NCBI GenBank assembly: GCA_964513505.1
Contig: CAZENL010000002.1
Coordinates: 4,261-68,260, forward strand
Length of the DNA stretch: 64,000 nt
Reading direction: 5' to 3'
DNA from: an uncultured Anaerolineaceae bacterium
Lineage (GTDB): Bacteria > Chloroflexota > Limnocylindria > Limnocylindrales > CSP1-4
Shown here: one piece after another, positions 1-64,000 of the stretch
Layout of the letters: every line of letters begins with the position of its first letter
Position numbering within the stretch: position 1 is the stretch's first letter
Translations under genes and position numbers: made by a program
The notes under the pieces: generated by a model
What the model saw: only the letters and a program-made list of their open reading frames with translations
Told to the model about the DNA's origin: nothing
The model's database searches: none

Positions 1-785
1 GCGGCCAGCACCTGGCGCACGCTGAAACCGCTGCCGGAGCCCAGGTTCATGGCCTCCAGGCCAGCCGCTGCAGCCTCCGTCCGTTCCAGCGCCGCCAGAT
101 GGGCGTCTGCCAGATCCATCACGTGAATGTAGTCCCGGATGGGTGTGCCGTCGGCGGTGGGGTAGTCCGTCCCGAAAAGCGTCGCGGATGTGCCGCTGAT
201 CACTGCCTTCAACAAGTTCGGGATGAGGTGCGTCTCCGGGTCGTGCCGCTCCCCGTTGCGTTCGCTCGCGCCGGCCACGTTGAAGTAGCGCAGGGCAATC
301 GACCGGAGGCCGTACGTCGCGTACGACCGCATCATTCCCTCGAAGGCAAGCTTGGTGGCCCCGTAGGGATTCACCGGATCCTTCGGATCGTCCTCCTCCA
401 CCGGGATCCGGCGCGGCTCACCGTAGACCGCGGCCGTGGAACTGAGGACGATGCGGTCCACCTTGGCGTCGCGCATGGCGTCCAGGAGCGCCAGGCCGCC
501 GACCACGTTCTCCTGGTAGTAGAGGGCGGGCTGTGCCACCGACTCGGCAACCAGCGAGCGCGCCGCGCAATGGAGCACAACCTCGACGCGACGCTCGGCC
601 AGCACGCCGGCGACGAACGCACGATCGCCGAAGCTGCCGACGACCAGGGAGGCCGCCGGCACGACGGAATCCGCGTGGCCGGTGCGGAGGTTGTCCAGCA
701 CCGTCACGTCGTGGCCGGCAGCCACCAGCCGCTCCACGGTCACGCTGCCCACGTAACCGGCTCCACCGGTGACCATGACGCGCAT
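1..785 (-). CDS. galE: UDP-glucose 4-epimerase (GalE-like NAD-dependent epimerase/dehydratase); 3' end lies beyond the window
   Basis: Reverse-complement translation from the ATG at 785 gives MRVMVTGGAGYVGSVTVERL... (Rossmann GxxGxxG motif), continuing with YxxxK-type SDR epimerase motifs to the window edge. It is absent from the ORF track because it is truncated. Confidence 0.75.
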   Translation of the reverse strand, partial: MRVMVTGGAGYVGSVTVERLVAAGHDVTVLDNLRTGHADSVVPAASLVVGSFGDRAFVAGVLAERRVEVVLHCAARSLVAESVAQPALYYQENVVGGLALLDAMRDAKVDRIVLSSTAAVYGEPRRIPVEEDDPKDPVNPYGATKLAFEGMMRSYATYGLRSIALRYFNVAGASERNGERHDPETHLIPNLLKAVISGTSATLFGTDYPTADGTPIRDYIHVMDLADAHLAALERTEAAAAGLEAMNLGSGSGFSVRQVLA

Positions 786-798
786 CAATGCACCCCGT

Positions 799-1092
799 TC
801 AACGTGTGATCCAGGCGGGGCGCTGGACCGTTTCTCCGCGCGTGGCCAGGATCTCGGAAAGCCGCGCCTCCATGCGCAGCGCCACGTTATTCGTACGGTC
901 GACCTCCAGGGCCCGCAACGCGAATGCATAGCCGGCGCGCAGGTCCCCCTGCTCGACTTCGCAGTTGGCGAGGCCCAGCAGGGCCTGGCTGTTGCGTGGC
1001 TCGACATCCAGGACTTCGCGGTAGATCCGGCCGGCCTGGTCGATCAGTCCCACGATCAGGAGCCGGTCGGCCTGGAGGAGGCGCTCGTTCAT
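799..1092 (-). CDS. Small TPR-like protein (~97 aa)
   Basis: An internal ATG (MNERLLQADRLL...) overlaps the stop of the upstream CCA gene as ATGA (1089-1092). The residues (ALLGLANCEVEQGDLRAGYAFALRALEVD) are TPR-like. The longer 151-aa ORF-track version has a Gly/Arg-rich N-terminus that is probably not translated. Confidence 0.45.
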   Translation of the reverse strand: MNERLLQADRLLIVGLIDQAGRIYREVLDVEPRNSQALLGLANCEVEQGDLRAGYAFALRALEVDRTNNVALRMEARLSEILATRGETVQRPAWITR

Positions 1093-2453
1093 GCACCGTC
1101 TCCTGCGTTTCCCGCGCGATGCCGCGCGACCGGTGCCAAGGGCGCCGCTTCCTCGGTCCACTGGCGTGCGTCCGCCAGCAGACGCTGGCGGGTGTTCCGC
1201 GTGGGGTCGTTGACCACCGATTCCAGCAGGCGATCCAGGAGTTGCCCGAGCCACGGACCAGGGGTGCCGCCAAGCTCGGCCAGCAGGTCCGAGCCATCGA
1301 CCGACAGGTCGGCCAGCGCGAGCGGGGCGTGCCCCTCTCGCTGGGCGTCGACACGCCCACGCAGCTCGGCCAGGTGTCCGGCGTCAGCAAGGTTGCCGCT
1401 GCCCACGTTGTCCGCCTGGCGCAGCGCCAGGAGATCGTCCACGAGGTTCACGCCGACGCGCCGCATGAAGCGCCGCACTGCCGCGTCGCTCCACTTGGGG
1501 GAGTACTCGAACATGTGCTCCTCGATCAGCCTCGCCACGTGCTCGGCATCCTTCGAAGGGTAGGCGATCCGGCTGAGCCAGCCGCGCGCGATGGCTCCGC
1601 CGGCCGTCGCGTGACCGATGAAGTGGCCATCCGCGAACGTTTCTGGCTTGCCCGAATCGTGCAGCAGCGCCGCCATCGCCAGGCGCGCGTCGCTGGGTCG
1701 CAACGCGGCCGCGGTGTCGACGGCCAGGAGCGTGTGGTCCCAGAGATCGTGGCCCGGGATCTTGTCCTGGCGCAGGCCCCGCTGGCGGGCCAGCGGTGGC
1801 AGGATCGCGGCCAGCAGGCCGGTCGTTTCCAGAATGCGGAGCCCGACCGATGGAACGGGACTCCGCAGGATCCGGCCGATCTCCGCACCGATCCGTTCTG
1901 ATGAGACCAATCGCACGTCGGCCGCGTGACGGCCGATGGCCGCCAGCGTCTGTGCCTCGATGCTCAGGTCGACCTGTGCCGCGAGGCGCGCCGCGCGCAG
2001 CATGCGCAGCGCATCCTCGTCGAAGCGCGTATCCGGATCGCCGACGGCGCGCAAAAGCCCTTCCTCGAGGTCGTGGCGCCCGTCGCTGGGATCCAGGAAC
2101 GCTGGCTCGGAAGATGAAGCCCCACGGCCCCACGCGATGGCATTCACGGTGAAGTCGCGGCGGGCGAGGTCCTCCACCGGGTCCGTGGTGAAGGTGACCT
2201 CGTCGGGACGCCGGTGGTCGCCGTACCGATGGTCGCGGCGAAAGGTGGTCACCTCGATCGCTGGTGGCACCAGCACCGTGCCGAACCGGTTCTGATACGT
2301 GCCATCGGGGAACAGCGCGAGCAGCTCGTCCGGTGTGGCGTCCGTGGAGAGGTCCCAGTTGTCCGTATCGCGGCCAAGGAGGCCGTCACGCACCCCACCG
2401 CCAACCAGGAACGCAGCGTGGCCGTGCTCCCAGAGCGCTCCCATCACGCGCAT
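1089..2453 (-). CDS. cca: CCA-adding tRNA nucleotidyltransferase (polyA polymerase family, HD domain)
   Basis: The N-terminus (MRVMGALWEHGHAAFLVGGGVRDGLLGRDTDNWDLSTDATPDE) carries the Pol-beta nucleotidyltransferase GG..RD..LG motif and DxD. The C-terminal half has an HD motif (LLHDSGK). The start was chosen at M51 of the 504-aa ORF, where the homology begins. Confidence 0.85.
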   Translation of the reverse strand: MRVMGALWEHGHAAFLVGGGVRDGLLGRDTDNWDLSTDATPDELLALFPDGTYQNRFGTVLVPPAIEVTTFRRDHRYGDHRRPDEVTFTTDPVEDLARRDFTVNAIAWGRGASSSEPAFLDPSDGRHDLEEGLLRAVGDPDTRFDEDALRMLRAARLAAQVDLSIEAQTLAAIGRHAADVRLVSSERIGAEIGRILRSPVPSVGLRILETTGLLAAILPPLARQRGLRQDKIPGHDLWDHTLLAVDTAAALRPSDARLAMAALLHDSGKPETFADGHFIGHATAGGAIARGWLSRIAYPSKDAEHVARLIEEHMFEYSPKWSDAAVRRFMRRVGVNLVDDLLALRQADNVGSGNLADAGHLAELRGRVDAQREGHAPLALADLSVDGSDLLAELGGTPGPWLGQLLDRLLESVVNDPTRNTRQRLLADARQWTEEAAPLAPVARHRAGNAGDGA

Positions 2454-2520
2454 GGCGTCCGGGTGGACGGAGAACGGCGGCTGGCCGGTCGGGCGGTCGT
2501 CGGGCGCCACGGCGCCCCTC

Positions 2521-3036
2521 TCAGTTGTGACCGAGGAACAGGTAGTCGCGCCAGGCTTCGTTGCGCGGGTCCGCGAGGTAGGGCGTGAACTGCGTGTAGA
2601 CATCGCAGCGCGGCTCGAACGGTGCGCGCGTCAGGTGCATGCGCGCTTCATCGAGCAGCTTGCCGCCCTTTCGGTGGTTGCACGCCTTGCAGGCGGCAAC
2701 CAGGTTCTCCCACGTGTGCGGCCCACCCCGGTGGCGCGGCACCACATGGTCCAGGGTCAGATCGTGCGTGGTCTTGCCGCAGTACTGGCAGGCGTGGTTG
2801 TCCCGCGCGAAGACCTCGCGGCGCGATAGTCGCACGCGCGGACGTGGCCGTTTGATCATGTACTGGAGCCGGATGATGCTGGGAGCGCGGAAGACCTCCC
2901 GCGGCGTCACCACATCGTGATGGTCGTACTGGATCACCTCGGCCTTCTCCCCGAAGACCAGGCGGAACGCTCGACGCACATCGCACACGTTGAGCGGCTC
3001 GTAATTCGAGTTCAGCAGCAGGACGACGCTATCCAC
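2521..3036 (-). CDS. HNH endonuclease family protein (171 aa)
   Basis: Contains CQYCGK...DHVVPRHRGGPHTWENLVAACKACNHRKGGK, a canonical HNH/zinc-finger nuclease motif with a Cys4 pair and the catalytic His/Asn. Confidence 0.85.
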   Translation of the reverse strand: MDSVVLLLNSNYEPLNVCDVRRAFRLVFGEKAEVIQYDHHDVVTPREVFRAPSIIRLQYMIKRPRPRVRLSRREVFARDNHACQYCGKTTHDLTLDHVVPRHRGGPHTWENLVAACKACNHRKGGKLLDEARMHLTRAPFEPRCDVYTQFTPYLADPRNEAWRDYLFLGHN

Positions 3037-3115
3037 AGCCCCTTCCCGCGGGCCGGGACTCGGCCCCGCGTCCCCCGCATCCTAGCAAGGCCTGCCAGCG
3101 TCCGCGGAACAGACG

Positions 3116-4045
3116 TTATTCCCGGTTCGTCGGGGCGCCGCTGACGGCATCCCAGCCGCCTGCCTGACCGACCTTGCTCGCCAGCGGCTTCCCCAGCGCC
3201 GCGGCAATGAAACGGGCTGTGTCGAGGATGGAGGCCAGGTCCACGCCGTGCTGGATGCCCATCCGATCGAGGAAGAAGACCAGGTCCTCCGTGGCCAGGT
3301 TTCCGGCCGCGCCGGGTGCGTATGGGCAGCCACCGGTACCACCGGTGGACGAGTCGAACGTGGCGACGCCGTCATCCAGCGCGGCCGTCACATTGGCGAG
3401 CGCCGTGCCCCGCGTGTCGTGGAAGTGGTAGGCCAGGCGATCCAGCGGCAGGCCCGCGTCCAGCAGAAGGCCGGTGAGCTCGCGAACCTGCGAGGGAACC
3501 CCAACGCCGATGGTGTCGCCAAGGCAGATCTCGTCGGCCCCCAGATCAGCGAGGCGGATGGCAACGTCGATGACCCGTGCGGGATCGACGATGCCGCTGA
3601 ACGGGCAACCGAAGGCCGTCGAGACGTACGCGCGAGTCCACATGCCGGCCTGAGCCGCCCGGGCAAGCACCGGCCGGAAGACCTCGATGGACTCGTCGAC
3701 GGTCATGCCGATGTTCGCCCTGGTGAAGGCGTCCGAGGCCGCCGTGAAGACGGCGATCGCGTCGGCGCCGGCGGCCATGGCCCGTGCAAGGCCGCGCTCG
3801 TTGGGCACGAGGACGGGGTAGCGCACCAACTGGGCATCGGGCAGCAGCGGGATCAGCTCGTCGGCATCCGCCAGCTGCGGAATGGCCCGCGGCGACACGA
3901 AACTGGTGGCCTCGATCTCGCGCAGGCCTGCCGATGCGAGCCGGCGGATGAACTCCAGCTTGACTGCCGTGGGGATGGACGCGGATTCGTTCTGGAGGCC
4001 GTCGCGCGGACCGACCTCGTAGATGCGAACGCGGTCAGGAACCAT
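3116..4045 (-). CDS. liuE: Hydroxymethylglutaryl-CoA lyase
   Basis: MVPDRVRIYEVGPRDGLQNE... has the DRE/TIM-barrel HMGL signature and the conserved GxPxG/CPYAPGAAGN C-terminal motif. Its start overlaps the stop of the upstream carboxylase gene. Confidence 0.9.
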   Translation of the reverse strand: MVPDRVRIYEVGPRDGLQNESASIPTAVKLEFIRRLASAGLREIEATSFVSPRAIPQLADADELIPLLPDAQLVRYPVLVPNERGLARAMAAGADAIAVFTAASDAFTRANIGMTVDESIEVFRPVLARAAQAGMWTRAYVSTAFGCPFSGIVDPARVIDVAIRLADLGADEICLGDTIGVGVPSQVRELTGLLLDAGLPLDRLAYHFHDTRGTALANVTAALDDGVATFDSSTGGTGGCPYAPGAAGNLATEDLVFFLDRMGIQHGVDLASILDTARFIAAALGKPLASKVGQAGGWDAVSGAPTNRE

Positions 4046-4046
4046 G

Positions 4047-6197
4047 TCAGTCCATCTCCACCAGGACATCGCCACGGCCGACCTGCTGGCCGGCCTGGAC
4101 GACGACGCGTTCCACGGTACCTGCCGAGGGCGCCGTGACCGTGTTCTCCATCTTCATGGCCTCCAGGACCACCAGCACCTGGCCGGCCTCGACCAGGTCG
4201 CCATCCGACACACGCACCTGGAGAACCGTCCCCGGCATCGGCGCCGTGACGCCAACCTTGCCCGGCGCGGAACCATGGGCATGCGCCACCGCGGAATCGA
4301 CGGTCGGCGGCGCGGCCAACTCCGCGTGGACAGCGAGGCCGTCGACGTCGATGAAGACGGCCGGGGCCGAGGCTCCAGGCTGGACGACCCACGGCAGTCG
4401 CCCGGCCGCGCCCGGATGCACGGCCACGGATCGTTCCTCCAGCCCGATCGCGACACGCAGCGCGGGACGCGCGTTGAGGCGGAAGCCCGATGTCGGTCGC
4501 CCAGCCGGTTGCCCGGTCAAGGTGGCGAGCGCGGCCGCCGCAACGGGCCATGCGGGATCCGGCGAGGGCTCGCCGCCCGGGTGCCAGGTCCGCTCGATCA
4601 GGTCGGTCGTCGTGTTCCCGGTGCGCACATCCGGATCATCGAGGAGCTGCCGAAGGAAGCCGCGATTGGTCGTAACCCCCAGCACTGAGGCCGACTCGAC
4701 CGCGGCGTGGAGCCGCGCGAGGGCATCCGCACGATCGTTCGCATGGCTCACGATCTTGGCCAGCAACGGGTCATAGCGCGTGCCGACCACGTCGCCCTGG
4801 CCGACTCCGGCATCCACGCGCACACCCGCGCCCGCGGGCCACCGCGTGCCGTGAACGCTGCCGATCGATGGGAGGAAGTCGTTCCAGGGATCTTCTGCGT
4901 AGATGCGGACCTCGATGGCATGCCCGCTCCAGGAGACATCCGCCTGGGCAAGTGCCAGCGGCTCTCCGGCAGCGATGCGCAATTGGTCGGCGACCAGGTC
5001 TCGGCCGGTGACGGCCTCCGTGACCGGGTGCTCGACCTGCAGACGGGCGTTGACCTCCAGGAAGAAGAACCCGCCGTCGGGGTCCAGCAGGAACTCGGCC
5101 GTGCCGGCCCCGACGTAGCCCGCGGCACGAACCAGGCGCAGCGCGGCGTCGCCGAGCCGCTGGCGCAGCGCAGCATTGACCGCGGGGGAAGGTGCTTCCT
5201 CCACCACCTTCTGATGGCGGCGTTGGAGCGAGCAGTCGCGCTCGCCCAGATGCACGGCATTGCCGAAAGCATCCGCCAGGATCTGCACCTCCACGTGCCG
5301 GGGATGCGGCACGTAGCGCTCCAGGATCAGGCGGTCGTTGCCGAATGCCGCGTTGGCCTCGCGCCGGGCACGTGGGAGCGCCTCCATCAGCTGCTCGTGG
5401 TCCAGCGCGACATGCATGCCTTTGCCGCCCCCGCCGGCGCTGGGTTTCACCAGCACGGGATAGCCGATCGCGGCCGCGCTGGCATGCAGCGTTTCGTCGC
5501 GCTGATCGTCGCCGTCGTACCCGGGGACGACCGGCACGCCGACGGCAGCGGCCAGCCGGCGTCCGGCGGCCTTGTCACCCAACGCCCTCATGGCCGCTCC
5601 CGACGGACCGACCCAGCGGATTCCGGCGGCGCTGACGGCGTCGGCAAAGCTCGCGTTTTCCGCCAGGAACCCGTAGCCCGGATGGATCGCGTCCGCGTTT
5701 GCGCGGCGCGCGGCGGCCAGGATGGCATCGGCGTCCAGGTACGTGCCGCTGAGATCCACGCGCTCGTCGACCTGTTGCGCCCACCAGGCCGAACGCTGGT
5801 CCTCGGCAACGAGCGCGATCGGCGTGACGCCGATCGCACGGCAGGTCCGCGCGATGCGCACGACCAGTTCGCCGCGATTGGCGATCAGCAGGCGATGGAT
5901 CGGCGCTCCAGCGACCCATGGCGCTACCGCGGCTTCGGGGACAGCGGCCGAGGGCTGCGCGGCCAAAGGCTCCGCATTCGATCCTGCGACACGATCGTCG
6001 AACGCCGATGGATGGACCTTCAGACGGTCGCCGATCTGGATGGACGGCAGCAGGCCGGCCTTGAGCCAGCGCTGCACGGTACGCGTGCTGACGCCCAGCC
6101 TCCGCGCCGCGTCCGATGGCCCGATCGGTCGCGGCTCTCGACTGCTGCCGCGCGTAGCCATCGGTCGGAGTGTCGCGTTTGTCGCCTTCTGCGTCAA
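4047..6197 (-). CDS. liuD: Methylcrotonyl-CoA (acyl-CoA) carboxylase alpha subunit: biotin carboxylase plus BCCP, with a ~95-aa N-terminal HTH (excisionase/MerR-type) extension
   Basis: Biotin carboxylase motifs (IHRLLIANRGELVVRIARTCRAIGV, ATP-grasp, EMNARLQVEHPVTE) and a C-terminal biotinyl domain (EAMKMEN) are present. The N-terminus carries LGVSTRTVQRWLKAGLLPSIQIGDRLKV, an HTH_17/MerR-like motif. The ORF-track start at 6197 is TTG; an ATG lies at 6161 (MATRGSS). Confidence 0.9.
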   Translation of the reverse strand: MTQKATNATLRPMATRGSSREPRPIGPSDAARRLGVSTRTVQRWLKAGLLPSIQIGDRLKVHPSAFDDRVAGSNAEPLAAQPSAAVPEAAVAPWVAGAPIHRLLIANRGELVVRIARTCRAIGVTPIALVAEDQRSAWWAQQVDERVDLSGTYLDADAILAAARRANADAIHPGYGFLAENASFADAVSAAGIRWVGPSGAAMRALGDKAAGRRLAAAVGVPVVPGYDGDDQRDETLHASAAAIGYPVLVKPSAGGGGKGMHVALDHEQLMEALPRARREANAAFGNDRLILERYVPHPRHVEVQILADAFGNAVHLGERDCSLQRRHQKVVEEAPSPAVNAALRQRLGDAALRLVRAAGYVGAGTAEFLLDPDGGFFFLEVNARLQVEHPVTEAVTGRDLVADQLRIAAGEPLALAQADVSWSGHAIEVRIYAEDPWNDFLPSIGSVHGTRWPAGAGVRVDAGVGQGDVVGTRYDPLLAKIVSHANDRADALARLHAAVESASVLGVTTNRGFLRQLLDDPDVRTGNTTTDLIERTWHPGGEPSPDPAWPVAAAALATLTGQPAGRPTSGFRLNARPALRVAIGLEERSVAVHPGAAGRLPWVVQPGASAPAVFIDVDGLAVHAELAAPPTVDSAVAHAHGSAPGKVGVTAPMPGTVLQVRVSDGDLVEAGQVLVVLEAMKMENTVTAPSAGTVERVVVQAGQQVGRGDVLVEMD

Positions 6198-6333
6198 CCT
6201 TGGAGCCGAACGCGATGGCGTTCAGGCTTGACAGGCAGTGCACCGTTGCCCAAATGGAGTTCGCCGAACCGTGCAGAGGGGAATCGTGGATCGACGCGAC
6301 AGGTCTTTCGTCGTGAGGCCAGGCGGGCGGGGC

Positions 6334-7455
6334 ATGCCATCGCCGCGCTCACTGCTCGCCTCTCTACCGGCAGTCGTCCTGCTGCTGGTGCTGGGCGTCT
6401 CCGGCGCCGCGGCGCGCGGGTCGCAGTTCCCGGTCGGAGATGAGGCCTTCCACACCTACTCGGAGGTCGACTCCGAATTGCATCAGATCGCGGCGGCGCA
6501 TCCCGACATCGCTCAACTTTCTTCCATCGGCAAGTCCTATCAGGGCCGGCAACTCTGGATGCTCAAGATCAGCGACAACGTCAGTGTCGACGAGCCGGAG
6601 CCGGAGGTCCTCTTCACGGGCCTGACCCATGCCCGCGAGCACCTGACCGTGGAGCAGGCCATGGCGCTGATCCACTGGCTGACCGACGGCTATGCCGGCG
6701 ACCCGCAGGTCCAGGGACTCGTCAATTCCACCGAGATCTGGATCGTTCCCATGCTCAACCCGGACGGCGGCGAGTACGACATCCGGAACGGCAAATACCA
6801 CAACTGGCGCAAGGACCGGCAGCCGACGCCGGGATCGACCGCCATCGGCACGGACATCAATCGCAACTTCCCGTACCACTGGGGCTGCTGCGGAGGATCG
6901 AGCTCCAACCCGCTGGCGATCACCTACCGGGGTCCCGCACCCCTCTCCACGCCGGAAGCTCGAGCGGAGGCCAACTTCGTGCAGTCGCGCGTCATCGGCG
7001 GGCAGCAGCAGATCACGCTGGCCATCTCGTTCCACAGCTTCGGCGCCCAGGTGCTCTACGAGTACGGCTACACCACCAACCCGCGGCCCGCGGACATGCC
7101 CAGGAAGGACCACAAGGCCTTGGTCGCGCTGGCCAAGGGAATCGCGTCAAGGAACGGCTATCACGCGCTCCAGGGGAGCCATAACTACATCACCAGCGGC
7201 GGCTTCGGGGACTGGGCCTTTGGCACCCAGGGGATCCTGCACTTCACCATCGAGCTGGCGCCACAGACGACCCGCCAGGGCGGTTTCTACCCGGCAGGCA
7301 GCCAGATCCCGCAGCTCACGCAGAACAACCGCGCGGCGCTGCTCTGGTTCATCGGGCAGGCAGGCTGCCCGTATGACGCGGCCGGCATCACGCACATCTG
7401 TTCGGCGGCGTCCACGTCGGCGGACGCGTCCCTGCGCGAGATGCGGGACCTCTAG
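6334..7455 (+). CDS. Secreted zinc carboxypeptidase, peptidase M14 family
   Basis: Signal peptide MPSPRSLLASLPAVVLLLVLGVSGAAA. M14 motifs are the HxxE zinc ligand (LTHAREHLTVE), NPDG and a downstream His. The ORF-track start at 6238 is an upstream in-frame extension. Confidence 0.85.
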   Translation: MPSPRSLLASLPAVVLLLVLGVSGAAARGSQFPVGDEAFHTYSEVDSELHQIAAAHPDIAQLSSIGKSYQGRQLWMLKISDNVSVDEPEPEVLFTGLTHAREHLTVEQAMALIHWLTDGYAGDPQVQGLVNSTEIWIVPMLNPDGGEYDIRNGKYHNWRKDRQPTPGSTAIGTDINRNFPYHWGCCGGSSSNPLAITYRGPAPLSTPEARAEANFVQSRVIGGQQQITLAISFHSFGAQVLYEYGYTTNPRPADMPRKDHKALVALAKGIASRNGYHALQGSHNYITSGGFGDWAFGTQGILHFTIELAPQTTRQGGFYPAGSQIPQLTQNNRAALLWFIGQAGCPYDAAGITHICSAASTSADASLREMRDL

Positions 7456-7907
7456 CGCTCGGGCTCGTCCTCGCTCATTGACGCCACCTCTGCAGGGGTC
7501 GCCGCCTTTTGTCGTGGCGCCACCCGCGGTCGCCGCAGGCCCTTCGTTCGGGCGGCCGCCGCGGCGCCCGGCTCGGGCTCGCTGATGACGCCCTCGCCCG
7601 GCAATCCGATGCCGATGACCGTGCCGTCCGCCGTCCTCACTACGCCCGCGCTGTCGCGCTGCATACGCTGGATCGACGCCGGGTCGCGGAAGATGTCCGC
7701 ATCGATGCCGTGCATGATCCCGGCGATCGCCGGGCCAAAGCCACCGGAACCGGTCCGGCGAAGGGGTCGCAGGTCCTCGTCCGGCGCCCCAACTGGCGCG
7801 CCCGTCCCCTGGGCTTCGGGAGCGCCTGCGGCGGGTGAAGCGGTCGCGGGTGTCAGCGGGGCAGCCCGCCGTCGGGGGGTGATGAGTTCCTTGCGCTTGC
7901 TAGCCAT
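7452..7907 (-). CDS. Hypothetical protein (~151 aa, basic N-terminus, Ala/Pro-rich)
   Basis: An internal ATG (MASKRKELITP...) overlaps the stop of the upstream enoyl-CoA hydratase by 8 nt. A conserved-looking core (GFGPAIAGIMHGIDADIFRDPASIQRMQRD) is present but no recognised domain. Confidence 0.4.
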   Translation of the reverse strand: MASKRKELITPRRRAAPLTPATASPAAGAPEAQGTGAPVGAPDEDLRPLRRTGSGGFGPAIAGIMHGIDADIFRDPASIQRMQRDSAGVVRTADGTVIGIGLPGEGVISEPEPGAAAAARTKGLRRPRVAPRQKAATPAEVASMSEDEPER

Positions 7908-8709
7908 CTGAATCGACCTTCCATGCGGGCTCGCGGCGCTCCATGAACGCGCGCAGCCCTTCTTGTCCCTCTGGACTGATCCGTTGCGTGGCGATCCGGC
8001 GCGCCGTGTGCCAGCGCGTCGATTCGTGGGGCAGCCCCCGAACTTCGCGCACGATCGCTTTGGCGGCTCTGGCTGCGGTAGGACCGGCGGCCAGGATGTC
8101 CGCGACCGCCTGGTCGACGGCCGCGTCGAGCGCATCGGGTCCCTCGACCACTTCATGCACGAGACCGATCCGCAGGGCACGCATGGCATCGAAACGGCGG
8201 CCGCCCGGGAACAGTGCACGTGCCTGGCTCTCGCCGATCTTGGCGATCACGAATGGCGCGATCACCGCGGGCAGAATGCCCAGCCGCGTCTCCGTGAACC
8301 CGAACTTGGCGCCCGATTCGGCAATCACCAGGTCGCTGACCGCGCACAGCCCCATGCCGCCCCCCATGGCCGCGCCGTGGACGCGGGCGATGACGGGGAC
8401 TGGGCACGTGTCGATGGCGTCATACATGTGCGCCAGCATCATGGCGTCCTGCTCGTTGCCCTCGCGATCGAGCTCAAGGCTCGCGCGCATCCAGGCGACG
8501 TCGCCGCCGGCGCAGAAGGACGGGCCATTTCCCGCCAGCACCACCGCCCGCAGGGTCTTGGGTTCCTCGCGTGCCAGGCCGGCGAATGCACGCCGAATTT
8601 CATCGATGAGGCCGGCGTCGAACGCGTTGTGCACCTCGGGCCGGTTGAGGGTCACCCGCGCGACGACGTTTCCCGGCCCGGAATGCTGGATCTGGAGGCG
8701 GTCGCTCAT
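7900..8709 (-). CDS. liuC: Enoyl-CoA hydratase/isomerase (crotonase fold); probable methylglutaconyl-CoA hydratase
   Basis: The crotonase signature (VVLAGNGPSFCAGGDV...GAAMGGGMGLCAVSDLVIA) is present, and the gene sits in the liu-like context. Confidence 0.85.
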   Translation of the reverse strand: MSDRLQIQHSGPGNVVARVTLNRPEVHNAFDAGLIDEIRRAFAGLAREEPKTLRAVVLAGNGPSFCAGGDVAWMRASLELDREGNEQDAMMLAHMYDAIDTCPVPVIARVHGAAMGGGMGLCAVSDLVIAESGAKFGFTETRLGILPAVIAPFVIAKIGESQARALFPGGRRFDAMRALRIGLVHEVVEGPDALDAAVDQAVADILAAGPTAARAAKAIVREVRGLPHESTRWHTARRIATQRISPEGQEGLRAFMERREPAWKVDSDG

Positions 8710-10043
8710 ACAGCGGCCACGCGCTCGCTGACGGAGGGGGCCGGATCGGCGGTGGGGTCGAACGTGTACATGTCGCGTGTCGCGATGCGACGTAGGCCTG
8801 CGGCGGTCACGTTGTGTTCGGACAGACTGTCGAGGCCGGTGTGCGCCGCGATCAGGTCACAGCCATCCTCGATCGCCAGCCGGATGCGCTCGCGGATCAG
8901 CGCTCGCTGCAGCCCGCGGCCGCGGTACTCGGGCAGGACCGTGCCGGTCCGCATCAGGCCGACACGCCTGTGGGTGGAGAGCAGCCCGGTTGCCACCGGC
9001 CGTCCGTGCCTCTCGGCAAGGACCGCGTGGACGCCGCGGGAGGCCAGCAGGTACGGCATCAGGGCAGCGACTCGGTCCCGGTCGAAGCCCAGGCCGGCGA
9101 AGACCGTCGCAGCCACGCCGGTGAAGGCCGCGAAATCGTCCGGGCCCACCCGGCGGACCGTGAAGCCATCGGGCAGCTCCCCGATGGCCAGGACACCTTC
9201 TGGGAGACTCGCCACGTCCGCTGCCAGGACGGCCAGCTGGTATTCCGGCTGAGCGCCGGGCCACGGCGCTCGATCGATGCCGAAACTCCCGGCAACACCG
9301 TGGGATCGATAGAAGTCCAGTACACGCGGCAGCAGGTTGGGCAGCGTGCGCAGACCGAGCGCATGGTTGAAGACGGGCTCCTGGGCATCCGGCGCGCATG
9401 CCATGGCCAGCTCCTCATCCACGGAGACGTGGATGTCCACGCCACCGCTCGCGGCGGCCGCCCACAGGCGCGCGTCTGCCTTCAGCTCGGCGGCGTCGAT
9501 CCGGGCCAGGCGTTCCCAGGCATCCGCGTCGGAGCCATCGCCGAGCGGCAGCACCTGGATGGAATCGCCGGGCCGCACCTCACCGGGCACCACGACGCGC
9601 GCATACATGCGGCTGTCGTCCGGGAAGAGAACGCGGGAGATGCGCTTGAACTCGCCGCGGATGAAGTTCTGGCGCTGCGTCTCGCATGGGTTTGCGGGCG
9701 TGGTCAGCTCAAGGACCAGTTCCGATCCGACCTTGACCCGCGTCCCGCCAGGCAGTCGGGACCACTCCACGCCGGACGTGGTCAGGTTCTCGCCGACACC
9801 GCCGATCTCGGTCGGGTGGCCTTCCGCCTGCAGCCTCTCGATGGCCTCGATCGCGAACAGGCATACGGCGCGCAGGGGGCCGCCGTGGACCGTGTCTTCG
9901 CGGTGCCGGTCCCCGTCAAGGCCCAGTTCACCAACCCAGGCACGCTCGACCGGCAGCTTGGGCACACCGCCGTCGTTGAGGTTGACGCTGAGGACGCGGC
10001 CGGCACTCACCTGCCGGTCCTCGGGCTCGTGGTTTGCGGCCAA
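8706..10043 (-). CDS. MOSC domain protein fused to a C-terminal GNAT acetyltransferase
   Basis: The N-terminal MOSC beta-barrel region (VLSVNLNDGGVPKLPV...VHGGPLRAVCLF...ANPC) is followed by GNAT motifs in the C-terminal half (GLQRALIRERI). There is a 4-nt start/stop overlap with the downstream gene. Confidence 0.75.
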   Translation of the reverse strand: MAANHEPEDRQVSAGRVLSVNLNDGGVPKLPVERAWVGELGLDGDRHREDTVHGGPLRAVCLFAIEAIERLQAEGHPTEIGGVGENLTTSGVEWSRLPGGTRVKVGSELVLELTTPANPCETQRQNFIRGEFKRISRVLFPDDSRMYARVVVPGEVRPGDSIQVLPLGDGSDADAWERLARIDAAELKADARLWAAAASGGVDIHVSVDEELAMACAPDAQEPVFNHALGLRTLPNLLPRVLDFYRSHGVAGSFGIDRAPWPGAQPEYQLAVLAADVASLPEGVLAIGELPDGFTVRRVGPDDFAAFTGVAATVFAGLGFDRDRVAALMPYLLASRGVHAVLAERHGRPVATGLLSTHRRVGLMRTGTVLPEYRGRGLQRALIRERIRLAIEDGCDLIAAHTGLDSLSEHNVTAAGLRRIATRDMYTFDPTADPAPSVSERVAAV

Positions 10044-10073
10044 ATCATGTGCCGATCATATCGGCGTGCGCGG

Positions 10074-11267
10074 TCACTCCCGCGCCAGGCGCCCGAGCAG
10101 CAGGGGCATAGCCAGGGCGAGGAGGATGGCCCAGCTGACGGCATCGCTCGACAAGTGCGCAATGGATTCCGGCATGAGCAGCTCCGCGGCGGTGAACAGC
10201 AGCGCCAGCACCAGCCATGCCCATGCCAGAGGACGTGCCCGGCCGCGCGATGGCGGGACTGCCGTGGCCGCGAACGCGACCAGCGTGCCGACCATCGGGT
10301 CGTAGCCCAGCCCCGGTGCCGCCACGACGGGCGAAGCCGTCCCCAGCAGGCAGATCCCGAGCGCGAACGCCGCCGCGAGCTCCAGGCCACGATGCAGATT
10401 GGTGTCGCCGCGGGCTGCCAGGGACATCACCCAGGCACGCGTGAACCAGCTCAGGATCAGGCCACCCGCGAACCACCAGGCAGGAGGAAACACGACCGAC
10501 GCGGCAATCGCCACAACCACGGTCGCCGTGCGCTGCCAGAACGGAATGCCGAACCACCATGTCACGGAGCGCCATGTCCAGCCGATGTACGAGGGTTGGC
10601 GGGTCGCCTTGTCCAACAGGGCTTGTGTGCCCTTGGAGTCGGGGTTCAGCCGCAGCGCTTCGGTGAACTCCTGTGCCGCCGAAACGGGCTCGCCGCGGTT
10701 GAACAGGGCCAGTCCGAGGTTGTGGTGCAGGTAGGCCGCCGCTGGATCCTCGTGCAGGGCGTCGCCGATCGTGGCCTGCGCCTCTTTGGTTCGACCCTGG
10801 CCAATGAGCGCGACCGCCCGGGCATTGAGCGCATTCGGGCTCGCCGGAGCGCGGCGCAGCGCCTCGTCGCTCATTCGGAGCGACGCACGGTACTGAAACC
10901 GTCTGCGCTGGATCTCCGCCATGAGCACGTACGCTTCGGGGTCATTGGGATCCAGGCGAATCGCCTCGCCAGCCGACAGATCCGCCCGTTTCAGATCGCC
11001 CGCAGCCAACCAGGCCCGCGCCAGTATCCGGAAGCTGAAGGGCCTCGCCGGTGCCAGGCGAACACCCTCCTGCGCTTCGGCCACGGCTGCCTGGCTCTGG
11101 CCGACTCGCGCGTACGCGAAGGCCAGGAGCGAATGGGTGCGGGCATCTGAGGGAGCCTGAGCGAGCGCCTGTTGGAGCTCGGGAACGGCTCGTTCCGGTC
11201 GCCCCACGTCCAGCCAATGGGCGCCAGCCTCACGATGACTGACCGTGGGAGCTCCGGGCCGGCTCAT
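10074..11267 (-). CDS. TPR-repeat protein with a C-terminal polytopic membrane domain
   Basis: About 230 aa of N-terminal TPR repeats are followed by 5-6 hydrophobic helices (WWFGIPFWQ...LLALAMPLLLG). The ATG (MSRPG) overlaps the stop of the upstream AAA gene as ATGA at 11264-11267. Confidence 0.6.
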   Translation of the reverse strand: MSRPGAPTVSHREAGAHWLDVGRPERAVPELQQALAQAPSDARTHSLLAFAYARVGQSQAAVAEAQEGVRLAPARPFSFRILARAWLAAGDLKRADLSAGEAIRLDPNDPEAYVLMAEIQRRRFQYRASLRMSDEALRRAPASPNALNARAVALIGQGRTKEAQATIGDALHEDPAAAYLHHNLGLALFNRGEPVSAAQEFTEALRLNPDSKGTQALLDKATRQPSYIGWTWRSVTWWFGIPFWQRTATVVVAIAASVVFPPAWWFAGGLILSWFTRAWVMSLAARGDTNLHRGLELAAAFALGICLLGTASPVVAAPGLGYDPMVGTLVAFAATAVPPSRGRARPLAWAWLVLALLFTAAELLMPESIAHLSSDAVSWAILLALAMPLLLGRLARE

Positions 11268-12685
11268 TTCAGGTATGGGCGCACGGCGTCGTAGAAGCCT
11301 GTCTGGTTCTGGTAGCGGACGTAGTTGCGCACGTCCAGAAACCACTCCGTCGTCGTGGGTGTTATCTCCGCGGTGGCGGCCAGCAGGTCGTTCGTGGTGA
11401 TTGACCGGATGACGCCATCGCGCAGCGACTCGACCAGGAGGCGTTGCGCCGCTCGATCAATCACGGCCTTGAGGTCTGCGCCCGAGTAGCCGTTGGTCGC
11501 GTGGGCGATTCGGTTGAGGTCAGCCTCGGAGGCAGGCTTGTTACGGCAGAGCACGCTCAGGATCTCTGCCCGCGCAGCCGGGTCCGGCGGCGGCACGAAC
11601 ACGGCCTGACCGAAACGGCCGGGCCGCAGGAACGCCGGATCGAGGTGCCACGGGGCATTGGTGGCAGCGATGACCAGCAGGCCATCGTTGCGCGCTTCCA
11701 TGCCATCGAGCTCGGCCAGGAACTGGTTGATGACGGCGCGGCCGGCGGTGCTGCGGAAGTCCGCGCGATCCGCTGCCAGCGCGTCCACCTCGTCGAAGAA
11801 CATCACGGCGGGAGCGTGAGTTCGGGCGACCTCGAAGAGCCCATGCAGGTTGCGCTCGGAGGAGCCGATCCACATGTCCAGCACATCCGCGATGCCAACC
11901 GACATGAAGGAGGCGCCAATCTCACCGGCCGTCGCCCGGGCAAGGTGCGTCTTGCCGCAGCCTGGTGGCCCGAACAGAAGCACGCCTCCGCCCGCCGTCT
12001 GGCCGTAGGCGCGGTAGACGTCCGGATGGCTGGCGGGATAGATGATCTTGAGGCGTATCTCTTCCTTCAGGGCGTGCATGCCACCGACGTCGGCGAAGGT
12101 GATGCGCGGTCGCTCCAATGCCTCGGGTGGCTCAGGCGGGGCCAATCCTTCCAAGCCGACGGGGCCATGGGCGCGTTCCTTGGCGAGCGTCACGTCACGA
12201 TGCGCCAGAACACCTTCTGGATAACCGTCGGAGCCGATCTCGAACGCATCCGGCGGGCCGCGGCGGTCACGTTTGCCGGCCGATTCGAGTTGGACCGGCG
12301 CCACGTTCCAGGCGCCACTGATCGCGCGCGCCCGTAGCGCGAGTGCCTCCTCGGTTGGGGCCGCAGCCATGAGGTCCTCGAGGACTGCCAGCGCGGCTGC
12401 GCTGTCGCCCGCGTCAATGAGCAGACGCGCAAGTCCCAGGCGTGATTCGTCGTCGGCCGGGTCGAGCGCTACCGCGGCCCGAAAGTGCTCGTGCGCCTCG
12501 TCCGCCATGCCGGCCGCCGCCAGCCGCTGCGCCAGCAGCCGATGCACACCGGCGTCGTCTGGGGCCATGCGGGTTGCGGCTCTCAGGCCTTGGATCGCCT
12601 TTTCGTCGTCACGCACCGGCTGCCCTCCCCGAACTGGACCACGTGCCGAGTATCGGGACCGGGCGCCGACGGGGCTGCCCACCAA
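11264..12685 (-). CDS. AAA+ ATPase (CDC48/FtsH-type single AAA module) with an N-terminal TPR region
   Basis: Contains Walker A (GPPGCGKT), Walker B (VMFFDEVD) and a second region of homology (ATNAPWHLDPAFLRPGRF). N-terminal TPR-like helices are present. The start is uncertain (M1 or M40). Confidence 0.8.
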   Translation of the reverse strand: MVGSPVGARSRYSARGPVRGGQPVRDDEKAIQGLRAATRMAPDDAGVHRLLAQRLAAAGMADEAHEHFRAAVALDPADDESRLGLARLLIDAGDSAAALAVLEDLMAAAPTEEALALRARAISGAWNVAPVQLESAGKRDRRGPPDAFEIGSDGYPEGVLAHRDVTLAKERAHGPVGLEGLAPPEPPEALERPRITFADVGGMHALKEEIRLKIIYPASHPDVYRAYGQTAGGGVLLFGPPGCGKTHLARATAGEIGASFMSVGIADVLDMWIGSSERNLHGLFEVARTHAPAVMFFDEVDALAADRADFRSTAGRAVINQFLAELDGMEARNDGLLVIAATNAPWHLDPAFLRPGRFGQAVFVPPPDPAARAEILSVLCRNKPASEADLNRIAHATNGYSGADLKAVIDRAAQRLLVESLRDGVIRSITTNDLLAATAEITPTTTEWFLDVRNYVRYQNQTGFYDAVRPYLK

Positions 12686-12739
12686 AGGTCATGCGGCACC
12701 CGTGGCCCCTGCGCGGCCACTCCGCACTGAGGGGGCGCT

Positions 12740-14377
12740 CTACATCCGGAAGACACCGAACTTCGTGTCATCGATGGGTGCGTTGAGCGACGCAGAGATG
12801 GCCAGCGCCAGCACCTCCCGCGTCTGCGCCGGGTCGATCACGCCGTCGTCCCAGAGGCGGGCCGTGGAGTAGTAGGGATTGCCCTCGCGCTCGTACTTCT
12901 CCAGGATCGGCGCCTCCCAGGCCGCGCGCTCCTCCGGAGAGCTCCACTCGCCACGGACCGTGGACAGCACGGTGGCCGCCTGCTGGCCGCCCATCACGCT
13001 GATCCGCGCATTCGGCCACATCCACAGCCCGCGGCTGCCGTACGCGCGGCCGGCCATGCCGTAGTTGCCGGCCCCGAAGGAGCCGCCGATGATCACCGTG
13101 AACTTGGGCACGGCCGCGCAGGAGACGGCGGTCACCAGTTTGGCGCCGTCCTTGGCAATGCCGCCGGCTTCGTACTCGCGACCGACCATGAAGCCGGTGA
13201 TGTTCTGGAGGAAGACCAGCGGCACCTTGCGCTCGCAGGCGAGCTCGATGAAGTGGGCACCTTTCAGGGCGCTCTGGCTGAAGAGGACGCCATTGCTCGC
13301 CAGGATGCCGACGGGGAATCCGTCGATGGCGGCGAAGCCCGTGACCAGCGTCTCCCCGTAGGCCGGCTTGAACTCGTGGAATTCCGACGCGTCCACGATT
13401 CGGGCGATGACCTCGCGGACGTCGTAGCCCTTGCGCAGATCCACCGAAGCGGCTCCGTACATCCCGGTCGGGTCCTCCGCAGCGAGCATTGCATCCTCTC
13501 GATCCGGGGTCGCCACGGACGGCGGCCGCGACGCGCTCCGGATCCACGGCAATTCGGGCTTCTTCCAGGCCAGGCTGCCAACGATCTCCCGCCCGAGCGC
13601 CAGCGCGTGCTCGTCGTCGAGGGCCTCGTAGTCGGCGACGCCGCTGATCCGGGCGTGGACCGCGGCACCACCCAGGTCCTCGGCGCTCACCTCTTCCCCG
13701 GTGGCCGCTTTGACCAGCGGCGGCCCACCCAGGAAGATCGTGCCGGTGCCGCGGACGATGACGGTCTCGTCGCTCATCGCGGGCACGTAGGCGCCACCGG
13801 CCGTGCAGGAGCCCATGACCAGCGCGACCTGCGGAATGCCGCGCGCCGACATCTGGGCCTGGTTGTAGAAGATCCGGCCGAAGTGGTCGCGGTCCGGGAA
13901 AACCTCGTCCTGGAGCGGCAGGAACGCACCGCCGGAGTCGACCAGGTAGATGCACGGCACACGGTCGGCCAGGGCAATCTCCTGCGCCCGCAGGTGCTTC
14001 TTCACGGTCATCGGGTAGTAGGTGCCGCCCTTCACCGTCGCGTCGTTGGCGACGATCACGCATTCCACGCCCTTCACCGTGCCGATGCCGGTGACGATTC
14101 CGGCGCCGGGCGCTTCGTTGTCATAGAGGCCGTTGGCGGCCAGGGGGCTCAGTTCCAGGAACGGCGAGCCCGGGTCCAGCAGCCGGTCGACGCGTTCCCG
14201 CACCGGCAACTTGCCGCGTTCCACGTGGCGTGCCACGGAACGAGCGTCTCCCGCCGCGCCGCGCTCAGTTAACGCGTTCGTCCTCGACCGGAGATCCGCC
14301 ACGAGAGCGCGCATCGCGGCGGCGTTGGCTCGCACCTCCGGGCTGGCGGGGTCGACGCGGGTTCGCAACACGGCCAT
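12740..14377 (-). CDS. liuB: Methylcrotonyl-CoA carboxylase beta subunit (carboxyltransferase)
   Basis: Carboxyltransferase N and C domains are present ([11 protein letters not shown], acetyl-CoA carboxylase beta-like). The start at M41 (MAVLRTRV) was chosen from homology; upstream codons are antisense to the PadR promoter region. Confidence 0.9.
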
Positions 14378-14404
14378 GGGCGGATGGTAGCGACCGCTCG
14401 GTTC

Positions 14405-14432
14405 TTGACAGGTGGGAGATAGCGATATATCG
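14405..14432 (+). promoter_or_regulatory. Candidate PadR promoter/operator: TTGACA-15-TATATC overlapping a perfect 10-bp palindrome CGATATATCG, in the only AT-rich intergenic stretch
   Basis: Positions derived from ORF-frame arithmetic. GATAG is repeated three times just downstream. About 55 nt upstream of the PadR ATG, in the divergent liuB/padR region. Confidence 0.35.
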
Positions 14433-14486
14433 TGACAGTGCGCCGATAGAACGACAGATAGTCGGCAGGCGCAATTCAAGGAGGAC

Positions 14487-15203
14487 ATGGTGTTCAACCA
14501 CCATCACAACGAACCCGGCCGAGGGCGGCGCGAGCGTCGCCACGACCCGGATCACGATATGGGAGCCGAGCACGAGCATCGGCGTGGCCGCGGCCCGGGT
14601 CCCGACCGCGGCGGCTGGCAGTGGCGCGCGTTTGGCCCCGGCGCCGGACGCGGCATGGCCAGCGCGTTCGGACGCGGACCGGTGGCGCGTCGCGGCGATG
14701 TCCGCACGGCCATCCTGGCATTGCTGGCGGAGAGCCCGATGCACGGGTACCAGGTCATGCAGGAGCTGCGGGACCGCAGCGGCGGCGCGTGGGCCCCGAG
14801 CGCCGGTTCCATCTACCCCACGCTGCAGCAGCTCGAGGACGAGGGCCTGGTCCGCGTCGAGGAGCGCGATGGTCGGCGGGTATTCACGCTGACGGAGCCC
14901 GGGCGAGTGGAGGCGACGGCCGCCAAGCCGGGTGCGCACTGGGACGTGAACCGGGGCCGCGAGGGAGCCGACCTCCGTGGCCTGATCGCCCAGGTCGCGC
15001 AGGCGTCAGTGCAGGTGTTTCAGGTTGGCAGCCCGGCGGCCATCGCCGAGGCCGAGCGCATCCTGACCGCCACGCGCCGGAGTCTCTATCAGCTCCTGGC
15101 GGGCGACGATGAGAAGAGCCCAACCGACGCGACAGGAAATCCAACCACGGTGACTGAGCCGTCTGACGGGTCCGACCAGGCCTCGCGGGAGGCGAACGCC
15201 TAG
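14487..15203 (+). CDS. PadR-family transcriptional regulator with an Arg/His-rich N-terminal extension
   Basis: The winged-helix PadR core is [22 protein letters not shown]...[16 protein letters not shown]. An AAGGAGG Shine-Dalgarno precedes the ATG. It lies divergent from liuB. Confidence 0.8.
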
Positions 15204-17317
15204 CGGTCGCCCGAGGCGAGCTCCGGGTCGGAAGACTCACCGGGCCGGTCGCCGCCCGTGCGGGCGGGCCGGTAGCGGAAGTAGGCCCAGGTGCCGAATG
15301 AGACGATGCCAAAGGTGACCAGAAACACGATGCCGACGAGCATCGGCGCCTGGCTGTCGTTGGAGAGGTAGCCGTTGGCGGGATCGACCAGGATCAGCAG
15401 GTAGCCGAAGATCGCCAGCGCAAACAGCGGGAACCAGAGGCTTCGCCGCCACGCGAACAGCGGATGCCCAGGCAGGAAGCGCATCGGGAGCAGCCCGATC
15501 ACCAGCGCTTCGATACCGGCCACCACGAACGTGGCCAGGATCGTCTGGATGAACAGCTGCAACGTGGCGTCGCCGCCCATCTGGCGGGCGATTCCCAGCA
15601 GGATCCAGGCCACGAAGCTGAGCGCGAGTAGCCACAGCGAGGCCAGCCAGGTGCCCAGGCCCTCGTCGCGCAGGCTGATCTCGGTGACGAAGACGATCGA
15701 GATGATCAGCCCATACAGATAGCCCGGCTGGAAGCCGGACAGGCGCGAAATGAGCACGCACACGATCGCGATGAGCAGCGTCCACCAGAGTGCCCGAAGC
15801 ACGCCGGCGTCCTGCTTCTTGGTTCGTCGGCGGTGGTACACGCGCAGCGGCAGGTCGAACGCGGCCGTGATGAAGCTCAAGCCCACGACCAGGCCAAGGA
15901 ACAGGATCAGTGAGTTGGAGTTGAGGCCGAAGGCAGGGCTGAGGAAGCCGTAGACCAAGGCGCTCAGGAGCAGGAACAGCCAGACCCCGGTCGAGCCGGT
16001 CATCGCCGCTCCCAGCCAGCCGACCACGGGCTTCAGCGGACCGACGGCGACCCGCGAGACCAGGTCATGCCAGCGCTTGCGCAGCTTCGCGAACCAGCCC
16101 TGGATCTCTCCGTAGTTGGCCTCGACGGTCTTGTTGAAGAGCGTGCCGGGGAATGGGATGAGGAACGCCACGAGGAGCGCCAGGAAGGCGCTCGTGCCCA
16201 CCGTTCCCAGGCTGTGGAGCGTGCCGTCGGCGCCCGGGTCGCGCAGGTACTGCGGCCAGAACGTTGGCGTCGCCGTGGCCTGCGGTGTCGGGCCAGGAGT
16301 CGGCCCAGGCGGCACCACGGTTGCAACGGTCGGCCCGGGGGTCGCGGTCGGCTCGGCCGTGACCTGCGGCGCGGAACCGGCTGTCTGGGCAGGCGTGGCC
16401 GTCGGAGCCGGCGTAACCGGCGGCTCGGGTGTGACGACCGGACTGGGGCTCGGCTCCGGCGACGGGCTCGGTGCCGGCGCAGGCGTCAGCGTCGGGCTCG
16501 GAGTGGGGCTCGGAGTGGGGCTCGGAGTCGGAGTCGGAGTCGGGGTCGGCGTCGGCTGCGGCGTGGGCCGAGGCGTCGGACGCGGGGTCGGACGTGGAGT
16601 TGGTCGAGGCGTTGGCTGGGGTGTCGGCTGGGGTGTCGGCCGCGGGGTCGGGCGTGGAGTTGGCCGAGGTGTGGGGCGCGGGGTGCGCGTTGGTGTCGGA
16701 GTGGGCGTGGGAGTCGGAGTAGGCGTCGGGGTAGGTGTAGGTGTCGGAGTTGGGGTGGGCGTAGGTGTAGGTGTCGGCGTGGGACTCGGCGTGGGACTCG
16801 GCGTCGGACTCGGCGTGGGACTCGGCGTGGGACTCGGCGTGGGACTCGGCGTCGGGCTCGGGCTCGGCGACGGGGTCGGCGTAGGAGCGGCGCTGACCGT
16901 GAACTGCGCCTGCGCCTGTTGCTGTGGCCCGGTTCCGCACGTAACCACACCATTCGCCGCCACCATTTCGCAGGCGATGACCGTATGCGGCCCGGTCGCG
17001 GCGCCCGCGGGAACCTGCACCGTCACGGGGCCGAATGTGCCGTCGAGAGCCACCGGCGTTGGTGCGCCCAGCTGCGTGGCGGTCGTATCCCAGAAGATCG
17101 AGACGGACGCCGGCGCAGAGAAGCCCGGCGCAAATCCTGTGCCAGAGACGTCGAAGGATGAGCCCGCCAACCCGGTGCTCGGCGTCAGGGCGACTTGGGC
17201 GACCGTTCCGGCCAGAATTGTCCCGACGGCCGTTGTCAGGAAGACGAACGCCAGCGCTGCCACGACGGAATTGCGCCGCCATCGGCGCCACTGTTCGCTA
17301 TTGACCCCTCGAAACAC
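15200..17317 (-). CDS. Large membrane protein: signal peptide, extracellular domain, ~200-aa Pro/Thr/Ser linker, and C-terminal polytopic membrane domain
   Basis: GTG start. The N-terminal signal/TM region is followed by an (PTPS/PTPRPT)n linker from tandem repeats, then about 8 hydrophobic helices. The reading frame is supported by the ordered domain architecture, but alternative frames across the repeat are also open. Confidence 0.55.
16480..16900. repeat. Tandem degenerate GC-rich repeats (units such as GGCGTGGGACTCGGC, GGTGTAGGTGTC) encoding the Pro/Thr linker
   Basis: About 420 nt of short-period direct repeats on the + strand, with multiple near-identical 15-nt units in tandem. Confidence 0.8.
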
Positions 17318-17456
17318 GCTGACTTCCCCTCGTGAGCCGGCTTGTGCCTCGCCGGAGGCGGCATGGTGACATGCCGCGGGCCACGTGGGAAGTCTTGGCT
17401 TGGTTGAGGGTGCGCTCCGGTGCGGTTGCGAGCGGACGCGGGCGTTCCGCCGCGGC

Positions 17457-18275
17457 TCAGCGGCTTAGTCGGGGTGCTCCGGCGAACGAGACGCGGCCGC
17501 GTGCGAGCAATGTGCCGATGCCCTCGGGACCGAGCGCCTTGCTGTAGAGGAAGCCCTGGGCCAGATCGCAGCCGAGAGCTGCCAGGCGGCGAGCCTGATC
17601 GCGCGTCTCGACGCCCTTGCCGGTGGTGGTCAGGTTGCGCGCCCTGGCGATGGCCAGCAGCGATTCCGCGAACGCGACGTCCTCGGGAGGCCCTGCAGCC
17701 AGCGCGGTGAATGAGCTGTGCAGCTTCAGGGCGTTGACCGGCAGGCGGCGGACGTCCTCCAGGGTGGTGCCGGCGCCGAAGTCCTCCATCGCCAGGTTGA
17801 CGCCGAGGTCGCGCAATTCCAGCGTGGTGTCCAGGTAGTCGGCGCAACCGGGGGAGAGCTCGAAGGTAATGGAGACGGGCGAGATCTCCGCCTGGTCCAG
17901 GGTCGCCTCGACGAACGCGGCGAAATCCGGACGGGCCAGCTCCGGCGGCGAGATGTTGATGTTCATGCCCAGCCCCTGCATACGGGCGAAGCCCAGGTGC
18001 CAGGTGCGGAGCTGCCGAGCGGCCGTTTCCAGCACTCGCTTGCCGATGGGCACGATCAGGCCCGACTCTTCCGCAAGCGGCAGATAGTCGGCGGGCGGGA
18101 TGGTGCCGAGCAGCGGATGCCGCCAGCGCTGGAGCGCCTCCACGGCGGCGATGGCGCCCGTCTGGAGATCGATGATCGGCTGGTACTCCAGCCCGATCTC
18201 GTTGCGTTCGACGGCTCGCTCAAGGTCTTTGCCCAGATCGACCTGAGGGCGAGGCTGTCGGGTACGGACTTGCAT
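17457..18275 (-). CDS. Stand-alone EAL-domain protein (c-di-GMP phosphodiesterase-like)
   Basis: EAL motifs are present (QPIIDL, DDFGAG-type [14 protein letters not shown]). There is no GGDEF or sensor domain. Confidence 0.8.
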
Positions 18276-18336
18276 GCCGCGACCCTATCAGTCACGGTCG
18301 CGGAGCGGTACCGGTACTGACGGCCTATTACGAAGT

Positions 18337-18356
18337 CATTGGACCCTTGACCAATG
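18337..18356. promoter_or_regulatory. Inverted repeat CATTGG-N8-CCAATG (plus GTACCGGTAC palindrome at 18308-18317) in the divergent EAL/pdxS intergenic region
   Basis: Perfect 6-bp arms; position from ORF-frame arithmetic. Confidence 0.2.
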
Positions 18357-18477
18357 TGGCGAGCGGTTCATCCAAGACCAGCACGGAGCCCGTGCGATAA
18401 TCGGCGCCCACCCAGTCCCAGGCCGCGGGCCGCGCCATTCGCGCAACCCCAGCCAACCTCCGAAGGCAGCACCGACC

Positions 18478-19365
18478 GTGACCGTCCAGACATCCACCTG
18501 GGCCACCAAGACGGGCCTCGCCCAGATGCTCAAGGGCGGCGTCATCATGGACGTCGTCACCCCGGACCAGGCGAAGGTCGCCGAGGACGCAGGCGCCGTC
18601 GCGGTGATGGCGCTCGAGCGGGTCCCGGCCGATATTCGTGCCGCCGGCGGCGTCGCGCGCATGAGCGACCCCTCCATGATCGAGGGGATCATGGCCGCGG
18701 TCACGATCCCGGTGATGGCCAAGGCGCGCATCGGCCACTTCGTCGAGGCACAGGTCCTGGAGGCGCTGGGCGTCGACTACATCGACGAGTCCGAGGTGCT
18801 CACACCGGCCGACGAGGTCAACCATATCGACAAGCACGCCTTCAAGGTGCCCTTCGTCTGCGGCTGCCGGGATCTGGGCGAAGCGCTCCGCCGCATCAAC
18901 GAGGGCGCGGCCATGATCCGGACCAAGGGAGAGGCGGGGACCGGCAACATCGTGGAAGCCGTGCGCCACATCCGCGCGCTTCAGTCGGGCATCCGTGCCC
19001 TGCAGGCGATGCGCCCGGACGAGCTGTTCGTGGCGGCCAAGGAGCTTCAGGCACCGTACGAGCTGGTCAAGAGCGTTGCCGAGGCCGGAAGGTTGCCGGT
19101 CGTCAACTTCGTGGCCGGCGGGATCGCCATCCCGGCCGACGCGGCGCTGGCCATGCAGCTCGGTGCCGAGGGTGTGTTCGTCGGCTCGGGCATCTTCAAG
19201 TCGGAGGATCCGGCCCGCACGGCTCGTGCGATCGTCCAGGCCACGACTCACTTCGACGACCCGAAGATCATCGCCGAGGTGTCCAAGGGACTTGGCGCAC
19301 CGATGCGCGGAATCGCCATGGAACAGATCCCAGAGGGTGAGCGGCTGGCCGTTCGAGGCTGGTAG
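18478..19365 (+). CDS. pdxS: Pyridoxal 5'-phosphate synthase lyase subunit PdxS
   Basis: Near-identical to the conserved PdxS core ([11 protein letters not shown]...[21 protein letters not shown]...GSGIFKS). GTG start chosen so the N-terminus aligns with PdxS; the ORF-track extension from 18274 is spurious. Confidence 0.92.
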
Positions 19366-19409
19366 CCACGAGAAGCCGCGCACCTGCCGCGTCCAACGGC
19401 GGTGACCCC

Positions 19410-20078
19410 GTGAAGATCGGCGTCCTGGCGCTTCAGGGAGCCTTCGCCGAGCACCTCAGCGTACTGCGCCAGATCGGCGCCGAGGGCGTGGCCGTGCGCC
19501 TGCCCGAGGACCTGGAAGGCGTCAACGGCCTGATCCTGCCCGGTGGCGAGAGCACGGCCATTCGCAAGCTCGTCGACCGCTGGGGACTCCGCCAGCCCAT
19601 CCAGGAACTGGCCGATCGCGGCGCGCCAATCTTCGGGACGTGCGCCGGGATGATCCTGCTCAGCCGCGACATCGTGGACGGCGACGAACCGGTCTGGCCG
19701 CTGCTTGACGTGAGCGTCAAGCGCAATGCCTTCGGGCGCCAGCTGGACAGTTTCGAGTCGGACCTCCAGGTTCCGATCCTTGGCGACCAGCCGGTCCATG
19801 GCGTCTTCATTCGGGCCCCCGTGATCGATCGTGTCGGCCCGGAGGTGGACGTGCTGGCGCGGCTGGACGACGGCCGCGTGGTGGCCGTTCGGCAGCGCAA
19901 CGTGCTGGCAACCGCGTTTCACCCGGAGCTGGCCGGAGAGACGCGCTTCCACAGCCTGCTCGCGACCATGGCCGGCGCCTATGCCGAGCCCGAAGAGGGC
20001 AGCGGACGGCGTCATCACCCAACCCGCCGGGCCCAGGCGCAGGCAGCGGACAGGGGCGCTCGCGAGGCGGACCGGTGA
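19410..20078 (+). CDS. pdxT: Pyridoxal 5'-phosphate synthase glutaminase subunit PdxT
   Basis: MKIGVLALQGAF...GTCAGMILL contains the class I glutamine amidotransferase Cys/His triad. It lies directly downstream of pdxS. Confidence 0.9.
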   Translation: MKIGVLALQGAFAEHLSVLRQIGAEGVAVRLPEDLEGVNGLILPGGESTAIRKLVDRWGLRQPIQELADRGAPIFGTCAGMILLSRDIVDGDEPVWPLLDVSVKRNAFGRQLDSFESDLQVPILGDQPVHGVFIRAPVIDRVGPEVDVLARLDDGRVVAVRQRNVLATAFHPELAGETRFHSLLATMAGAYAEPEEGSGRRHHPTRRAQAQAADRGAREADR

Positions 20079-21130
20079 CGATCAGGCCCGGGCGTTCCGG
20101 GCGCGTGCGGGCGGCTCGCCTCACGGACCTTGCCGCCCTGGGAGAGTTGTCCCGGCTTTCGCATGCGCCCGTTCGCGAGGAGGACGCCGAGGGCACGCCG
20201 GTGCGCTCGCTGGGCCTGCCCGTCAACGCCAGCCAGATCAGCGTCTTCAGCCTCTTCCGCATGCCGCTCGGTGCGTTCCAGCCGCACGACCCGCTGTATG
20301 TCTACGAGGTGGACGGCAGCCTCTCGGGCCTTGCCCGCGTCCAGCGCGACAACCACCGCGACGAGTGGACCATCGTGGAGCTGGACGCGGTCGACCATGG
20401 CGACGCGGGCGACATCCGCTTCCGCCTGGTGCAGCACCTGCTGCGCGACGGCGCCAAGCGTGGTGCGGAACGGATCCACGTTGCGTGTTCGGATGAGGGC
20501 GGGAACGTGGAGCTGTTCATGCAGGCCGGCTTCGCTCGGTACGGCGAAGAGGTGATCCTGTACCGCCCGCCGACGGCGCCGTTGCCGCAGCTCCCCACCG
20601 ACGCAGAGGCGGCCGAGATGGGCATCCGGCCGACGACCGCGCTGGATGCCCTCCAGTTGCATCGCCTGTACCAGTCGACGACCCCGCGGCCCGTGTTCCG
20701 ATTCGAGGGCTACCGCATCGCCGACTGGGAGCGCCAGGGAAGCGAGTGGCGCATCCCGCGATCGTCGCTGACGCCGATCCTCCGCTTCGCCGACGTCGAG
20801 GCGTTCGTCCAGGAAGCACCGCCGCCGGCGACCCATGAGCTGGCTGCGTTCGTGCAGATCGGCGTGGCGAAGGAAGACCAGCCGCATTACCTCCGTGTGG
20901 TCTCGACGCCGGCCCACGATCCGACCGACCTCATCCACTACGGCCTGGGCGTGGTCGCGCGCGGCACACCCGAAGCTCGCGGCATTCTGACGGCCGTGCG
21001 AACCTACGAGTCACCACTGGACCGGCGCCTGGAGGAGGCTGGTTTCGAACCCATCGCCAACGTCTCGCTGCTGTTGAAGGAGAACCTGGTGCGCGTCGCC
21101 GAGCCGATGCTCGTGCCGGCCGTCCGCTGA
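20075..21130 (+). CDS. GNAT-fold acetyltransferase-like protein (two-lobe)
   Basis: ATGA overlap with the pdxT stop. A GNAT motif A-like segment ([25 protein letters not shown]...ELFMQAGFA) is present, with a second GNAT-like lobe downstream. Confidence 0.6.
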
Positions 21131-21143
21131 CCCAGGAGGAATC

Positions 21144-23429
21144 GTGGTTACCCAACGAAGCCAACCAGACCTGCCGCCAGTCGCTCCCGAGCCGCTCTCG
21201 GCTGCGGAGCTCGCCCCCGACGACGAGGTCGGCACGACCAGATCGCGGCCGCATCCCGCGCCGCGCCACGAGCTCACGGACGGCATCGACGTCTTGCTCG
21301 ACTGCCTGCCCCCGGAGATCCAGGCCAGCTTCAGGGCCCTGCCGGAGGCATCGACGGTGATCGAGGTGGTGCTCGATCTCGGCCGCCCGCCGGAGGCGCG
21401 CTTCGGCGCGGGCGGCGAGGCGCAACTCCTGTCTCGAGAGATCGACGAGGAGGACATCCAGTACGTCGTCGACCACATCGGCTCGTTCGGCGACGACAAC
21501 CGCGCGGGCATCGAGCGGACGCTCCACCGCATCTCGGCCATTCGCAATCGCAACGGCAAGATCGTTGGGCTGACGTGCCGCATCGGGCGGGCCGTGTTCG
21601 GCACGATCGAGATCATCGAGGACCTGGTGGAGTCCGGGAACTCGGTGCTGATCATGGGCCGGCCGGGCATTGGCAAGACCACCATGCTGCGCGAGGCGGC
21701 GCGCGTGCTGGCAGACGACATGGACAAGCGTGTCGTGGTCGTTGACACGAGCAACGAAATCGCGGGCGACGGAGACATTCCCCATCCGGGAATCGGCCGC
21801 GCACGCCGAATGCAGGTGCGCACCCCGGCGCAACAGCACGCGGTGATGATCGAGGCGGTGGAGAACCACATGCCGGAGGTCATCGTCATCGACGAGATCG
21901 GCACGGAGTTGGAGGCACTGGCCGCCCGCACCATCGCCGAGCGCGGAGTCCAGCTGATCGGCACCGCCCACGGCAACAGCCTGGACAACCTGATGCTCAA
22001 CCCAACGCTGTCGGACCTGATCGGCGGTATCCAGTCGGTGACGCTCGGCGACGAGGAGGCACGTCGGCGGCGCACGCAGAAGAGCGTGCTGGAGCGAAAG
22101 GCGCCGCCCACCTTCGACGTGGTGGTGGAGATCCAGGATCGCGATCGCGTGACCGTGCACGTGGATGTGGCCGAGACCGTCGACGCGCTGCTGCGCGGCG
22201 ATCCACTCGCCCCGGAGATGCGCTGGCGGGACGAATCGGGCGTTCATCGGTCGCAGGCCCGGCCAAAGCCAGGGCCGTCGGCCCAGTTGCCCGGAGAGCG
22301 ATTCGGCGGCCTGGTCGGCAGCGGACAGATGGGCTGGCGCGTCGAGCCCGGCTGGCGGCCGGACGCGCGCCGCAACGAGGCCGGCGCGGGCTACCGCGAG
22401 ATCGGAGCTCGAAGCCCGGAGCGCGAGCGCGGCGGAGAGCGCGAGCGTGGTGGAGCGCGGCCCGGCTATCGGCCCGGTGCGAGTGGCGGCTGGCGCAGTT
22501 CACGCGGGCGGAGCGGCGGCACCCGTTCGTCCGGTTCTGAAACCCCTCCAGCGGCCTGGCCTGGGGAGTCGGGACAAACCTTCCCCGCTCCGGCGGGTTC
22601 GTCGGCACCCACCGGTTTCCAGGCCGGCGAGATTGCCGACCGGGGTCCTCTGGAGCGCGGCACGCCGCCGCCACCGGAACCGCGCGCCAGGGATTCGCGC
22701 GAGTTCGACCGCCAGAAGGCGTGGCGCGACTCGGCGGTGCGCGCAATGCGGGAGATGCGTGCCGAATCGAGCGCGTCGGGGGTGGACGACGAGTCTGCCA
22801 GCGCGGAGACCGTCGGGCGACCGGTGGATGCGGCTGGGGCGCTGGACTCGGCCGTCTGGCCGCCGCGCGAGATCTGGCTCGAACCGGACACGGACGACGA
22901 CGATCCGGAGGCGGAGGTCATCCACCTCTCCGACGGACGCCAAGAGGCCAGCCTCCCGCTGGAGACGCTCAACGTGCTGGGTTTCGGGGTCAGCCGCAAG
23001 CGCCTCGAACAGGCCATTCGCGAGCTTCAGCTGCCGGTCGTGATCGTGCGCGAAGCCCGAGAAGCGGACGTGGTCATTACCCTGCGCAACTTCTACAAGC
23101 AGAAGGCGCCGGCCCTGCGTGACGCCGAAGACCGCGGACTTCCCATCTACGTGCTCAAGTCCAACACGATCGTACAGATCCAGGCCTCCCTGACCGCGCT
23201 CTTCTCGCTGGACCTGGACCCCAACGAGGCTGCGCTTCGCGAGGTGGAGGACGCCATCGGCCTGGTGCGCCAGGAGCAGAAGCCGGTCGAGCTCTCCCCG
23301 CAGAACGCCTACATCCGGCGGTTGCAGCACCAGGCGGCTGAGCGGGCCAACTTCGTGTCCCGTTCTCGCGGCCGCGAGCCGTTCCGTCGCGTACGCGTCT
23401 ACCCGGATCGCGTTCGCACCTGGCGCTGA
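21144..23429 (+). CDS. Ycf45/SpoIIIAA-like AAA ATPase with a C-terminal R3H nucleic-acid-binding domain and a long Arg/Gly-rich linker
   Basis: Walker A (GRPGIGKTT) and Walker B (VIVIDEIG) are present. The central region is low-complexity ([15 protein letters not shown]...). The C-terminal R3H-like region is [13 protein letters not shown]. Confidence 0.8.
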
Positions 23430-23460
23430 GGTCCACGCGGCGCGCCCGCGGCCGGGCGCC

Positions 23461-25263
23461 TCAACGCAGAGCCAGCGCCTGGACCGTCATCAGCGCACCG
23501 GCACCGAGCACGGTGAAGGCCGTCGCCGTCGGCAGCCACCGCGCAACGCTCACGCCGCGGCCGCCCGTGGAGAAGCGTTCCACGAAGCCCCGAGCGTAGA
23601 CGAGGCCCATGCCGACCCCCACCAGCACGATGGCCATGCCCAGTCCGAACGCCACCGTGAGCACGACGCCGTAGGCGGGCCTGCCCGCCGCGAGCGCTCC
23701 AAGAAGGACGATCAGGGCGGAGACTGACGGCACCATGCCGCCGGCAAGTCCGAGCGTGATCAGGCCGCGACGGCTCAGCGTGGTTCCCTTCGGGGGAAGG
23801 TGTGTGTGGGTCCGGCCGCCATGGCTGTGCCAGCCGTCCTCGGCGGCGTGCTCGTGCTCATCACTGTCGTGCGGATGGTCGTGGGGTTCGGCGTCGCTGG
23901 TCTGGTGTACGTGTCCGTGGTCGTCAGCGTGGTGGTGTTCGTGATCGTGTTCGAGATGGTCCGCGTGAGCCTCGGCATGCGCGACGTCGGCCCGGGCAGC
24001 CGAGCGCGACCGGCGTACCTCGGCAATCCGCTGCCAGATCAGCCACGTGCCGATAGCGACGACGATCGTGCCGGAGGCCACGCCCAGGATCGGATAGAGG
24101 CGATCGGGTTGGATGACCGTGGAGAACGAGAGGGTCAGCAGTCCCAGGGTTAGCACTCCGATCGTGTGAGACACCGTTACCATCAGACCGAGTCCCAGGG
24201 CCTGGCGCGCATTGCCACGTGACCCGACCAGGTAGGCGGCCATGACGGTCTTGCCATGGCCAGGGGAGACGGCATGCAGGGCGCCCAGGCCCGCGGCCAC
24301 CAACAGCGAGACCGCGATCACCCACGGGGTGAGGTCCTTGGCCTGGAACAACGCGGTCACATCCGAGCCAAGGTCCGTGACGCCATTCGGCACCGCGGCG
24401 GTCACCGGCGGGTTGGCGGCGGGCTGGACGGGTATGACGGCGGGATCGGCCGGCGCCGAGACTGGCTGCTGCGGCACGGTCCCGCTGAGCGACGCCGGCT
24501 GGCTGGTGATGGGCTGCGCGTCGGGGATGCTGAGTGGTGGCAATGCTGGGCCACCCGGCTGGGCGGTCCACGCCGCCTGGAACTGGTCCAGCGGGACGGT
24601 CAACAGGTCCGTCGGATAGGTGGTCAGGCGCAGGCTGACGGTGGAGTCCGGGGCGTCCGAATTGACCAGGGTGGCTCCGTCGCCCTGCACCACGACCTCG
24701 CGCCAGCCGCGGCGGTCCGCGTAGAGGTTGTCGCTGAACGAGAAGGCAGTGCCTGCCGAGAGCGGCGAGGCCAGCGGAGCCCGGTAGGTGCATACGAGGC
24801 GCATGGTCACGGCGCCCTGGCCCTGCGGGAACTCGATACCGCGCTCGGTGACGGCCAGCGCCAACGGCATTCCCCCAACAGAAAGGTTCAGCGACTGCCG
24901 GGTGCTGTCGCAGTGGCTGGCCGCATAGGCTGCGGCTTCGGAATCAGACACGCTGCCGTCGCCGTCCGTGTCCATGTCCGCACGCTCGGAGAAGGTCGGT
25001 ATTTCCGCCATATCCAGGACGTGGTCCACGACCACGTCCGTCGTCGACACGCGAATGCCGTCGTAGCGGTTGATCGTGAAGTTGCCCAGCGGGTGCGCGC
25101 TGACGGCAACCGGGAAGAGCAGCGCCGTTGAGGCGAGGAACCCTGCCAGCAGCGGCCGGCGAAGCCTCTGGAGACGAACGAGGCCGCTCACGGCTGGGTC
25201 CCCGCTGCGCCGCCGAGTTCGGCGAGCGCGGCCGCGGCCCGCGGCGCGTAGAGCGGCGACCAC
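23461..25263 (-). CDS. RcnA/NicO-family nickel/cobalt transporter fused to a ~300-aa N-terminal secreted domain
   Basis: The C-terminal half aligns with E. coli RcnA (LGALHAVSPGHGKTVMAAYLVG; His-rich loop HAEAHADHLEHDHEHHHADDHGHVH; GLAGGMVPSVSALIVLLGAL). The N-terminus has a signal peptide plus an uncharacterised domain. The start overlaps the 3' end of the upstream TPR gene by 76 nt and may lie further downstream. Confidence 0.8.
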   Translation of the reverse strand: MVAALRAAGRGRARRTRRRSGDPAVSGLVRLQRLRRPLLAGFLASTALLFPVAVSAHPLGNFTINRYDGIRVSTTDVVVDHVLDMAEIPTFSERADMDTDGDGSVSDSEAAAYAASHCDSTRQSLNLSVGGMPLALAVTERGIEFPQGQGAVTMRLVCTYRAPLASPLSAGTAFSFSDNLYADRRGWREVVVQGDGATLVNSDAPDSTVSLRLTTYPTDLLTVPLDQFQAAWTAQPGGPALPPLSIPDAQPITSQPASLSGTVPQQPVSAPADPAVIPVQPAANPPVTAAVPNGVTDLGSDVTALFQAKDLTPWVIAVSLLVAAGLGALHAVSPGHGKTVMAAYLVGSRGNARQALGLGLMVTVSHTIGVLTLGLLTLSFSTVIQPDRLYPILGVASGTIVVAIGTWLIWQRIAEVRRSRSAARADVAHAEAHADHLEHDHEHHHADDHGHVHQTSDAEPHDHPHDSDEHEHAAEDGWHSHGGRTHTHLPPKGTTLSRRGLITLGLAGGMVPSVSALIVLLGALAAGRPAYGVVLTVAFGLGMAIVLVGVGMGLVYARGFVERFSTGGRGVSVARWLPTATAFTVLGAGALMTVQALALR

Positions 25264-26702
25264 ATCGGGTTGGCGGCAAGGCTCTGCTGGAGCCAGCTGC
25301 GCGCCTGGGCGTCGTCGCCCTGTGCCTTGGCGATCATGCCCGCGTGGTACGTGTAGGAAGGGTCCTTGTAGCCGAGCCTCAGCGCCTCGTCGGCGTACGT
25401 GCGGGCCTGCGCGAACTGGCCGTTCTGGTACAGCGCCCAGCCCAGCGCGTCGGCGGCCTTGATGGTCGGCGTGGCGGCGTAGGCCGTCTGGGCCAGCGTC
25501 AGGGCCGTGGCCGGATCGCCGTGCTCCGACTCGAAGAGTGCCAGGTCCAGGTCCGTGTTGACACCGTTGGCGGCGAACAGCGCCTCGATCTGGCGCACCA
25601 GCGCGTACGTCTTCCTGGAGTCCTGATCGCGCCCGGCGGCTTGCTGTGCCTCCCCTTCGGCAATCAGGAATTCGGGGAACGGAACGCGGTCGGCGGCGAC
25701 CTTGTAGCAGGCGATGGCCTGGTCGAGGTCACCCCGGGCCGCCGACACGCGGCTCACGCCTGCGAGTGCGAAGACGTAACCGGGCTCAAGCTGAAGCTCC
25801 GTCCGGTAGGCACCATCTGCCTTCTGGAGGTCGCCGGCCGTGAACTGGAGATTGCCCAGGATCACGCGCAGGTAGCCCGTGTTCTCCGGCACCGGCCCGC
25901 CCGCCTCGATGGCCAGAGCCATCGCGCTGATCGCGCCGGGAAGGTCCCCGTGCAACTCGCGCACGTAGGACACGCGGCTGTAGGAACTGAGGTCCGGTCG
26001 CATCCGGGCCATGGCATCGACGCTGGCCTGGGCCTGGTCGTAGAGGCCCAGCTCGTTCTGCGCGTCGCCGAGGACGCCGTAGATGTTCGCGGTGTGGGGA
26101 TCGAGCGCCAGCGCCTGCTGTCCGATGGCGAGGGCGCTGGCGAACTGGTGCCGCGCCAGGGCGATGGTGCCATGCCCGATGAGCGCTTCGACGTCGTCCG
26201 GGTTGACCGTGAGCAGCTGCTGGAACGCCTCGTCAGCACGGTTGTAGTCGGTGGGGTCCGCCGTCTCCCTGGCGTGCTGGTAGTAGGAGAGGCCGAGGTA
26301 GAGCAGCGAATCGTGGTCGCCGGGGTTGGCCTTGAGCGCCGCCGTGTACTTGGCGATCATGGCCTCCGTCGCGGTGGAGGCAGGCGCGGTCCCGGAGTCT
26401 GCGGCACACGCCGCGGGCACGGCCGTCGGCGGGGCCGTCGTCACGGGCGTGGCCGGCACGACGAGCGCCCCGGCGATGAGTCCGCTCGTGGGTGTGGCGG
26501 CCGATGGGGAACCGACCGCCGCGCCCGGGGCTGGCGTTGGCCCGTTGATGCCGGTCGATCCGGCTGCAATCAGGGCGCCACTGAGAATGGCGATCGCGCA
26601 GATCGCGCCAACGGCGCCTAGCCAGGTGGATCTTGATCGCCGGCCGCGATCGGGCCGAGAGTCGGTCATCGTGCGTGTCCCCTCGGTGTCGTTGCGTCCC
26701 AT
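25188..26702 (-). CDS. Secreted or membrane-anchored TPR-repeat protein
   Basis: An N-terminal TM/signal segment (WLGAVGAICAIAILSGALIAA) and Pro/Ala/Thr linker precede about 9 TPR units. Alternative starts are at 26705 (GTG) and 26669 (ATG). Confidence 0.65.
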   Translation of the reverse strand: MGRNDTEGTRTMTDSRPDRGRRSRSTWLGAVGAICAIAILSGALIAAGSTGINGPTPAPGAAVGSPSAATPTSGLIAGALVVPATPVTTAPPTAVPAACAADSGTAPASTATEAMIAKYTAALKANPGDHDSLLYLGLSYYQHARETADPTDYNRADEAFQQLLTVNPDDVEALIGHGTIALARHQFASALAIGQQALALDPHTANIYGVLGDAQNELGLYDQAQASVDAMARMRPDLSSYSRVSYVRELHGDLPGAISAMALAIEAGGPVPENTGYLRVILGNLQFTAGDLQKADGAYRTELQLEPGYVFALAGVSRVSAARGDLDQAIACYKVAADRVPFPEFLIAEGEAQQAAGRDQDSRKTYALVRQIEALFAANGVNTDLDLALFESEHGDPATALTLAQTAYAATPTIKAADALGWALYQNGQFAQARTYADEALRLGYKDPSYTYHAGMIAKAQGDDAQARSWLQQSLAANPMWSPLYAPRAAAALAELGGAAGTQP

Positions 26703-26769
26703 CACTTGCCCCTGCGTCCCTGCTGCATCTGGTGGAGAGCGAGGTGCGCCGCGTGAGGCGGAGGCAGCC

Positions 26770-26790
26770 GGCGGACCACTGCGGTCCGCC
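26770..26790 (-). terminator. Hairpin GGCGGACC-ACTGC-GGTCCGCC, 34 nt downstream of the DUF4331 stop and upstream of the co-oriented TPR gene
   Basis: Perfect 8-bp GC-rich stem with a 5-nt loop. It could attenuate read-through into the TPR/rcnA-like genes. Confidence 0.25.
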
Positions 26791-26823
26791 GAGCCAGCCT
26801 CGCCTCACCTCGGCGTGCGAGTC

Positions 26824-28323
26824 CTAGTTGGGGGAGATCCCCACGCGGCGCGGTCCTGCGAGCGCGGCCGCGGAGGAACCGGCTGCGTGAGCAGCGGCAC
26901 CGGCAGGCGCCTGGTTGTTCAGCGAGCACGGGGAGTGGCGGTAGTCGCCACCCTCGTAGCCCTTCCAAGGCGTCGCGACGTAGGGGAACGACGACAGGAA
27001 TGCCCGGTCGTTCGTGTTGCACCCGTCACCGATCTGGTTGTTCGGAGACAGGTTCTTGAGCCCGAAGGCGTTGTGGAGGAACGAGCCGTAGCCGTCAGCA
27101 ACGGCGCGGAGCTCGATGTCCACGACGTCGTCGGTGAGGCGGCGGCCATTGGGGAAGCCGGCCAGGTCACCCGCCAGGGCACCCAGGCGGCTCGGATGTG
27201 CGGTCGGCGGCACGCCCATGTTGAGCCGGAGCTCGTCGTAGAGGGTGCTGCCGGTATTGGTCTGGTTGAGCGTCGGAACGCCTTGGCCGAGGATCAAGGC
27301 GAGGTCGCCGCGACCGGTGGTGTCAGCGTCCGGCAGTGACGGGTAGATCGTGTTGATGATCGCCGCCAATTCCGGGTTCTGGTAACGGGCCATGTAGGTG
27401 GCATCACCGGACGGGTCGGACGCGTTCCACTGGTCCTTCTCGCCGACGGGGATGATCACCTCGTTGATGAGGGGGTTGCCGAGACGGGAAACCTGCTGCC
27501 AGGTCCCGGCGGTGCCGGCGGTCGTGACGACCATGCGGCTGGCGCCCGCCCAGAACCCGACCGACGCGTTGCTTGCGCCGGGTCCGCTGACGGGCTGGCC
27601 GTCCACGGTCAGGTCCGAGTTGGGCACCTGGAACGCGATGCTGTTGACGTTGAAGCCCGCCAGGTCGTCCTGGCCCTTGGCGGTTGCCAGCGGAAGCAGG
27701 TGTGCGCCGTTGAACGGCCGCAGGCCGCCAAGGTCGAAGATGGCGCCGATGTCGGCGAAGAACGGATCGTCACGCTGCCCGGCGAAGACCATGCGATCGG
27801 TGCCGAACGAGTGAATGCCGTCGCTGGCGATGTCGTGATAGCTGGGCGTGGTGCGAGGGCCGATGTTCGGCGCCGGCACGGACAGGTCGCTGGCCACGGT
27901 CACGCCGTTGCGCTGGACCGTGTAGGTCTGCGTGACGTTCGCGGCCACCGCGGGGATCGGCCCGTAGCCGCTGTACAGGAAGCTGTCCGGGTTCGCGACG
28001 TGAGTCGTGAACTGGAACGTGTAGGTGACGTCGGCAACGCCGTCGCCATTGTTGTCGACCTTGACCCAGTAGAGGACGGTGGGGTCGAAGGGGTAGAAGT
28101 TGGGGCCGCCGGCCGGCTCCTGGAAGCCGTCGTAGTCGGCGACGACCGTGACGGTGCTCGGCTTGTCCGGACTGACGAACGCGTACAGGTCCGTGTTGTC
28201 CGCCGAAGGATCCCGTGAGATCAACGGAGCTTCCCGGTGGCTCGACGCGAGCGCCGGAACCGATGAGGAGATCGCGATGAGCCCGACGGCTCCCGTGATC
28301 GCGATCGATCGTTTGAGAGACAT
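26824..28323 (-). CDS. Secreted DUF4331-domain protein
   Basis: Signal peptide (MSLKRSIAITGAVGLIAISSSVPALA) then the SHREAPLIS...DNTDLYAFVSPD motif characteristic of DUF4331. A GGGAGG Shine-Dalgarno lies 9 nt before the ATG. The ORF-track N-terminal 51 aa are upstream read-through. Confidence 0.75.
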   Translation of the reverse strand: MSLKRSIAITGAVGLIAISSSVPALASSHREAPLISRDPSADNTDLYAFVSPDKPSTVTVVADYDGFQEPAGGPNFYPFDPTVLYWVKVDNNGDGVADVTYTFQFTTHVANPDSFLYSGYGPIPAVAANVTQTYTVQRNGVTVASDLSVPAPNIGPRTTPSYHDIASDGIHSFGTDRMVFAGQRDDPFFADIGAIFDLGGLRPFNGAHLLPLATAKGQDDLAGFNVNSIAFQVPNSDLTVDGQPVSGPGASNASVGFWAGASRMVVTTAGTAGTWQQVSRLGNPLINEVIIPVGEKDQWNASDPSGDATYMARYQNPELAAIINTIYPSLPDADTTGRGDLALILGQGVPTLNQTNTGSTLYDELRLNMGVPPTAHPSRLGALAGDLAGFPNGRRLTDDVVDIELRAVADGYGSFLHNAFGLKNLSPNNQIGDGCNTNDRAFLSSFPYVATPWKGYEGGDYRHSPCSLNNQAPAGAAAHAAGSSAAALAGPRRVGISPN

Positions 28324-28521
28324 TGACGAAAGAACCTCCCTATCCAGTGGTGCGTCCCCGAACGGCTCGGCTTCTCCCTGGTTCCCTCCTTCCACTCGCG
28401 CCATCCCGGTGCTGGGGCCTGCGTCCCCTCCGGACGGGCCGGGCATGTAAGAGGCCGTTCGCGATCGGCGGGTCAAGGGATGAATCGAGGTGAGAATCCC
28501 TTCGCTAGACTTCGCGACGCA

Positions 28522-29208
28522 ATGAGAGCCGCGGCGTTAGGCCGTTTCGTGTCCCTCGAGGGGCCGGACGGAGCGGGGAAGTCACGGGCGGCGGGACGCC
28601 TGGCCGAGCACCTGCGCGCGCGGGGCGTGGCAGTCACTCTCACGCGCGAACCCGGCGGCACGCGGTTGGGTGAGCAGATCCGCGCATTGCTGCTCGACCG
28701 CGACGCCGCCGAACGCGTCCCGGAGGCGGACGCGCTGCTCTTCAGCGCAGCGCGCAGCCAGCTGGTCCAGGAGGTGATCCGGCCGGCGTTGGATCGCGGT
28801 GACGTGGTGGTCTGCGACCGCTTCGCCGCCTCGACGCTCGCCTACCAGGGCTACGGCGCGGGCGTAGATCTCGAGTCGCTGCGCCTGATGGAGTCGCTGG
28901 CCGTGGACGGCACGCGGCCTGACCTGGTGCTGCTGCTGGATACGCCGGTCGAGGTTGGCCTGGGCAGGCGCGGAATTGGAGACCCGGCGGAACTGACGCG
29001 TTTCGAGGATGCCTCACGGCATGATCTGGCATTCCACGAGCGCGTCCGACGCGGATACCTGGCGCTGGCGGAGGCTGACCCGGAGCGCTGGAGAGTGGTC
29101 GACGGAGACCGCGAGCCGGCCCGTGTTGACGCAGAACTCTTCCGTCTGGTGGACGAGTTTTTGGCTTCCGATGAACTATCGGGCGCCCTGGCGCGCATGC
29201 ACCAGTGA
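28522..29208 (+). CDS. tmk: Thymidylate kinase
   Basis: P-loop (FVSLEGPDGAGKS) plus LID and DRF motifs (VVCDRFAAST). Start chosen at the M that gives a canonical Tmk N-terminus. Confidence 0.85.
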   Translation: MRAAALGRFVSLEGPDGAGKSRAAGRLAEHLRARGVAVTLTREPGGTRLGEQIRALLLDRDAAERVPEADALLFSAARSQLVQEVIRPALDRGDVVVCDRFAASTLAYQGYGAGVDLESLRLMESLAVDGTRPDLVLLLDTPVEVGLGRRGIGDPAELTRFEDASRHDLAFHERVRRGYLALAEADPERWRVVDGDREPARVDAELFRLVDEFLASDELSGALARMHQ

Positions 29209-29837
29209 ACGCAACGCCCGATCGCGGCCTGACTGCGGGCAGCCTGCCCGAGCTGACCGACGAGGCGTTGCTCGAACGTGCCGGCAATGGCGATCAGGGC
29301 GCGATCGCCGTGCTGTACGACCGCTACAGGGGATTGATGTACGGATTGGCGACCAGGATCACCGGCGACCAGGCGCTCGCGCAGGACGTCCTCCAGGACG
29401 CTTTCGTGGGCATCTGGAAGAACGCCGCGCGCTTCTCCAGCGCCCGCGCCAGCGCGCGCACGTGGATCCTGTCCATCACGCATCACCGCGCCGTGGATGC
29501 CGTCCGCCGGCGCCGTCCGACCATGGAACTGCCTGACGCGGAACTGCCGCCGCCGGTCCAGCTGACCGTGCCGGATGTCTGGGGTGACGTGGCCCAGCGC
29601 CTGGACGGCGAAGCGGTCAAGGCCGCCCTCGAGACGCTCTCCGGCGTACAGCGCGAGGCCATCGAGCTTGCCTACTTCGGCGGGCTGACGCAACAGGAGA
29701 TTGCCGACCGCACCGGTGCGCCGCTGGGGACGGTGAAGAGCCGTGTCCGCCTCGGGCTTCTGCAACTCAGGACCGTCCTCGAAGGCGATCAGACGGCCAC
29801 CACGGCGCGGCCACTCACGGTCATGGAGCGGACATGA
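29205..29837 (+). CDS. ECF sigma factor (sigma-70 regions 2 and 4), SigK-like
   Basis: Region 2 (DVLQDAFVGIWKNAARF) and region 4 (ELAYFGGLTQQEIADRTGAPLGTVKSRV) are present. ATGA overlap with tmk; the cognate anti-sigma gene lies downstream. Confidence 0.85.
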   Translation: MNATPDRGLTAGSLPELTDEALLERAGNGDQGAIAVLYDRYRGLMYGLATRITGDQALAQDVLQDAFVGIWKNAARFSSARASARTWILSITHHRAVDAVRRRRPTMELPDAELPPPVQLTVPDVWGDVAQRLDGEAVKAALETLSGVQREAIELAYFGGLTQQEIADRTGAPLGTVKSRVRLGLLQLRTVLEGDQTATTARPLTVMERT

Positions 29838-30784
29838 CCATCGAACGCATGAACCTGAGCTGCGACGAAGTGGACGAGCTGGCCGGCCTCTACGTGCTCG
29901 ACGCGCTGGAGCCCGCGGAGGAAGACGCCGTCCGGAGCCACCTCGCGACGTGCGTCAAACCGCATGCGGACTTCGCCGCCGTGGGTAGTGCCGTGCCGGC
30001 CCTGCTCGCCACCATCCAGGTGGTGGAGCCGCCAGCCGAGTTGCGCGCGCAGGTCCTCGCCACGATCGCAGCGACACCGCAGGTTGCGGATGCCACGGCT
30101 CTGCCACGGGCGACCCCGGCCGCGCCTCCCGCGCCCGTCGCGCCCGCGCCCGTCGCGCCCGCGCCCGCGCCCGTCGCGCCCGTCGCGCCTGCTCCGGCCG
30201 GGGTCCGACCGGCGGGGCCCATCTCGCTCCCCGCAGAACGGGAGCGGCGCGCCGCCCGCTTTGGCAGGACGTGGCAGACGGTCGTTGCCGCGGCGGCCGT
30301 GCTGCTCATCGTGGTCCTCGGCGCGACCACGTTCGCGTTCCAGCGCCAGGCGGCGGACGCGGAGGCGCGTGCCAACACGCTGAGCGCGGCGATCGCGGCC
30401 AGCCTGGATCCGAACAGTTCCACGGCCAGCCTGCGCGGCAGCGGTGTGGCTGCGGCTGCAGCCGGATTTGCGGCCTTCCCGCCCTCAGGCGGCGGCTACC
30501 TGGTGATCCGCGGGCTGCCGGATGTGCCCGCCGGCAAGACGTACGAGGCATGGTTCCTCGCGGGCACGACGCCGTACCCGTCCGTGTTGCTCACCGTTGG
30601 GTCGGACGGGCTGGCGGTCGTCAAGGACCTGGCGATGGTGCCCGGCGCGGATGCCATGGCACTCACGGTCGAGCCCGCGGGTGGGAGCCAGGCGCCGACG
30701 AGCACGCCCATCGTGGTCGGGAAGATGCAGGCTGGGCCGGCTGCGCGCGTCATGCCCGCGCGCCTGGTGGCGTCGAGCCGCTAG
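29834..30784 (+). CDS. Anti-sigma factor, RskA-like (N-terminal anti-sigma domain, TM helix, C-terminal RskA-type extracytoplasmic domain)
   Basis: ATGA overlap with the sigma gene. The N-terminus (LYVLDALEPAEEDAVRSHLATC) resembles anti-sigma-K. There is one TM helix (VVAAAAVLLIVVLGATTFAF). An internal (PAPVA)n repeat is present. Confidence 0.7.
   Translation: MTIERMNLSCDEVDELAGLYVLDALEPAEEDAVRSHLATCVKPHADFAAVGSAVPALLATIQVVEPPAELRAQVLATIAATPQVADATALPRATPAAPPAPVAPAPVAPAPAPVAPVAPAPAGVRPAGPISLPAERERRAARFGRTWQTVVAAAAVLLIVVLGATTFAFQRQAADAEARANTLSAAIAASLDPNSSTASLRGSGVAAAAAGFAAFPPSGGGYLVIRGLPDVPAGKTYEAWFLAGTTPYPSVLLTVGSDGLAVVKDLAMVPGADAMALTVEPAGGSQAPTSTPIVVGKMQAGPAARVMPARLVASSR
30120..30205 (+). 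repeat. Tandem 15-nt repeat (GCGCCCGCGCCCGTC-like) encoding (PAPVA)n in the anti-sigma factor
   Basis: Five to six direct copies. Confidence 0.6.
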
Positions 30785-31782
30785 CTCGCGGAGACGAAGC
30801 TCCCCGGTCCCTTGGCGTGGGCCTGTTCCAGTGCGTCCTTCGCGGCCGCCAGCAGCGCAGTCGCGGTGGCGCCGTCCTCGGGGGACCTGGCGATCCCGAT
30901 CGAGACGGTGATGGGTGCTCCGGGCGTCGGCTCCAGGACTGCGATGGCGGCCCGAATGCGCCCCGCGACGATCGGTCCGCCTTCACCTGGGGCGATGACG
31001 CCGAACTGACCGCCTGCAAGGCGCGCAACGGTGTCCACGAGGCGGACCTCTGAGGCGAGCGTGGCAGCCACCCGACGCAGCACGTCGTCCGCCACGCCGG
31101 CTCCCTGGCTTTCGGTGATGGTGTCCAGGCCATCGACGTCGAAGAGGCACACGCCGACGGCACTGTGCTGGCGGTCCGCGCGGGCCATCTCCAGCTCCAG
31201 CATCTGCTCGAAGGTGGGGCGGTTGGCGAGACCTGTCAGCGCGTCCGTGTGCGTGAGGCGCTCGTGGTAGGCCGACTGCTCGGTCAGGGCATTCTGGAGC
31301 CGCACCTGGCGGATCGCCACGCCGGCGAGGTCCGCGAGCGCGGCGACAGAGTCCATGGACACCGAACCGATCTCCGGACCGTCAAGGCCGAGCACCAGCA
31401 GGCCCTCGATGTGCGGGCCGCTCTCCTCCTCCACCACCAGCGGCACGAAGGTGTAGCCCGTGGCGGGCAGCAGGGCGTGGATCTCCGGACGCGGAGTCGC
31501 GTTCTCTGCTGGGACCGGACGGCGGTCGCGAATGGCGGTCGCCAGGGCGTCGTCCGCCGTTTCCGGATCGATGACGTGCAGGCCGTCCGGCGTGACCAGG
31601 TGGCCTGCCTCCGGGTCGTACAGGAGGACGGCGCTGGAGCTGGCGCCCGAGATCACGCGGGCATGCTCGGCCAGCGCTCGGAGCTTCTCATCGAGGTCGC
31701 CGCCATGGGCGAGGACGCGGGCGGCCTCCAGGAGGCTGAGGCTGCCGGCAGTGGTCGGATCGTTCGCCATCGCAACGATCAT
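30781..31782 (-). CDS. GAF-GGDEF diguanylate cyclase
   Basis: GAF-like N-terminus, then GGDEF motifs (RLAGGQFGV-type degenerate-to-active site plus DALTGLANR). Start chosen at the ATG giving MIVAMANDP. Confidence 0.8.
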   Translation of the reverse strand: MIVAMANDPTTAGSLSLLEAARVLAHGGDLDEKLRALAEHARVISGASSSAVLLYDPEAGHLVTPDGLHVIDPETADDALATAIRDRRPVPAENATPRPEIHALLPATGYTFVPLVVEEESGPHIEGLLVLGLDGPEIGSVSMDSVAALADLAGVAIRQVRLQNALTEQSAYHERLTHTDALTGLANRPTFEQMLELEMARADRQHSAVGVCLFDVDGLDTITESQGAGVADDVLRRVAATLASEVRLVDTVARLAGGQFGVIAPGEGGPIVAGRIRAAIAVLEPTPGAPITVSIGIARSPEDGATATALLAAAKDALEQAHAKGPGSFVSAS

Positions 31783-31832
31783 ATGCGCTGGCGCGCGCCG
31801 CCGCGGGCCAGACGGCGATTCCGGCGCTGGTT

Positions 31833-32885
31833 TCAAGAGCCGGCCGCCTCTCCGCGGTCGATCAAGGCGGCGTAGGTGTCGGCATCCACGTTGCCGCCGC
31901 TCAGCAAGGAGACGACCGGTCCGTCAGCCGGCAGCTCGTCCGCATGGAAGAGCCAGGCGGCGAGGGAAACGGCCCCGGATGGCTCCACGATCAGGCGCGC
32001 CAGGTCGCGGGCCCGGACCATGGCGCGACAGATTTCCGTCTCGGTCACGGTCAGCACACCGTCCAGGTAGGCCTGGAGCTGGGGGAACGTGAAGCGGCCA
32101 AGCGCGCTGGTGCGGACGCCGTCGGCGATCGTGCGGCCGGTCAACGCCGCGTCCCAGCGCACGATGTGCCCTTCCAGCAGGGACTGGCGCGCGTCGGCGG
32201 CCAGCTCCGGCTCGACGCCGAAGACGCGCGCCTCCGGCCGGATCGACTTCACGGCCGTCGCCACGCCCGAGGCGAGGCCGCCGCCGCCGACGGGAACCAG
32301 CACGGTAAAAGGCAGTCCGGCAGGGGCGATGGCAGCCCGCCCGCCCGCACCGATGTCCTCGGCGATCTCCAGCCCGGCCGTGGCCTGCCCGGCGATGATG
32401 CGCGGGTCGTCGTAGCTGGGGATCAGCACCATGCCGTGCCGGTCTGCCAATTCGTGGGCGCGCTGGCTCCGTTCGTCGCTCGCGGGTCCGACGACCACGA
32501 TCTCGGCTCCGTCGGCAGCCACCCGCTCCGCCTTCACGCGGGGAGCGTCGTCCGGCATCACCACGATCGCCCGGATGCCGAGCAGGCGCGCCGCCCGGGC
32601 CACACCCTGGGCGTGATTGCCGCTCGACGCGGTCACCACGCCGCGTCCGCGCTCCTCGGCAGTGAGTTGTGCCAGCGTGTTGTAGGCGCCTCGCAGTTTG
32701 AACGCGCCGATGGGCTGGAGGAGCTCCGGCTTGAGCCACGCTCGGGGATGCCCAAGAAGGTTGCCGGGGATCGGCGGCCCGAACGGCAGCAGTGGTGTCC
32801 GGACGGTGATGCCGCGGAGCCGCACGGCGGCAGCGCGAATTTCGTCCAGCGTGACCAGGGAGGGAGGGTTCTGCGGCTCGGTCAC
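31833..32885 (-). CDS. Threonine/serine dehydratase (PLP fold-type II)
   Basis: PLP-lysine motif (IGAFKLRGAYN), Gly-rich loop (VPVGGGGLASG) and SGNHAQG are present. GTG start at VTEPQN. The upstream 210 codons of the ORF-track entry are antisense to the GuaB3-like gene. Confidence 0.8.
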   Translation of the reverse strand: MTEPQNPPSLVTLDEIRAAAVRLRGITVRTPLLPFGPPIPGNLLGHPRAWLKPELLQPIGAFKLRGAYNTLAQLTAEERGRGVVTASSGNHAQGVARAARLLGIRAIVVMPDDAPRVKAERVAADGAEIVVVGPASDERSQRAHELADRHGMVLIPSYDDPRIIAGQATAGLEIAEDIGAGGRAAIAPAGLPFTVLVPVGGGGLASGVATAVKSIRPEARVFGVEPELAADARQSLLEGHIVRWDAALTGRTIADGVRTSALGRFTFPQLQAYLDGVLTVTETEICRAMVRARDLARLIVEPSGAVSLAAWLFHADELPADGPVVSLLSGGNVDADTYAALIDRGEAAGS

Positions 32886-32999
32886 CCCGGTATACTGCCG
32901 AACACGCTGGCGGGCTGCTCGGAGCCCGTGCTGGAGCAGGAGGAGCCGTCGACCTTGACGCTCGAGACCGGAATCCAGGCGGTCGAGCGCCCGCTCGGG

Positions 33000-34157
33000 G
33001 TGGGACCTTCTCAACCGCGCCGAGCGTCCAAGGTCGATTCGATCCGCCCGACCTACGGCTTCGACGACGTCTCCCTCGCGCCCGGGGTCGAGACCATCGA
33101 GCCTTCCGAGGTTGATACCTCGCTGGACTTCTGCGGCTTGAAGCTGCGCGTGCCGATCCTGGCTGCGGCCATGGACGCCGTGGTGGACGTCCGTTTCGCG
33201 GGCGTGCTGGCAGGTCTCGGCGGAGTCGCCGTGCTGAACCTCGAGGGCGTGCAGACGCGCTACGACGATCCGGACGGCGTGCTGGCGCGCATCGCCGCGG
33301 CTTCGGACGAAACCGTGCACGACCTGCTGGCCGAGGTCTATTCGGCGCCCATCCGCCAGGACCTGGTGAAGCGACGCATCGCGGAGCTGAAGGCAGCGGG
33401 ATCGCCGGCCGTCGTGTCGGCCACGCCGGCCGCCGCGCAGAAGTGGGGCCGCTTCACGGCCGAGCATGGTGCGGACGTATTCCTGGTCCAGTCGCAGGTC
33501 TCGTCCGCGCGGCACCTCGCATCCGGCTACGACCCACTGGAGCTGGCCGAGTTCACGCGCCAGATGCGCATCCCCGTGGCGGTCGGCAACACCACCTCGT
33601 ACGACGCGGCGTACCAGTTGATGGGCCAGGGGATCGCCGCGATCTTCGTCGGCGTGGGACCGGGCGCAGCCTGCACCACGCGCGAGGTGCTGGGCATCGG
33701 CGTACCGCAGGTGACGGCCATCTCGGACGTGGCCGCGGCCCGCGACGCCTTCTTTGACGACACCGGAAGGTATGTGGCCGTGGTCGCTGACGGCGGCATG
33801 CGGCGCGGCGGCGAACTGGCCAAGGCCGTGGCCGCCGGCGCGGACGCGCTGATGCTCGGCTCCAACCTGGCACGCGCCGCCGAGGCGCCGGGTCGCGGCA
33901 CCAACTGGGGCATGGCCGCTCCCTCGCCGACGCTGCCGCGCGGCACGCGCATCCGCGTCGGCACGGTCGGGCCGCTGGCGCAGATCCTGTTCGGCCCGTC
34001 CGCGGTGGTTGACGGGTCACAAAACCTGGTGGGGGCGCTGCAGCAGTCCATGGCGGCACTCGGTGCCCGCGACCTGCGCGCCATGCAGCAGGTTGAGATG
34101 GTCTACGCGCCCTCGGTCGCGGTCGAAGGCAAGTCCTGGCAGCAGCGAGGCCGCTGA
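33000..34157 (+). CDS. GuaB3-like IMP dehydrogenase-related protein (IMPDH/GMPR family, no CBS pair)
   Basis: Aligns along its length with the mycobacterial GuaB3 type (TIM barrel; VADGGMRRGGELAKAVAAGADALMLGS; C-terminal PTLPRG...NLVGAL). GTG start at VGPSQ. The first ~350 codons of the 737-aa ORF-track entry are antisense to the dehydratase. Confidence 0.8.
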   Translation: MGPSQPRRASKVDSIRPTYGFDDVSLAPGVETIEPSEVDTSLDFCGLKLRVPILAAAMDAVVDVRFAGVLAGLGGVAVLNLEGVQTRYDDPDGVLARIAAASDETVHDLLAEVYSAPIRQDLVKRRIAELKAAGSPAVVSATPAAAQKWGRFTAEHGADVFLVQSQVSSARHLASGYDPLELAEFTRQMRIPVAVGNTTSYDAAYQLMGQGIAAIFVGVGPGAACTTREVLGIGVPQVTAISDVAAARDAFFDDTGRYVAVVADGGMRRGGELAKAVAAGADALMLGSNLARAAEAPGRGTNWGMAAPSPTLPRGTRIRVGTVGPLAQILFGPSAVVDGSQNLVGALQQSMAALGARDLRAMQQVEMVYAPSVAVEGKSWQQRGR

Positions 34158-34208
34158 GGCACCGTTCTGGGCCCCGAAACCGCCCACCTCCGTCCTCTGG
34201 CAGGCAGG

Positions 34209-34229
34209 TTTCCAATCCGATTGGACAGG
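34209..34229. repeat. Palindromic box copy A (TTTCCAATCCGATTGGACAGG), in inverted orientation
   Basis: The core TCCAATCCGATTGGA is a perfect 15-bp palindrome. It lies 168-188 nt upstream of the XRE gene start. Confidence 0.5.
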
Positions 34230-34396
34230 CCGCGCCCTTCACGACGCTCAAAGCGGCGAGGCGCCCGTCCCTGAGCTGATTGAGACTCGGAGTCGGCCGC
34301 GCGGCAGCATGTTGGACGTTATCGCGTCGCCGCGCGAGGTTGATTCATAGGTTCAGGGACGTCACCGCGGTGGATAACCGTCAGGTAAGAGCCTGG

Positions 34397-34420
34397 GTGT
34401 CCAATCCATTTGGAATGTCG
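34397..34420. repeat. Palindromic box copy B (GTGTCCAATCCATTTGGAATGTCG), overlapping the XRE gene start codons
   Basis: Same family as A, C and D. The right half-site is degenerate (ATTTGGA). Confidence 0.5.
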
Positions 34421-35263
34421 CCCCAGATGGTGCCCGGACGCCTGCCGGCGACCCGAAGCAAGCTCGACCAGATCGTCGCGGTCGCGGGCAGCCGCATCCG
34501 AGCCGAGCGTCAGCGGAGGCGGTGGTCGCTGGCCACGCTCGCGGAGCGCGCTGGCGTCTCGAGATCGGCGGCCCAGGCGGCTGAGTCGGGCAAACACGCC
34601 TCGCTGGAGATGATCGTTGCGCTGAGTGCCGCGCTGGGGTTGAGCGTGGAGCTCGATCTCGTGGATCGGAAGCGCCGCGAGCGCCTGAGCTCGGTGCGTT
34701 CAGAAGACCCAGTTCACGCGGCGATGGGCGAGCTCGAAGCGCGACGTTTGCGTGGCCACGGCTTCAATGTGGCGTTGGACGAGCCTTACCAGCACTACCA
34801 GTTCAGCGGCCGGGCTGACCTGGTTGCCTGGTCTGCGGAGGATCGGGCGCTGCTCCATGTGGAGAACCGCACGCAGTTCCCTAACGTGCAGCAGAGCGTC
34901 GGCTCGTTCAACGCAAAACGCGCGTATTTAGCCGCGGAACTCGCCGACCGCCTGAGGCTCAGGCCGTTCCTGTCCGAGACGCACGTGATGGTCTGCCTCT
35001 GGTCGGCTGAGGTGCTGCACGCGCTACGGCTACATCCCGAGACGTTCCGCGCGACCTGCCCTGACCCGTCGAGCGGCTTCGGCGCCTGGTGGACTGGCGC
35101 GGCGCCGGCGCCAGGCCGCTCCGCGACCCTGGCCGTACTCGATCCATTCGCACGCGGACGGCAGCGGCCGTGGATCGACCTTGAGAGCGCCCTTTCCATC
35201 GCTCGGCCTCGGGCTCGCAGCTACGCACAGGCTGCGTCTCGCCTCCGCGACGCTCACAGATGA
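34397..35263 (+). CDS. XRE-family HTH transcriptional regulator with an uncharacterised ~200-aa C-terminal domain
   Basis: HTH_XRE (IRAERQRRRWSLATLAERAGVSRSAAQAAESGKHASLEMIVALSAALG). Candidate starts are GTG 34397, ATG 34415 and ATG 34427; a palindromic box overlaps the first two. Confidence 0.7.
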   Translation: MSNPFGMSPQMVPGRLPATRSKLDQIVAVAGSRIRAERQRRRWSLATLAERAGVSRSAAQAAESGKHASLEMIVALSAALGLSVELDLVDRKRRERLSSVRSEDPVHAAMGELEARRLRGHGFNVALDEPYQHYQFSGRADLVAWSAEDRALLHVENRTQFPNVQQSVGSFNAKRAYLAAELADRLRLRPFLSETHVMVCLWSAEVLHALRLHPETFRATCPDPSSGFGAWWTGAAPAPGRSATLAVLDPFARGRQRPWIDLESALSIARPRARSYAQAASRLRDAHR

Positions 35264-35337
35264 GCGCCGCCAAGGCGCGAATCGAGCGCGGTCGGCACCC
35301 GCCGACGGATGTGCGGGACGGCCCCGGGAGCGGCTCT

Positions 35338-35362
35338 GGCAACCCGTCGGCGACGGGTTGCC
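35338..35362. terminator. Perfect 25-bp palindrome GGCAACCCGTCGGCGACGGGTTGCC (hairpin with up to 12-bp stem); possible factor-independent terminator or structural element downstream of the XRE gene
   Basis: Exact palindrome, with coordinates fixed by ORF-frame arithmetic. No U-tract follows, which is common in high-GC genomes. Confidence 0.3.
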
Positions 35363-35378
35363 AATCGGATTGGACAGC
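35357..35378. repeat. Palindromic box copy C (GTTGCCAATCGGATTGGACAGC), immediately after a 25-bp perfect hairpin
   Basis: Core CCAATCGGATTGG. About 95 nt downstream of the XRE stop. Confidence 0.5.
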
Positions 35379-35534
35379 TCAGCCCCATCGGACGCCGTGA
35401 GCGGGGGATGGCAGGTCGGTGACCCGCGTACGCGCGCTCGTCGCCACCCGCCGGCTGACGGGATGCCCCATTCACGTCGCCCATTGCGCGGCTCGTGCCC
35501 CCCGGCGGGTCGCAACTGGCCTTCTGGGGCTCCC

Positions 35535-35560
35535 ATGTCCAATCCGATTGGAATGTCGGA
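35535..35560. repeat. Palindromic box copy D (ATGTCCAATCCGATTGGAATGTCGGA)
   Basis: Almost identical to copy B over 23 nt. About 40 nt from the ppk2 stop, which is convergent. Confidence 0.5.
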
Positions 35561-35600
35561 GGGCCCGAACCTCCGGGCGCTCGGGCGCTTGACCCGCTGC

Positions 35601-36470
35601 TCAGAACACCTCGGGCACGAAGGTCTGGTCGGTGATCGGCGGCCGGACATAGCCGCTTTCCGGCTGGCGCGGGGGAAGCACGATGGGTGCCGGCGTCAGG
35701 TCCTGGTAGGGGATCAGGCTCAGCAAGTGGTGGATGACGTTGAGCCGGGCGCGCTTCTTGTTGTCCGCGTTGACCACGTACCAGGGCGCCTGCTTGATGT
35801 CCGTGTGGGCGAACATCTCGTCCTTGGCCTTGGAGTACTCGACCCAGCGCGCGCGTGACTCCAGGTCCATCGGACTCAGTTTCCAGCGCTTGGTGGGATC
35901 CTCGATGCGGCTCTGGAATCGTCGCTCCTGCTCCGCGTCGCTGACCGAGAACCAGTACTTGATCAGCGTGACCCCGGAGCGCACCAGCATCCGCTCGAAC
36001 TCCGGGCAGGAGCGCATGAACTCCTGGTACTCCTCATCCGTGCAAAAGCCCATCACGCGCTCGACCCCGGCGCGGTTGTACCAGCTGCGGTCGAACAGGA
36101 CCATCTCGCCCGCCGCCGGAAGGTGGACCGCATAGCGCTGGAAATACCACTGCGACTTCTCGCGCTCGGTCGGCGCCGGCAGCGCCAGCACACGCGCGTA
36201 GCGAGGGTTCAGGCTGAGCGTGATGGTCTTGATGGCGCCGCCCTTCCCGGCGGCGTCTCGGCCTTCGAACACGATCGCGACCTTGAGGCCTTGCTGGCGG
36301 ATCCACTCCTGCAGCTTGACCAGCTCCACCTGGAGGATGGCGAGCTCCCGCAGATAGGCCTTGTTGGAGATGGTCCGCGCGGTCGCCCCGAGCTCTTCGA
36401 CCGGCGGGTCCGACCAGACCTCGGCCAGCTCCTCGCTCTGCTCGCGCTGTTCGCTCCTGGTCTTGGGCAT
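35601..36470 (-). CDS. ppk2: Polyphosphate kinase 2 (PPK2)
   Basis: Walker A (FEGRDAAGKGG), Walker B and lid (LFDRSWYNRAGVERVMGF), single-domain PPK2. Confidence 0.9.
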   Translation of the reverse strand: MPKTRSEQREQSEELAEVWSDPPVEELGATARTISNKAYLRELAILQVELVKLQEWIRQQGLKVAIVFEGRDAAGKGGAIKTITLSLNPRYARVLALPAPTEREKSQWYFQRYAVHLPAAGEMVLFDRSWYNRAGVERVMGFCTDEEYQEFMRSCPEFERMLVRSGVTLIKYWFSVSDAEQERRFQSRIEDPTKRWKLSPMDLESRARWVEYSKAKDEMFAHTDIKQAPWYVVNADNKKRARLNVIHHLLSLIPYQDLTPAPIVLPPRQPESGYVRPPITDQTFVPEVF

Positions 36471-36566
36471 CGCGCGCTCTCCCTGAGCCGGTGGCCGAAC
36501 CGACCAGGCGTCGCGAACGAAGCGCCTGCCGATGGCCGTGGGCTACCACGCTACTACCATGCCGGT

Positions 36567-37703
36567 GTGCGACTGCGCGACCTGGGCATCACCATCGGCC
36601 TGCTGCCGACGGGGCCACTCAACGCCATCACGGATGTGCCGGGCGTGCGGGTTGGCCACACCACGCTGATCCGCGACGAGACGCGGGAGGACGGCACGCC
36701 CAGCGCCGTCCGGACCGGTGTCACCGTGATCGTGCCGCACGACGGCGACCTCTGGCGCGAAGCCATCTACGCGGGTTGCCACCGGCTCAACGGCAACGGC
36801 GAGCTGACCGGTCTCGAATGGATCCGCGAGGCGGGCCTGTTGGAGGGCCCCATCGCGATCACCAACACCAAGAGCGTCGGCACGGTCCGGGACGCGATCA
36901 TCGCCGCGGCGGCCCGCGACCGGACCCCGGACGAGTTCTGGGACCTGCCGGTGGTCGGCGAGACGTGGGACGGCTGGCTCAATGACATCAACCGCCAGAT
37001 CGTCGGTGCGGAGCACCTATTCTCGGCGCTCGATTCGGCGGTCGCCGGACCGGTCCAGGAGGGAAACGTCGGTGGCGGCACCGGCATGATCTGCCACGAG
37101 TTCAAGGGCGGCATCGGAACGGCGTCGCGACGCGTGCCGGAGGCGGACGGCGGCTACATCGTCGGGGTTCTGGTGCAGGCGAACTACGGCCGTCGCGATC
37201 GCCTGGCCATCGACGGCGTGCAGGTGGGCCGCGCGATCGGCTTCGACGTCGTTCCCTCCGCCTGGGACGAGCCGCATCAAGCCACCGGCGCCGGGTCGAT
37301 CATCGTGATCGTCGGCACGGACGCGCCGCTGCTGCCGCATCAGTGCACCCGCCTCGCGCAGCGTGCCGGCCTTGGCGTGGCGCGAACGGGTGGCGGCGGC
37401 GAAAACGGCAGCGGCGACCTGTTCCTTGCCTTCGCGACCGGCAACCGCGGACTGGCGGGCCTGGAACCCGAGCAGGCGCCGCTGACGCACGCGCTCACCG
37501 CCGTCGACGACGCCCGCATCAACCCGCTCTTCTGGGCAACCATCGAGGCCACGGAGGAGGCGATCGCCAACGCCCTCGTGGCCGCGCAGACCATGACCGG
37601 GCAGCGGGGCCGCGTTGCACACGCGTTGCCCCACGACCGGCTGCGCGAGGTATTCCTGAGCCAGCGCGAGCCGGACACTCCGCAGACCCGACAGGCAAGC
37701 TGA
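36567..37703 (+). CDS. DmpA/ArgJ-fold L-aminopeptidase (peptidase S58/P1 family)
   Basis: GTG start gives MRLRDLGITIGLLPTGPLNAITDVPGVRVGHTT, the hallmark DmpA N-terminus. The self-cleavage Gly-Ser/Thr region is GTDAPLL. ORF-track upstream codons are spurious. Confidence 0.8.
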   Translation: MRLRDLGITIGLLPTGPLNAITDVPGVRVGHTTLIRDETREDGTPSAVRTGVTVIVPHDGDLWREAIYAGCHRLNGNGELTGLEWIREAGLLEGPIAITNTKSVGTVRDAIIAAAARDRTPDEFWDLPVVGETWDGWLNDINRQIVGAEHLFSALDSAVAGPVQEGNVGGGTGMICHEFKGGIGTASRRVPEADGGYIVGVLVQANYGRRDRLAIDGVQVGRAIGFDVVPSAWDEPHQATGAGSIIVIVGTDAPLLPHQCTRLAQRAGLGVARTGGGGENGSGDLFLAFATGNRGLAGLEPEQAPLTHALTAVDDARINPLFWATIEATEEAIANALVAAQTMTGQRGRVAHALPHDRLREVFLSQREPDTPQTRQAS

Positions 37704-37773
37704 CATTCGGCCCCCGGCAGCGGGGCATTGCGCACTTCTCGCCGGCGCGTGTCGCCACGACCGTGGTGATCTC

Positions 37774-38307
37774 GTGGCAACCAAGTCGAGAACACGTACA
37801 AGCCAACCGGATCGGCGAACTCCGGCGCCGTCGCGGCGGTTTCGGCTGCGGGACGTTGGACTGGTGCTGGGTGGAATCGTCGCGGTCGTCGCCATCGTCG
37901 CCGTCGGCTGGGTGGTCGCGACCGGCGCGCCGGCCAAGCCCGCGCCTGCCTCTGACGGCACCGTGGTCCAGGCCAACGGTGGCTCATGGACCAACATCAC
38001 GCCGGACAAGCTGGCCTCGATGCTAAGTGGCAAGGACTTCACCCTGCTGAACGTCAAGACGCCATATTCCGGCGAGATTGCGGGCACCGATCTGTACATC
38101 CCGTACGACCAGCTGACCGCCCATGCTGCGGAACTGCCCTCCGATAAGACCGCCAAGGTGGTCGTCTACTGCCGCTCCGGACACGAGAGTGCGATCGCCG
38201 CGCAGACGCTGATCGACCTTGGTTACACCCGCATCGACAACCTGGACGGGGGCATGACCGCCTGGACCGACAGCGGTCGTACCCTGGTTCAGCTGCCCCG
38301 ATCGTGA
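37774..38307 (+). CDS. Membrane-anchored single-domain rhodanese (sulfurtransferase-like)
   Basis: GTG start, one N-terminal TM helix, and a rhodanese fold with an active-site Cys (VVYCRSGHESA). Confidence 0.75.
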   Translation: MATKSRTRTSQPDRRTPAPSRRFRLRDVGLVLGGIVAVVAIVAVGWVVATGAPAKPAPASDGTVVQANGGSWTNITPDKLASMLSGKDFTLLNVKTPYSGEIAGTDLYIPYDQLTAHAAELPSDKTAKVVVYCRSGHESAIAAQTLIDLGYTRIDNLDGGMTAWTDSGRTLVQLPRS

Positions 38308-38383
38308 GGCGAGCACCGACGCACAGGGTCTGATCTGGGATCTGTGATCCGGCGAGTCGCTCCGACACGGTAGAGTTCGACCG

Positions 38384-39064
38384 ATGAGGGACCGCCGCAC
38401 TGGTTCGCACCGCCTGAGGTCCACATGGCTGCTGCTGGCGGCGGCCGGGATGGTGGTCGCGTGCTCGAGCGGGACGGCAACGCCGGGCGTGACGTCCGCG
38501 GCGGCCACGACCGTTCCAGCCGGCGGCGCGACGCCCGCGGCGCCCGCGGCAAAGACAGCCACCCCACCCACGACCGCGACGTCGCCAGCGGCTGCCGCCG
38601 GTGGCCAAACCGGTTCGACGGTGTCTTCGGCCGCCGATCTCGCCGATGCGCTCGGACCCGGCGACTTCGTTGCAGTTGGCCTCAACGGCGCCGATACGGG
38701 CAGCGTCAACAACAACGAGGCGGGCAGCGTCTACGTCGTCTACGCGGGCAGGTCGTCCGCCACGGGAGGCATCGAATTCGACGCCTTCCTCTCCGCCACG
38801 ACATCGGACGCGGAGGCCACCTACGCCACCGTCCTCGGTGGCGCGCTAGACGCTGCGGGCATGGGCAAGAAGGACGTCCCCGCTGCCGACGATGCGGCCA
38901 TGCGGCTGGACAATCCCATCGACTCGGGCGGAACCTACGCGACCATCGCCGTGCGCAAGGGCCTGCTGGTGTTCGACATCGGCATCCCCGGCAACGCAAG
39001 CGCGGAGGCGCAACTCACCGCCCTGGCCCTGCTCGTTCTCCAGCGCACCACCGCGGTGCAGTAG
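38384..39064 (+). CDS. Putative lipoprotein, Ala/Thr/Pro-rich, function unknown
   Basis: Lipobox-like signal (LLLAAAGMVVACSS), a low-complexity linker, then a ~120-aa globular C-terminus. Confidence 0.55.
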   Translation: MRDRRTGSHRLRSTWLLLAAAGMVVACSSGTATPGVTSAAATTVPAGGATPAAPAAKTATPPTTATSPAAAAGGQTGSTVSSAADLADALGPGDFVAVGLNGADTGSVNNNEAGSVYVVYAGRSSATGGIEFDAFLSATTSDAEATYATVLGGALDAAGMGKKDVPAADDAAMRLDNPIDSGGTYATIAVRKGLLVFDIGIPGNASAEAQLTALALLVLQRTTAVQ

Positions 39065-39130
39065 CCCGAGCGGGCATCCAGTGCCGTCCGCTAGACTCGG
39101 CCGAGAGCAGGGGAGGCACGTGCGGATCGG

Positions 39131-40954
39131 TTGAGCGACGCGGAAACGGGCGAGGAGCAACGCAGCGGGCGCGGTCCAGAGAGCGCGCCTCACGCCACCA
39201 GCGAGGCCGCTCCACGCCCCAAACGCGGCAAGACCGTGCACGGAGCGCTCGCCAACGCGGGCCACCGAGTCCTCGCGCCGGATGACGCCGAAGTCGAGGC
39301 ATACCTGGAGACGGCACTCCACGCGCCGCCTCCCGAGCGAGACCCAGAAGACCAGCCGAAGTCATCCGCGTTGCCCGGCGCCGACGCAACCGCCCCTGAC
39401 AGCGTGGTGGTGCTGGATTTCGGGGGTCAGTTCGCCCAGCTCATCGCGCGACGGGTGCGCGAGCTGAATGTCTATTCGGAATTGCTCCCGCACGACACGC
39501 CGTACGCGGAGCTGATCCGTCGCGGGGCGAAGGGCGTGATCCTGTCCGGCGGCCCCATGTCCGTCTACGACGAAGGGGCGCCGAAGCCGGATCCGGCCAT
39601 CTGGAGCGGCCGCATCCCGGTCCTGGGCATCTGCTACGGCGCCCAGCTGATGGCCCTGGAGCTCGGCGGCGACGTGGCCGCAGCCGGCCATCGCGAATAC
39701 GGTCCGGCCACCATCCAGATCACCGCGGATGACGGCGTGTTTGCCGGAATGGCGCGCGAGCAGCCCGTGTGGATGAGCCACGGCGACTCCATCACGCGCC
39801 TCCCGGCCGGCTTCGTGGCCTCGGCCCAGACGGACTCCTCCCCGTTTGCCGGGCTCTTTGATGCGAAGCGGCGGCTCTACGGCATCCAGTTCCACCCGGA
39901 AGTCGCGCACACGCCGCGGGGCAAGGACGTGCTGCGCAACTTCGTGGCCGGCATCGCGGGTGCGCGCCAGACCTGGACCTCCGCCAACTTCATCGAGTCG
40001 ACGGTGGCCGAGATCCGTGAGCGAGTGGACGCGCACGCTCGTGAGACCAACTCGGACGGCCGGGTCATCTGCGCGCTGTCGGGCGGCGTGGACTCGGCGG
40101 TTGCCGCCGCGCTCGTTCATCGGGCTGTGGGCGATCGACTGACGTGCATTTACGTCGACCACGGGCTGATGCGCAAACGCGAATCGGAGCTACTGCGCGA
40201 GACGTTCGCGGCCAACCTGGGCATGGACCTGGTCATGGTCGATGCACGAGCGCGCTTCCTGGCGCGGCTGGCCGGCGTGGAGGATCCCGAGCAGAAGCGC
40301 CGCATCATCGGCGACGAGTTCATCCACGTCTTCGAAGAAGAGGCGGCCAAGCTGGGCCAGATCGACTTCCTGACCCAGGGGACGTTGTACCCGGACGTCA
40401 TCGAATCGACCACGCCGGAGACCAAGACGGCGCAGAAGATCAAGACGCACCACAACGTCGGCGGGCTGCCCGCGAACCTGCGTTTCAAGCTCATCGAGCC
40501 GCTGCGCTACCTGTTCAAGGACGAGGTGCGCCAGGTTGGCCTGGAGATGGGCCTGCCGGAGGCCATGGTCATGCGGCAGCCGTTCCCCGGTCCCGGGCTG
40601 GCGATCCGGATCCTGGGTGAGGTCACCTCCGAGCGGCTCGACACGCTGCGTGACGCCGACTGGATCGTGATGGACGAGATCAAGGCGGCCGGCCTGTACC
40701 GCAGCCTGTGGCAGAGCTTCGCGATCCTCACGCCCGTACGCTCGGTCGGTGTCATGGGTGATGGCCGGACGTATGCCAACGTGGTGGCGATCCGGGCCGT
40801 GACGTCCGAGGACGGGATGACCGCCGACTGGGCCAAGCTGCCCTACGACGTGCTCGGCAAGATCTCCAGCCGCATCGTCAACGAGGTCCCCGGCGTGAAC
40901 CGCGTGGTCTACGACATCAGCTCCAAGCCGCCCGCCACCATCGAGTGGGAGTAG
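39131..40954 (+). CDS. guaA: GMP synthase (glutamine-hydrolysing)
   Basis: GATase1 (ICYGAQLM), ATP-pyrophosphatase P-loop (SGGVDSAV) and the C-terminal dimerisation domain are present. An ~90-aa low-complexity N-terminal extension precedes an alternative in-frame GTG at 39404 ([10 protein letters not shown]). Confidence 0.92.
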
Positions 40955-41493
40955 CGCCGACCGCCGCTGATCGCGAACGCACCCCCGGAACGCATCTGAG
41001 CGAAGATCGCGGCGTGCTCGCAGCCCGCCTGCCGGTTCCCGGTCCTTCGTTCATCCGCGAGGTGGAGGTGCGCCTGCATGGTGCGGCCGGAACGGCGGAT
41101 CGCAAGCTCGAGGCGGGCATGAGCCAGCCCAGCGTGATGGACGACGGTTGGTGGCTCTCCACGCTGTGGGTTGCGGACGTGGACGGCGTCATCGACACGG
41201 CTGACGTGGCACCGACCGCCGGGCCGCCGCCGGGGCCGCCGCTCCAGGTCATCGGCCCGACCTTTGCCGGTGCGCTGGCCGGGCTGCTCGGCCAGGCGGA
41301 CGGGCGGCAGCTGATCCGCCTGCGCATGCCGCCGGCCGAGAACGAGGCTCGTCCCTGGGAGCGGCCGCTGATCCTGTGGGTTGCCGTGAGCTGGGATCCG
41401 GTCCGCGCATCCACGATGCGGCGCAACGAACTTGCCCGCGAGCTGCTGCGTGCGTTCGTGCATTCCGTGCAGGCGGCGAGTTCACCATCATGA
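40945..41493 (+). CDS. Hypothetical protein (start uncertain; ATG at 41116 possible)
   Basis: Its stop overlaps the start of the next gene as ATGA (41490-41493), suggesting a co-translated pair. No recognisable domain. Confidence 0.45.
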
Positions 41494-42524
41494 CCGGCCG
41501 CGCCGATGCCCTGACCGCGACCGGTGTGCCCAGTGGCCGCGTCCGTGGCACGGCTGCGGCGCTGGCGGCCGCGCAGTCATCGGTGAAGCACGACCCGGCG
41601 CTGTGGCTGCTCGGCGCGTTGAGCTTCTGTGTCCGGGGCGGAGTGCTGCTGATCCTGCTGCCCATCCTGTGGGTGCCCAGCCCGGTGCTGCTCAGCGTGT
41701 TCTTCGGCCGGTACCTCACCACGTCCGGCATCTCCCCGGACGCGGTGCCCGTGGCCCTCTCCGTTGGCCTGGGTGCCGGCCTGGCAGTGATCGCGGCCGT
41801 TGCGCTTGCGGCGTACGCGCAGCTCTCGTCGTTCGAGCGGATCGCCTGCGGCGCGGAAACGCGCTCGTTGCTAGCCGGCCGCGCTCCGCGAGCGCTCCAC
41901 GGCCGGGAACGCGGAGCCATCGTGCTCCGCCTGACGCTGCTCAACCTCGCCAGTCTCGTGCCGGTGTTGCTGTTGCTCCCCGTGATCGGGGCGCACATCG
42001 GAGACGCCGGGCTGGCAGAGCTGCAGCTTCCCTCATCGACGGACACACCCTTCGTGATGGCCGTCCTCGGGCGCGTTCAGTCCGACCTGCTGATCCTGGC
42101 GGGGGTCGTCGTGGTCATGGACGTGCTGGCGGCGCTGGCCGCTCATCAGCTGCTCGCGGCGCGCCTCGGGGTGGCGCCACTCGTTCGCAGGACGTCCCGG
42201 CACCCCGACCTGCGTGCGCTGGCGGCGGGCCTGGCGCGCATCGTGAAGCAGCCGTTCCGAACGCTGTTCGTACTGGCTCTCTCGTGGATGCTCACGATCG
42301 GTGCCCTTGCCGTGGCACTCGCGGCTACGATCATCGGCTGGGACACCCTGCGCAGCATCCTCTTCCAGGCAACCCCGGCTGACGCGGGTCAGACGCTGAT
42401 CGCGCTGTTCGTCCGTTTGTTCGCGCTCGCCGTTTTCGGCGCAATCTGGGTCGCCAGCATCACGCTCGTGGGCTTTGCGTCGTCTCTGCGTGGGGCGTTC
42501 TGGACGACCAATGCACTGCATTGA
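41490..42524 (+). CDS. Polytopic membrane protein, unknown function
   Basis: About 8 predicted TM helices (LWLLGALSFCVRGGVLLILLPILWVPSPVLLSVFF...). Coupled to the upstream ORF. Confidence 0.55.
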   Translation: MTGRADALTATGVPSGRVRGTAAALAAAQSSVKHDPALWLLGALSFCVRGGVLLILLPILWVPSPVLLSVFFGRYLTTSGISPDAVPVALSVGLGAGLAVIAAVALAAYAQLSSFERIACGAETRSLLAGRAPRALHGRERGAIVLRLTLLNLASLVPVLLLLPVIGAHIGDAGLAELQLPSSTDTPFVMAVLGRVQSDLLILAGVVVVMDVLAALAAHQLLAARLGVAPLVRRTSRHPDLRALAAGLARIVKQPFRTLFVLALSWMLTIGALAVALAATIIGWDTLRSILFQATPADAGQTLIALFVRLFALAVFGAIWVASITLVGFASSLRGAFWTTNALH

Positions 42525-42669
42525 CCGTTCCACGAAGTCCGGTTGACAATGGAGCAGGACCGTTGCCGTCACGCTCCGGTCAGCTTTCCGCTGCTAAACT
42601 CGGCCATCGACCACGGGGCCGCGCGCGGGCTCGCGTGGGACCCCTTCACTACGCGAGGCGCCGCAACGC

Positions 42670-43326
42670 ATGCCTGATCTGACCGGGATACAGCAGCAGT
42701 TCAGCGACATCATCAACAGCGACATCGTGCAGCTCGGGCTGCGCGCGATCGTCCTCTACATCGCGCTGCTCTGGCTGGCGACCGCGTTCTGGGCATACCG
42801 GGACATGCAGCACCGCACCACCAACCCGGTCGCGCCGTACCTCGCGGCCACGCTGATCATCCTGTTCACGCCGATCGCGTTCCTGTTCGGCTACTTCCTC
42901 TACAAGATCGTGCGGCCAAAGGAGACGGTGGCCGAGGCCAACGAACGAGCGCTCGCCGAAGAGGCGATGCTGGTCGAGATCGAGTCCCAGCCGCACTGCG
43001 CCAACTGCTCGCGGCCGGTGCACGAGGAATGGATCATCTGCCCCACCTGCCGCAACCGGCTACGCCGCGTGTGCCCCAACTGCTCGCGGCTGGTGGAACT
43101 CGACTGGTCGCTCTGTGCCTGGTGCGGCAAGGACTTCGAGCGGCCGGAGTTGCTGGGCCCCGCGTACATGCCGCAGCAGCAGAAGGCTCGCAAGGCTCCG
43201 GGCGGAGCACCCATGCCCGCCTATCCGGAACCGAGCGGTGTCCCGGCGCCGGTGCTCTCGCAGAGCATGGCGGGTGGCGTTGACCGGGCGCCTGCCGCGC
43301 CGCGTCCCCTGCCCGGGGAGCATTGA
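42670..43326 (+). CDS. Membrane protein with a cytoplasmic double zinc-ribbon domain
   Basis: Two N-terminal TM helices, then CANC...CPTC...CPNC...CAWC (four CxxC pairs forming a double zinc ribbon). Pro-rich C-terminus. Confidence 0.6.
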   Translation: MPDLTGIQQQFSDIINSDIVQLGLRAIVLYIALLWLATAFWAYRDMQHRTTNPVAPYLAATLIILFTPIAFLFGYFLYKIVRPKETVAEANERALAEEAMLVEIESQPHCANCSRPVHEEWIICPTCRNRLRRVCPNCSRLVELDWSLCAWCGKDFERPELLGPAYMPQQQKARKAPGGAPMPAYPEPSGVPAPVLSQSMAGGVDRAPAAPRPLPGEH

Positions 43327-44435
43327 CCGAACCTCCCGACCACGCTTCCGACGGCTGGGCCGTCGTTCACGTCCCGCTCGATTCGGAGCCGCCGGGGCCG
43401 ATCTCCACCGAAGAGGACGACGAGGCGCCGGAGATTCCAGCAGCCGCGACGCACGGCGGCCCCCCGGGTGAGCGGATCTTCAGCCTCGAGGGACGCCCGG
43501 CCGCGGGCCTGTACCTGGTCGCGTGGCTCCTGGCACTGGTCGGCTTTGGCGTTCTGTTCATCACGCTCCTCGCCGCGAGTGAAGGCATCCGGCCTGCGCA
43601 GGGCGCGGGGCCGCTGCTCGGACTCATCGGCACCGGGCTGCTTGGATTGGGCCTGGCCACCGCGGCCGGCTACCAGGTGGTCGCACGTGCCGCCCTCCGC
43701 CCTCCCGAGGCCTATCGCGGCCCGTCGCCGCTGATCGTCTTTGGCGTCGCCCTCCTGGTGGTGGGAATCGCGTCGCTGGCGCTCGGACTGCTGGGCCTCG
43801 ACCCGAACGCGAACGCCACCGGCTTCCTGGCCAACCTGATCGCGGTCGAGCTGGGGTACGTGGTGGTGGTCCTGCTGTTCGTCGTGCGCAGCCACGCCAT
43901 GACGTGGCGAGAGATGGGCTGGCCGGTGCGCAGGCCGCCGCGCGAGATCCTGATCGACCTCTCCTACGGCGCGGCGCTGATGGTGCCGACTGTCATTGGC
44001 ATCGGGTTCATCGCCCTGGTCGTGTCTGGGTTGCTGGGCGGCGTCAAGGCGCCGGACATCGTGCCGAACTCGGGCAGCGGGAGCGACGTGCTGTTGCTGG
44101 CGCTGGCCACGATCGTGGTCGCGCCCGTCGGTGAGGAGCTGTTCTTCCGGGGTTTCGCCCTCACCGCGTGGTGGCGAGACCTGGGTGTCCGCGCGGCGTT
44201 GATCCGCAGCGCCCTGTTCTTCGCGTTGATCCACATCGTCAACGTCACGGCCGTGGACTTCGACACGGGCGTGCGGCAGGTGATCCTGATCCTGGCGCAG
44301 ATCATCCCGCTGGGATTCGTCCTTGGCTGGCTGTTCGTCCGGCGCGGCATCGTGGCCTCCATCGCCGGCCATGCCGCGTACAACGCCGTCATCTTCCTGG
44401 CCGTTCTGTCCGTCCGGGGCCTGCCCAACATCTAG
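43323..44435 (+). CDS. CPBP-family intramembrane metalloprotease (CAAX protease/Abi family)
   Basis: ATGA overlap with the zinc-ribbon gene. Motifs EELFFRG, FxxxH (LFFALIHIVN) and HAAYNA are present. Confidence 0.8.
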   Translation: MTEPPDHASDGWAVVHVPLDSEPPGPISTEEDDEAPEIPAAATHGGPPGERIFSLEGRPAAGLYLVAWLLALVGFGVLFITLLAASEGIRPAQGAGPLLGLIGTGLLGLGLATAAGYQVVARAALRPPEAYRGPSPLIVFGVALLVVGIASLALGLLGLDPNANATGFLANLIAVELGYVVVVLLFVVRSHAMTWREMGWPVRRPPREILIDLSYGAALMVPTVIGIGFIALVVSGLLGGVKAPDIVPNSGSGSDVLLLALATIVVAPVGEELFFRGFALTAWWRDLGVRAALIRSALFFALIHIVNVTAVDFDTGVRQVILILAQIIPLGFVLGWLFVRRGIVASIAGHAAYNAVIFLAVLSVRGLPNI

Positions 44436-44595
44436 TGCCGGGGATGCGCTCTCCGCGCCAGGATGTTGACCCGCTGGCTCGGTCGCCCCACTCGTGACCG
44501 TTCACAACGCTAGCCGGGGGACAGCCACGCCCGTACACTCTCCCGACGCCAGCGAAGCCCTGTCGCTCGGCCCGACCGTTGGAGGGATCCATCTC

Positions 44596-45255
44596 ATGCG
44601 CCACACGCGTAGCCGGCTGCGCCCGCTTGGCCTGGCACTCGGCGTCACGCTGGCATTGGCGGCGAGCGCGGTGCTCGGCGGGGTCACCAGCGCAGCCACC
44701 AAGACGCCGTTCGACAAGAACCTGGTCAAGAACCCGGGAGCCGAGGATGGCGCCGGCACGAGCGGCAACACGCCCGTCGAGATCCCGAATTGGAGCGTAT
44801 ACGGCGCTTTCACGGTCGTCCGCTATGGCGCAGCAGGGTTCCCGGCCAAGTCTGAGTCGACGCGGATTGGCGGCGGTCGCAAGTTCTTCTCGTGCGGGCC
44901 GAACTCGAGCGGGGGACACATGGTCCAGACCATCCGCCTGAAAGGCCTGGGGACGCTCATCGACAACGGGCACGTGAAGGTCATCCTGAAAGGGCGCCTT
45001 GCGAGCTACGGAGCCCAGCAGGACTCGGCGACTCTCAGTATCCACTTCTACAACGCCGGCTTCGGGACCGGCTACCTCTACGCACCGGCCGTCGTCGCTT
45101 CCGATGACCTGTTCATCTCCGAATCGGCGTCCCTCATCGTCCCCCCGAGCACCTCGTTCCTCCACGTGGAGCTGTACGGGGTGCGCGCCAACAACGGCGG
45201 GACCTACTGCGACGCCTACTTCGACAACATCAGCGTGGTGCTAAAGCTGGTCTAG
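44596..45255 (+). CDS. Secreted beta-sandwich protein (DUF642/galactose-binding-like, tentative)
   Basis: Signal peptide (MRHTRSRLRPLGLALGVTLALAASAVLG). The mature N-terminus FDKNLVKNPGAED and the C-terminal GGTYCDAYFDNISVVL resemble DUF642/CBM-like jelly-roll proteins. ORF-track upstream codons were discarded. Confidence 0.5.
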   Translation: MRHTRSRLRPLGLALGVTLALAASAVLGGVTSAATKTPFDKNLVKNPGAEDGAGTSGNTPVEIPNWSVYGAFTVVRYGAAGFPAKSESTRIGGGRKFFSCGPNSSGGHMVQTIRLKGLGTLIDNGHVKVILKGRLASYGAQQDSATLSIHFYNAGFGTGYLYAPAVVASDDLFISESASLIVPPSTSFLHVELYGVRANNGGTYCDAYFDNISVVLKLV

Positions 45256-45424
45256 GTAAGCGCGCGTGCAGTCCGGGGCGACCGCCGGTAAAGGGCTCAT
45301 GTCTAATCTGGCAGAGCTTTCGGATCCGGACGGCGGGGGAATCGGCGGGCTTCGTCGTTCGGGTCCGGAAGCACTGACCTGACTTTGTTGGCCGCCACAG
45401 CCCGCGAAACAGGAGCGGCGGCGC

Positions 45425-46138
45425 ATGGACCACCGGACCGCGCATCGGTCGATTCGCGAGCTGCCCCTCACGGAGCGGCCACGAGAACGCCTGGCAACCC
45501 TCGGGCCGGGCGCGCTGACCGCCGCCGAGCTGCTGGGCCTCGTGTGGACCTCCGGCACGCGGCGTGCCACCGCCACGCAGGTAGCCGAGGAGTGCCTGGT
45601 ACGCCTGGAGGGGCTTGACGGCATCGGTCGCGCGAGTGCCGCCGAATTGGAAGCGGTGCCGGGCGTTGGACCCGTGCGCGCCGCCCAGGTGACCGCCGCC
45701 CTGGAACTCGGCCGACGGTTGCTCGCCGATTGGCCGGCGGGCCGGTGGAGCGTCCGCGCGCCCCGCGACCTCGCCGAGCGGCTGCTCCTCCAGATGGGCC
45801 GCCTGGAACGGGAAGAGCTGCGCGTGGTCCTGCTGAACACGCGCAACGTCGTGCTGGCCGTGCAGACGGTCTACGTGGGCAACGTGTCTGCGGCCCTGGT
45901 ACGCGTCGGGGAACTGTTTCGCGACGCCATCCGCCGCCACGCCGCGGGCCTGATCCTGGTCCACAACCACCCGTCCGGAGATCCCACGCCCAGCCCGGAC
46001 GACCTGCATCTCACCGCGGAGACCATCGCGGCAGGCCGCCTCCTGGACGTAGCCGTGCTGGACCACCTGATCATCGGCCAGGACGCGTACGTGAGCCTGC
46101 GCGACCGGGGCGTCGCCTTCGATCGAACGGGGGCCTGA
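45425..46138 (+). CDS. radC: RadC-family protein (JAB/MPN metalloprotease-like DNA repair protein)
   Basis: HhH N-terminus and JAMM motif (HNHPSGDPTPSPDD). Confidence 0.85.
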   Translation: MDHRTAHRSIRELPLTERPRERLATLGPGALTAAELLGLVWTSGTRRATATQVAEECLVRLEGLDGIGRASAAELEAVPGVGPVRAAQVTAALELGRRLLADWPAGRWSVRAPRDLAERLLLQMGRLEREELRVVLLNTRNVVLAVQTVYVGNVSAALVRVGELFRDAIRRHAAGLILVHNHPSGDPTPSPDDLHLTAETIAAGRLLDVAVLDHLIIGQDAYVSLRDRGVAFDRTGA

Positions 46139-46158
46139 CGGTCACGCGACCGCCGCCG

Positions 46159-47151
46159 TCAGCGCAGCCGGGCCTTCCGGGTGCTGGACGCCTGCCCTTG
46201 CCGATCCAGCGTGGTCCAGGCCCGCTGCGGTGGCCGGCCGGGCGGAACGTTCGGCTCCAGGCTGTGGCGGTCCCAGCCGCCGAGGTCGGCCCCGGCTGCG
46301 TATGTGGCCTGGAAGAACTGCTGGACCGCGGCACCCGGATCCGTGGCGGCGCGGATGGCGTCGTACGGCAGCAGGAACTCCCCGAACCGGGCGTCAAAGT
46401 ACGCCTCCGCGGGAAGGACCGGCGCCGTCTTGAAGCCGTCCGGCTCCGGGTAGGCGTACGAGTAGAACGCAGGGCCCGGCTCGTCGCTGGCCGGCCACCA
46501 GCCGAGGCTGACCTCCTCGCGGGAATAGGCCTCCTCCATCACCCAATCGGGGCAGTTGGGCGCGCCGCCTGGGTGGAGCGGGGCGGGGTGGCCGGAGTAG
46601 CGCGATGTTGCGATGTCGAAACTCCCCCAGAACAGGTGCACGGGGCTGACCTTGCCTGCGAAGCCGCCCTGGAACGCCTTCATCGCGAGGTCTGCCTGCA
46701 CGAGTGCGCGCCACAGCAGGTGGACCTGCGCGGGGTCGTATGAGGCGTGCTCCTCGTCCACCTGGAAGTCGATGACGCGGGCCACCTCCACGGGCTTGGT
46801 GTAGATGCGCACGTCGATGCCCAGGCCACGCAATCCCTGCATGAACTCGCGGTAGAACTGCGCCACGGACTTGGGCCCGAGCGGGATCGTGAACCGGCCT
46901 CCGCCGCTGTCCTCGACCGCAAGCCGGTGGTCGATGAAGTCGAAGTCAACCTGGAAGGTCCCGCGCCCGAACGGGATCGCCGAGGTGGTCAGCCCTCGGG
47001 AAGTGACGTACAGCGTGGTGTGCCACCAGTGGTTGAGCGGCGGCGTGAGTGCCATGCGCACCTTGCCGACGATCTGGAGCCACAGGTGCAGCGTGTCGAC
47101 GGTGGCCTCCCACTCCCTCCACGGCAGTTCCGGCCACGCCTCCCCCGCCAT
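46159..47151 (-). CDS. DUF5996-like conserved hypothetical protein
   Basis: The N-terminus (WPELPWREWEATVDTLHLWLQIVGKVRMALTPPLNHWWHTTLYVTSRGLTT) matches the conserved DUF5996 signature as I recall it. Start chosen at the ATG immediately after the stop of the ZnF-UBP gene. Confidence 0.65.
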   Translation of the reverse strand: MAGEAWPELPWREWEATVDTLHLWLQIVGKVRMALTPPLNHWWHTTLYVTSRGLTTSAIPFGRGTFQVDFDFIDHRLAVEDSGGGRFTIPLGPKSVAQFYREFMQGLRGLGIDVRIYTKPVEVARVIDFQVDEEHASYDPAQVHLLWRALVQADLAMKAFQGGFAGKVSPVHLFWGSFDIATSRYSGHPAPLHPGGAPNCPDWVMEEAYSREEVSLGWWPASDEPGPAFYSYAYPEPDGFKTAPVLPAEAYFDARFGEFLLPYDAIRAATDPGAAVQQFFQATYAAGADLGGWDRHSLEPNVPPGRPPQRAWTTLDRQGQASSTRKARLR

Positions 47152-47498
47152 CAGTGCAGGAGCTGTTGCCAATTCCGCGGCACGCGACCGGCCGGTCCCG
47201 GCACGGGCTGGTCGAGCGGATGGTCGCGCGGAGGCGCCAGCGGAGGTCCCTCCAATTCCTCATCGGTGCTGAAGTCCCAGAACCAGTCCTCGCCCGGCTC
47301 ATAGCTCTGGGCGATCGGATGCTGCGCCGCGATGGCGTGCTTGCGCGTGTGCTGCGACGGCGACGAATCGCAGCAGCCGACGTGGCCGCAATGGGCGCAG
47401 CGCCGCAGGTGGAACCACCAGCCGTCCGTGGCCAGGCATTCCACGCAGCCGGAGCCGCTGGGTGGTATCTCGGGATGGATGTCCGACCGGTCCGCCAC
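47151..47498 (-). CDS. UBP-type zinc-finger (ZnF-UBP) domain protein
   Basis: CVECLATDGWWFHLRRCAHCGHVGCCDSSPSQHTRKH carries the ZnF-UBP Cys/His ligand pattern. About 115 aa, no other domain. Confidence 0.7.
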   Translation of the reverse strand: MADRSDIHPEIPPSGSGCVECLATDGWWFHLRRCAHCGHVGCCDSSPSQHTRKHAIAAQHPIAQSYEPGEDWFWDFSTDEELEGPPLAPPRDHPLDQPVPGPAGRVPRNWQQLLH

Positions 47499-47727
47499 GG
47501 GTCACGCCCTCCGCTTCAAGGCCTCCGAGTATGCACCGGGATAGCGCCGCGGCGCTCCGGCGCCACGGTCGCTCACCGGCCGGCGCGGGAAGCCACGCAA
47601 CGCCCCCGGCTATACTCAACGGCCCGCCCTGCCACCCAGAAAACGGCCGGCGGCTCAGCGGTGCTGACCTCGTCAACGCCCACCGAACCGGCTTCCGGCC
47701 AACGCTTCCCAGAGGACCGCCCGCTTC

Positions 47728-48786
47728 ATGCTCGACGCCTTCCTTGGCCTGTTCTCCCGCGACATCGGGATCGACCTCGGGACTGCGAACACGCTCGTAC
47801 ACGTCCGCGGCCGCGGCATCGTGATCAGCGAGCCGAGCGTGGTGGCCATCGACGCCAAGACCAAGAAGGTGCTGGAGGTCGGCGCGGAGGCCAAGCGCAT
47901 GATCGGCCGCACGCCGGGCAGCATCATCGCCGTCCGGCCGCTGCGCGACGGGGTCATCAGCGACTTCGACGTGACCGAGCAGATGATCAAGTACTTCGTG
48001 CAGCGCGTGCACGACCGGGTCGGCCTGATCCCGCGTCCGCGCATGCTGCTCGGGATCCCGTCCGGCGTCACCGAGGTGGAGAAGCGCGCCGTCCGCGACG
48101 CGGCCCTGAACGCCGGAGCCCGCTGGGCGCGCCTCATCGAGGAGCCCATGGCGGCCGCGATCGGCGCCGGCCTGCCGGTCGGTGAAGCCACCGGCAGCCT
48201 GATCGTGGACATCGGCGGCGGCACCACGGAAGTGGCCGTCATCAGCCTCGGCGGCATCGTGGTCAGCCGCAGCATCCGCATCGGCGGGGACGAGCTGGAC
48301 CAGGACATCATTTCCTACGCCAGGCGCGAGTACAACCTGCTGGTCGGTGAGCGCACCTCGGAAGACATCAAGATCGCCATCGGTTCCGCGTATCCCGGCC
48401 CGCACGATGAGCAGCACGTGACCCTCCGCGGCCGTGACCTGCTCACCGGCCTGCCGCGTTCCGTGGAGATCTCCGCCGATCAGATCCGGGAGGCGCTGGA
48501 GCTGTCGGTGCAGCAGATCGTTGACACGATCAAGGACACCATCGAGGAGACGCCGCCGGAACTGGTGGCGGACATCATGGACCAGGGCATCGTGCTCGCC
48601 GGCGGCGGTGCGTTGCTCCAGGGGCTGGACCGGCGGATCATGGAAGCCACCCAGATGCCGGTGCACATCGCGGACGATCCCCTCACCTGCGTTGCGCGTG
48701 GTACCGGGCGGGTGCTCGAGGACCTGGAGAATCCGATCATGCAGCGCGCACTGGTGGCGGAGACCTACTCCCGGCCGCCCCGCTAG
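47728..48786 (+). CDS. mreB: Rod-shape-determining protein MreB
   Basis: Actin-fold phosphate 1/2 and adenosine motifs (IGIDLGTANT, IVDIGGGTTEVAVIS) with full-length homology. Confidence 0.92.
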   Translation: MLDAFLGLFSRDIGIDLGTANTLVHVRGRGIVISEPSVVAIDAKTKKVLEVGAEAKRMIGRTPGSIIAVRPLRDGVISDFDVTEQMIKYFVQRVHDRVGLIPRPRMLLGIPSGVTEVEKRAVRDAALNAGARWARLIEEPMAAAIGAGLPVGEATGSLIVDIGGGTTEVAVISLGGIVVSRSIRIGGDELDQDIISYARREYNLLVGERTSEDIKIAIGSAYPGPHDEQHVTLRGRDLLTGLPRSVEISADQIREALELSVQQIVDTIKDTIEETPPELVADIMDQGIVLAGGGALLQGLDRRIMEATQMPVHIADDPLTCVARGTGRVLEDLENPIMQRALVAETYSRPPR

Positions 48787-48798
48787 GTCGGCGAGGGC

Positions 48799-49689
48799 GT
48801 GCTCCAGAACCGGGCGACGCGCCAGTCGCGCGCGACTCGCCGCTGGGTCATCACCTATTCGCTGCTGGTCGCCATCAGCCTCGTCCTGATCGCCGTGTCC
48901 AGCGCCGCGCCCATCCAGGAACTGCGCCGCGGCGTCATCTTCGCCATGTCGCCGATCCAGGGAGCCCTGTCCGGCGCGACCCGGTCGGCCACCTCCATCT
49001 TCGACGCCATCGGGCAGATCGACCAGCTGCGCAAGGAGAACCGCTCGCTCACCGATCAGGTCTCCGCGCTGGAGACGCAGATGCAGCAGCTGGAAACCCT
49101 CCGCACGGAGAACGATCGCCTGTCGGCGCTCCTCGGCATCAAGGCGACGCTCCACTACAACACGGTGGTCGGCGACGTCATCGGCCGCCAGACCACCGAC
49201 CAGGAACGGGTGATCACCCTGGACCGCGGCACGGACGACGGCGTGCTGATCGACGACCCGGTTCTGTCCGAAGGCGGAGCGCTGGTCGGAGTCGTGTCAG
49301 ATGCGGGCCGCAACTATGCGTCGGTGCTGCTGATCTCCGACCCGCGCTCCCTGGTCATCGGTCAGGACGTGCAGACCCGATCAACCGGTGAGCTCGTTGG
49401 CCACCTCTCGGGACTGCTGGCGCTGTCCAATATCCCGACCACCCAGCAGATCGCCAAGGACGACACCATCGTCACTGCCGGCGAGGATCTCGGGGGATCC
49501 AACCCGGCTGCGTTTCCGCACGGCCTGCTGATCGGGAGCGTCGTCGAGGTGGACAGCGACGCCAGCGCGGTGGTGCAGACGGCCCTGATCGTCCCCACGG
49601 CGAACCTCGATGACCTGGAACACGTCCTGGTGATCACGGACTTCACGCCCCCTCCGACCTCGTCGCCGAGCCCCTCGCCAAAGGGCTGA
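48799..49689 (+). CDS. mreC: Rod-shape-determining protein MreC
   Basis: N-terminal TM helix, coiled coil (LRKENRSLTDQVSALETQMQQLETLRTEN) and an MreC beta-domain. Directly downstream of mreB. Confidence 0.8.
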   Translation: MLQNRATRQSRATRRWVITYSLLVAISLVLIAVSSAAPIQELRRGVIFAMSPIQGALSGATRSATSIFDAIGQIDQLRKENRSLTDQVSALETQMQQLETLRTENDRLSALLGIKATLHYNTVVGDVIGRQTTDQERVITLDRGTDDGVLIDDPVLSEGGALVGVVSDAGRNYASVLLISDPRSLVIGQDVQTRSTGELVGHLSGLLALSNIPTTQQIAKDDTIVTAGEDLGGSNPAAFPHGLLIGSVVEVDSDASAVVQTALIVPTANLDDLEHVLVITDFTPPPTSSPSPSPKG

Positions 49690-49961
49690 CGCCGCCCGTT
49701 CCAATCGCTGCGCCGGACACGCCGAGGGCCGGCTTGCGTCGCAAATCCGGGCCGGCAAGGCCAGACCCCACCGGGCCGATCGTCCACCGCGTACCCGTAC
49801 CGCGGTTCCGCCTGGCATCCGGGCGGACGCCTCGCCACCACCCCTCTCCCTACCTAACTGCCCGTTTCTGGCAGATCGGTGGTGCGCGGCGCCCAACCCG
49901 GCCCACGCCTCTTGCAGCGGGGCCCCGGCGGACCTTCACCGCATGGTTTCGGGCCCTCCGT

Positions 49962-49979
49962 GACGTCAACGTTGACCTC
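49962..49979. promoter_or_regulatory. Near-perfect 18-bp palindrome GACGTCAACGTTGACCTC (core GTCAACGTTGAC is perfect), about 56 nt upstream of the secreted caspase-like gene
   Basis: Only one mismatch pair. It sits in a 345-bp non-coding gap after mreC. Confidence 0.35.
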
Positions 49980-50034
49980 GTTACCAGGTGCGTTGAAACC
50001 GGCGTGCCCCGCAACCGACCGGAGAGAACCCTTC

Positions 50035-51957
50035 ATGTCCCTCGCACCTGTTCGAGCAACCCCACGGATCATCACTCGCCGCCTGGGCTTCTTCGCCGCC
50101 GTGACGGCCGCGGTCTTCATGTTCAGCTTCACGAGCCTCGCCGCGACGGCGCAGGCGTCGTCCAGCACCACCGCCACGAACACCGCTGCGATGGTGTCCG
50201 ACGCGCATGCTGCCACCACCCACCCCGTGGGCACGGCCGCCTCCAAGAAAGCCGTCATCGTCGTCGGGCCCGTGGGCAGCCAGACTGCCGAGTACATCCA
50301 GGGCGCCACGGACATCGCCAACATCCTCAGCGCTGCCGGCATGCAGGTCGTCCTCATCCTGCCGCCGCACGCCACCTGGTCTGCCGTCGTCTCGGCTGCC
50401 AACGGCGCCGACTTCTTCGCCTACCTAGGCCACGGCAACGGCTGGCCCGCCCCCTACGGCACGTTCCGCGAAGACAGCAAGGACGGGTTGGGCCTGGACC
50501 CGACCGACGGGGATACCAACACCAACGACGTCACCTACTACGGCGCGAGCCTCATGAAGGCCTCCATCGTGCTAGCCCCCAACGCCATCGTGCTGCTGAA
50601 CCGCCTGTGCTATGCGGACGGCAACGGTGAGGGTGGCTCGGCCATCCCGACCCAGGATGTCGCCTTCCAGCGCGCAGACAACTTCGCCTCGGGCTTCCTC
50701 GCGATGGGCGCCAAGGTGGTCTTCGCACTCGGCTGGCAGCCGGGCTCGGACCTCGCCAACGCCCTCGTGAACACCCACGAGACCATGGACAACTTCTTCG
50801 AGTGGAAAGACGGCGAGGGCACGGAGCCCCAGTACCAGCCTTGGCACGGGTGGATCGGCTGGCAGCCCAACCTGTACCTGGGCTCGGTGCGCACCCCCGG
50901 TGCCGTCGTTCACCTGGACCCGCACCCGACGGCGGGCTACCTCCGAGCCGTCACCGGCGACCTCAGCTTCACCACCGACCAGTGGTGGGGAGGGACCGAT
51001 AGCGGCGACACCACGCCCCCCGCGGTCACCAGCCTGACCACCGGCTCCGTCACCAACACCAGCCCCGCATACGGGGACAGCACCCCGGTCTTCACGCCCA
51101 ACGGCGACGGCATCAGCGACACCCTGACGATCAAGCACACGCTCTCCGAGGCGTCCTACCTGGACATCTCCGTCGCCCGCCCGGGTGGCACGGTCGTGCG
51201 TGACTTCACGAGCTATTCGGAACAGGGCGCCACGTCCGATGTCTGGAATGGCAGGAACGATTCCGCGAGCATCGTCCCTGACGGCACCTACACCGTCACC
51301 GTGACGCCCAGGGATCGCGCCGGCAATGTCGGCCCCGCGGTCTCCATCAACGTCGATGTGCTCACGGCGATGCGTTCGCCCAAGGCAAGCCCCAGCCAGT
51401 TCTATGCAGCCGACGGCGACACGCTGGCTCAGGCCCAGACGCAGAAGGTCACTTTGGATGAGCCCGCCAACCTGACGTGGGTCATCAAGGACGCCACCGG
51501 TGCCGTGGTCCGCCACGTGATGACCAACGAGTACCACCCGGTGGGCCTGGTTTCCTGGGCCTGGGACGGCCGCAACGATGCCGCTGCCTACGTGCCGGAT
51601 GGCGTGTACACCATCAGCATCACCGCCGGCACGGCCCAGGGCACCTACAGCCACGAAGTCCGTGTCACCGTGGCCCCCTTCAAGGTCACCACGAGCGCAT
51701 CGAGCGCCTCCGCCGGCCAGACGATCAAGCTGACCATCATTGCCGCGGAGGCCCAGAAGGGCTGGCCGAAGGTGACCGTCACGCAGCCCGGACTCGCCAA
51801 GTACTCGCTCCGCCTGGTCAAGTCCTCCACCACCAAGTTCGCGGCAACCTTCAAGCTGAGGGCGGGCGGACTGCCCGGCGTCGTGACCTTCCGGATCTCC
51901 GGCACGGACGCCAAAGGCGGCGTCGACACCCGGTTCTTCACCATCACCATGCTGTAA
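50035..51957 (+). CDS. Secreted protein: N-terminal caspase/gingipain-like (clan CD-like) domain plus two C-terminal FlgD-Ig-like domains
   Basis: Signal peptide (MSLAPV...TSLAATAQA), with a GGAGAG Shine-Dalgarno 8 nt upstream. Candidate His/Cys dyad: FAYLGHGNGW...~58 aa...LLNRLCYADG, after beta-strand AVIVVG. Two FlgD-Ig-like repeats (TPNGDGISDT...VRDFTS...VWNGRNDSASIVPDGTYTVTV...AGN). Confidence 0.6.
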   Translation: MSLAPVRATPRIITRRLGFFAAVTAAVFMFSFTSLAATAQASSSTTATNTAAMVSDAHAATTHPVGTAASKKAVIVVGPVGSQTAEYIQGATDIANILSAAGMQVVLILPPHATWSAVVSAANGADFFAYLGHGNGWPAPYGTFREDSKDGLGLDPTDGDTNTNDVTYYGASLMKASIVLAPNAIVLLNRLCYADGNGEGGSAIPTQDVAFQRADNFASGFLAMGAKVVFALGWQPGSDLANALVNTHETMDNFFEWKDGEGTEPQYQPWHGWIGWQPNLYLGSVRTPGAVVHLDPHPTAGYLRAVTGDLSFTTDQWWGGTDSGDTTPPAVTSLTTGSVTNTSPAYGDSTPVFTPNGDGISDTLTIKHTLSEASYLDISVARPGGTVVRDFTSYSEQGATSDVWNGRNDSASIVPDGTYTVTVTPRDRAGNVGPAVSINVDVLTAMRSPKASPSQFYAADGDTLAQAQTQKVTLDEPANLTWVIKDATGAVVRHVMTNEYHPVGLVSWAWDGRNDAAAYVPDGVYTISITAGTAQGTYSHEVRVTVAPFKVTTSASSASAGQTIKLTIIAAEAQKGWPKVTVTQPGLAKYSLRLVKSSTTKFAATFKLRAGGLPGVVTFRISGTDAKGGVDTRFFTITML

Positions 51958-52092
51958 ACCCAATGCTGCCGGCGCCTCCAACCACGAAGCGGGGGGAGGG
52001 CGCGCCGGGCGCATCGATGGCCCGATCCGCTGCGGACCGGGCCATCGCCCTATGGCGGGGCGGCCGGAGCGGCGCCGCCCGATAGACTGGCG

Positions 52093-52908
52093 GTGATGAC
52101 CGATCCGCAGCCCGACGATCAGGCCGCCTACGCGGACACGTGGATCGTCGTACCCACCTACAACGAGGCGGACAACGTCTCGGCGATTGCGGCTGCGATC
52201 CTGGAACGTCTTCCCGGCTCGACCGTGCTGGTCGTGGATGACGCCTCCCCGGACGGAACGGGCCGCATCGCCGACGAGCTGGCCGCCGCGAACCCGTCCG
52301 TCCGTGTCCAGCACCGGCCGAAGAAGCTCGGCCTCGGACGTGCCTATATCGACGGATTCCACGTGGCGCTGGCCGGTGGCGCGCGGCGGGTGGTCCAGAT
52401 GGACGCCGACTGGTCGCACGATCCTGTGTACCTGCCCGCGCTCGTCGGCGCGGTGCGCGAGCGAGAGGACGGCCCGGGCTTCGACCTGGTGATCGGTTCG
52501 CGCTACGTGACCGGTGGCGGCGTGAAGGATTGGGGCTTCTTTCGCCGCTTCGTCTCCCGCGGCGGCTCCATGTTCGCCCGGATCGTGCTGGGCCTCCAGC
52601 CGCGCGACCTGACCGGCGGCTTCAAGGCCTGGCGCCGCGAAGCCCTGGAGGTGGTTCCGTGGGAGCGCGTGCACTCCGGCGGCTATGTCTTCCAGATCGA
52701 GGCCACCTACCTCGCCACGCGGGCCGGCGCGAGCGTGACGGAGGTGCCCATCGTCTTCTCGGACCGCCGCGTCGGCGTGAGCAAGATGTCGCGCCGGATC
52801 ATCGCCGAAGCGCTCATCGTGGTCCTGCGCTTGCGCTGGGAGGAGCTGCGCGGTCGCGGACCCGCACGCCACGACCGGCTGCCCGCCGCGCCAGGGTCCG
52901 GAGGCTGA
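52093..52908 (+). CDS. Polyprenol-phosphate mannosyltransferase-like GT2 glycosyltransferase (Ppm1/DPM1 type)
   Basis: GT-A motifs (VVPTYNEADN, VVDDASPDGT, DADWSHDP). No membrane domain. Confidence 0.85.
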   Translation: MMTDPQPDDQAAYADTWIVVPTYNEADNVSAIAAAILERLPGSTVLVVDDASPDGTGRIADELAAANPSVRVQHRPKKLGLGRAYIDGFHVALAGGARRVVQMDADWSHDPVYLPALVGAVREREDGPGFDLVIGSRYVTGGGVKDWGFFRRFVSRGGSMFARIVLGLQPRDLTGGFKAWRREALEVVPWERVHSGGYVFQIEATYLATRAGASVTEVPIVFSDRRVGVSKMSRRIIAEALIVVLRLRWEELRGRGPARHDRLPAAPGSGG

Positions 52909-54251
52909 TGGCCAAACTTGCGGACCTGCGCGTTCCGGAGCAGCGACCCCGAGGGACGCGCGTGGTCCTGGATGCGCGGCCGCTCCAGGAGCCGACCCGG
53001 GCACCGATCACTGCGAGCTACCTGGACGGGCTGCTGACCGCCTATGCCGAACGGCCGTTGCCCGGCGAGAGCTTCCTGCTGCTGCTGCGCCTCATGCGTG
53101 AGGACCCGACGGAAGCGCTGCAGGAGCGCGGCCTGGCCGTGGCTGGGCGACGCAAGCTGCCGCCCACCAGCCGCACGTTCCGGTCCGCCGGCCTCACCAT
53201 CGACTCGTTCCTGTTGCGCGGCGCCTCCGTGCGCGGCGGTGGTCCGCGTCCGCCCGACGAACCAGCCACCGACGACGCCGCGGCCGTTGCCTCCACGGCG
53301 GCCGAGGCCACCGCGGCAGGGGCGGTGTTCCACACGGCCGGCGGTGCCGTCCCACTCCGTTCGCGGCTCCCGGTCGTGGCCACGCTCCTGGATCTTGCCC
53401 CGTGGGAACTGCCCGAGCGATACGCGGACAGCGTCGCGGCACGTTTCGGACATCGTCTTCGGGCGCGGAGCCTCCGGGACGCGAGCCGGGTGATCACGGC
53501 CTCCCGTGCCACGGCCGCGTCGGCCGTGACGCTGCTGCATCTTCGGCCCGAGCAGATCGAGGTCGTGCCGCTGGCCGCGGGTCCCGCCTTCCACCCGGGT
53601 GCTGCGGAGCCCGGCCTGGTGGCCAATCTGCGGTCTCGCTTCGACCTGCCGGAGCGCTATCTGGTCTTCTCCGGCCGCTACGACGCACGCAAGGACCTGG
53701 CCACGCTCTTCGCCGCCCTGGCGGCCCTGCGGGAGCAGGCACCTCCACGGGGAGCGGCCCGCAGCGCCACCGCTTCCGTCGCCTGGCCGCCGGTCGTGGT
53801 GCTGGCCGGCGCGGGTGGCACGGACGTGGACGACACGCTGGCCGTGGCTCGGGCGGCACGCCACGCAAGCGTCGCGGAGCTGGTGCGGCTCACGCCGCGC
53901 CTGGAGACGGCCGAGCTGGCCGCGCTGGAGGCCGCCTCGATCGGGCACATCCAGCCGGCGCTGTCCGATGGCACGGGACTCGCCGTCCTGGAGGCGCTGG
54001 CGATCGGCGTGCCGGTCATCGCGTCCCGGGTTGGCGCGCTCCCCGAGATCGTCGGCACGGCCGGAATCGTGGTGGAGCCGAAGAACCCGGCTCGCCTTGC
54101 GACGGCGATCCGCGCGCTCTGGGAGGACGGCGCGGTGGCGCGCCAGGTGACCAAGGCCGCCGCCGCTCGCGCGAAGGGACCGCGCCGAACGTGGGCTGAT
54201 GTGGCCGAGGACACCCGTCGGGTCTATGAGAAGGCGGCCACCGAAGGCTGA
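52908..54251 (+). CDS. GT4-family (GT-B) glycosyltransferase
   Basis: Its start overlaps the upstream stop (TGATG). The C-terminal GT4 donor-binding region is GLAVLEALAIGVPVIASRVGALPEIV. The first 126 codons of the ORF-track entry are in the overlap frame of the GT2 gene and were discarded. Confidence 0.75.
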   Translation: MAKLADLRVPEQRPRGTRVVLDARPLQEPTRAPITASYLDGLLTAYAERPLPGESFLLLLRLMREDPTEALQERGLAVAGRRKLPPTSRTFRSAGLTIDSFLLRGASVRGGGPRPPDEPATDDAAAVASTAAEATAAGAVFHTAGGAVPLRSRLPVVATLLDLAPWELPERYADSVAARFGHRLRARSLRDASRVITASRATAASAVTLLHLRPEQIEVVPLAAGPAFHPGAAEPGLVANLRSRFDLPERYLVFSGRYDARKDLATLFAALAALREQAPPRGAARSATASVAWPPVVVLAGAGGTDVDDTLAVARAARHASVAELVRLTPRLETAELAALEAASIGHIQPALSDGTGLAVLEALAIGVPVIASRVGALPEIVGTAGIVVEPKNPARLATAIRALWEDGAVARQVTKAAAARAKGPRRTWADVAEDTRRVYEKAATEG

Positions 54252-54351
54252 CCGGTCGCCGACGGGCCTCGCCACGGGTGTGCCGAATGGTCCTGCTAGG
54301 CTAGCCGTCACGCTCCCGAGAGGCGCCAGCCCAGCGCGCCGACGAACGAGG

Positions 54352-55194
54352 ATGACATCCGTGGCCACGCAGGACGGACGAGCGGAAGACGATCACAAGC
54401 TCGAGAGCGCGGAGGAGCTGGCCGCGGTCGAGGCGGCGGTGGAATCCCAGAACACCGGGCAGGAAGACCTCAGCTGGGCCACCATGCCGGCGGACTCGGA
54501 TGCTCCCTGGACGCCGCCGGCCGCCGAGGCGCCCGCCACGCCCGAGGCGGCCGCCGCGCCGGAGAAACCCGCCGCGCCCGACGCGCCTGACGAATCGCCA
54601 TCGGCCGCCGCAGGGTCTTCCTCAGAGGAAGCGGCAGCGGGCGACGAGGCCGCAACCGCCGAGTTGGCCGGGAAGCCAAAGAAGGCCGCCGCTCGCCGCA
54701 AGCGCGACGCAGCGCCGGAGGCCACGGCAGAAGTCCCCGCGGTTCCGGCTCAGAAAGATGCCCATCCAGACGCCGCCGCGGCAGTCGAGCCCGATGCCCG
54801 ACCTGCCGGATCGGCGGCGCGGGCGAAGCACGTCGCCATCTCCATGGGTGGAGCCGAGTCCGTCAAGGCCGAGCACGTGAGCATCAGCCAGGGCGGCGCC
54901 CAATCCGTCACGGCCGACGAGGTGCGCATCTCACAGGGCGGAGCCAGCTACGTCCACGGTCAGACCGTCCACATCGAGATGGGTGGGGCGGGAATGATCC
55001 AGGCCGACCGCGTCAGCCTGGAAGGATCCGGTGCGTTCGCCATCAACGCGCGGCGCGTGGACGCCACCAACAGCACCGCGTTCATCGTGATCACGCGGAA
55101 CGCCTCCGGCTTGAGGGTCCTCTTTGACTGGCGTGGCGCGGCGCTCACGTTCCTGTCGCTGCTGCTCCTGCGGCGCATCCTGCGGCGGCGGTAG
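54352..55194 (+). CDS. Tail-anchored repeat protein: acidic Ala/Pro/Glu-rich N-terminus, ~15-residue beta-solenoid-like repeats, C-terminal hydrophobic anchor
   Basis: Repeats are AISMGGAESVKAEH / VSISQGGAQSVTADE / VRISQGGASYVHGQT / VHIEMGGAGMIQADR / VSLEGSGAFAINARR. C-terminal LTFLSLLLLRRILRRR. Start chosen at MTSVATQDG. Confidence 0.5.
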   Translation: MTSVATQDGRAEDDHKLESAEELAAVEAAVESQNTGQEDLSWATMPADSDAPWTPPAAEAPATPEAAAAPEKPAAPDAPDESPSAAAGSSSEEAAAGDEAATAELAGKPKKAAARRKRDAAPEATAEVPAVPAQKDAHPDAAAAVEPDARPAGSAARAKHVAISMGGAESVKAEHVSISQGGAQSVTADEVRISQGGASYVHGQTVHIEMGGAGMIQADRVSLEGSGAFAINARRVDATNSTAFIVITRNASGLRVLFDWRGAALTFLSLLLLRRILRRR

Positions 55195-55203
55195 CCCGCC
55201 CGC

Positions 55204-56568
55204 GTGACCACTGACGTCGCGGAGACCAAGACCGAGTCCGGCGCCCCTCAACGCGGACTCCGCGTCACGATCGTCGCGGCCAATCCCTTCGAGTTCGACT
55301 CGCGCTTCTTGCGCACGGCCACGAGCCTCGCCGCGGACGGCCACACGCTCCGCATCCTCGGCTGGCCGGGCCCGAATCTGCCGGAGAAGGAAACCCTCGC
55401 GCCCGGCGTGGAACTCCAGCGGCTGGACATCGACCGTCGCATCTCCACGGGGCTTCGGCCGCTGCCATGGCCGATCCGGGCCGCCATCTCCCGAGCCATC
55501 GGCCTGGATCCCAGTGCCATCGTGCTTCCCCCGGACGCTCCCGTGGGGCTGGATCGTCTGCGGCATCCGGTGCGCCGGACGCTTGAGCTGGTCGCCAACG
55601 TGCGGCGCGCGGGTCCGTGGACCACGGCCGTGCTGGAGGCCGCCCCGGAAACGGAGGTGTTTCACGCCCAGTCGCTGATCGTGCTGCCGGTCGTCCGTGC
55701 GGCGGCAAAGAAGGTGGGCGGCCGTTTCGTCTACGACGTTGCCGACTACCACACGGAGGCAGCACGCCTGGCGCGCATGCCCGGTCCGATCCGCGAGCTG
55801 TTCCGTCGCCGGGAGCGCAGCTGGGCGCGAGACGCATCCGGCTTCCTCGCCGTGAGCGAGCCGGTGGCCACGCTCGTGGAGCGCCGCTGGGGCGTGCCCA
55901 AGCCGGCCGTCCTGTTCAACTGCCCGCCGGCCTGGCGGCCGGATGAGCCGGGCCCGATCGCCAGCAGCCGGATCCTCGATGCGCTCGGCCTCGCCGCTGA
56001 GCGTCCGGTGGTGCTGTACCAGGGTGGCTTCAGCGTCGATCGCGGCATCGAGGAGCTGGCGGCCGCGGCCCGCGACGAAGCGCTCCGGGACCTGGACGCG
56101 GCCGTGGTGTTCATGGGCTACGGCCGGTTGGAAGCTTACGTCGAGGGGCAGGTTCGGCAGCAGCCGGGCCGCGTGTACCGGTTGCCTGCCGTGCCGCCGG
56201 ACGAGTTGCTGGAGTGGACCGCCAGCGCCGATGTGTCGTTCGTCGGACAGCCGCCACGGACCCTGAACCAGAAGATGAATCTGCCGAACAAGCTGTTCGA
56301 GAGCATCATGGCCGGCGTCCCCGTGGTGGTTAGCAAGGGCAATGAGCAGTGCCGGCTGGTGACTGCGGAGGCAGTCGGGACGTGTTGCGACGTGGATTCT
56401 CCGACGGCAGTGGCGGAGGCCATCGCAAAGATCCTCTCCGCCCCTGACTTCGAGCGACAGCGGCTGAGGGCGCATTGCAGATCGGTTGCCCTCGCGAAGT
56501 ACACCTGGGATCTCAACGCCGGCGGCCTGCTGGCGCTCTACCGAGGGCTTGCGGAGCGTCCCGCGTGA
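55204..56568 (+). CDS. GT4-family glycosyltransferase (paralogue 1)
   Basis: GTG start. GT-B fold with an E-x7-E-like C-terminal region (KLFESIMAGVPVVVSKGNEQ). Confidence 0.8.
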   Translation: MTTDVAETKTESGAPQRGLRVTIVAANPFEFDSRFLRTATSLAADGHTLRILGWPGPNLPEKETLAPGVELQRLDIDRRISTGLRPLPWPIRAAISRAIGLDPSAIVLPPDAPVGLDRLRHPVRRTLELVANVRRAGPWTTAVLEAAPETEVFHAQSLIVLPVVRAAAKKVGGRFVYDVADYHTEAARLARMPGPIRELFRRRERSWARDASGFLAVSEPVATLVERRWGVPKPAVLFNCPPAWRPDEPGPIASSRILDALGLAAERPVVLYQGGFSVDRGIEELAAAARDEALRDLDAAVVFMGYGRLEAYVEGQVRQQPGRVYRLPAVPPDELLEWTASADVSFVGQPPRTLNQKMNLPNKLFESIMAGVPVVVSKGNEQCRLVTAEAVGTCCDVDSPTAVAEAIAKILSAPDFERQRLRAHCRSVALAKYTWDLNAGGLLALYRGLAERPA

Positions 56569-57848
56569 GTGGTGAACAGCGGCGCCCGAAATCCGTTGCG
56601 TTGCTGCTGAACAATCCGTTCCTGACGGACTCGCGGGCCTGGAAGATGGCGCGCACGCTGTCCGACGCGGGCTATGACGTGACCGTCGTGGCGCGAGCCC
56701 AGGAAGGGCTTCCGGCCACGGCGCAGGACCAGGGCTTCCGCGTCGTCCGCGTGGCCCAACCGGATCCGATGAAATGGCTGCCCAAGCCCAGGCTGCCGGA
56801 CGGCGAACATCTGCCGGATGCGCGACCGCTCAGCCGCGCCGCACGGATGCGCCGGCTGATCGCTGCCTCTGCGGGCCGCGGCGCCCAGGCGGCACGCTAC
56901 CTGCGCCTCACGCGCATCTGGGCGCGCGACATTGCCCGAGCGGTCGGGTTCGTGGACGTGTGGCAGGCAGAAGGACTGGTGGCCCTCCCGGTCGCGATCG
57001 AGCTGCGGCGGCGTGCCGGTGGGCTGGCGGTCTACGACTCGCGCGACCTGGACGTACAGAGCGCCCGGTTCGCTCGCCTGCCGGGTCCGTGGCGCGGCTT
57101 GCTGGAGCGGCGCGAGCGCAGCTGGGCGCGGTCCGTCGACGCGCTGATCTCCGTCAGCCGCCCGTACGCGGACGTGCTGGAGAAGAGCTTCGAGCGGACG
57201 GCCACCATCGTGATGAACGGGCCCCCGGACTACACGCCGCCCGATCCGCCGGTCCGCCTCTGGCACCAGAAGCTGGGACTGGATCCGGGCACGCGGGTCG
57301 TGCTCTACCTGGGCCTGTTCATGGCCGGCCGCGGCATCGATGAGTTGATGGCTGCCATCGGGCTGGTGCCGGAGAGCGCGCTCGTCATGGCGGGCTTCGG
57401 CACGGAGGAGCGGCGCTATCGAGAGGCTGCCACGAAGCTTCCCCACGCGGAAAGGATCTACTTCGTCGGCGGCGTGGCACCGCAGGACATCCTGCCGAGC
57501 ATCGCTGCCGCGGACATCTCGGCCATGCCGGTCCAGGGCGACACGCTCAACCACCGGCTGAACACGCCGACCAAGCTGTTCGACGCGATGGGCGCCGGCG
57601 TGCCGGTGGTGGCCAGCGACCTGCCGGGAATGGCTCCGATCGTGCGGGAGACCGGTTGCGGCGAACTCTGCGACCCGAACGATTCGGCCGACATCGCGCG
57701 GGCCATCCTGTTGATCCTGGACGCCACGCCGGAACGCCGCGCGGCCTATCGCCAGGCGTGCCTGGCAGCCGCGCACGGCCCCTATTCCTGGGAGCGCCAG
57801 GCAGTTGCGCTGCTCGGCCTCTACGAGGGCCTTCGCCTCTCCGCCTGA
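56565..57848 (+). CDS. GT4-family glycosyltransferase (paralogue 2)
   Basis: GTGA start/stop overlap with paralogue 1. Same architecture, with about 35-40% identity to it by eye (KLFDAMGAGVPVVASDLPGM). Confidence 0.8.
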   Translation: MSGEQRRPKSVALLLNNPFLTDSRAWKMARTLSDAGYDVTVVARAQEGLPATAQDQGFRVVRVAQPDPMKWLPKPRLPDGEHLPDARPLSRAARMRRLIAASAGRGAQAARYLRLTRIWARDIARAVGFVDVWQAEGLVALPVAIELRRRAGGLAVYDSRDLDVQSARFARLPGPWRGLLERRERSWARSVDALISVSRPYADVLEKSFERTATIVMNGPPDYTPPDPPVRLWHQKLGLDPGTRVVLYLGLFMAGRGIDELMAAIGLVPESALVMAGFGTEERRYREAATKLPHAERIYFVGGVAPQDILPSIAAADISAMPVQGDTLNHRLNTPTKLFDAMGAGVPVVASDLPGMAPIVRETGCGELCDPNDSADIARAILLILDATPERRAAYRQACLAAAHGPYSWERQAVALLGLYEGLRLSA

Positions 57849-57851
57849 CCC

Positions 57852-58859
57852 TCAGCGGCGGAGGATCTCCTCGGTCACGGCGTCCGCGATCGCCTCGAAC
57901 TTCGGCGGCTGCGGCGTGTGCTTCTCCAGCACCAGTTGCTCCGGGCGCTCCAGGATGCGCATCTGGCCGCGCTCAACGAGGGCCTTGTCGACCGCACCCA
58001 TCTCGCCGGCGAACGTGGTCCAGGTCGGTGTTCCGAGAAGCGCGGCTTCCCGGTTCATGGTGCCGCCGGCCGAGACCACCAGGTCCGCGAGATAGACCAG
58101 CGATGGACCATCGACCGGCTTCTCCGGCACCGTGACCCCTTTGGCCCCCGCGAACTCCTTGCCCTGGTCAACGGTCCGCGGCAGCAGCACGATCTGCGCC
58201 CCCGATGCACCGAGGTGCGTCAGGACGTCGCCGAAGAGCTCGTTGGCGATGCCGCGGTGGTAGAGGCTCATGGTGGCCGGAGGTCGCAGAACGGCCACCG
58301 GCCGTGTCTCGTCCAGGCCGAGTGACCTCAGCACGCCCAGATCAGGCTCAAAGTCCGCCAGCGAGACCTGCTCCTTGATCCCCGCGTAGGGCCGGTAGCG
58401 GCGCCGGTCCAGGCCGAAACGCTCGAGCGCCGCGAACGGGATGACGTCCGGCACCATCACCTTGCTGGCCAGGCGGAAGTTAACGCGGTGCATGGTGGCG
58501 GCGCCCTCGTAATCGTGGAGCACCGTGCTGTGCAGACGACGGAACCTTGCCGCCACCGCAAGGTCGTTGGAGCCGTGGCTGACGGCCTGGCGCAGCTTGC
58601 GGCCCTGCGAGAAGCGGACCAAGGCGCCCGAGCGCCTGGCAAGGCCCACCATCTTCCCGCCGAGGCCCGCGCCGCCGTGCCGACCGATGACGGCGTGCGG
58701 GATCCCGTACAGCTCCAGCAGCCCGAGCGTCTGCGCGAAGTCGCGCGCGGTGACCACGGATTCGACGCCCGCGTCGTCGAGGCGGCGCAGGATCGGGCGG
58801 AAGAAGAGCACGTGCGGGGAGTTGGTCAGGTCGATCCACACGGCGCCGGAAGAGGCCAT
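57852..58859 (-). CDS. DUF354-family protein (GT-B-like, glycosyltransferase/epimerase-related)
   Basis: The N-terminus (VWIDLTNSPHVLFFRPILRRLDDAGVESVVTARDFAQ) matches the DUF354 family as I recall it. Start chosen at the internal ATG (MASSGAVWIDL); the upstream 103 codons are Arg/Pro-rich read-through. Confidence 0.65.
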   Translation of the reverse strand: MASSGAVWIDLTNSPHVLFFRPILRRLDDAGVESVVTARDFAQTLGLLELYGIPHAVIGRHGGAGLGGKMVGLARRSGALVRFSQGRKLRQAVSHGSNDLAVAARFRRLHSTVLHDYEGAATMHRVNFRLASKVMVPDVIPFAALERFGLDRRRYRPYAGIKEQVSLADFEPDLGVLRSLGLDETRPVAVLRPPATMSLYHRGIANELFGDVLTHLGASGAQIVLLPRTVDQGKEFAGAKGVTVPEKPVDGPSLVYLADLVVSAGGTMNREAALLGTPTWTTFAGEMGAVDKALVERGQMRILERPEQLVLEKHTPQPPKFEAIADAVTEEILRR

Positions 58860-58909
58860 ATCGCCACTATGCCGGAAGATGGGGCCTGCACGTTTCCGAG
58901 GAGTCACCA

Positions 58910-60676
58910 TTGCGCTTCCGCCGCCTGCTCCGTGAGGCCCATCGACCGACGCTTCGTGGCACCGCGCGCCACATTGCCCGGCGCATGGGTCCACGGCCGC
59001 GGAGCCTGGCCGCACGCGGGTTGATGCGCCTTCCGGCGGGCAGTCACGGCGGTCGACAGGCCGCCTGGCTGGCCGGGATCCGGGTCGCGGCACTCGCCAC
59101 GCTGGGCCACGAAGCGGACGCGCACCAGTTCGCGATCGAGCGTGGCGCCAATCCGGGTGCGCGGCCACGCCTGGCCATGGCCACCTGGCTGGCCGACCAC
59201 GGCGAGCCCCGAGACGCGCTCAACATCGTGGCCGAGCCGTTGCCGTCCGGGGAGCGCCAGCCGCTCCGCCGCAACTGGCAGTTGCTGCACGCTCGCACGG
59301 CGCGGACACTTGGCCGCTACGCGGAGGCACGCGCCGCACTGGACCAGGTCATCGACGAGGGTCCGGAGGACGCCGAGGCGATCGCCGAACAGCGCCGCCT
59401 GGACCAGATCGTCGAGCGGTATGCGGTGGTGCCGGCGATCACGCGGACCATGCCTCCGGGCATGAAGCGCAAGCCGGGACGCGTGCTCCACCTGGTGGAG
59501 GCGTCGCTGGGCGACAACCAGTCCGGCTACACCATCCGGACACACCAGGTTGCCACGGCGCAGCGCCTCGCGGGCCTGGAGCCGACCGTCCTGGTGGTCG
59601 GTTCCAAGCCGCCGGATGGCGTCCTCAGTCGCCGCATCGATGACGTCGACTATCGCTGGCTTCGGGGCGCCGTCGGCATGCGCCGATTCAGTCGGACGTC
59701 GTGGACGGAGCTCGCCAACCTGGTCGCCGACGTGGTGATCGAGCTCGAGCCGGCGGTGGTCCACGCAGCCACGCCGCCAACGGTCGGCAATCTCGGGCGG
59801 GCGGTGGCGCGCTGGTCGGGCCTGCCGCTGGTCTACGAGGTGCGCGGCTTCCGGGACGAGTTCTGGCGCATCAGCCACGACGAGGACGAGAACGTCGACC
59901 ACGCCAGGTTGTCGCGGCGTGCCGACTCGGAGTCCATGCGCGAGGCGGCGGCCGTGGTCACGCTCGGGCAGCAGATGAAGGCAGAGGTGGTGAGCCGCGG
60001 AGCAGCCGCCGCCAACGTGTCCATCGTGCCGAATGCCGTGGACACGGCGCTCTTCCGGCCCGGTCCGCGGAACCAGGCGCTGGCCGAGCAGTACGGCATC
60101 GGCCGTGACGAGGTGGTGGTCGGCTACATCTCCTCGTTCCAGCCGTACGAGGACTTCGCCACGCTCGTCGACGCCATCGCCATCCTTCGGGCGCGCGGAC
60201 GCCGCGTCCGGGGCCTGCTGGTCGGCGACGGCTCCACGCGGCCGGACATCCTGCGGCAGGTCGCGGAGCTGGATCTGGAGGGCGTGGTGGCCATGCCCGG
60301 CCGCATCCCGCACGCGGACGTGCCGCGCCACCATCGCCTGATCGATGTGTTCGTGGTCCCGCGCGTGGCCAGCCGGCTCTCGCAGCTGGTCACGCCGCTC
60401 AAGCCGCTCGAGGCGATGGCCAGCGGACGGGCCCTGGTCGTGAGCCGTCTCGACGCGCTCACCGAAACGATTACGGACGGCCAGACGGGCATGACCTTCG
60501 ACCCGGGCAGCGCCACGGACCTCGCGAGCGTTCTGGAGCGGCTGGTGCTGGACCCGGGAGAACGCCATCGGCTGGGTGACGCGGCGCGCAGTTGGGTGGA
60601 GCGGGAGCGGACGCTGGCCCGCAACGGGCAGCGCTACCGAGAGATCTACGCGCGCCTGGGAGTGCCCCTCGGCTGA
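58910..60676 (+). CDS. GT4-family glycosyltransferase with a ~180-aa N-terminal TPR-like helical extension
   Basis: The N-terminal helical repeats are followed by a GT-B core (VLHLVEASLGDNQSGYTIRTHQVATAQ...PLEAMASGRALVVSRL). Confidence 0.8.
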   Translation: MRFRRLLREAHRPTLRGTARHIARRMGPRPRSLAARGLMRLPAGSHGGRQAAWLAGIRVAALATLGHEADAHQFAIERGANPGARPRLAMATWLADHGEPRDALNIVAEPLPSGERQPLRRNWQLLHARTARTLGRYAEARAALDQVIDEGPEDAEAIAEQRRLDQIVERYAVVPAITRTMPPGMKRKPGRVLHLVEASLGDNQSGYTIRTHQVATAQRLAGLEPTVLVVGSKPPDGVLSRRIDDVDYRWLRGAVGMRRFSRTSWTELANLVADVVIELEPAVVHAATPPTVGNLGRAVARWSGLPLVYEVRGFRDEFWRISHDEDENVDHARLSRRADSESMREAAAVVTLGQQMKAEVVSRGAAAANVSIVPNAVDTALFRPGPRNQALAEQYGIGRDEVVVGYISSFQPYEDFATLVDAIAILRARGRRVRGLLVGDGSTRPDILRQVAELDLEGVVAMPGRIPHADVPRHHRLIDVFVVPRVASRLSQLVTPLKPLEAMASGRALVVSRLDALTETITDGQTGMTFDPGSATDLASVLERLVLDPGERHRLGDAARSWVERERTLARNGQRYREIYARLGVPLG

Positions 60677-60680
60677 GCGG

Positions 60681-61964
60681 CTAAAGCACGTCCACGTTGG
60701 CCGGCACGGGGCCGGCGGGGTCGCCGTTGAGGCTCTTTCGGACGGCGTTGCGCAGGTCCATGATCCGTCGCGCGTGGTCCACCACTGGCGCGTAGTTCAC
60801 CGCGCGATGGTCCGTGGCGATGACCACGCAATCCGCCGCCTTGATGCGCTCCACGGTGAGCGGCACGGACTTCAGGCCTTCCTTGCGCAGTTCCGGCACG
60901 TGCGGATCGTGGTACTCCACGTCCGCGCCCTCGGCGCGCAGCAGTTCCAGCAGCTTGAGCGCCGGGCTCTCGCGCATGTCGCTGACGTTGGGCTTGTAGG
61001 CCACGCCGAGCAGCAGGATCTTGGCACCGTTGGCTGCGCGGCCGTCATGGTTGAGGGCACGAACCACCCGCTGGACCGCGTAGTACGGCATGTTTGAGTT
61101 GACCCGCCCGGCCAGCTCCACGAACTCCGTGGTCAGGTCGTACGCCTTGGCGCGCCAGGTCAGGTAGAACGGGTCGATGGGGATGCAGTGGCCGCCGAGC
61201 CCCGGTCCGGGCCAGAACGGCATGAAGCCGAACGGCTTGGTGGAGGCGGCGCCGATCGACTCCCACAGGTCGATGCCCATGCGGTCGCAGAGCATGGCCA
61301 TCTCGTTGACCAGGGCAATGTTCACCGCGCGGAAGGTGTTCTCCAGGATCTTGGCCATCTCCGCGCTCTCCGGGGTGGAGACCACGTGGACCGTTTCGCA
61401 GATGCGCCCGTAGAGCTCCGCGGTACGCCGCGTGCACTCGGCCGTCAGGCCGCCGACCACCTTGGGCGTGTTGCGGACGCCGAAGTGCCCGTTGCCGGGA
61501 TCGACGCGTTCCGGGCTGAAGGCCAGGAAGATATCGTCGCCGACGACGCGGCCGTCCCGCTCCAGGATGGGCTTGACGACTTCACGCGTGGTGCCTGGGT
61601 AGGTCGTGGATTCCAGGACCACCAGGGCGTCGCGCCCGAGGTTCGCGGCAGCCATCTCGGCGCCGGCGATCACGTAGCTGAGATCCGGATTGCGGTGCTC
61701 ATCGAGCGGCGTTGGCAGGCAGATGAGGATCGCGTCGCACTCGCGCAGGCCCGACGGATCGGTCGAGGCGCGCAGGTGGCCGCTGGCCAGCAGCTTCACC
61801 AGCAACCCGGAATCGACATCTTCGATGTACGAGGTCCCTGCGTTGACCGCGTCCACCTTGGTGGCTGAAACGTCCACTCCGAGCACGTCCACCCCGACCT
61901 CGGCGAAGGCTGTCGCAAGGGGAAGGCCGACGTACCCGAGTCCGATGATGCCGACTCGTGTCAC
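60681..61964 (-). CDS. wecC: UDP-N-acetyl-D-mannosamine (or UDP-GlcNAc) 6-dehydrogenase, WecC/UgdH family
   Basis: NAD-binding motif (RVGIIGLGYVGLPLA), catalytic Cys (GGHCIPIDPFYL) and the UDP-binding C-domain. GTG start chosen next to the Rossmann motif; the upstream 41 codons were discarded. Confidence 0.9.
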   Translation of the reverse strand: MTRVGIIGLGYVGLPLATAFAEVGVDVLGVDVSATKVDAVNAGTSYIEDVDSGLLVKLLASGHLRASTDPSGLRECDAILICLPTPLDEHRNPDLSYVIAGAEMAAANLGRDALVVLESTTYPGTTREVVKPILERDGRVVGDDIFLAFSPERVDPGNGHFGVRNTPKVVGGLTAECTRRTAELYGRICETVHVVSTPESAEMAKILENTFRAVNIALVNEMAMLCDRMGIDLWESIGAASTKPFGFMPFWPGPGLGGHCIPIDPFYLTWRAKAYDLTTEFVELAGRVNSNMPYYAVQRVVRALNHDGRAANGAKILLLGVAYKPNVSDMRESPALKLLELLRAEGADVEYHDPHVPELRKEGLKSVPLTVERIKAADCVVIATDHRAVNYAPVVDHARRIMDLRNAVRKSLNGDPAGPVPANVDVL

Positions 61965-62085
61965 AGCCACCGACGATAGCACTGATGGCCCGCTTGGCCC
62001 TGGCGGCGGCGCGCGCTGGCGGGTTTGGCTGGCATACTCGGGGCTCCCCTCAAGGAGCCCTGCCTCAACAGATGCTGTGCCGCCC

Positions 62086-63840
62086 ATGCTGCGCGATCTG
62101 ACCCTGGCCCGGACGCTGTTCCGCGGCGCGTCCGCTGCGCGGGGACCGCTGCGACCGGCCGTCTCATGGCTCCTGCTGGCCGCGCCGCCGCGGCGCTCGG
62201 GGCGCGCGCTTCACGGAAGTCTCGCAATCGCCCGAATCGTGGGGCTGTGGTCCGCCGGCAAGCAGGAGCAGGCGCGCAGGCTGGCAATCCAGACGGGCGA
62301 CACGGCGACCAATGACGGTCTGCGGCTGGCGGTCGCGGACCTGCTGCTGCGCATAGACGCGCCGAAACCGGCGCTGGAGCTGGCACGCGGCATCGATGTG
62401 GACGCAGGTGGTCGTGAACGGGCGCGGGCGACCCTGTATCTGCGGGCGCAGGCGGCCACGGCGACGGGCCGATATGCCGCCGCTCACGCCGCGCTCGGTG
62501 CCGTGCGCCATGGCTGGCCGACCGATCGAGGGGCCGACGGACTGTATGCACGCCTGGATGCCCTGGAGAACCGATTCGCGCCGCAGCGAGCGATCGTCCG
62601 ACCAAGGCCGGCGGGGAGCTCGGCTTCCGTGCCCGGCCGCTCCCTGCTGCTGGTCCAGGAATCCCTGGAAGACGTCCAGTCCGGCTACACGGTGCGCACC
62701 CGGGACATCGTGGCTGCGCAACGAACCGCAGGCCTGGACCCGCACGTGCTGGTGAGCAAGCCTGTGGGACGCCGGCCGGACGAGGAGCGCCAGAAGACGC
62801 TGGACGGGACGCCGTTCACCTGGCTGCCGGAACGACCCGACGACGCGAACAGTGCCGCCGATGCGCATGCCGAACTGGCGGCGGAACTGGCCGAGCGTCT
62901 GCGGCCGGCGGTCATCCATCCGGCCACCCCGTTCCGTCTCGGCCGCCTGGGGCTTCAGCTGGCGCGCTGGCTGGACGTGCCGGCGGTCTACGAGGTGCGC
63001 GGGTTCCGCGAGGAAACCTGGCTGGCGACGGAGGACGAGACCGACGATGCCGACCACTACCTTCTGACGCGCCGGGCGGACACGGAGGTGATGCGCGCCG
63101 CGGACGCCGTGGTGACGCTGGGGGAGGGCATGAAGGCGGATCTGGTGGCCCGCGGCGTGGACGCGGCGCGCATCGCGGTGATTCCCAATGCCGTGGACAC
63201 GCAGCGTTTCCAGCCTGGGCCGCGCCACCGTGAGCTGGCCGCGCGGTTCGCCATCGACGAGGACCAGGTGGTGATCGGGTACATCTCGTCGTTCGAGGCG
63301 TACGAGGACTTCGGCACGCTGGTCGACGCGATCGGGCGACTGCGCGACCGCGGGCGCCGGGTTCGCGGCCTGTTGATCGGCGATGGCCCGACGCGTGCCG
63401 CCGTGGCCCGGCACGTCCATGAGGCCGGCCTTGCGGACGTGGTGGAACTCCCCGGCCGCATCCCCAACGCGGAGATCAGCGGCTACTACCAGCTGATGGA
63501 CATCTTCGTGGTGCCGCGCATCGACTCGCGCGTGTCGGCGCTGGTCACGCCGCTCAAGCCGATGGAGGCCATGGCGTCCGGCAGCGCGATCGTGGTGAGC
63601 CGCCTGCCGGCCCTGATGGAGCCGATCCAGGATGGCATCACGGGACTCAGCTTTGCCGTCGGTGACGCGCACGACCTGGCCGAGGTGCTGGATCCCCTGG
63701 TCACGGACGCCGGCATGCGCCGAAAGCTGGGCGCCGCCGCACGGGAGTGGATCCTCGCCGAGCGAACACTGGAGCGCAATGGCCAGCGCTACCGGCAGCT
63801 ATACGCGCAGGTCGGGGTGGAACTGGCGCCGTCCACCTGA
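62086..63840 (+). CDS. GT4-family glycosyltransferase with an N-terminal TPR-like extension (paralogue of 58910..60676)
   Basis: Co-linear homology with the 58910 gene (SLLLVQESLEDVQSGYTVRTRDIVAAQ...PMEAMASGSAIVVSRL). Start at MLRDLTL; the upstream 132 codons of the ORF-track entry are antisense to wecC. Confidence 0.8.
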   Translation: MLRDLTLARTLFRGASAARGPLRPAVSWLLLAAPPRRSGRALHGSLAIARIVGLWSAGKQEQARRLAIQTGDTATNDGLRLAVADLLLRIDAPKPALELARGIDVDAGGRERARATLYLRAQAATATGRYAAAHAALGAVRHGWPTDRGADGLYARLDALENRFAPQRAIVRPRPAGSSASVPGRSLLLVQESLEDVQSGYTVRTRDIVAAQRTAGLDPHVLVSKPVGRRPDEERQKTLDGTPFTWLPERPDDANSAADAHAELAAELAERLRPAVIHPATPFRLGRLGLQLARWLDVPAVYEVRGFREETWLATEDETDDADHYLLTRRADTEVMRAADAVVTLGEGMKADLVARGVDAARIAVIPNAVDTQRFQPGPRHRELAARFAIDEDQVVIGYISSFEAYEDFGTLVDAIGRLRDRGRRVRGLLIGDGPTRAAVARHVHEAGLADVVELPGRIPNAEISGYYQLMDIFVVPRIDSRVSALVTPLKPMEAMASGSAIVVSRLPALMEPIQDGITGLSFAVGDAHDLAEVLDPLVTDAGMRRKLGAAAREWILAERTLERNGQRYRQLYAQVGVELAPST

Positions 63841-63876
63841 CCCTGTCCCTGCCGATCCGCCCTATCCTCAATCGCG

Positions 63877-64000
63877 ATGCCGACCGTCACCCACGCGCCA
63901 CGATCCGACGCGCTCGTCCACGTCGTCGGCGCCCGGCCCAACTTCGTCAAGGCCGCGCCCGTGCTGCGCGCGCTGGCGGCGGGGGGCGCGACCCAGTGGC
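63877..64000 (+). CDS. wecB: UDP-N-acetylglucosamine 2-epimerase (non-hydrolysing), N-terminal fragment
   Basis: MPTVTHAPRSDALVHVVGARPNFVKAAPVLRAL matches the WecB N-terminal motif (GTRPE/NFIK...AP). It runs off the window edge. Confidence 0.7.
   Translation, partial: MPTVTHAPRSDALVHVVGARPNFVKAAPVLRALAAGGATQW

Follow-up and report, generated by a model that had tools for sequence, protein, structure and literature searches.

What does a helix-turn-helix (HTH) domain do at the N-terminus of a biotin-dependent carboxylase subunit? The original prediction described such a protein in the window (the whole 64-kb stretch of DNA that we analysed): a MerR/excisionase-type HTH, an Ala/Pro linker of about 35 residues and a canonical biotin carboxylase, all in one frame. 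The sequence bears out this architecture. No stop codon separates the HTH from the biotin carboxylase in the ORF 4047..6197 (minus strand), and the domain scores lie above curated cutoffs. Pfam HTH_17 (PF12728) scored 35.0 bits in the full protein and 38.8 bits with the N-terminus alone (cutoff 27), and TIGR01764 'excise' scored 32.3 bits (cutoff 28.8). The three Pfam domains of a biotin carboxylase (Biotin_carb_N, CPSase_L_D2, Biotin_carb_C) follow the linker, and these and Biotin_lipoyl, which matches residues 650-715 of the 716-aa ORF, have E-values of 1e-20 to 1e-73. Catalytic and DNA-binding domain types are joined in one polypeptide, with the following parts (residues counted from the ATG at 6161):

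4047-6161, minus strand: ORF encoding a 704-aa protein of winged HTH, disordered linker, biotin carboxylase and BCCP
6000..6125, minus strand: winged helix-turn-helix, residues 13-54 (HTH_17, TIGR01764, AF2, Foldseek)
5904..5999, minus strand: Ala/Pro-rich flexible linker, residues 55-86, about 32 residues (low pLDDT)
4557..5903, minus strand: biotin carboxylase (ATP-grasp), residues 87-535 (three Pfam domains, PDB relatives)
4050..4556, minus strand: BC-CT interaction region and BCCP, residues 536-704 (Biotin_lipoyl, AMKM)
4152-4154, minus strand: codon of the biotinyl-lysine K670 in EAMKME

The AMKM (EAMKME) biotinylation motif is invariant in alignment A4. The linker is predicted to be disordered, with a pLDDT below 50 at residues 57-81 of the AF2 model; among homologues the spacing from RTVQRW to ANRGE varies from 36 to 104 residues and the sequence there is not conserved.

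As originally proposed, the enzyme is predicted to be the alpha subunit of 3-methylcrotonyl-CoA carboxylase (MCC; LiuD/MccA). The top PDB match, 9yx0_D (517 bits), is named simply 'biotin carboxylase', and MCC alpha subunits (3u9s, 506 bits, E 2e-150; human MCCA, 477 bits) score above PCC alpha (443-452 bits) by a modest margin. The same identity is supported by two genes of the surrounding cluster, the MCC beta carboxyltransferase gene and an HMG-CoA lyase gene that overlaps the carboxylase gene:

3116..4075, minus strand: HMG-CoA lyase gene, 29-nt overlap with the 3' end of the carboxylase gene (NF004283)
7900..8709, minus strand: enoyl-CoA (methylglutaconyl-CoA-type) hydratase gene (Pfam ECH_1)
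12740..14497, minus strand: carboxyltransferase (MCC beta) gene, also in this cluster (Pfam Carboxyl_trans, PDB 3u9r_B)
6333..7455, plus strand: divergent M14 carboxypeptidase gene (Pfam Peptidase_M14)

The carboxyltransferase matched P. aeruginosa MCC beta (3u9r_B) with 771 bits, geranyl-CoA carboxylase beta with 415 bits and PCC beta with at most 265 bits. HMG-CoA lyase scored 372 bits with NCBIfam NF004283 (cutoff 246), and the hydratase matches at the level of the crotonase family only. The HMG-CoA lyase gene lies downstream of the carboxylase gene in the loci that reach far enough, and the hydratase gene lies directly upstream of the promoter in most relatives. Apart from the window, only L001, L014 and L026 have the M14 carboxypeptidase gene between hydratase gene and promoter; it is outside the conserved module. 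A PadR-family gene adjoins the carboxyltransferase gene in the window.

The full-length AF2 model places helices of the HTH domain at residues 15-22 and 26-34 and strands at residues 40-43 and 46-49 (pLDDT 87-93), in the order helix, recognition helix STRTVQRWLK, beta-hairpin wing and short helix. The best Foldseek matches were the Pukovnik Xis (4j2n; rank 1, rmsd 1.6 A, 32% identity), BldC-DNA (6ama/6amk) and the RdfS excisionase (8dgl), with TM-scores of 0.58-0.76 (target-normalised) and 0.62-0.66 (query-normalised) at 23-33% identity. RacA, which has the TVQRW helix in common with our domain, was also among the structural matches, and RbkR-DNA (5trd) was among the weak ones. Profile comparisons gave E-values of 3.5e-6 for Xis, 3.6e-5 for RacA and 3.7e-4 for BldC. 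By profile and predicted fold, the domain groups with the monomeric winged helices of Xis, BldC and RacA. Excisionases, with which it shares the HTH_17/TIGR01764 family, act as oligomers on direct-repeat arrays, and RdfS is said to be oligomeric. Unlike an excisionase gene, the carboxylase gene has no integrase, attachment site or mobile element close by; it is surrounded by metabolic genes whose synteny is conserved.

The liu genes of the same pathway are regulated in proteobacteria by LiuR, a separate dimeric protein of the MerR superfamily that has a coiled coil and a C-terminal domain and binds palindromes. Our domain shares with LiuR the pathway and the MerR-superfamily HTH. The classical MerR family PF00376 fell just short of its threshold in the full protein (27.9, threshold 28.2) and reached 31.0 with the N-terminus alone. 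However, neither a coiled-coil dimerisation helix nor an effector domain follows the wing in the AF2 model, where residue 56 is followed by a disordered linker. We therefore kept the HTH_17/excisionase part of the original assignment and rejected a LiuR-type MerR regulator.

An operator had been proposed in a weak inverted repeat between the divergent genes. This repeat exists, with arms at 6239-6247 and 6267-6275 that pair at eight of nine positions across a 19-nt gap, and it falls under the 6-nt seed of the repeat finder. None of the 156 loci searched has it, and no equivalent turned up when the three further loci with the divergent peptidase gene were inspected manually. We rejected it as the operator because it is weak and unconserved; the conserved element is a direct repeat at 6171-6188, which emerged from the alignment of 27 HTH-bearing sequences (the window and L001-L026):

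6192..6197, minus strand: -35 box TTGACG (consensus TTGACA; 27-sequence alignment)
6171..6188, minus strand: candidate operator, the tandem direct repeat AAGGCGACA-AACGCGACA (repeat finder family D1, PWM)
6169..6174, minus strand: -10-like hexamer GACACT (consensus GACATT), 17 nt after the -35 box
6159..6161, minus strand: ATG start codon, without a Shine-Dalgarno sequence (conserved geometry, P0156)

The conserved upstream element reads TTGACA-N4/5-AACGCGACAAACGCGACATT, with the start codon after it. Its TTGAC(A/G)-type box, of which L001 and L019 have variants, lies 4-5 nt upstream of the repeat. The repeat is GC-rich, has the consensus AACGCGACA twice with a period of 9, fills the promoter spacer and overlaps the -10-like hexamer; the conservation of its second unit could partly stem from the -10 role. 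Conservation of the element is at the level of DNA, not of protein, because it occupies different reading frames in different loci. In the window the repeat scored 31.8 bits with the PWM, the runner-up among about 128,000 positions reached 9.9 bits, and the scan found no second site elsewhere in the 64-kb window or in the 12-kb cluster loci. A generic sigma-70 scan did not call the promoter, because the -10-like hexamer matches TATAAT at only three of six positions (A2, A4, T6). A classical MerR operator is rejected here, as the site is a direct repeat and not a palindrome, in a spacer of 17 nt and not 19-20 bp.

This geometry also corrects the start codon of the carboxylase gene. The TTG at 6197, given earlier as the start, forms the first three bases of the conserved -35 box, and we replaced it by the ATG at 6161, at which a database protein that is 100% identical over 704 aa (P0156) begins. 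The first in-frame start codon of most loci is found 8-11 nt beyond the repeat and 6-9 nt beyond the -10-like hexamer; no canonical start codon was found at the expected place in L002 and L026. In the window the ATG follows the hexamer by 7 nt, with no GGAGG upstream, and the mRNA is therefore probably leaderless or nearly so. Within the 64-kb window, a single gene has this promoter-start geometry.

Among the closest described counterparts of domain and site is BldC. BldC binds direct repeats of a 9-bp unit head to tail, and its recognition helix contacts DNA through K26, T27, T29, R30, W31 and K33 (PMC5859096). These residues align with R, T, Q, R, W and K in our domain, and the first five of these six do not vary in alignment A3. 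Each of the two domains is a minimal winged helix of the MerR-like/Xis-like kind that lacks a dimerisation helix (31-33% identity, target-normalised TM about 0.7), and the candidate site here, like the sites of BldC, consists of 9-bp direct repeats. Whereas BldC is free-standing, 68 residues long and pleiotropic, the domain here is fused to a 600-residue enzyme subunit and has a single candidate site, at the gene's own promoter. BldC reads an AT-rich minor groove (AATTNNNNC), whereas our repeat is GC-rich, and the mode of reading cannot be the same for this reason. Membership of the BldC family was rejected, given a score of 18.7 bits with NF033787 (cutoff 77) and the fusion to a 618-residue enzyme.

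The tandem repeat is present in 27/27 HTH-bearing loci, as one site each and always just upstream of the start. Three orthologues (L155, L156 and L157) have neither the HTH nor the repeat and serve as a natural control. The carboxylase genes of L155 and L156 adjoin or overlap the hydratase gene and have a Shine-Dalgarno-like sequence, while L157 retains a promoter-like TTGACA-17-GACAGT. Because the three form one subclade, the HTH and the repeat were probably lost together in a single event.

Action of the domain on its own promoter is the best reading of its regulatory role. We consider autoregulation by the enzyme-borne DNA-binding domain the best explanation of the locus, with a probability of about 60%; binding of the domain to the repeat, the direction of its effect and any influence of assembly, biotinylation or substrate are what we infer from sequence. 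The carboxylase gene would be transcribed from a promoter of its own within the leucine-catabolic cluster (TTGACA, 17-nt spacer, GACATT), and the HTH would be the first part translated from a leaderless or nearly leaderless transcript. The Xis/BldC-type winged helix, monomeric and tethered to the carboxylase N-terminus by a flexible linker, would then occupy (AACGCGACA)x2 as two domains head to tail, like BldC and Xis, the two probably being kept close by alpha-subunit trimers in the alpha6-beta6 holoenzyme. Binding would repress the carboxylase gene and the co-transcribed HMG-CoA lyase gene, because the site overlaps RNA polymerase contacts, and the level of the enzyme would thereby feed back on its own synthesis. 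More tentatively, the assembled holoenzyme may itself be the transcription factor, its trimeric alpha caps binding the repeats cooperatively and their occupancy reporting the assembly, biotinylation or substrate state.

The domain might instead bind the same repeat and activate the promoter, by positive autoregulation or by substrate-dependent induction through recruitment or stabilisation of RNA polymerase. The -10-like hexamer (GACATT/GACACT), weak against the consensus and missed by the generic scan, would suit an activated promoter, and BldC is reported, in accounts of that protein, as both repressor and activator. However, a repeat between -35 and -10 that overlaps the -10 usually occludes RNA polymerase, and the 17-nt spacer is optimal, so that no MerR-style realignment of the promoter is needed. 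We consider activation unlikely.

We also doubt that the HTH acts elsewhere, anchoring the carboxylase at the nucleoid or at sites elsewhere in an architectural, RacA-like role, with the repeat being an unusual promoter or the site of a separate regulator. The chromosome-anchoring protein RacA does have the TVQRW helix, and the PadR-family gene beside the carboxyltransferase gene could encode such a regulator. Against this reading stand the joint presence of HTH and repeat in all 27 loci, their joint absence from the other three, and L157, where the promoter-like site persists without repeats and without HTH. A general liu regulator would be expected to have further sites, but the cluster loci and the window contained none.

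The HTH could also be the functionless relic of a small excisionase-like gene that was fused by accident, or its codons could be untranslated leader of an enzyme that starts near IHRLLIANRGE. In the window an in-frame TTG, preceded by GGAG at a distance of three nt, falls at linker residue 66, and a few MAG copies (L009, L018 and L027) are broken. Against this, nucleotide differences in the HTH codons are 0.20, 0.13 and 0.54 at codon positions 1, 2 and 3, and 5253 codon pairs are synonymous against 2652 that are non-synonymous; the HTH codons are under strong purifying selection. Residues in the recognition helix are invariant across more than 100 clusters, the linker offers no in-frame start codon in 15 of 26 loci, and the position of the start codon is conserved relative to the promoter. 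A relic or leader is thus very improbable.

That a sequencing error merged two genes in this contig is effectively refuted, and we rejected an artefact of assembly or annotation: the same open frame recurs in independent assemblies from many studies and many species and is under purifying selection. The same fusion occurs in 24 of 26 Limnocylindria-type genome loci and in the divergent L027; it is in frame in about 25 species-level Limnocylindria genomes, and among the best 120 protein database matches 110 carry it. The database name 'excisionase family DNA binding protein' is attached to what is a carboxylase subunit, and this case flags such names.

BirA, PutA, NadR and the archaeal RbkR likewise combine enzyme and DNA-binding domain in one polypeptide, and as in these trigger enzymes the candidate operator lies at a promoter of the protein's own pathway. 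The present protein differs in its Xis/BldC-type fold and in being the ATP-grasp/BCCP subunit of a heteromeric alpha6-beta6 carboxylase. A literature search found no paper on such a fusion in any biotin-dependent carboxylase. To our knowledge, enzyme-regulator fusions (BirA, PutA, RbkR) are rare, and none is known with a biotin-dependent carboxylase or an Xis/BldC-type domain. Such fusions are instructive in that they couple metabolism directly to transcription, and this one makes a compact, testable prediction, of two 9-bp repeats in a 40-bp promoter. If the holoenzyme is a transcription factor, it would represent a new class of trigger enzyme, a carboxylase combined with a reader of head-to-tail direct repeats, fixed across an entire bacterial class. 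That class, the Limnocylindria, comprises abundant uncultured Chloroflexota of soil and freshwater.

On the minus strand, the reading frame that terminates at 4047 extends upstream without interruption to 6197, and the original prediction of a helix-turn-helix (HTH) and a carboxylase in one frame was correct, since no stop codon separates the two. The product matches Pfam HTH_17 (35 bits, cutoff 27; residues 27-68 in the 716-aa reading) and TIGR01764, 'excisionase family DNA-binding' (32.3 bits, cutoff 28.8), together with Biotin_carb_N, CPSase_L_D2, Biotin_carb_C and Biotin_lipoyl. Among solved structures, the enzyme part is closest to methylcrotonyl-CoA carboxylase (MCC) alpha chains (Pseudomonas aeruginosa 3u9s, E 2e-150); no solved chain was found to cover residues 1-84 of the fusion protein. 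The genes associated with it are:

Overlapping the 3' end of the carboxylase gene: HMG-CoA lyase gene (NF004283, 372 bits, cutoff 246)
7900-8709: crotonase-family hydratase gene, upstream of the carboxylase gene
12740-14497: carboxyltransferase gene (771 bits against MCC beta 3u9r_B)

With geranyl-CoA carboxylase beta the carboxyltransferase scored 415 bits, and with PCC beta no more than 265 bits. Based on the MCC alpha relatives and the lyase, hydratase and MCC-beta-like neighbours, the fusion gene is therefore assigned by homology to the liuD/mccA-type subunit, within a cluster for leucine/isovalerate catabolism. No further leucine-catabolic genes were found in the 64-kb window.

Several other genes surround the cluster. 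An ORF between the carboxyltransferase and hydratase genes (8706-10043, minus strand) has a MOSC domain at its N-terminus and a GNAT acetyltransferase at its C-terminus, and is a cluster member in nearly all related loci. The HMG-CoA lyase gene is followed by genes for an HNH endonuclease (2521-3036, minus strand) and a CCA-adding/poly(A) polymerase-family protein (1089-2603, minus strand), whose position is kept in 23-24 related loci. A PadR-family regulator gene (14487-15203, plus strand), considered as an alternative regulator, adjoins the carboxyltransferase gene and is oriented away from it; tblastn gave no match to it in the fetched loci, possibly because these stop too close to the upstream side of the carboxyltransferase gene. 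A 705-aa ORF (15200-17317, minus strand), convergent with the PadR gene and downstream of it, has coding-like GC3 and no Pfam match at E < 1e-5.

AF2 modelled the N-terminus alone with a pLDDT of 74. In the full-length model residues 13-54 reached 87-93, with a predicted fold of helix, recognition helix, beta-hairpin wing and short helix, residues 57-81 were disordered (pLDDT < 50) and the enzyme part was confidently folded. Foldseek against the PDB ranked mycobacteriophage Pukovnik Xis first, then BldC-DNA complexes, then RdfS excisionase and RacA, with classical MerR proteins far below these; profile and single-sequence searches concurred (Xis, E 3.5e-6; RacA, 3.6e-5; BldC, 3.7e-4). BldC lacks the MerR dimerisation helix, binds head-to-tail on direct repeats with a 9-bp unit site, and contacts DNA through K26, T27, T29, R30, W31, K33 and a basic wing (PMC5859096). 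In a HMMER alignment these residues correspond to R, T, Q, R, W and K here, and R27, T28, Q30, R31 and W32 are invariant in an alignment that includes the HTH residues. However, the domain falls outside the BldC family (18.7 bits with the NCBIfam model, cutoff 77), and its candidate site is GC-rich whereas that of BldC is AT-rich. Any likeness of the HTH domain to BldC or Xis in how it works would be one of analogy at most.

DNA alignment upstream of the HTH revealed a strongly conserved block, TTGACA-N4/5-AACGCGACAAACGCGACATT. Because its frame relative to the HTH varies by locus, all three frames being represented, the block is conserved as DNA and not as protein. It can be read as a promoter with a -35 box TTGACA, a 17-nt spacer and a -10 hexamer GACATT. 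Regardless of the length of the pre-HTH peptide, most loci have their first in-frame start 6-9 nt past the -10 hexamer, and no Shine-Dalgarno sequence precedes the start of the HTH-bearing gene, a geometry that would fit a leaderless or near-leaderless mRNA. The corresponding elements in the window are:

6197-6192, minus strand: -35 box TTGACG
6191-6175, minus strand: promoter spacer
6174-6169, minus strand: -10 hexamer GACACT
6161, minus strand: ATG start

Given this conserved geometry, the TTG at 6197, previously proposed as the start codon, belongs to the -35 box, and the start is the ATG at 6161, as in the identical database protein P0156. The TTGAC-17-NANNNT-start geometry is unique to this gene within the 64 kb. 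A generic sigma-70 promoter/terminator scan did not call this promoter because the -10 matches at just 3/6 positions, a real weakness of the promoter reading. In two related loci (L002, 5963-6040; L026, 3917-4000) the promoter-to-HTH stretch has no canonical in-frame ATG, GTG or TTG, so either translation starts at a non-canonical codon (CTG or ATA) or the sequence is in error.

Within the block lies a tandem 9-bp direct repeat, the window copy of which (6171-6188) is reported by a repeat finder. A PWM built from 27 sites had a single match in every locus, at this promoter position, and in the window scored the repeat at 31.8 bits against 9.9 for the next best of 128,000 positions. A third repeat unit past the -10 was unconvincing (TTCGCG in about one-third of loci), and an RNA element in the leader was rejected (Rfam match sub-threshold and on the opposite strand, 19 vs 58.7 bits; folding z = -1.3). 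Two loci carry a second, inverted operator-like 18-mer (24-30 bits) inside the HTH coding region, seen in no other locus (L025, 6116-6133; L027, 6162-6179; both minus strand).

The operator initially suggested, an inverted repeat at 6239-6247 and 6267-6275, had to be abandoned: its arms pair at 8/9 positions, the repeat finder does not report it, and it is missing from all related loci, even the three that share the adjacent peptidase gene. The stretch containing it exists only because of a divergent insertion that separates the hydratase gene from the HTH-carboxylase promoter:

6333-7455, plus strand: secreted M14 zinc carboxypeptidase gene

This insertion is confined to a subset of genomes (the window, L001, L014 and L026); 30-60 nt lie between the end of the hydratase gene and the -35 box in most relatives. 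A plus-strand TTGACA at 6228-6233 may be the -35 box of the carboxypeptidase gene.

Three close orthologues without the HTH (L155, L156 and L157; 63-66% identity) serve as natural controls. L155 has the synteny of the window (MOSC/GNAT, hydratase, carboxylase, HMG-CoA lyase, HNH, CCA/poly(A) polymerase), and its carboxylase gene starts 15 nt past the hydratase stop, after a purine-rich, Shine-Dalgarno-like stretch; in L156 the two genes overlap. Neither has a PWM match of at least 6 bits. L157 has a promoter-like TTGACA-17-GACAGT with no repeats in the spacer. HTH and repeat are thus both present in 27/27 loci and both absent in 3/3. A midpoint-rooted NJ tree, unsupported by resampling, places the HTH-less proteins in a single subclade within the HTH-bearing ones, so their state probably goes back to a single loss and not to three.

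The simplest interpretation is a self-contained module, in which a probably leaderless promoter with two 9-bp repeats would drive the gene of an enzyme fused to the HTH that reads those repeats. From repeat binding onward we infer every step. Since the repeats lie across the spacer and the -10, binding should repress, and enzyme that accumulates would limit synthesis of the carboxylase and the lyase. The alpha subunits of the MCC holoenzyme reportedly form trimers (P. aeruginosa structure 3u9s), which could provide the proximity that free BldC gains by cooperativity. With the repeats so placed, activation rather than repression seems unlikely. We also consider it improbable that the HTH is a nucleoid tether or acts on another target: the PWM found no extra repeat sites elsewhere in the 64-kb window. 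Among the matches listed for the exact 18-mer in metagenomes three sites precede an HTH, and a further one (L059) is truncated; the others are chance or tandem-repeat matches in unrelated DNA, and the scan does not inform on a regulon.

That the HTH is a relic or an untranslated leader is very unlikely. Pairwise comparison of 26 sequences over 39 HTH codons gave nucleotide differences of 0.20, 0.13 and 0.54 at positions 1, 2 and 3, and synonymous codon differences outnumbered non-synonymous ones two to one. The linker is variable (36 to 104 residues from RTVQRW to ANRGE), has no conserved Met and in 15/26 loci contains no ATG, GTG or TTG at all; judged from these sequences, the ability to make an HTH-less enzyme is therefore not conserved.

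The HTH peptide matched 34 loci in a scan of species-representative genomes, and L001-L027 are nearly all from the Limnocylindria/CSP1-4 group of Chloroflexota. The homologue survey proposed originally found the HTH frame continuing to the ANRGE signature of the carboxylase (LLVANRGE or close to it) in 24/26 of L001-L026, counting three that reach the contig end before it, and both parts in 110/120 of the best clusters of a full-length protein search, most of the other 10 being gene calls that begin inside the HTH; an assembly artefact is accordingly the least credible explanation, with almost no probability. The interruptions in L009 (263-aa ORF, cut short) and L018 (155-aa ORF, motif never reached) look like frameshifts, and L027 is a divergent, frameshifted copy (431+422 aa); all three are either MAG frameshift errors or pseudogenes. 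The fusion contigs of L006, L016 and P0248, labelled Egibacteraceae, Sulfotelmatobacter and Caenarcaniphilales, are short or come from bins, and their sequences cluster with those of Limnocylindria, so they are probably mis-binned. When the N-terminal 99 residues were run with HMMER against 1.8 billion representatives, the best matches were multi-copy HTH_17 proteins; fusion orthologues are masked there, as clustering at 50% is governed by the enzyme part. The best matches (P0009-P0014; 350-620 aa) have an unusual architecture of 5-8 tandem HTH copies.

Source databases name the protein variously 'excisionase family DNA binding protein' or 'methylcrotonyl-CoA carboxylase alpha', and our literature search found no paper describing the HTH-carboxylase fusion. 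The conserved enzyme-regulator fusion is real and apparently lacks a description in the literature. It would belong to an already known kind, the trigger enzymes, and comes with a precise, testable candidate operator.

Follow-up and report, generated by a model that had tools for sequence, protein, structure and literature searches.

Introduction

In the anglerases Ang-1 and Ang-2, an outer metal-binding domain is fused to a HupE/UreJ-2 permease (PF13795), and its authors propose that this domain "fishes" for metal and delivers it to the permease for uptake (Franco Cairo et al., Nat Commun 2025, PMC12537917; structure 9gce). The Kd for Cu was 62-74 nM for Ang-1 and Ang-2, and that for Ni was 220 nM for Ang-1. 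Each begins with a signal peptide; an N-terminal His that is invariant and a beta-sandwich of the Ig-like kind come next, and a flexible linker leads on to the permease for transition metals. In the copper uptake proteins CopC-CopD, and YcnJ with YcnI, the inner-membrane importer is fused or coupled to an extracytoplasmic beta-sandwich whose metal site includes the N-terminal His, and a second His1 protein, secreted or anchored, goes with it. The N-terminal His of CopC is also mentioned in PMC12537917. E. coli RcnA, a Ni/Co efflux protein, has six helices, the first of the HAxxPGHGK type, and a central loop rich in His; its partner is the secreted accessory protein RcnB, its regulator is the cytoplasmic RcnR, and it has neither signal peptide nor outer domain. 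ZrgA of V. cholerae and PA4063 of P. aeruginosa are Zur-linked periplasmic Zn-binding proteins of the beta-sandwich fold class, free-standing metal carriers that serve ABC-type zinc importers and are not fused to a permease.

Two ECF sigma systems are pertinent to regulation. The mycobacterial SigK targets are mpt70/mpt83 and dipZ, and in the M. tuberculosis SigK/RskA pair (ECF19) the sigma and anti-sigma genes are translationally coupled and the anti-sigma factor has an extracytoplasmic RskA_C domain. CnrYXH of Cupriavidus metallidurans (ECF291; PMC7826278) senses periplasmic Ni/Co; its ECF sigma factor, CnrH, and a membrane anti-sigma system with CnrY/CnrX-type regulators adjoin and control a Ni/Co transport operon, which encodes an RND efflux pump.

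Here we compare these systems with a locus in a stretch of 64,000 nucleotides, the whole of which is called the window. NicO, RcnA and DUF4331 do not occur in PMC12537917, and no mention of DUF4331 was found in a literature search.

Organization of the locus

The locus consists of a minus-strand operon of three genes, for a DUF4331 protein, a TPR protein and a NicO-type permease, divergent from tmk and the genes for a SigK-like ECF sigma factor and an RskA_C anti-sigma factor (Table 1). The three co-directional genes run from 28323 down to 23461, where the original prediction had placed them, and the Shine-Dalgarno sequence that it called strong could be read in front of DUF4331. The divergent gap it gave as 198 bp is correct for a tmk start at 28522 and becomes 225 bp with the other candidate start, at 28549. 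Both junctions of the divergent operon had been described as ATGA overlaps; this is true of the ECF stop and anti-sigma start, and the tmk stop overlaps the ECF start as GTGA. The permease start is a GTG that overlaps the TPR stop, also as GTGA; a 600-aa permease ORF was rejected as an over-extension, this start giving 576 aa. The same DUF4331 protein, in this gene order, was found on two independent metagenome contigs, which rules out local mis-assembly.

Table 1. Features of the locus, in window coordinates
Feature	Position	Strand	Remarks
Fused permease gene	23461..25191	-	576 aa; NicO PF03824 54 bits, cut-off 27.7
Permease signal peptide (predicted), residues 1-32	25191..25096	-	
Permease His33	25095..25093	-	invariant, directly after A-x-A
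Beta-sandwich capture domain (putative), residues 33-211	25095..24559	-	
EF-hand-like loop DTDGDGSVSDSE in capture domain	24972..24937	-	
Permease Pro-rich linker	24558..24382	-	
NicO/RcnA-like six-helix membrane domain	24336..23464	-	
His-rich loop, TM3-TM4 of permease	23800..23979	-	20 His in 60 residues (405-464)
TPR protein gene	25188..26702	-	about 504 aa; alternative start 26669; matches several TPR Pfam families
GC-rich stem-loop directly 3' of DUF4331 stop	26748..26815	-	9-bp core 26791-26769; no U-tail
DUF4331 gene	26824..28323	-	499 aa; PF14224 E 1e-124
Shine-Dalgarno GGGAGG of DUF4331	28335..28340	-	11 nt before ATG; read from sequence
GGAAC-N16-CGTT, classical ECF-like match	28361..28385	-	about 40 nt upstream of DUF4331 ATG
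ECF-type promoter-like motif TCGATTCATCC-N16-CGAAC	28453..28488	-	conserved; about 134 nt upstream of DUF4331 ATG
-35-like TCATCC of conserved motif	28483..28478	-	
-10-like CGAAC of conserved motif	28461..28457	-	
dTMP kinase gene tmk, first gene of divergent operon	28522 (or 28549)..29208	+	TIGR00041 155 bits, cut-off 83
SigK-like ECF sigma gene	29205..29837	+	210 aa; Sigma70_r2 and r4_2 match
Single-pass anti-sigma gene	29834..30784	+	RskA_C E 2e-17; zf-HC2 E 1e-6

Conservation and neighboring genes

One genome per species was scanned, giving 575 DUF4331 loci of which the best 79 were analyzed; neighborhoods were counted in the 50 species loci whose flanks reached 4 kb or more upstream and 5 kb or more downstream. 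DUF4331 was accompanied by the TPR gene in 45 of the 50, by the fused permease in 33 and by an ECF sigma gene in 26. The TPR gene lay on the DUF4331 strand in all but one of the 45 loci having it (44), the permease was co-directional in 30 of its 33, and the ECF gene was divergent and upstream, as in the window, in 16 of its 26. The three operon genes are thus co-conserved and co-directional, and the module recurs across soil Chloroflexota and Actinomycetota. tmk adjoins in Limnocylindria-type loci only (9/50), so its presence is lineage-specific synteny.

The neighbors support the envelope metal-handling theme that had been suggested. In one locus the order is NicT, Fur, DUF4331, TPR (L052), the NicT being a genuine nickel importer (equivalog 543 bits, cut-off 450); elsewhere NicT adjoins the permease (L068), and CbiM/CbiQ follow the permease (L048) or lie beside it (L055). 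A second NicO/TauE-like permease was found in eight loci, and Fur-family genes, some with His-rich tails, in five. The commonest family among the 98 immediate neighbors was NicO, no family of efflux proteins was recurrent there, and Ni/Co transport with Fur-family regulation was the only functional theme to recur in the flanks.

One could suppose that DUF4331 and the TPR protein are cell-envelope proteins under an envelope-stress ECF sigma factor, with the NicO-type permease a bystander. About one third of the loci lack the permease, those of the L014 type having sugar-metabolism genes in its place, and DUF4331 and TPR genes are also found beside sortase-like, PBP1 or sugar-metabolism genes, as this account would have it. 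We nevertheless consider it very improbable: the permease is translationally coupled to TPR in the window and keeps its orientation in nearly all loci that have it, each of the two secreted parts has an N-terminal His motif that is invariant, and the flanks return to no theme other than the one above.

The fused permease and its outer domain

An extra N-terminal domain and a very His-rich loop on an RcnA/NicO-type permease had been noticed earlier, and both are present: nothing in Pfam matches the first ~285 residues, and one third of the residues of the loop are His. The loop ends in an invariant W-H-S-H-G-G-x-x-H-T-H (H455, H457, H462 and H464 invariant); the N-domain being outside, a cytoplasmic position is predicted for it. 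Of the named families, the RcnA efflux subfamily NF007454 comes nearest to the membrane domain (E 1.6e-36; 126 bits, below the 195-bit cut-off), and the two have in common the six helices, a HAxxPGHGK-type first helix and the central His-rich loop. His-rich loops occur in exporters also, and together with the nearness to RcnA this speaks against an uptake reading.

The fusion is not an assembly artifact, being found in thousands of proteins. There are 5215 homologues, most of them covering at least 90% of the query, and the N-domain family forms 2752 clusters at 50% identity. N-domain and NicO were contiguous in 33 of 33 loci, and in every tested N-domain homologue having any Pfam membrane domain. 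Ten varied N-domain homologues were scanned with Pfam; in eight the sole membrane family was NicO or its relative DsbD_2, two were without a match, and HupE/UreJ-2 was found in none.

The structure of the N-domain, for which modeling had been proposed, was predicted by AF2 as a beta-sandwich, confident over most of residues 38-230 (mostly pLDDT >90). The best PDB match was Cu-bound Ang-1 (9gce; probability 1.00, E 8e-3, TM 0.46, rmsd 7 A), a modest match in fold; the next-best plausible ones were ZrgA (8f1b) and PA4063 (7bgo), with probability 0.8-0.93 and TM 0.43-0.47. A sequence profile of the domain found none of the three proteins. Helices lie between strands 2 and 3 of the model, in agreement with the description of Ang-1 in PMC12537917. 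In contrast to the anglerases, the domain has an EF-hand-like loop and a Cys94/Cys134 pair, and it is borne by a permease of the NicO/RcnA type (PF03824) encoded in a conserved operon with DUF4331 and TPR under ECF or Fur control. The fused domain had been called uncharacterized; the analogous His1 domains on HupE/UreJ-2 permeases, described in 2025, now give it a precedent. In the CopC-CopD and YcnJ-YcnI systems the membrane and outer domains belong to other families, the metal is copper, and both an ECF regulator and partners of the DUF4331 or TPR kind are absent.

DUF4331, the TPR protein and the intervening hairpin

DUF4331 begins with a Sec-type signal peptide that ends in VPALA and is followed by SSHREAP. 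At this place [A/G]-[S/A]-S-H-R-E-A-P is kept in 86 of 86 copies, so that a mature ATCUN-like N-terminus X-S-H, here S-S-H, is predicted; the -3/-1 rule was the sole basis for placing cleavage sites. Since N-terminal His sites, like ATCUN motifs, have their highest affinity for Cu(II), and Ang-1 and Ang-2 bound Cu best (PMC12537917), the same architecture might be dedicated to copper, as an acquisition route like CopC/CopD or YcnI/YcnJ. This is quite improbable, however: the membrane domain is of the Ni/Co NicO family, the recurring neighbors are Ni/Co transporters, and no CopA, CopZ, CsoR or multicopper oxidase was seen in the flanks.

The remainder of DUF4331 contains a Ca-loop-like motif, DNNGDGVAD. 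The AF2 model (pLDDT 69, pTM 0.75) had no fold match in the PDB, nor was there a PDB sequence match, and these searches found no catalytic fold. Identity across phyla is 43-68%, and dozens of polar residues are invariant, among them many Asp, Asn, Arg and His; this pattern would suit an enzyme better than a simple carrier.

The TPR protein, previously described as secreted, is better described as membrane-anchored with extracytoplasmic repeats: a basic N-terminus and one hydrophobic (TM) helix are followed by a Pro/Ala linker and the TPRs. It also has a weak match to the CcmH/CycH TPR family.

The GC hairpin reported between the two genes is real, its core sitting within a longer stem. A 131-nt stretch here folds with -68.5 kcal/mol (z -2.7), and the stem-loop was not called as a canonical terminator. 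The best hairpin lying no more than 100 nt from the DUF4331 stop had, across homologues, a median of -38.3 kcal/mol and reached -25 or lower in 79 of 84; the medians were -26.2 kcal/mol inside the DUF4331 gene and -28.7 after TPR genes. Conservation of a strong hairpin at this position fits the suggested role in relative expression, and we propose that it acts as a partial terminator or mRNA-stabilizing element that raises DUF4331 relative to TPR and permease.

The enzyme-like conservation raises the alternative of a metalation system, in which the secreted DUF4331 would act as an enzyme that depends on Ni/Co/Cu, the permease would export the metal, the outer His1 domain would be an outside metallochaperone and the TPR protein an assembly factor. 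The permease's nearness to the RcnA efflux subfamily would agree, as would the CcmH/CycH match and the behavior of the TPR gene, the tightest DUF4331 partner, which persists without the permease as an assembly factor would. On the other hand, the importer neighbors (NicT, CbiMQ) and Fur-family repressors suit uptake better, the searches gave DUF4331 no catalytic fold or PDB relative, and an excess of DUF4331, which the hairpin implies, would be equally in keeping with a carrier and with an enzyme. We think this alternative unlikely.

Regulation

The ECF sigma factor is closest to SigK: its best NCBIfam match is the SigK subfamily (159.5 bits, under the 226-bit cut-off), and in the PDB it is M. 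tuberculosis SigK that matches best (4nqw, E 1.4e-30; CnrH, only E 1e-8). It differs from SigK in having no cysteines, and therefore no redox-sensing Cys pair, and in its neighboring target genes. The anti-sigma factor (NF052375 "anti-sigma factor" 117.7 bits, cut-off 100) has a zf-HC2-type anti-sigma domain at the N-terminus, an Ala/Pro-rich linker, a TM helix and the extracytoplasmic RskA_C domain. It had been likened to RskA at its N-terminus, but RskA_N was below threshold there (E 0.003), and the likeness is mainly C-terminal.

A promoter of the AAC-N17-CGT type had been expected in the divergent gap. A GGAAC-N16-CGTT is present there, but it is specific to the window and not the conserved motif: among 50 loci there was one other match, differently placed (L071, position -176 vs -68 in the window), so it is probably either chance or a second promoter peculiar to the lineage. 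What is conserved is TCATCC-N16-CGAA, the variant of the window's clade. The closest relatives (L003, L004, L006, L009 and L075) have T[CG]ATCC-N16-CGAA between -159 and -197, and a PWM made from those five sites only ranked the window site second of ~128,000 positions. The motif resembles the SigK consensus, which we take to be CCATCC/CCGAAT, in its -35-like CATCC and -10-like CGAA(T). Across loci the motif class was ~30-fold enriched upstream of DUF4331; CGAACC-N14-17-CGAA occurred 65 times in 2.6 Mb, 28 times within 260 nt upstream of DUF4331 and eight times upstream of the ECF gene itself.

Control by the adjacent ECF pair, as originally suggested, is supported in that an ECF sigma gene of the same cluster adjoins about half of the loci, and that in Actinomycetota the DUF4331 motif precedes the ECF gene as well. 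In the window's clade the motif is always near the start of the divergent gene and no copy, hence no autoregulatory motif, was found before the ECF operon; orientation and sigma factor are for this reason a matter of inference, and ECF control in the window is suggested by the ECF-like form of the motif and the actinobacterial loci.

Ni/Co efflux under an ECF/anti-sigma pair is well established (CnrH, ECF291; PMC7826278), and RskA-type anti-sigma factors occur in the heavy-metal-linked group ECF290 (PMC7826278). With the RcnA-subfamily similarity and the His-rich loop, these precedents would allow a resistance system, in which an RcnA-like Ni/Co exporter and an extracellular, sequestering DUF4331 in the role of RcnB respond to external excess sensed by the ECF/anti-sigma pair as in CnrYXH. 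Yet no CDF, P-type ATPase or RND recurred among the 98 flanking genes, the module is associated with NicT, CbiMQ and Fur-family genes, and the sigma factor is far nearer SigK than CnrH. The hosts are presumably mostly single-membrane, where a secreted binder would add little to efflux. Resistance is thus distinctly unlikely, and, unlike that of RcnA, the context of the window permease points to uptake.

A model for the module

We tentatively favor a self-contained extracytoplasmic relay for metal acquisition, combining capture and uptake, under ECF or Fur control, with nickel the most likely metal and cobalt or copper as alternatives. DUF4331 would be secreted and, because the strong stem-loop follows its gene, produced in excess over its partners, its mature end S-S-H-R-E-A-P offering an ATCUN-type Ni(II)/Cu(II) site. 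The membrane-anchored TPR protein may dock or hold DUF4331 at the cell surface. Metal would then be handed to the N-terminal His of the beta-sandwich, "anglerase-like" domain, tethered via the Pro-rich linker to the NicO/RcnA-type permease, which would carry it inward to the His-rich cytoplasmic loop. Transcription would start from the ECF-type promoter 134 nt upstream of DUF4331, read by the adjacent SigK-like sigma factor once the RskA-type membrane anti-sigma factor frees it upon an envelope signal; related lineages would place the same module under a Fur-family repressor instead. In sum, the most probable reading of the three-gene operon beside the ECF pair is a system, not described before, that scavenges nickel or something closely related to it.

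Organization of the module in the window

The G+C content of the window is about 69%, and its nearest relatives are MAGs labelled Chloroflexota or Candidatus Limnocylindrales. The original prediction described a minus-strand operon, encoding a DUF4331 protein, a TPR protein and a NicO-type permease, lying divergent from tmk, ECF sigma and anti-sigma genes, and proposed that it forms a metal-handling module controlled by the adjacent ECF pair. Gene calls, Pfam and NCBIfam matches, and the GTGA and ATGA junctions show this gene description to be correct except for small details. The first product is a full-length DUF4331 protein, with a PF14224 score of 417 bits (cut-off 27) spanning all 421 positions of the profile, and the TPR protein is predicted from its sequence to be membrane-anchored and facing outward. 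No paralogues were found within the window. The two genes flanking the module (clusters c8 and c6) hold their positions in Limnocylindria relatives but not elsewhere, which looks like lineage synteny rather than module membership.

Features of the module and its surroundings (positions in the window)
Feature	Position	Strand	Description
Flanking gene	21144-23429	+	761-aa AAA/SpoIIIAA-like + PTPase-like + R3H protein; convergent with permease, 31-bp gap
Permease gene	25191..23461	-	576 aa; GTG start overlaps TPR stop as GTGA
His-rich loop	23800-23979		20 His in 60 residues, inside membrane domain
EF-hand-type loop DTDGDGSVSDSE	24937-24972		permease residues 74-85
TPR gene	26702..25188	-	basic N-terminus, one hydrophobic helix, Pro/Ala linker, TPR repeats
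Stem-loop	26815..26748		
Spacer 3' of DUF4331	118 nt	-	folds as long GC-rich stem-loop
DUF4331 gene	28323..26824	-	499 aa; PF14224 end-to-end, E 1e-124
Shine-Dalgarno-region GGGAGG	11 nt 5' of DUF4331 ATG	-	direct reading of sequence
Purine-rich block (GGAAGGAG or similar)	28386-28393	-	~65-100 nt upstream of DUF4331 start, in predicted 5' leader
Candidate ECF promoter	28488..28453		T(C/G)ATCC-N16-CGAA type
tmk	28522..29208	+	divergent, 198 bp from DUF4331 unit; GTGA junction to ECF sigma
SigK-like ECF sigma	29205..29837	+	ATGA junction to anti-sigma
Anti-sigma factor	29834..30784	+	zf-HC2 + RskA_C domains
Flanking gene	30781-31836	-	GAF-GGDEF diguanylate cyclase; overlaps anti-sigma stop by 4 nt

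Conservation of the module

Twelve DUF4331 proteins were aligned, and one genome per GTDB species was then scanned. DUF4331 relatives occur in at least 575 species-level stretches. The family is large: of 8000 scored candidates, all 8000 matched. The best 79 of the at least 575 stretches were taken with 10-kb flanks each (loci of other species, here given L numbers), and 50 of these, having at least 4 kb upstream and at least 5 kb downstream, were used for counting. The conserved neighbourhood that had been proposed as a check was found: a TPR gene accompanies DUF4331 in 45 of the 50 loci (on the same strand in 44), the permease is present in 33, and an ECF sigma gene of the same cluster in 26, of which 16 have it divergent and upstream, as in the window. 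The picture was the same whether drawn from tblastn with the window proteins or from independent ORF calling with all-against-all clustering. Gene order varies between DUF4331-TPR-permease and DUF4331-permease-TPR. Among the fetched loci, the full module is found in Chloroflexota and in Actinomycetota (Gaiellales, Thermoleophilia and Solirubrobacterales), and Acidobacteriota loci have DUF4331 and TPR only.

Duplication is common. Tandem DUF4331 genes are frequent (L005, L013, L019, L020, L033, L036, L039 and L054), and two whole modules are found in L008 (10001-18635) and L022 (5190-12851), the two complete DUF4331-TPR-permease sets of L008 being paralogues of about 26-50% identity. A sub-class of Limnocylindrales loci (L014, L018, L021, L024, L026, and also L019) has no permease and has the TPR gene upstream of DUF4331; genes for a SorC-type regulator, an FGGY sugar kinase and an ABC ATPase come next. 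DUF4331 and TPR can thus exist outside a metal-transporter context. In the Limnocylindria relatives L003 (8907-9788, minus strand) and L008 (8971-9795, minus strand), and probably in the upstream region of L006, the divergent ECF operon begins with a sortase-like gene (Pfam Sortase, E 3e-4 to 5e-9) instead of tmk, which hints that some component may be attached to the cell wall.

The permease and its outer domain

The permease consists of a signal peptide, a domain of about 180 residues beginning with His33, a Pro-rich linker of 59 residues, and a six-helix domain of the NicO family. The membrane domain scores 54.3 bits with PF03824 (NicO; cut-off 27.7), which aligns from position 7 to position 271 of its 287. 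Among NCBIfam models, it comes nearest to that of the RcnA efflux protein (NF007454; 126 bits, E 1.6e-36), whose cut-off of 195 bits is not reached, and on these scores the permease is best described as a relative of the RcnA subfamily rather than a member. Neither of the NiCoT importer models (HoxN/NixA/NicT; TIGR00802 and NF052500) is among its matches. The outer domain, that is, the part N-terminal to the NicO domain, has no Pfam match.

The possibility that the fusion of the two domains is an assembly artefact can be set aside. The fusion has 5215 homologues, most with at least 90% query coverage; outer domain and NicO are contiguous in all 33 loci with the permease; the outer domain alone gives 2752 clusters at 50% identity, its start lying almost always 20-45 residues from the N-terminus; and an identical DUF4331 protein with the same gene order is found on two independent metagenome contigs. 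Identical contigs are present in samples of peat and soil (JGI 3300028577, ENA ERZ27245389). In a Pfam search with ten varied outer-domain homologues, NicO or the related DsbD_2 was found in eight and no match in two; none carried HupE/UreJ-2 (PF13795) or another permease family.

Residues invariant in 57 full-length homologues include A32-H33-P34-L35-G36, D56, D60, E63, D74, C94, C134, W163 and E165. His33 is thus the invariant first residue after the predicted cleavage site (AVSA/HPLGNF), and in a set of 21 N-domain sequences it is nearly invariant and always follows an A-x-A-type signal-peptide end. An AlphaFold (AF2) model, confident over most of residues 38-230 (pLDDT mostly >90), is a beta-sandwich in which strands 40-49 and 52-61 are followed by helices 63-73 and 83-100 and then by seven more strands, the two helices joining strands 1-2 to strand 3. 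Between the helices lies a perfect DxDxDGxxxxxE EF-hand-type loop, DTDGDGSVSDSE, the sole part of the outer domain that scores against PDB sequences; the matches are EF-hand proteins. The DUF4331 protein has a comparable DxNxDG-type loop with invariant residues (DNNGDGVAD, residues 90-98). Both loops hint that the secreted regions hold structural Ca2+ sites; the best weak PDB matches are calcium-binding proteins and lanmodulin. In the membrane domain of the permease, the variable His-rich loop ends in a segment, G-W-H-S-H-G-G-x-x-H-T-H (residues 453-464), which is invariant across the 57 homologues and modelled as a small beta-hairpin; it is a candidate for a fixed cytoplasmic metal site separate from the low-complexity His run.

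Likeness to the anglerases

The best Foldseek match of the outer-domain model in the PDB is the anglerase Ang-1 (9gce; probability 1.00, TM 0.46), with the Zn-binding periplasmic proteins ZrgA and PA4063 among the next credible fold matches. Anglerases have an N-terminal-His beta-sandwich in which helices lie between the second and third strands, and a flexible linker joins it to a HupE/UreJ-2 nickel permease; their affinities for Cu(II) and Ni(II) are 60-220 nM, and they have been proposed to catch metal and supply the permease (PMC12537917). That paper mentions none of NicO, RcnA and DUF4331. The window permease shares with Ang-1 and Ang-2 a conserved His as the first residue after predicted signal-peptide cleavage and, in the model, an Ig-like beta-sandwich with the helices between strands 2 and 3, but it carries NicO where they carry HupE/UreJ-2 (PF13795). 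A sequence relation of the outer domain to Ang-1, ZrgA, PA4063 or DUF6702 was sought with Pfam, the single sequence and profiles, and none was found; a profile of 21 N-domains run against all PDB sequences returned EF-hand proteins only and not 9gce. Because the same design is found on another permease superfamily with no detectable sequence relationship, we take the window permease to work, probably, on the anglerase principle while belonging to neither Ang-1 nor Ang-2.

The DUF4331 protein

Our search found no paper on DUF4331 (PF14224), no NCBIfam name for it, and no relative by sequence in the PDB. Its structure model is moderately confident (pLDDT 69, pTM 0.75) and has no fold match in the PDB. 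In all 86 DUF4331 copies of the fetched loci, the motif [A/G]-[S/A]-S-H-R-E-A-P lies where a Sec-type signal peptide ends, and cleavage predicted by the -3/-1 rule leaves X-S-H as the mature end, with His at position 3. The mature N-terminus is therefore a predicted ATCUN arrangement, a type of site that has a free N-terminal amine, His third and a residue other than Pro second, and that binds Cu(II) and Ni(II). DUF4331 may instead be an enzyme: the DxNxDG-type loop and the dozens of invariant polar residues in the family leave room for an enzymatic role.

The metal and the direction of transport

The flanks of other loci point to nickel/cobalt acquisition. In L052, genes for NicT, a Fur-family protein, DUF4331 and TPR follow one another on one strand, with the permease divergent, and the NicT product scores 543 bits against an NCBI equivalog cut-off of 450 for a nickel importer. 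NicT directly follows the permease in L068, CbiM and CbiQ come after it in L048, and in L055 CbiM/CbiQ/ATPase genes and a Fur-family gene adjoin it. A second, short NicO/TauE-like permease is found in eight actinobacterial loci. Fur-family genes lie within or beside the module in five loci. Two of their products, encoded directly upstream of DUF4331 in L046 (9099-9815) and L052 (9101-9817), have an extremely His-rich C-terminal tail of about 70 residues that is almost all His, Glu and Asp (HSHEHPHDHPHSHEH...), and both fall below the cut-off of every named Fur, Zur and PerR model. It is the neighbouring importers and Fur-type repressors that argue for acquisition.

The rivals to uptake that remain are efflux, export for metalation, and copper as the metal. 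What speaks mainly against nickel/cobalt acquisition is the RcnA-like membrane domain, together with the preference that His1/ATCUN sites have for Cu. On the other side, when the 98 genes directly adjoining the module were classified by Pfam, NicO was the most frequent family and no CDF, P-type ATPase or RND efflux family recurred. An incidental observation is a bacterial large SRP RNA gene in L048, an actinobacterial MAG, at 5536-5801 on the minus strand, about 1.6 kb upstream of the module (Rfam, 189.6 bits).

Sigma factor, promoter motifs and leader

The sigma factor has regions 2 and 4 only (Sigma70_r2 and r4_2). Its best PDB match is M. tuberculosis SigK (4nqw, E 1.4e-30), and its score for the NCBIfam SigK subfamily, 159.5 bits, lies below the cut-off of 226. 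The anti-sigma factor matches RskA_C at 64 bits against a cut-off of 29.4, and its gene overlaps the ECF stop. Whereas SigK/RskA (ECF19) has a redox Cys pair, the translated window sigma factor has no cysteine at all; ECF19 members carry the conserved SigK pair in 56% of cases and ECF18 members in 94% (PMC7509140).

When bipartite motifs were sought de novo in front of DUF4331 genes, the actinobacterial loci clearly yielded CGAACCG-N13-(C/G)CGAAT, 75-130 nt 5' of the start codon. Eight actinobacterial loci have a second, opposite copy towards the divergent ECF gene. An ECF sigma that autoregulates is usually recognised by a motif of this kind that it shares with its target. The pattern occurs 65 times in 2.6 Mb, counting both strands; 28 of these lie in the 260 nt before DUF4331, and 8 precede the ECF gene. 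The window's clade has a different -35-like element, T(C/G)ATCC-N16-CGAA, 159-197 nt upstream of DUF4331, and the window site ranks second of about 128,000 positions with a weight matrix made from five relatives only. In Thermoleophilaceae loci, a GTGATCC-N16-CG(A/C)A variant lies between co-directional genes, which supports the DUF4331 direction for the motif. An autoregulatory TCATCC copy before the tmk-ECF operon was not found in the window's clade. The form of the motif, adjacency and a joint change of sigma clade and -35 type lead us to infer that the DUF4331 operon of the window is under ECF control. We take the motif to resemble the SigK promoter consensus. The promoter originally predicted, of AAC-N17-CGT type, did not hold up: a GGAAC-N16-CGTT exists nearer the start codon, but it is not conserved in relatives.

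Other leader elements were also sought. Rfam at permissive thresholds matched nothing in 22500-31500, neither a riboswitch nor another leader RNA, and gave no riboswitch in seven related loci. An upstream small ORF was set aside as a leader element: one overlaps the DUF4331 start in L009, but the window and L004 have none. The purine-rich block of the predicted leader is conserved at aligned positions in L003, L004, L006, L008, L009 and L075, and in several relatives a GGGACGC...CCATCC stretch comes after it.

The hairpin after DUF4331

The stem-loop between DUF4331 and TPR, which had been suggested to set their relative expression, is real and part of a conserved feature. In the window, the 131-nt stretch folds at -68.5 kcal/mol (z -2.7). 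Taking from every locus its best single hairpin no more than 100 nt from the stop codon of DUF4331 gave a median of -38.3 kcal/mol, with -25 kcal/mol or lower in 79 of 84, versus a median of -26.2 inside the DUF4331 gene (48 of 86) and -28.7 after TPR genes (36 of 55). The window stem-loop lacks the T-run of an intrinsic terminator, and a terminator scan gives nothing there. On the simplest reading, the hairpin either terminates transcription partially, without a tail, or stabilises the 3' end, so that more DUF4331 would be made than of the membrane components. Transporter operons often treat their binding-protein genes in this way.

Significance

The module is real, widely conserved and so far undescribed. 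An uptake relay is the best-supported explanation of it, held tentatively at a little short of an even chance. Permeases with a His1 capture domain have precedent, as has the control of metal transport by ECF or Fur proteins; the combination, the NicO scaffold and the DUF4331 and TPR partners are new. The full proposal, rather unlikely as a whole, is that the three proteins make up an unrecognised nickel relay, widespread in soil Chloroflexota and Actinomycetota. In it, secreted, ATCUN-tailed DUF4331 would gather Ni(II) outside the cell and hand it, on the anchored TPR scaffold, to the tethered anglerase-like domain; that domain would supply the RcnA-like channel, acting as an importer, and lineage would decide whether the relay is wired to an ECF/anti-sigma switch or to a Nur-like repressor of the Fur family.

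If true, it would give DUF4331, a large family, its first function, for which the locus offers a testable case; a second permease superfamily would come under the anglerase principle, and an RcnA-like protein would be seen to act in uptake. The locus is a third, sequence-unrelated case of an N-terminal-His capture domain tethered to a permease, a design described in 2025, here on a NicO/RcnA scaffold. It also offers a clean pairing of predicted ECF promoters with cognate sigma and anti-sigma genes, and the conserved hairpin is a tidy case of proposed operon-internal stoichiometry control in high-GC bacteria. The carrier lineages, Limnocylindria, Gaiellales, Thermoleophilia and Solirubrobacterales, are mostly uncultured and largely single-membrane, and their scavenging of trace nickel is poorly known. 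In the soil lineages with the module, the supply of nickel and cobalt limits hydrogenases, urease, Ni-SOD and B12 enzymes.

Follow-up and report, generated by a model that had tools for sequence, protein, structure and literature searches.

A predicted tail-anchored beta-solenoid protein encoded among glycosyltransferase genes in Chloroflexota

Polyprenol-phosphate sugar synthases that lack transmembrane (TM) segments are held by membrane partners: eukaryotic DPM3 serves DPM1 in this way, and mycobacterial Ppm2, or the D1 domain of Ppm1, serves the Ppm1 catalytic domain. Bactofilins are described in PMC12448750 and PMC10945521 as membrane-associated, nucleotide-independent polymers of beta-helical subunits, which carry disordered tails and organise enzymes of the cell wall, and PMC12448750 attributes their membrane targeting to a short N-terminal peptide. 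ElaB and YqjD are proven bacterial tail anchors with a Gly-rich TM helix and a positive patch that ends in di-arginine (PMC5525287), and lower TM hydrophobicity is tolerated in tail-anchored than in type II proteins (PMC6794478). Chloroflexota and their relatives are abundant and poorly studied, and how they build their envelope is little understood.

Here, we describe gene X, which lies in a 64,000-nt window (the whole stretch of DNA that was analysed) from an uncultured Anaerolineaceae bacterium. By sequence, its product belongs to a bacterial family that carries no name; the family HMM matches it with E = 8.5e-40 and has no other match within the window. Table 1 lists the features of X and of the surrounding genes.

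Table 1. Features of gene X and of its neighbours, in window coordinates
Feature	Position	Strand	Basis
Gene X, 280-aa tail-anchored (predicted) beta-solenoid protein	54352..55194	+	ORF list, sequence, public-contig gene call, family HMM
Acidic Ala/Glu/Pro-rich region, residues 1-157, predicted disordered	54352..54822	+	Composition, full-length AF2
Conserved N-terminal helix motif KLESAEELAAVEAAVESQN, residues 16-34	54397..54453	+	AF2 helix 16-34; alignment
Trp-containing acidic short motif DSDAPWTPP, residues 48-56	54493..54519	+	Related Trp motifs in clade A
Six 15-residue repeats, residues 158-247, predicted beta-solenoid coils	54823..55092	+	Period-15 statistics, AF2, family repeat logo
Last degenerate coil/cap, with the family's most conserved residues G253 and D259-W-R	55093..55137	+	130-member conservation
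C-terminal hydrophobic helix and Arg-rich tail GAALTFLSLLLLRRILRRR, probable tail anchor	55129..55191	+	AF2 helix 260-279; family pattern
mreB (47728-48786) and mreC (48799-49689)	47728..49689	+	Pfam MreB_Mbl E = 8e-145, MreC E = 2.5e-32; gene calls
Secreted FlgD_Ig/CHU_C-domain protein	50035..51957	+	Pfam FlgD_ig E = 1e-19; N-terminal hydrophobic segment
GT2 (52096-52908) and GT4a (52908-54251), directly upstream of X	52096..54251	+	Pfam
GT4b (55204-56568) and GT4c (56565-57848), directly downstream of X	55204..57848	+	Pfam
Rest of sugar cluster: DUF354 (-), TPR-GT4 (+), nucleotide-sugar dehydrogenase (-), further GT4 (+)	57852..63840	.	Pfam, NCBIfam

Anatomy, predicted fold and topology

The open reading frame named in the preliminary description is real: an independent gene call on the public contig gave the identical start and a product of 280 aa, with the stop codon at 55192-55194. 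A GTG at 54361, which has a better spaced GAGGA, is a possible alternative start that differs by 3 residues. The product has three parts, an acidic N-terminal segment of 157 aa, six to seven 15-residue repeats, and a C-terminal hydrophobic helix. This agrees with what had been claimed from the letters, namely, an acidic Ala/Pro/Glu-rich N terminus of about 150 aa, at least five tandem units of about 15 residues, and a hydrophobic helix with the basic tail RRILRRR. Residues 1 to 157 are composed of 31% Ala, 11% Glu, 11% Pro, and 8% Asp and carry a net charge of -18. In the full-length AlphaFold2 (AF2) model, this region has a pLDDT of about 47-63, one helix excepted. Acidic N-terminal regions are present in 91% of the 150 family members examined.

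The repeat register begins at residue 158 with the consensus x-V-x-I-x-Q-G-G-A-x-x-V-x-A-x. Repeats 1 to 3 read AKHVAISMGGAESVK, AEHVSISQGGAQSVT, and ADEVRISQGGASYVH, and repeats 4 and 5 read GQTVHIEMGGAGMIQ and ADRVSLEGSGAFAIN; they are followed by the degenerate repeat 6, ARRVDATNSTAFIVI, and the cap, TRNASGLRVLFDWRG. The in-register BLOSUM62 score of the repeats was 311, compared to -144 ± 29 for 5000 shuffles (z = 15.7), and 15 was the sole period with a positive score when periods 10 to 21 were compared. AF2 with a 130-sequence alignment modelled the domain at pLDDT 91.8 and pTM 0.76, with pLDDT 95-98 in the repeats; the strands were set in the 15-residue register and the terminal helix came after them. 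AF2 thus predicts a beta-solenoid for the repeats at high confidence, and the unstructured repeats that the preliminary description had named as the contrary outcome were not what AF2 returned (pLDDT >95). A solenoid rather than a hairpin meander is suggested by the type of the Foldseek matches, by the change of hydrophobic parity within the repeat, and by the stacking of the conserved positions. In the family repeat logo, conservation is confined to structural positions, while outward positions are polar and variable. Among 130 members, only the columns of G253 and D259 are at least 90% conserved. The number of canonical repeat units ranges from 0 to 8 per member, with the variation at the N-terminal end of the solenoid.

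In a Foldseek search against the PDB, the best fold matches were beta-helices, all with E ≥ 0.5 and none significant. Bactofilin BacA (2n3d) was the top match by TM-score (probability 0.82, TM 0.47/0.62, E = 0.54), and the putative adhesin 4ygu was the best by E-value. The resemblance to bactofilin-like or adhesin beta-helices suggested earlier therefore holds for the kind of fold matched, but no match was significant and no bactofilin sequence match emerged. An LptA-type antiparallel beta-taco, an idea that had arisen from weak LptD_N matches and long DSSP strands, was also considered and rejected: parity flips twice per repeat, the conserved positions stack in register, and the Foldseek matches of the X domain were all beta-helices, with no LptA-like structure found among them.

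The X C terminus, AALTFLSLLLLRRILRRR, consists of 11 to 12 uncharged residues and a basic end in which Arg fills five of the final seven positions. AF2 places a 20-residue helix at residues 260 to 279, in which the uncharged run is 12 aa long and interrupted by RR. The hydrophobic core is short, since its best 19-residue Kyte-Doolittle window scores 1.3, compared to the classical 1.6. In the family at large, uncharged runs are longer (median, 16 aa), with 71% of members reaching at least 15 aa, small-xxx-small patterns such as ALAFGAGVGL are frequent, and the tails are about 7 aa long with a mean of 3.5 Lys/Arg after the uncharged run. A search for hydrophobic N-terminal segments found none in X, whose C-terminal helix is its only hydrophobic element, and one among 150 family members, which looks like a mis-called start. 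Nor was a signal peptide or Tat motif found in X or in 149 of 150 relatives. The tail-anchor reading thus extends to the family as a whole, which combines a C-terminal uncharged run and Lys/Arg with the absence of an N-terminal hydrophobic segment. Because the family is without signal peptides and has acidic N termini and a Gly/Ala-rich C-terminal anchor with an Arg patch, the solenoid should, on sequence grounds, lie on the cytoplasmic side of the cell membrane. For the Arg-rich end of X, this topology would demand membrane crossing or snorkelling, which would strain the positive-inside rule; alternatively, the helix may serve as a peripheral anchor.

The family and its gene neighbourhoods

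No meaningful match to X was found in Pfam, NCBIfam, or PDB sequence models, whether the single protein, the 130 members, or the profile was used, and literature searches returned no described family of this kind. The only PDB sequence match, a dihydrolipoamide dehydrogenase (E = 0.0014), was dismissed as a repeat-pattern artefact. Exhaustive HMMER searching of 1.84 billion proteins yielded 365 representatives of clusters at 50% identity with E ≤ 1e-3, 67 of them at E ≤ 1e-10. All 365 are unnamed; their source lineages are Chloroflexota, Acidimicrobiia, and Methylomirabilota. The family becomes visible only through such an exhaustive search, as a word-index search with the single domain gave one relative; with the 130-sequence profile it gave 20, all "hypothetical." These data define a family without a database name and with a confidently predicted fold. 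GTDB genomes were additionally scanned with a degenerate DNA pattern for QGGA-x11-QGGA-x12-GG, which requires two consecutive QGGA units. At least 119 loci were found, at least 44 of them confirmed by the family HMM, the remainder being Gly-rich chance matches (Myxococcota, Streptomyces, and others); these counts are a sample and not a census. Three candidate domain fusions, P0116 (963 aa), P0144, and P0150, were rejected (unrelated repeat protein, probable frameshift or read-through calls).

In a neighbour-joining tree of the family, the clade of the window's protein (clade A) forms one group. Its loci share the order mreB-mreC-FlgD_Ig protein-GT2-GT4-X, all co-directional, followed by more GT4 genes. 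Where enough upstream DNA was available, in 17 clade A loci, GT2 and/or GT4 invariably precedes X on the same strand. MreB or MreC is present in clade A wherever the fetched DNA extends far enough, including upstream of X in L026, L029, and L100 (MreB and/or MreC). The synteny with GT2 and GT4 spans several Chloroflexota classes, and the FlgD_Ig protein, orthologue cluster 3, recurs in 10 loci. A conserved operon is thereby defined in which rod-shape MreB/MreC is joined to membrane-less glycosyltransferases. Within the conserved block core (FlgD_Ig protein, GT2, GT4, and X), X holds the sole predicted cytoplasmic membrane anchor.

The window conforms to this order. X had been placed between two GT4 genes, and Pfam confirms both neighbours as Glycos_transf_1/Glyco_trans_1_4 proteins (GT4a and GT4b). 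The X stop and the GT4b start are 10 nt apart in the window and overlap by 4 nt in L005 and 1 nt in L128. In a scan of 47400-58000, no promoter-like site was found from mreB to GT4c; only one terminator-like match was obtained, inside the FlgD_Ig gene, which is fewer than chance would give. GT2 weakly resembles the polyprenyl-phosphate sugar synthases PpgS, AglJ, and ArnC in NCBIfam, all far below cutoff, and two nearby GT4 genes have PEP-CTERM/XrtA-system glycosyltransferases as their best NCBIfam matches, again below cutoff. The nucleotide-sugar dehydrogenase, which resembles UDP-ManNAc dehydrogenase, passes the NDP-sugar dehydrogenase model TIGR03026 (437 bits; cutoff, 190) and reaches 271 bits with the UDP-ManNAc dehydrogenase model (cutoff, 459). 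The clade A block has the appearance of the cytoplasmic part of a pathway for a glycopolymer associated with the cell wall.

In clade B, which is sister to clade A, X is followed by a gene for bL25/Ctc in at least 12 independent contexts whose neighbours otherwise differ; these include L006, L008, L048, L065, L082, L084, L106, L123, L130, and the P0135 contig. L065 is ambiguously placed in the tree and is the sole possible clade A case adjoining bL25. In the metagenomic protein P0026, a complete L25 domain is joined to the solenoid and anchor; its one source is a contig of 1.9 kb, and it may be a chimera produced by assembly. Further clades have unrelated genes as neighbours. Linkage to glycosyltransferase loci, on which the preliminary description had staked its functional suggestion, thus stands for the window's clade (17 of the 17 informative loci) but not for its sister, which pairs with bL25, or for the others.

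Two short motifs lie in the N-terminal region. A motif HMM for the residue 16-34 helix gave good scores in the window, L005, and L074 and a weak one in L104; the motif also occurs in P0008 (L128). GT4b lies directly downstream in all five of these loci, and the HMM found the motif neither in other clades nor where a PPIase follows X. A point against a link of the helix to GT4b is L026, which has GT4b and GT4c downstream yet lacks the motif. Trp motifs related to DSDAPWTPP recur in N-terminal regions of clade A (18 of 77 proteins), compared to 4 of 43 proteins in clade B and 0 of 27 in the remainder; the clade A variants are DAPxW in L026-like proteins and PEWPAADL in others. They may have a binding role.

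A possible membrane tether and competing explanations

From the anatomy, family membership, predicted fold, inferred topology, and synteny of X, we infer partner binding and a scaffold role: our tentative reading is that X is a cytoplasm-facing tail-anchored beta-solenoid that holds the GT2 and GT4 glycan enzymes at the membrane, as a tether or scaffold. The Gly/Ala/Leu-rich C-terminal helix and its Arg patch would insert post-translationally into the cytoplasmic membrane, and about seven coils, with V, I, A, V, and A pointing inward and Q-G-G at the corner, would make up a rigid, roughly 3-nm rod beside it. Solenoid and anchor would provide a platform, and the N-terminal motifs (helix 16-34 and the Trp motif) would capture partners. 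A need for such a tether is suggested by the block's GT2 and GT4 proteins, in which no TM-like segment was found in the window or at orthologous loci and which would nonetheless have to work on a lipid carrier in the membrane. Peripheral GT-B enzymes, however, often attach to membranes unaided. X also appears to evolve as a scaffold might, since only structural repeat positions are conserved and X shares 36% identity with its Limnocylindrales orthologue, compared to 68-77% for the flanking enzymes. If X is a tether, it would explain how cytoplasmic wall-polymer steps are retained at the membrane, perhaps coupled to MreB-guided growth, and would represent a second, independent beta-helical way, besides bactofilins, to organise envelope enzymes. 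The chain-length or export accessory role proposed earlier found no specific support.

The conserved core cannot be specific to glycosyltransferases, because the wider family also adjoins bL25 or unrelated genes. A broader reading, which we consider rather speculative, is that the family consists of modular tail-anchored solenoid tethers whose N-terminal motifs choose the client: MreBC-linked wall-glycopolymer glycosyltransferases in clade A and ribosomes, via bL25, in clade B. The solenoid, DWR cap, and anchor would then be the membrane platform, in lineages that would be of the monoderm type (Chloroflexota, Acidimicrobiia, and Methylomirabilota). The clade B pairing hints at a membrane-ribosome link, and taken to its end it gives an improbable account in which the family's function is that of a generic tail-anchored, ribosome-linked (bL25) tether with the logic of YqjD, ElaB, and YgaM, the position beside glycosyltransferases being secondary or incidental. 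The recurrence of the X-bL25 pair and the P0026 fusion speak for this account, and PMC5525287 and bioRxiv 10.1101/2024.08.16.608256 present those three proteins as C-tail-anchored ribosome binders, with an anchor very similar to that of X. The window's clade, however, never adjoins bL25, the ambiguous L065 excepted, and its strict GT2 and GT4 synteny extends through several classes of Chloroflexota; moreover, P0026 may be chimeric, and similarity to DUF883 was not detected.

It is likewise doubtful that X is a self-assembling bactofilin-like cytoskeletal element, whose solenoids polymerise on the membrane, end to end or side by side, and position envelope synthesis with MreB/MreC, rather than a passive tether. 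BacA as the top structural match by TM-score (TMt 0.62), the polymers that bactofilins form, and the operon shared with mreB and mreC point in this direction; so do the varying N-terminal repeat number, which suggests an open solenoid end, and the small-xxx-small anchor patterns, which could mediate helix packing. On the other hand, none of 130 members has a sequence relationship to Pfam Bactofilin, the Foldseek E-value is not significant, and the anchor is C-terminal, in contrast to the N-terminal membrane-binding peptide of bactofilins. Furthermore, the conserved cap and anchor occupy one end of the solenoid, and non-polar head-to-head and tail-to-tail filaments are not obviously possible. 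Least probable is an extracytoplasmic, surface-anchored beta-helix (adhesin-like, or a sortase/exosortase-type substrate) on the glycan product. The C terminus of X is built in three parts like a sorting signal (DWR motif, hydrophobic helix, and Arg cluster), the adhesin 4ygu leads the Foldseek matches by E-value, two nearby GT4 genes come closest to PEP-CTERM/XrtA-system enzymes, and a cytoplasmic Arg tail, with the remainder outside, is what the positive-inside rule would predict. Nevertheless, X and 149 of 150 relatives are without a signal peptide or Tat motif, and an anchor at the extreme C terminus requires post-translational insertion; we know of no route for signal-less export of a folded, highly acidic protein of 150 to 260 residues. 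No known sorting motif (LPXTG, PEP, or another) and no NCBIfam sorting-domain match was found, D-W-R-[GA] before the helix matches no known sorting signature, and no sortase or exosortase gene was seen within the annotated part of the block. With an N-terminal hydrophobic segment in only 1 of 150 members and a solenoid expected in the cytoplasm, the earlier suggestion of a surface anchor for the product is unlikely.

Comparison with described systems

Bactofilins (PF04519; Caulobacter BacA, 2n3d, and Thermus, 6ria) and, by prediction, X are alike in having a small cytoplasmic beta-helix of about six or seven coils with a hydrophobic core, disordered flanking tails, membrane association, and a genetic link to cell-shape or cell-wall machinery. 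X differs in its strict 15-residue repeat, its Q-G-G-A corner, and its C-terminal hydrophobic tail anchor. For X, hmmscan at E ≤ 0.1 returned no family at all; for 130 relatives, no bactofilin match was obtained at E ≤ 0.01, and bactofilin was absent among the 25 Pfam families most often matched by these members at E ≤ 10. The fold of X is only weakly bactofilin-like, and X does not belong to the bactofilin family.

DUF4097-type adhesins (4ygu), LptA/LptD_N, curli/Fap amyloids, and insect and bacterial ice-binding beta-helices share repetitive short strands with X but, unlike X, are secreted or periplasmic. Among them, the spruce budworm antifreeze protein 1m8n also has a 15-residue coil and ranks 48 in the Foldseek list. 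LptD_N was the commonest weak Pfam match (13 of 130 members; best E = 0.014, below the gathering score; 12.8 bits for X against a cutoff of 20.4), and the antiparallel jellyroll of LptA is at odds with the in-register stacking and the parity pattern seen in X.

The E. coli DUF883 proteins ElaB, YqjD, and YgaM carry a Trp just before the helix, as does X. They are further similar in lacking a signal peptide and in ending in a single Gly/Ala-rich helix at the extreme C terminus with a basic patch that closes with Arg-Arg (PMC5525287). As ribosome binders, the DUF883 proteins also recall clade B of the X family, with its bL25 pairing. Their cytoplasmic part is helical, whereas that of X is a predicted beta-solenoid, the window's clade is linked to glycosyltransferases rather than to ribosomal genes, and no DUF883 profile match was found in Pfam for 130 members. 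The DPM3 and Ppm2 tethers are small polytopic or helical proteins without a solenoid or tail anchor, unlike X, and the GT2 beside X resembles their synthases weakly; what they would have in common with X, as an analogy only, is the logic of a small membrane protein encoded beside a soluble GT2-type polyprenol-phosphate glycosyltransferase that depends on it for retention at the membrane.

Anatomy and modelled fold of X

The preliminary description of X, namely an acidic N-terminal part, tandem 15-residue repeats and a hydrophobic C-terminal helix with a basic tail, encoded between two GT4 genes, proved right in every point, as the ORF, the three-part composition, the 15-residue register, and the GT4 glycosyltransferase genes on both sides were all found. 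In the window, whose G+C content is ~70%, third-position G+C favours the reading frame of X, and an independent gene call on the public copy of this contig (ENA ERZ27245396, k141_1160178) yielded an identical 280-aa product. An antisense ORF of 514 codons, lying opposite the end of X and GT4b, failed the third-position G+C filter that kept the sense-strand genes and is therefore most likely a spurious long ORF typical of high-G+C DNA. Residues 1 to 157 of X are rich in Ala (31%), Glu (11%), Pro (11%), and Asp (8%), with a net charge of −18. From residue 158 onward, a strict 15-residue register is kept (AKHVAISMGGAESVK / AEHVSISQGGAQSVT / ADEVRISQGGASYVH / GQTVHIEMGGAGMIQ / ADRVSLEGSGAFAIN / ARRVDATNSTAFIVI / TRNASGLRVLFDWRG), with an in-register similarity 15.7 standard deviations over composition-preserving shuffles; among periods of 10 to 21, only 15 was positive. 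The C-terminal 18 residues are AALTFLSLLLLRRILRRR.

We modelled X with AlphaFold2 using a 130-sequence alignment. Residues 141 to 280 reached a mean pLDDT of 91.8 and a pTM of 0.76, with strands that recur every 15 residues and are interrupted at the G-G corners alone; the chain ends in a 20-residue helix. In the full-length model, residues 1 to 157 were of low confidence except for a helix at 16 to 34, and the repeats scored a pLDDT of 95 to 98, which bears out the beta-solenoid-like structure first proposed for them. Along each repeat, the parity of the hydrophobic positions (A, then V-x-A, then V-x-I) switches twice, and the conserved positions stack in register; this pattern is the signature of a three-sided beta-solenoid, not of a hairpin meander. 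A Foldseek search of the PDB agrees with this reading, although no match was significant (best E-value, 0.51, for 4ygu): every listed match of interest was a beta-helix, including the putative adhesin 4ygu, bactofilin BacA (2n3d; best TM-scores, 0.47/0.62), tapirins, LpxD, ice-binding proteins, and the budworm antifreeze protein 1m8n, which has a 15-residue coil.

As read from sequence, the C-terminal layout of the family is that of a tail-anchored protein: an uncharged run (median, 16 residues; 15 or more in 71% of members) precedes a tail of ~7 residues with a mean of 3.5 Lys/Arg. The N-terminal region is acidic in 91% of members, and only 1 of 150 relatives, apparently through a mis-called start, has a hydrophobic segment at its N-terminus. 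The anchor of the window's X lies at the weak end of the family range (11 to 12 uncharged residues and then RR; 19-residue Kyte-Doolittle window, 1.3), so it may be peripheral instead of membrane-spanning; tail anchors are inserted even when much less hydrophobic than type II anchors (PMC6794478). Whichever it is, the solenoid and acidic tail are expected on the cytoplasmic side.

The X family and its gene contexts

Pfam and NCBIfam searches with the X protein returned no family, and a word-indexed homologue search found one relative only. An exhaustive HMMER search of 1.84 billion representatives recovered 365 family proteins at E ≤ 1e-3 and 67 at E ≤ 1e-10, mostly of 140 to 270 aa and usually matched in their C-terminal part. 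Among 130 aligned members, none matched a Pfam or NCBIfam family, with the sole exception of a ribosomal L25-domain protein, and a profile search of PDB sequences gave no real match. Profile tests for bactofilin and DUF883 found no membership, placing X outside both families. Source names, wherever found, read "hypothetical protein"; P0174, a short family-like fragment (83 aa, JGI), carries the source name "preprotein translocase subunit Sec61beta," an annotation that is probably wrong and prompted by its tail-anchor-like C-terminus. The repeat logo is x-V-x-[IVL]-x-Q-G-G-A-x-x-[VIA]-x-A-x, in which conservation is limited to inward and corner positions, the outward ones being variable and polar. 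The top conserved columns family-wide are G253 and D259, the latter within D-W-R just ahead of the terminal helix. Altogether, the feature is real and well supported, and the family, which has no name, combines a confidently predicted fold with an operon context that is strong and clade-specific; as an architecture, the tail-anchored beta-solenoid built from a 15-residue Q-G-G-A coil is undescribed in Pfam (2025 copy), NCBIfam (2026), and the searchable papers.

GTDB species genomes were scanned with a degenerate DNA pattern (two QGGA corners and a third GG), and the family HMM retained at least 44 real loci in this sample. Those listed belong to Chloroflexota (Anaerolineae, Chloroflexia, Ca. 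Limnocylindrales, Ktedonobacter, and Caldilineales) and, outside it, to Acidimicrobiia and Methylomirabilota/Rokubacteria. Neighbour clustering and a distance tree of the listed loci showed that gene context tracks phylogeny. Clade A, which includes the window, has the block [mreB-mreC]-FlgD_Ig protein-GT2-GT4-X: GT2 and/or GT4 lies upstream on the same strand in 17/17 listed loci with enough upstream DNA, and MreB and/or MreC appears wherever the fetched stretch was long enough (the window, L026, L029, and L100). Downstream of X, the listed loci fall into three arrangements. The first, to which the window belongs, is GT4b-GT4c-DUF354; the second has a SurA/PrsA-like parvulin PPIase and then MazG and RNase PH; the third has a hexapeptide acyltransferase with a DegT/GFO enzyme. 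In the second, seen at many clade A loci (L001, L003, L029, L039, L059, L060, L100, and L127), X is directly followed by a protein of 630 to 680 aa that combines parvulin-type PPIase domains with a SurA-like N-terminal region and is probably an extracytoplasmic foldase; GT4 genes occupy its position in the window.

The sister clade, clade B, is a tight gene pair in which bL25/Ctc, a ribosomal protein, comes directly after X; it was found in at least 12 contexts with differing other neighbours, including L048, L065, L082, L084, L106, and L123 besides the pairs tabulated below. A small Acidimicrobiia clade adjoins a MerR/TipAS regulator and an alpha-amylase, and no neighbour pattern was recognised among the listed loci of the Rokubacteria clade. 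Thus, the anticipated linkage of homologues to glycosyltransferases holds for the orthologous clade but not for the wider family. P0026 (240 aa; ENA metagenome contig of 1946 nt) has a complete ribosomal L25 domain (L25p and TL5_C) fused to a beta-solenoid and tail anchor. The fusion may be genuine or a chimera made in assembly; the solenoid part is similar to that of the glycosyltransferase-linked clade, with 61% identity to L026.

The N-terminal tail of X contains short conserved motifs amid otherwise free-drifting acidic sequence. The helix motif LxSAExLAAVEAAxE is present in five loci (the window, L005, L074, L104 with a weak score, and P0008/L128), which together make up exactly the window's sub-clade and each have GT4b after X. 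The motif is missing from L026, although GT4b/GT4c follow X there. The Trp-containing motifs DAPxW and PEWPAADL recur among clade A proteins.

The glycan block of the window

The enzymes flanking X are 68 to 77% identical to those of the Ca. Limnocylindrales MAGs L074 and L104 and of metagenome contig L005, which makes an origin of the window in Chloroflexota, near Limnocylindria, most likely. X is only 36% identical to its L074 orthologue and evolves much faster than the neighbouring enzymes. GT2 shows a weak likeness to the polyprenyl-phosphate sugar synthases PpgS, AglJ, and ArnC, all far below cutoff, and the block's GT4 enzymes resemble teichuronic-acid and exopolysaccharide GT4s. Together with the nucleotide-sugar dehydrogenase and a WecG/TagA-type transferase adjacent in L128, these likenesses lead us to infer that the product would be an acidic glycopolymer associated with the wall and built up on a lipid carrier.

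No TM-like segment was found in the glycosyltransferases of the window or in their orthologues at other clade A loci, and within the conserved core (FlgD_Ig protein, GT2, GT4a, and X), no cytoplasmic protein other than X has a predicted membrane anchor. In the window, 10 nt separate the X stop from the GT4b start; in L005 and L128, GT4b overlaps the X stop. No promoter-like site was found within the block, and its one terminator-like match, a count below chance expectation, lies inside the FlgD_Ig gene.

Features of the window and of related loci
Feature	Locus	Coordinates	Strand
Double-zinc-ribbon protein, Rce1-like CAAX protease, RadC, DUF5996, zf-UBP zinc-finger protein	window	42598-47501	
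mreB-mreC	window	47728-49689	
FlgD_Ig protein	window	50035-51957	
GT2	window	52096-52908	+
GT4a	window	52908-54251	+
X (280 codons; ORF list and sequence)	window	54352-55194	+
Antisense ORF	window	54931-56475	-
GT4b	window	55204-56568	+
GT4c	window	56565-57848	+
GT4 with N-terminal extension	window	58910-60676	
Nucleotide-sugar dehydrogenase, close to UDP-ManNAc dehydrogenase	window	60681-62210	
GT4 with N-terminal extension (stop-to-stop frame)	window	61678-63840	
SurA-like/parvulin protein	L059	1650-3680	-
X + bL25/Ctc	L006	7694-8897	
X + bL25/Ctc	L008	8001-9327	
X + bL25/Ctc	L130	6001-7158	

In the window, mreB-mreC lead straight into the FlgD_Ig/glycosyltransferase genes, whereas mreD-PBP2-rodA follow them in the classical operon and in L006, where the whole mre cluster comes after the X-bL25 pair; the annotated stretch of the window (42.6 to 64 kb) showed no mreD, PBP2, or rodA. 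In the conserved secreted FlgD_Ig protein, two FlgD_Ig domains and a weak match to CHU_C were found. The ~330 residues at its N-terminus fall in no Pfam family and contain the motifs YLGHGNGW and LNRLCYADGNGEGG, which are reminiscent of the His/Cys dyad of clan CD (gingipain/caspase-like) peptidases. The two GT4 enzymes beyond GT4c each carry a long N-terminal extension, in one case with a match to TPR; in NCBIfam, both score best against the PEP-CTERM/XrtA-system glycosyltransferase model TIGR04063 (281 and 290 bits; cutoff, 442), and no exosortase gene was seen near them. The frame of the second shares 61678-62210 with the dehydrogenase gene, which runs in the opposite direction, so this enzyme probably starts further into the frame. 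The genes upstream of mreB have no obvious connection to X.

Candidate roles of X and likeness to known systems

Our best explanation is that X would be a cytoplasmic, tail-anchored beta-solenoid at the membrane, where it would tether or organise the membrane-less glycosyltransferases beside the MreBC machinery. The structural and genomic parts of this explanation are very likely correct; the tether/organiser mechanism is put forward tentatively, since the family core is clearly not glycosyltransferase-specific and partner contact is something we infer. A rigid platform with a membrane anchor and a flexible tail bearing short motifs is typical scaffold design.

The fold resemblance and the operon would also fit a self-polymerising, bactofilin-like element, but this is unlikely, as X has no sequence relationship to bactofilin, its anchor lies at the other chain terminus, and the solenoid has one end closed by a cap and fixed to the membrane. 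Somewhat less probable still is a generic, ribosome-linked tail-anchored tether, to which the bL25 pairing of clade B, the single L25 fusion (P0026, possibly chimeric), and the similarity of the X anchor to that of YqjD all point. The earlier idea of a surface anchor is disfavoured by the expected cytoplasmic location of the solenoid and acidic tail, 149 of 150 relatives having no N-terminal hydrophobic segment; an exported, sorted surface protein is contradicted by the lack of an export signal of any kind in X and is highly improbable. In mode of action, X would most resemble a bactofilin-type, membrane-associated beta-helical organiser and also a tail-anchored tether, and X may represent a variant of beta-helical membrane-associated scaffolds.
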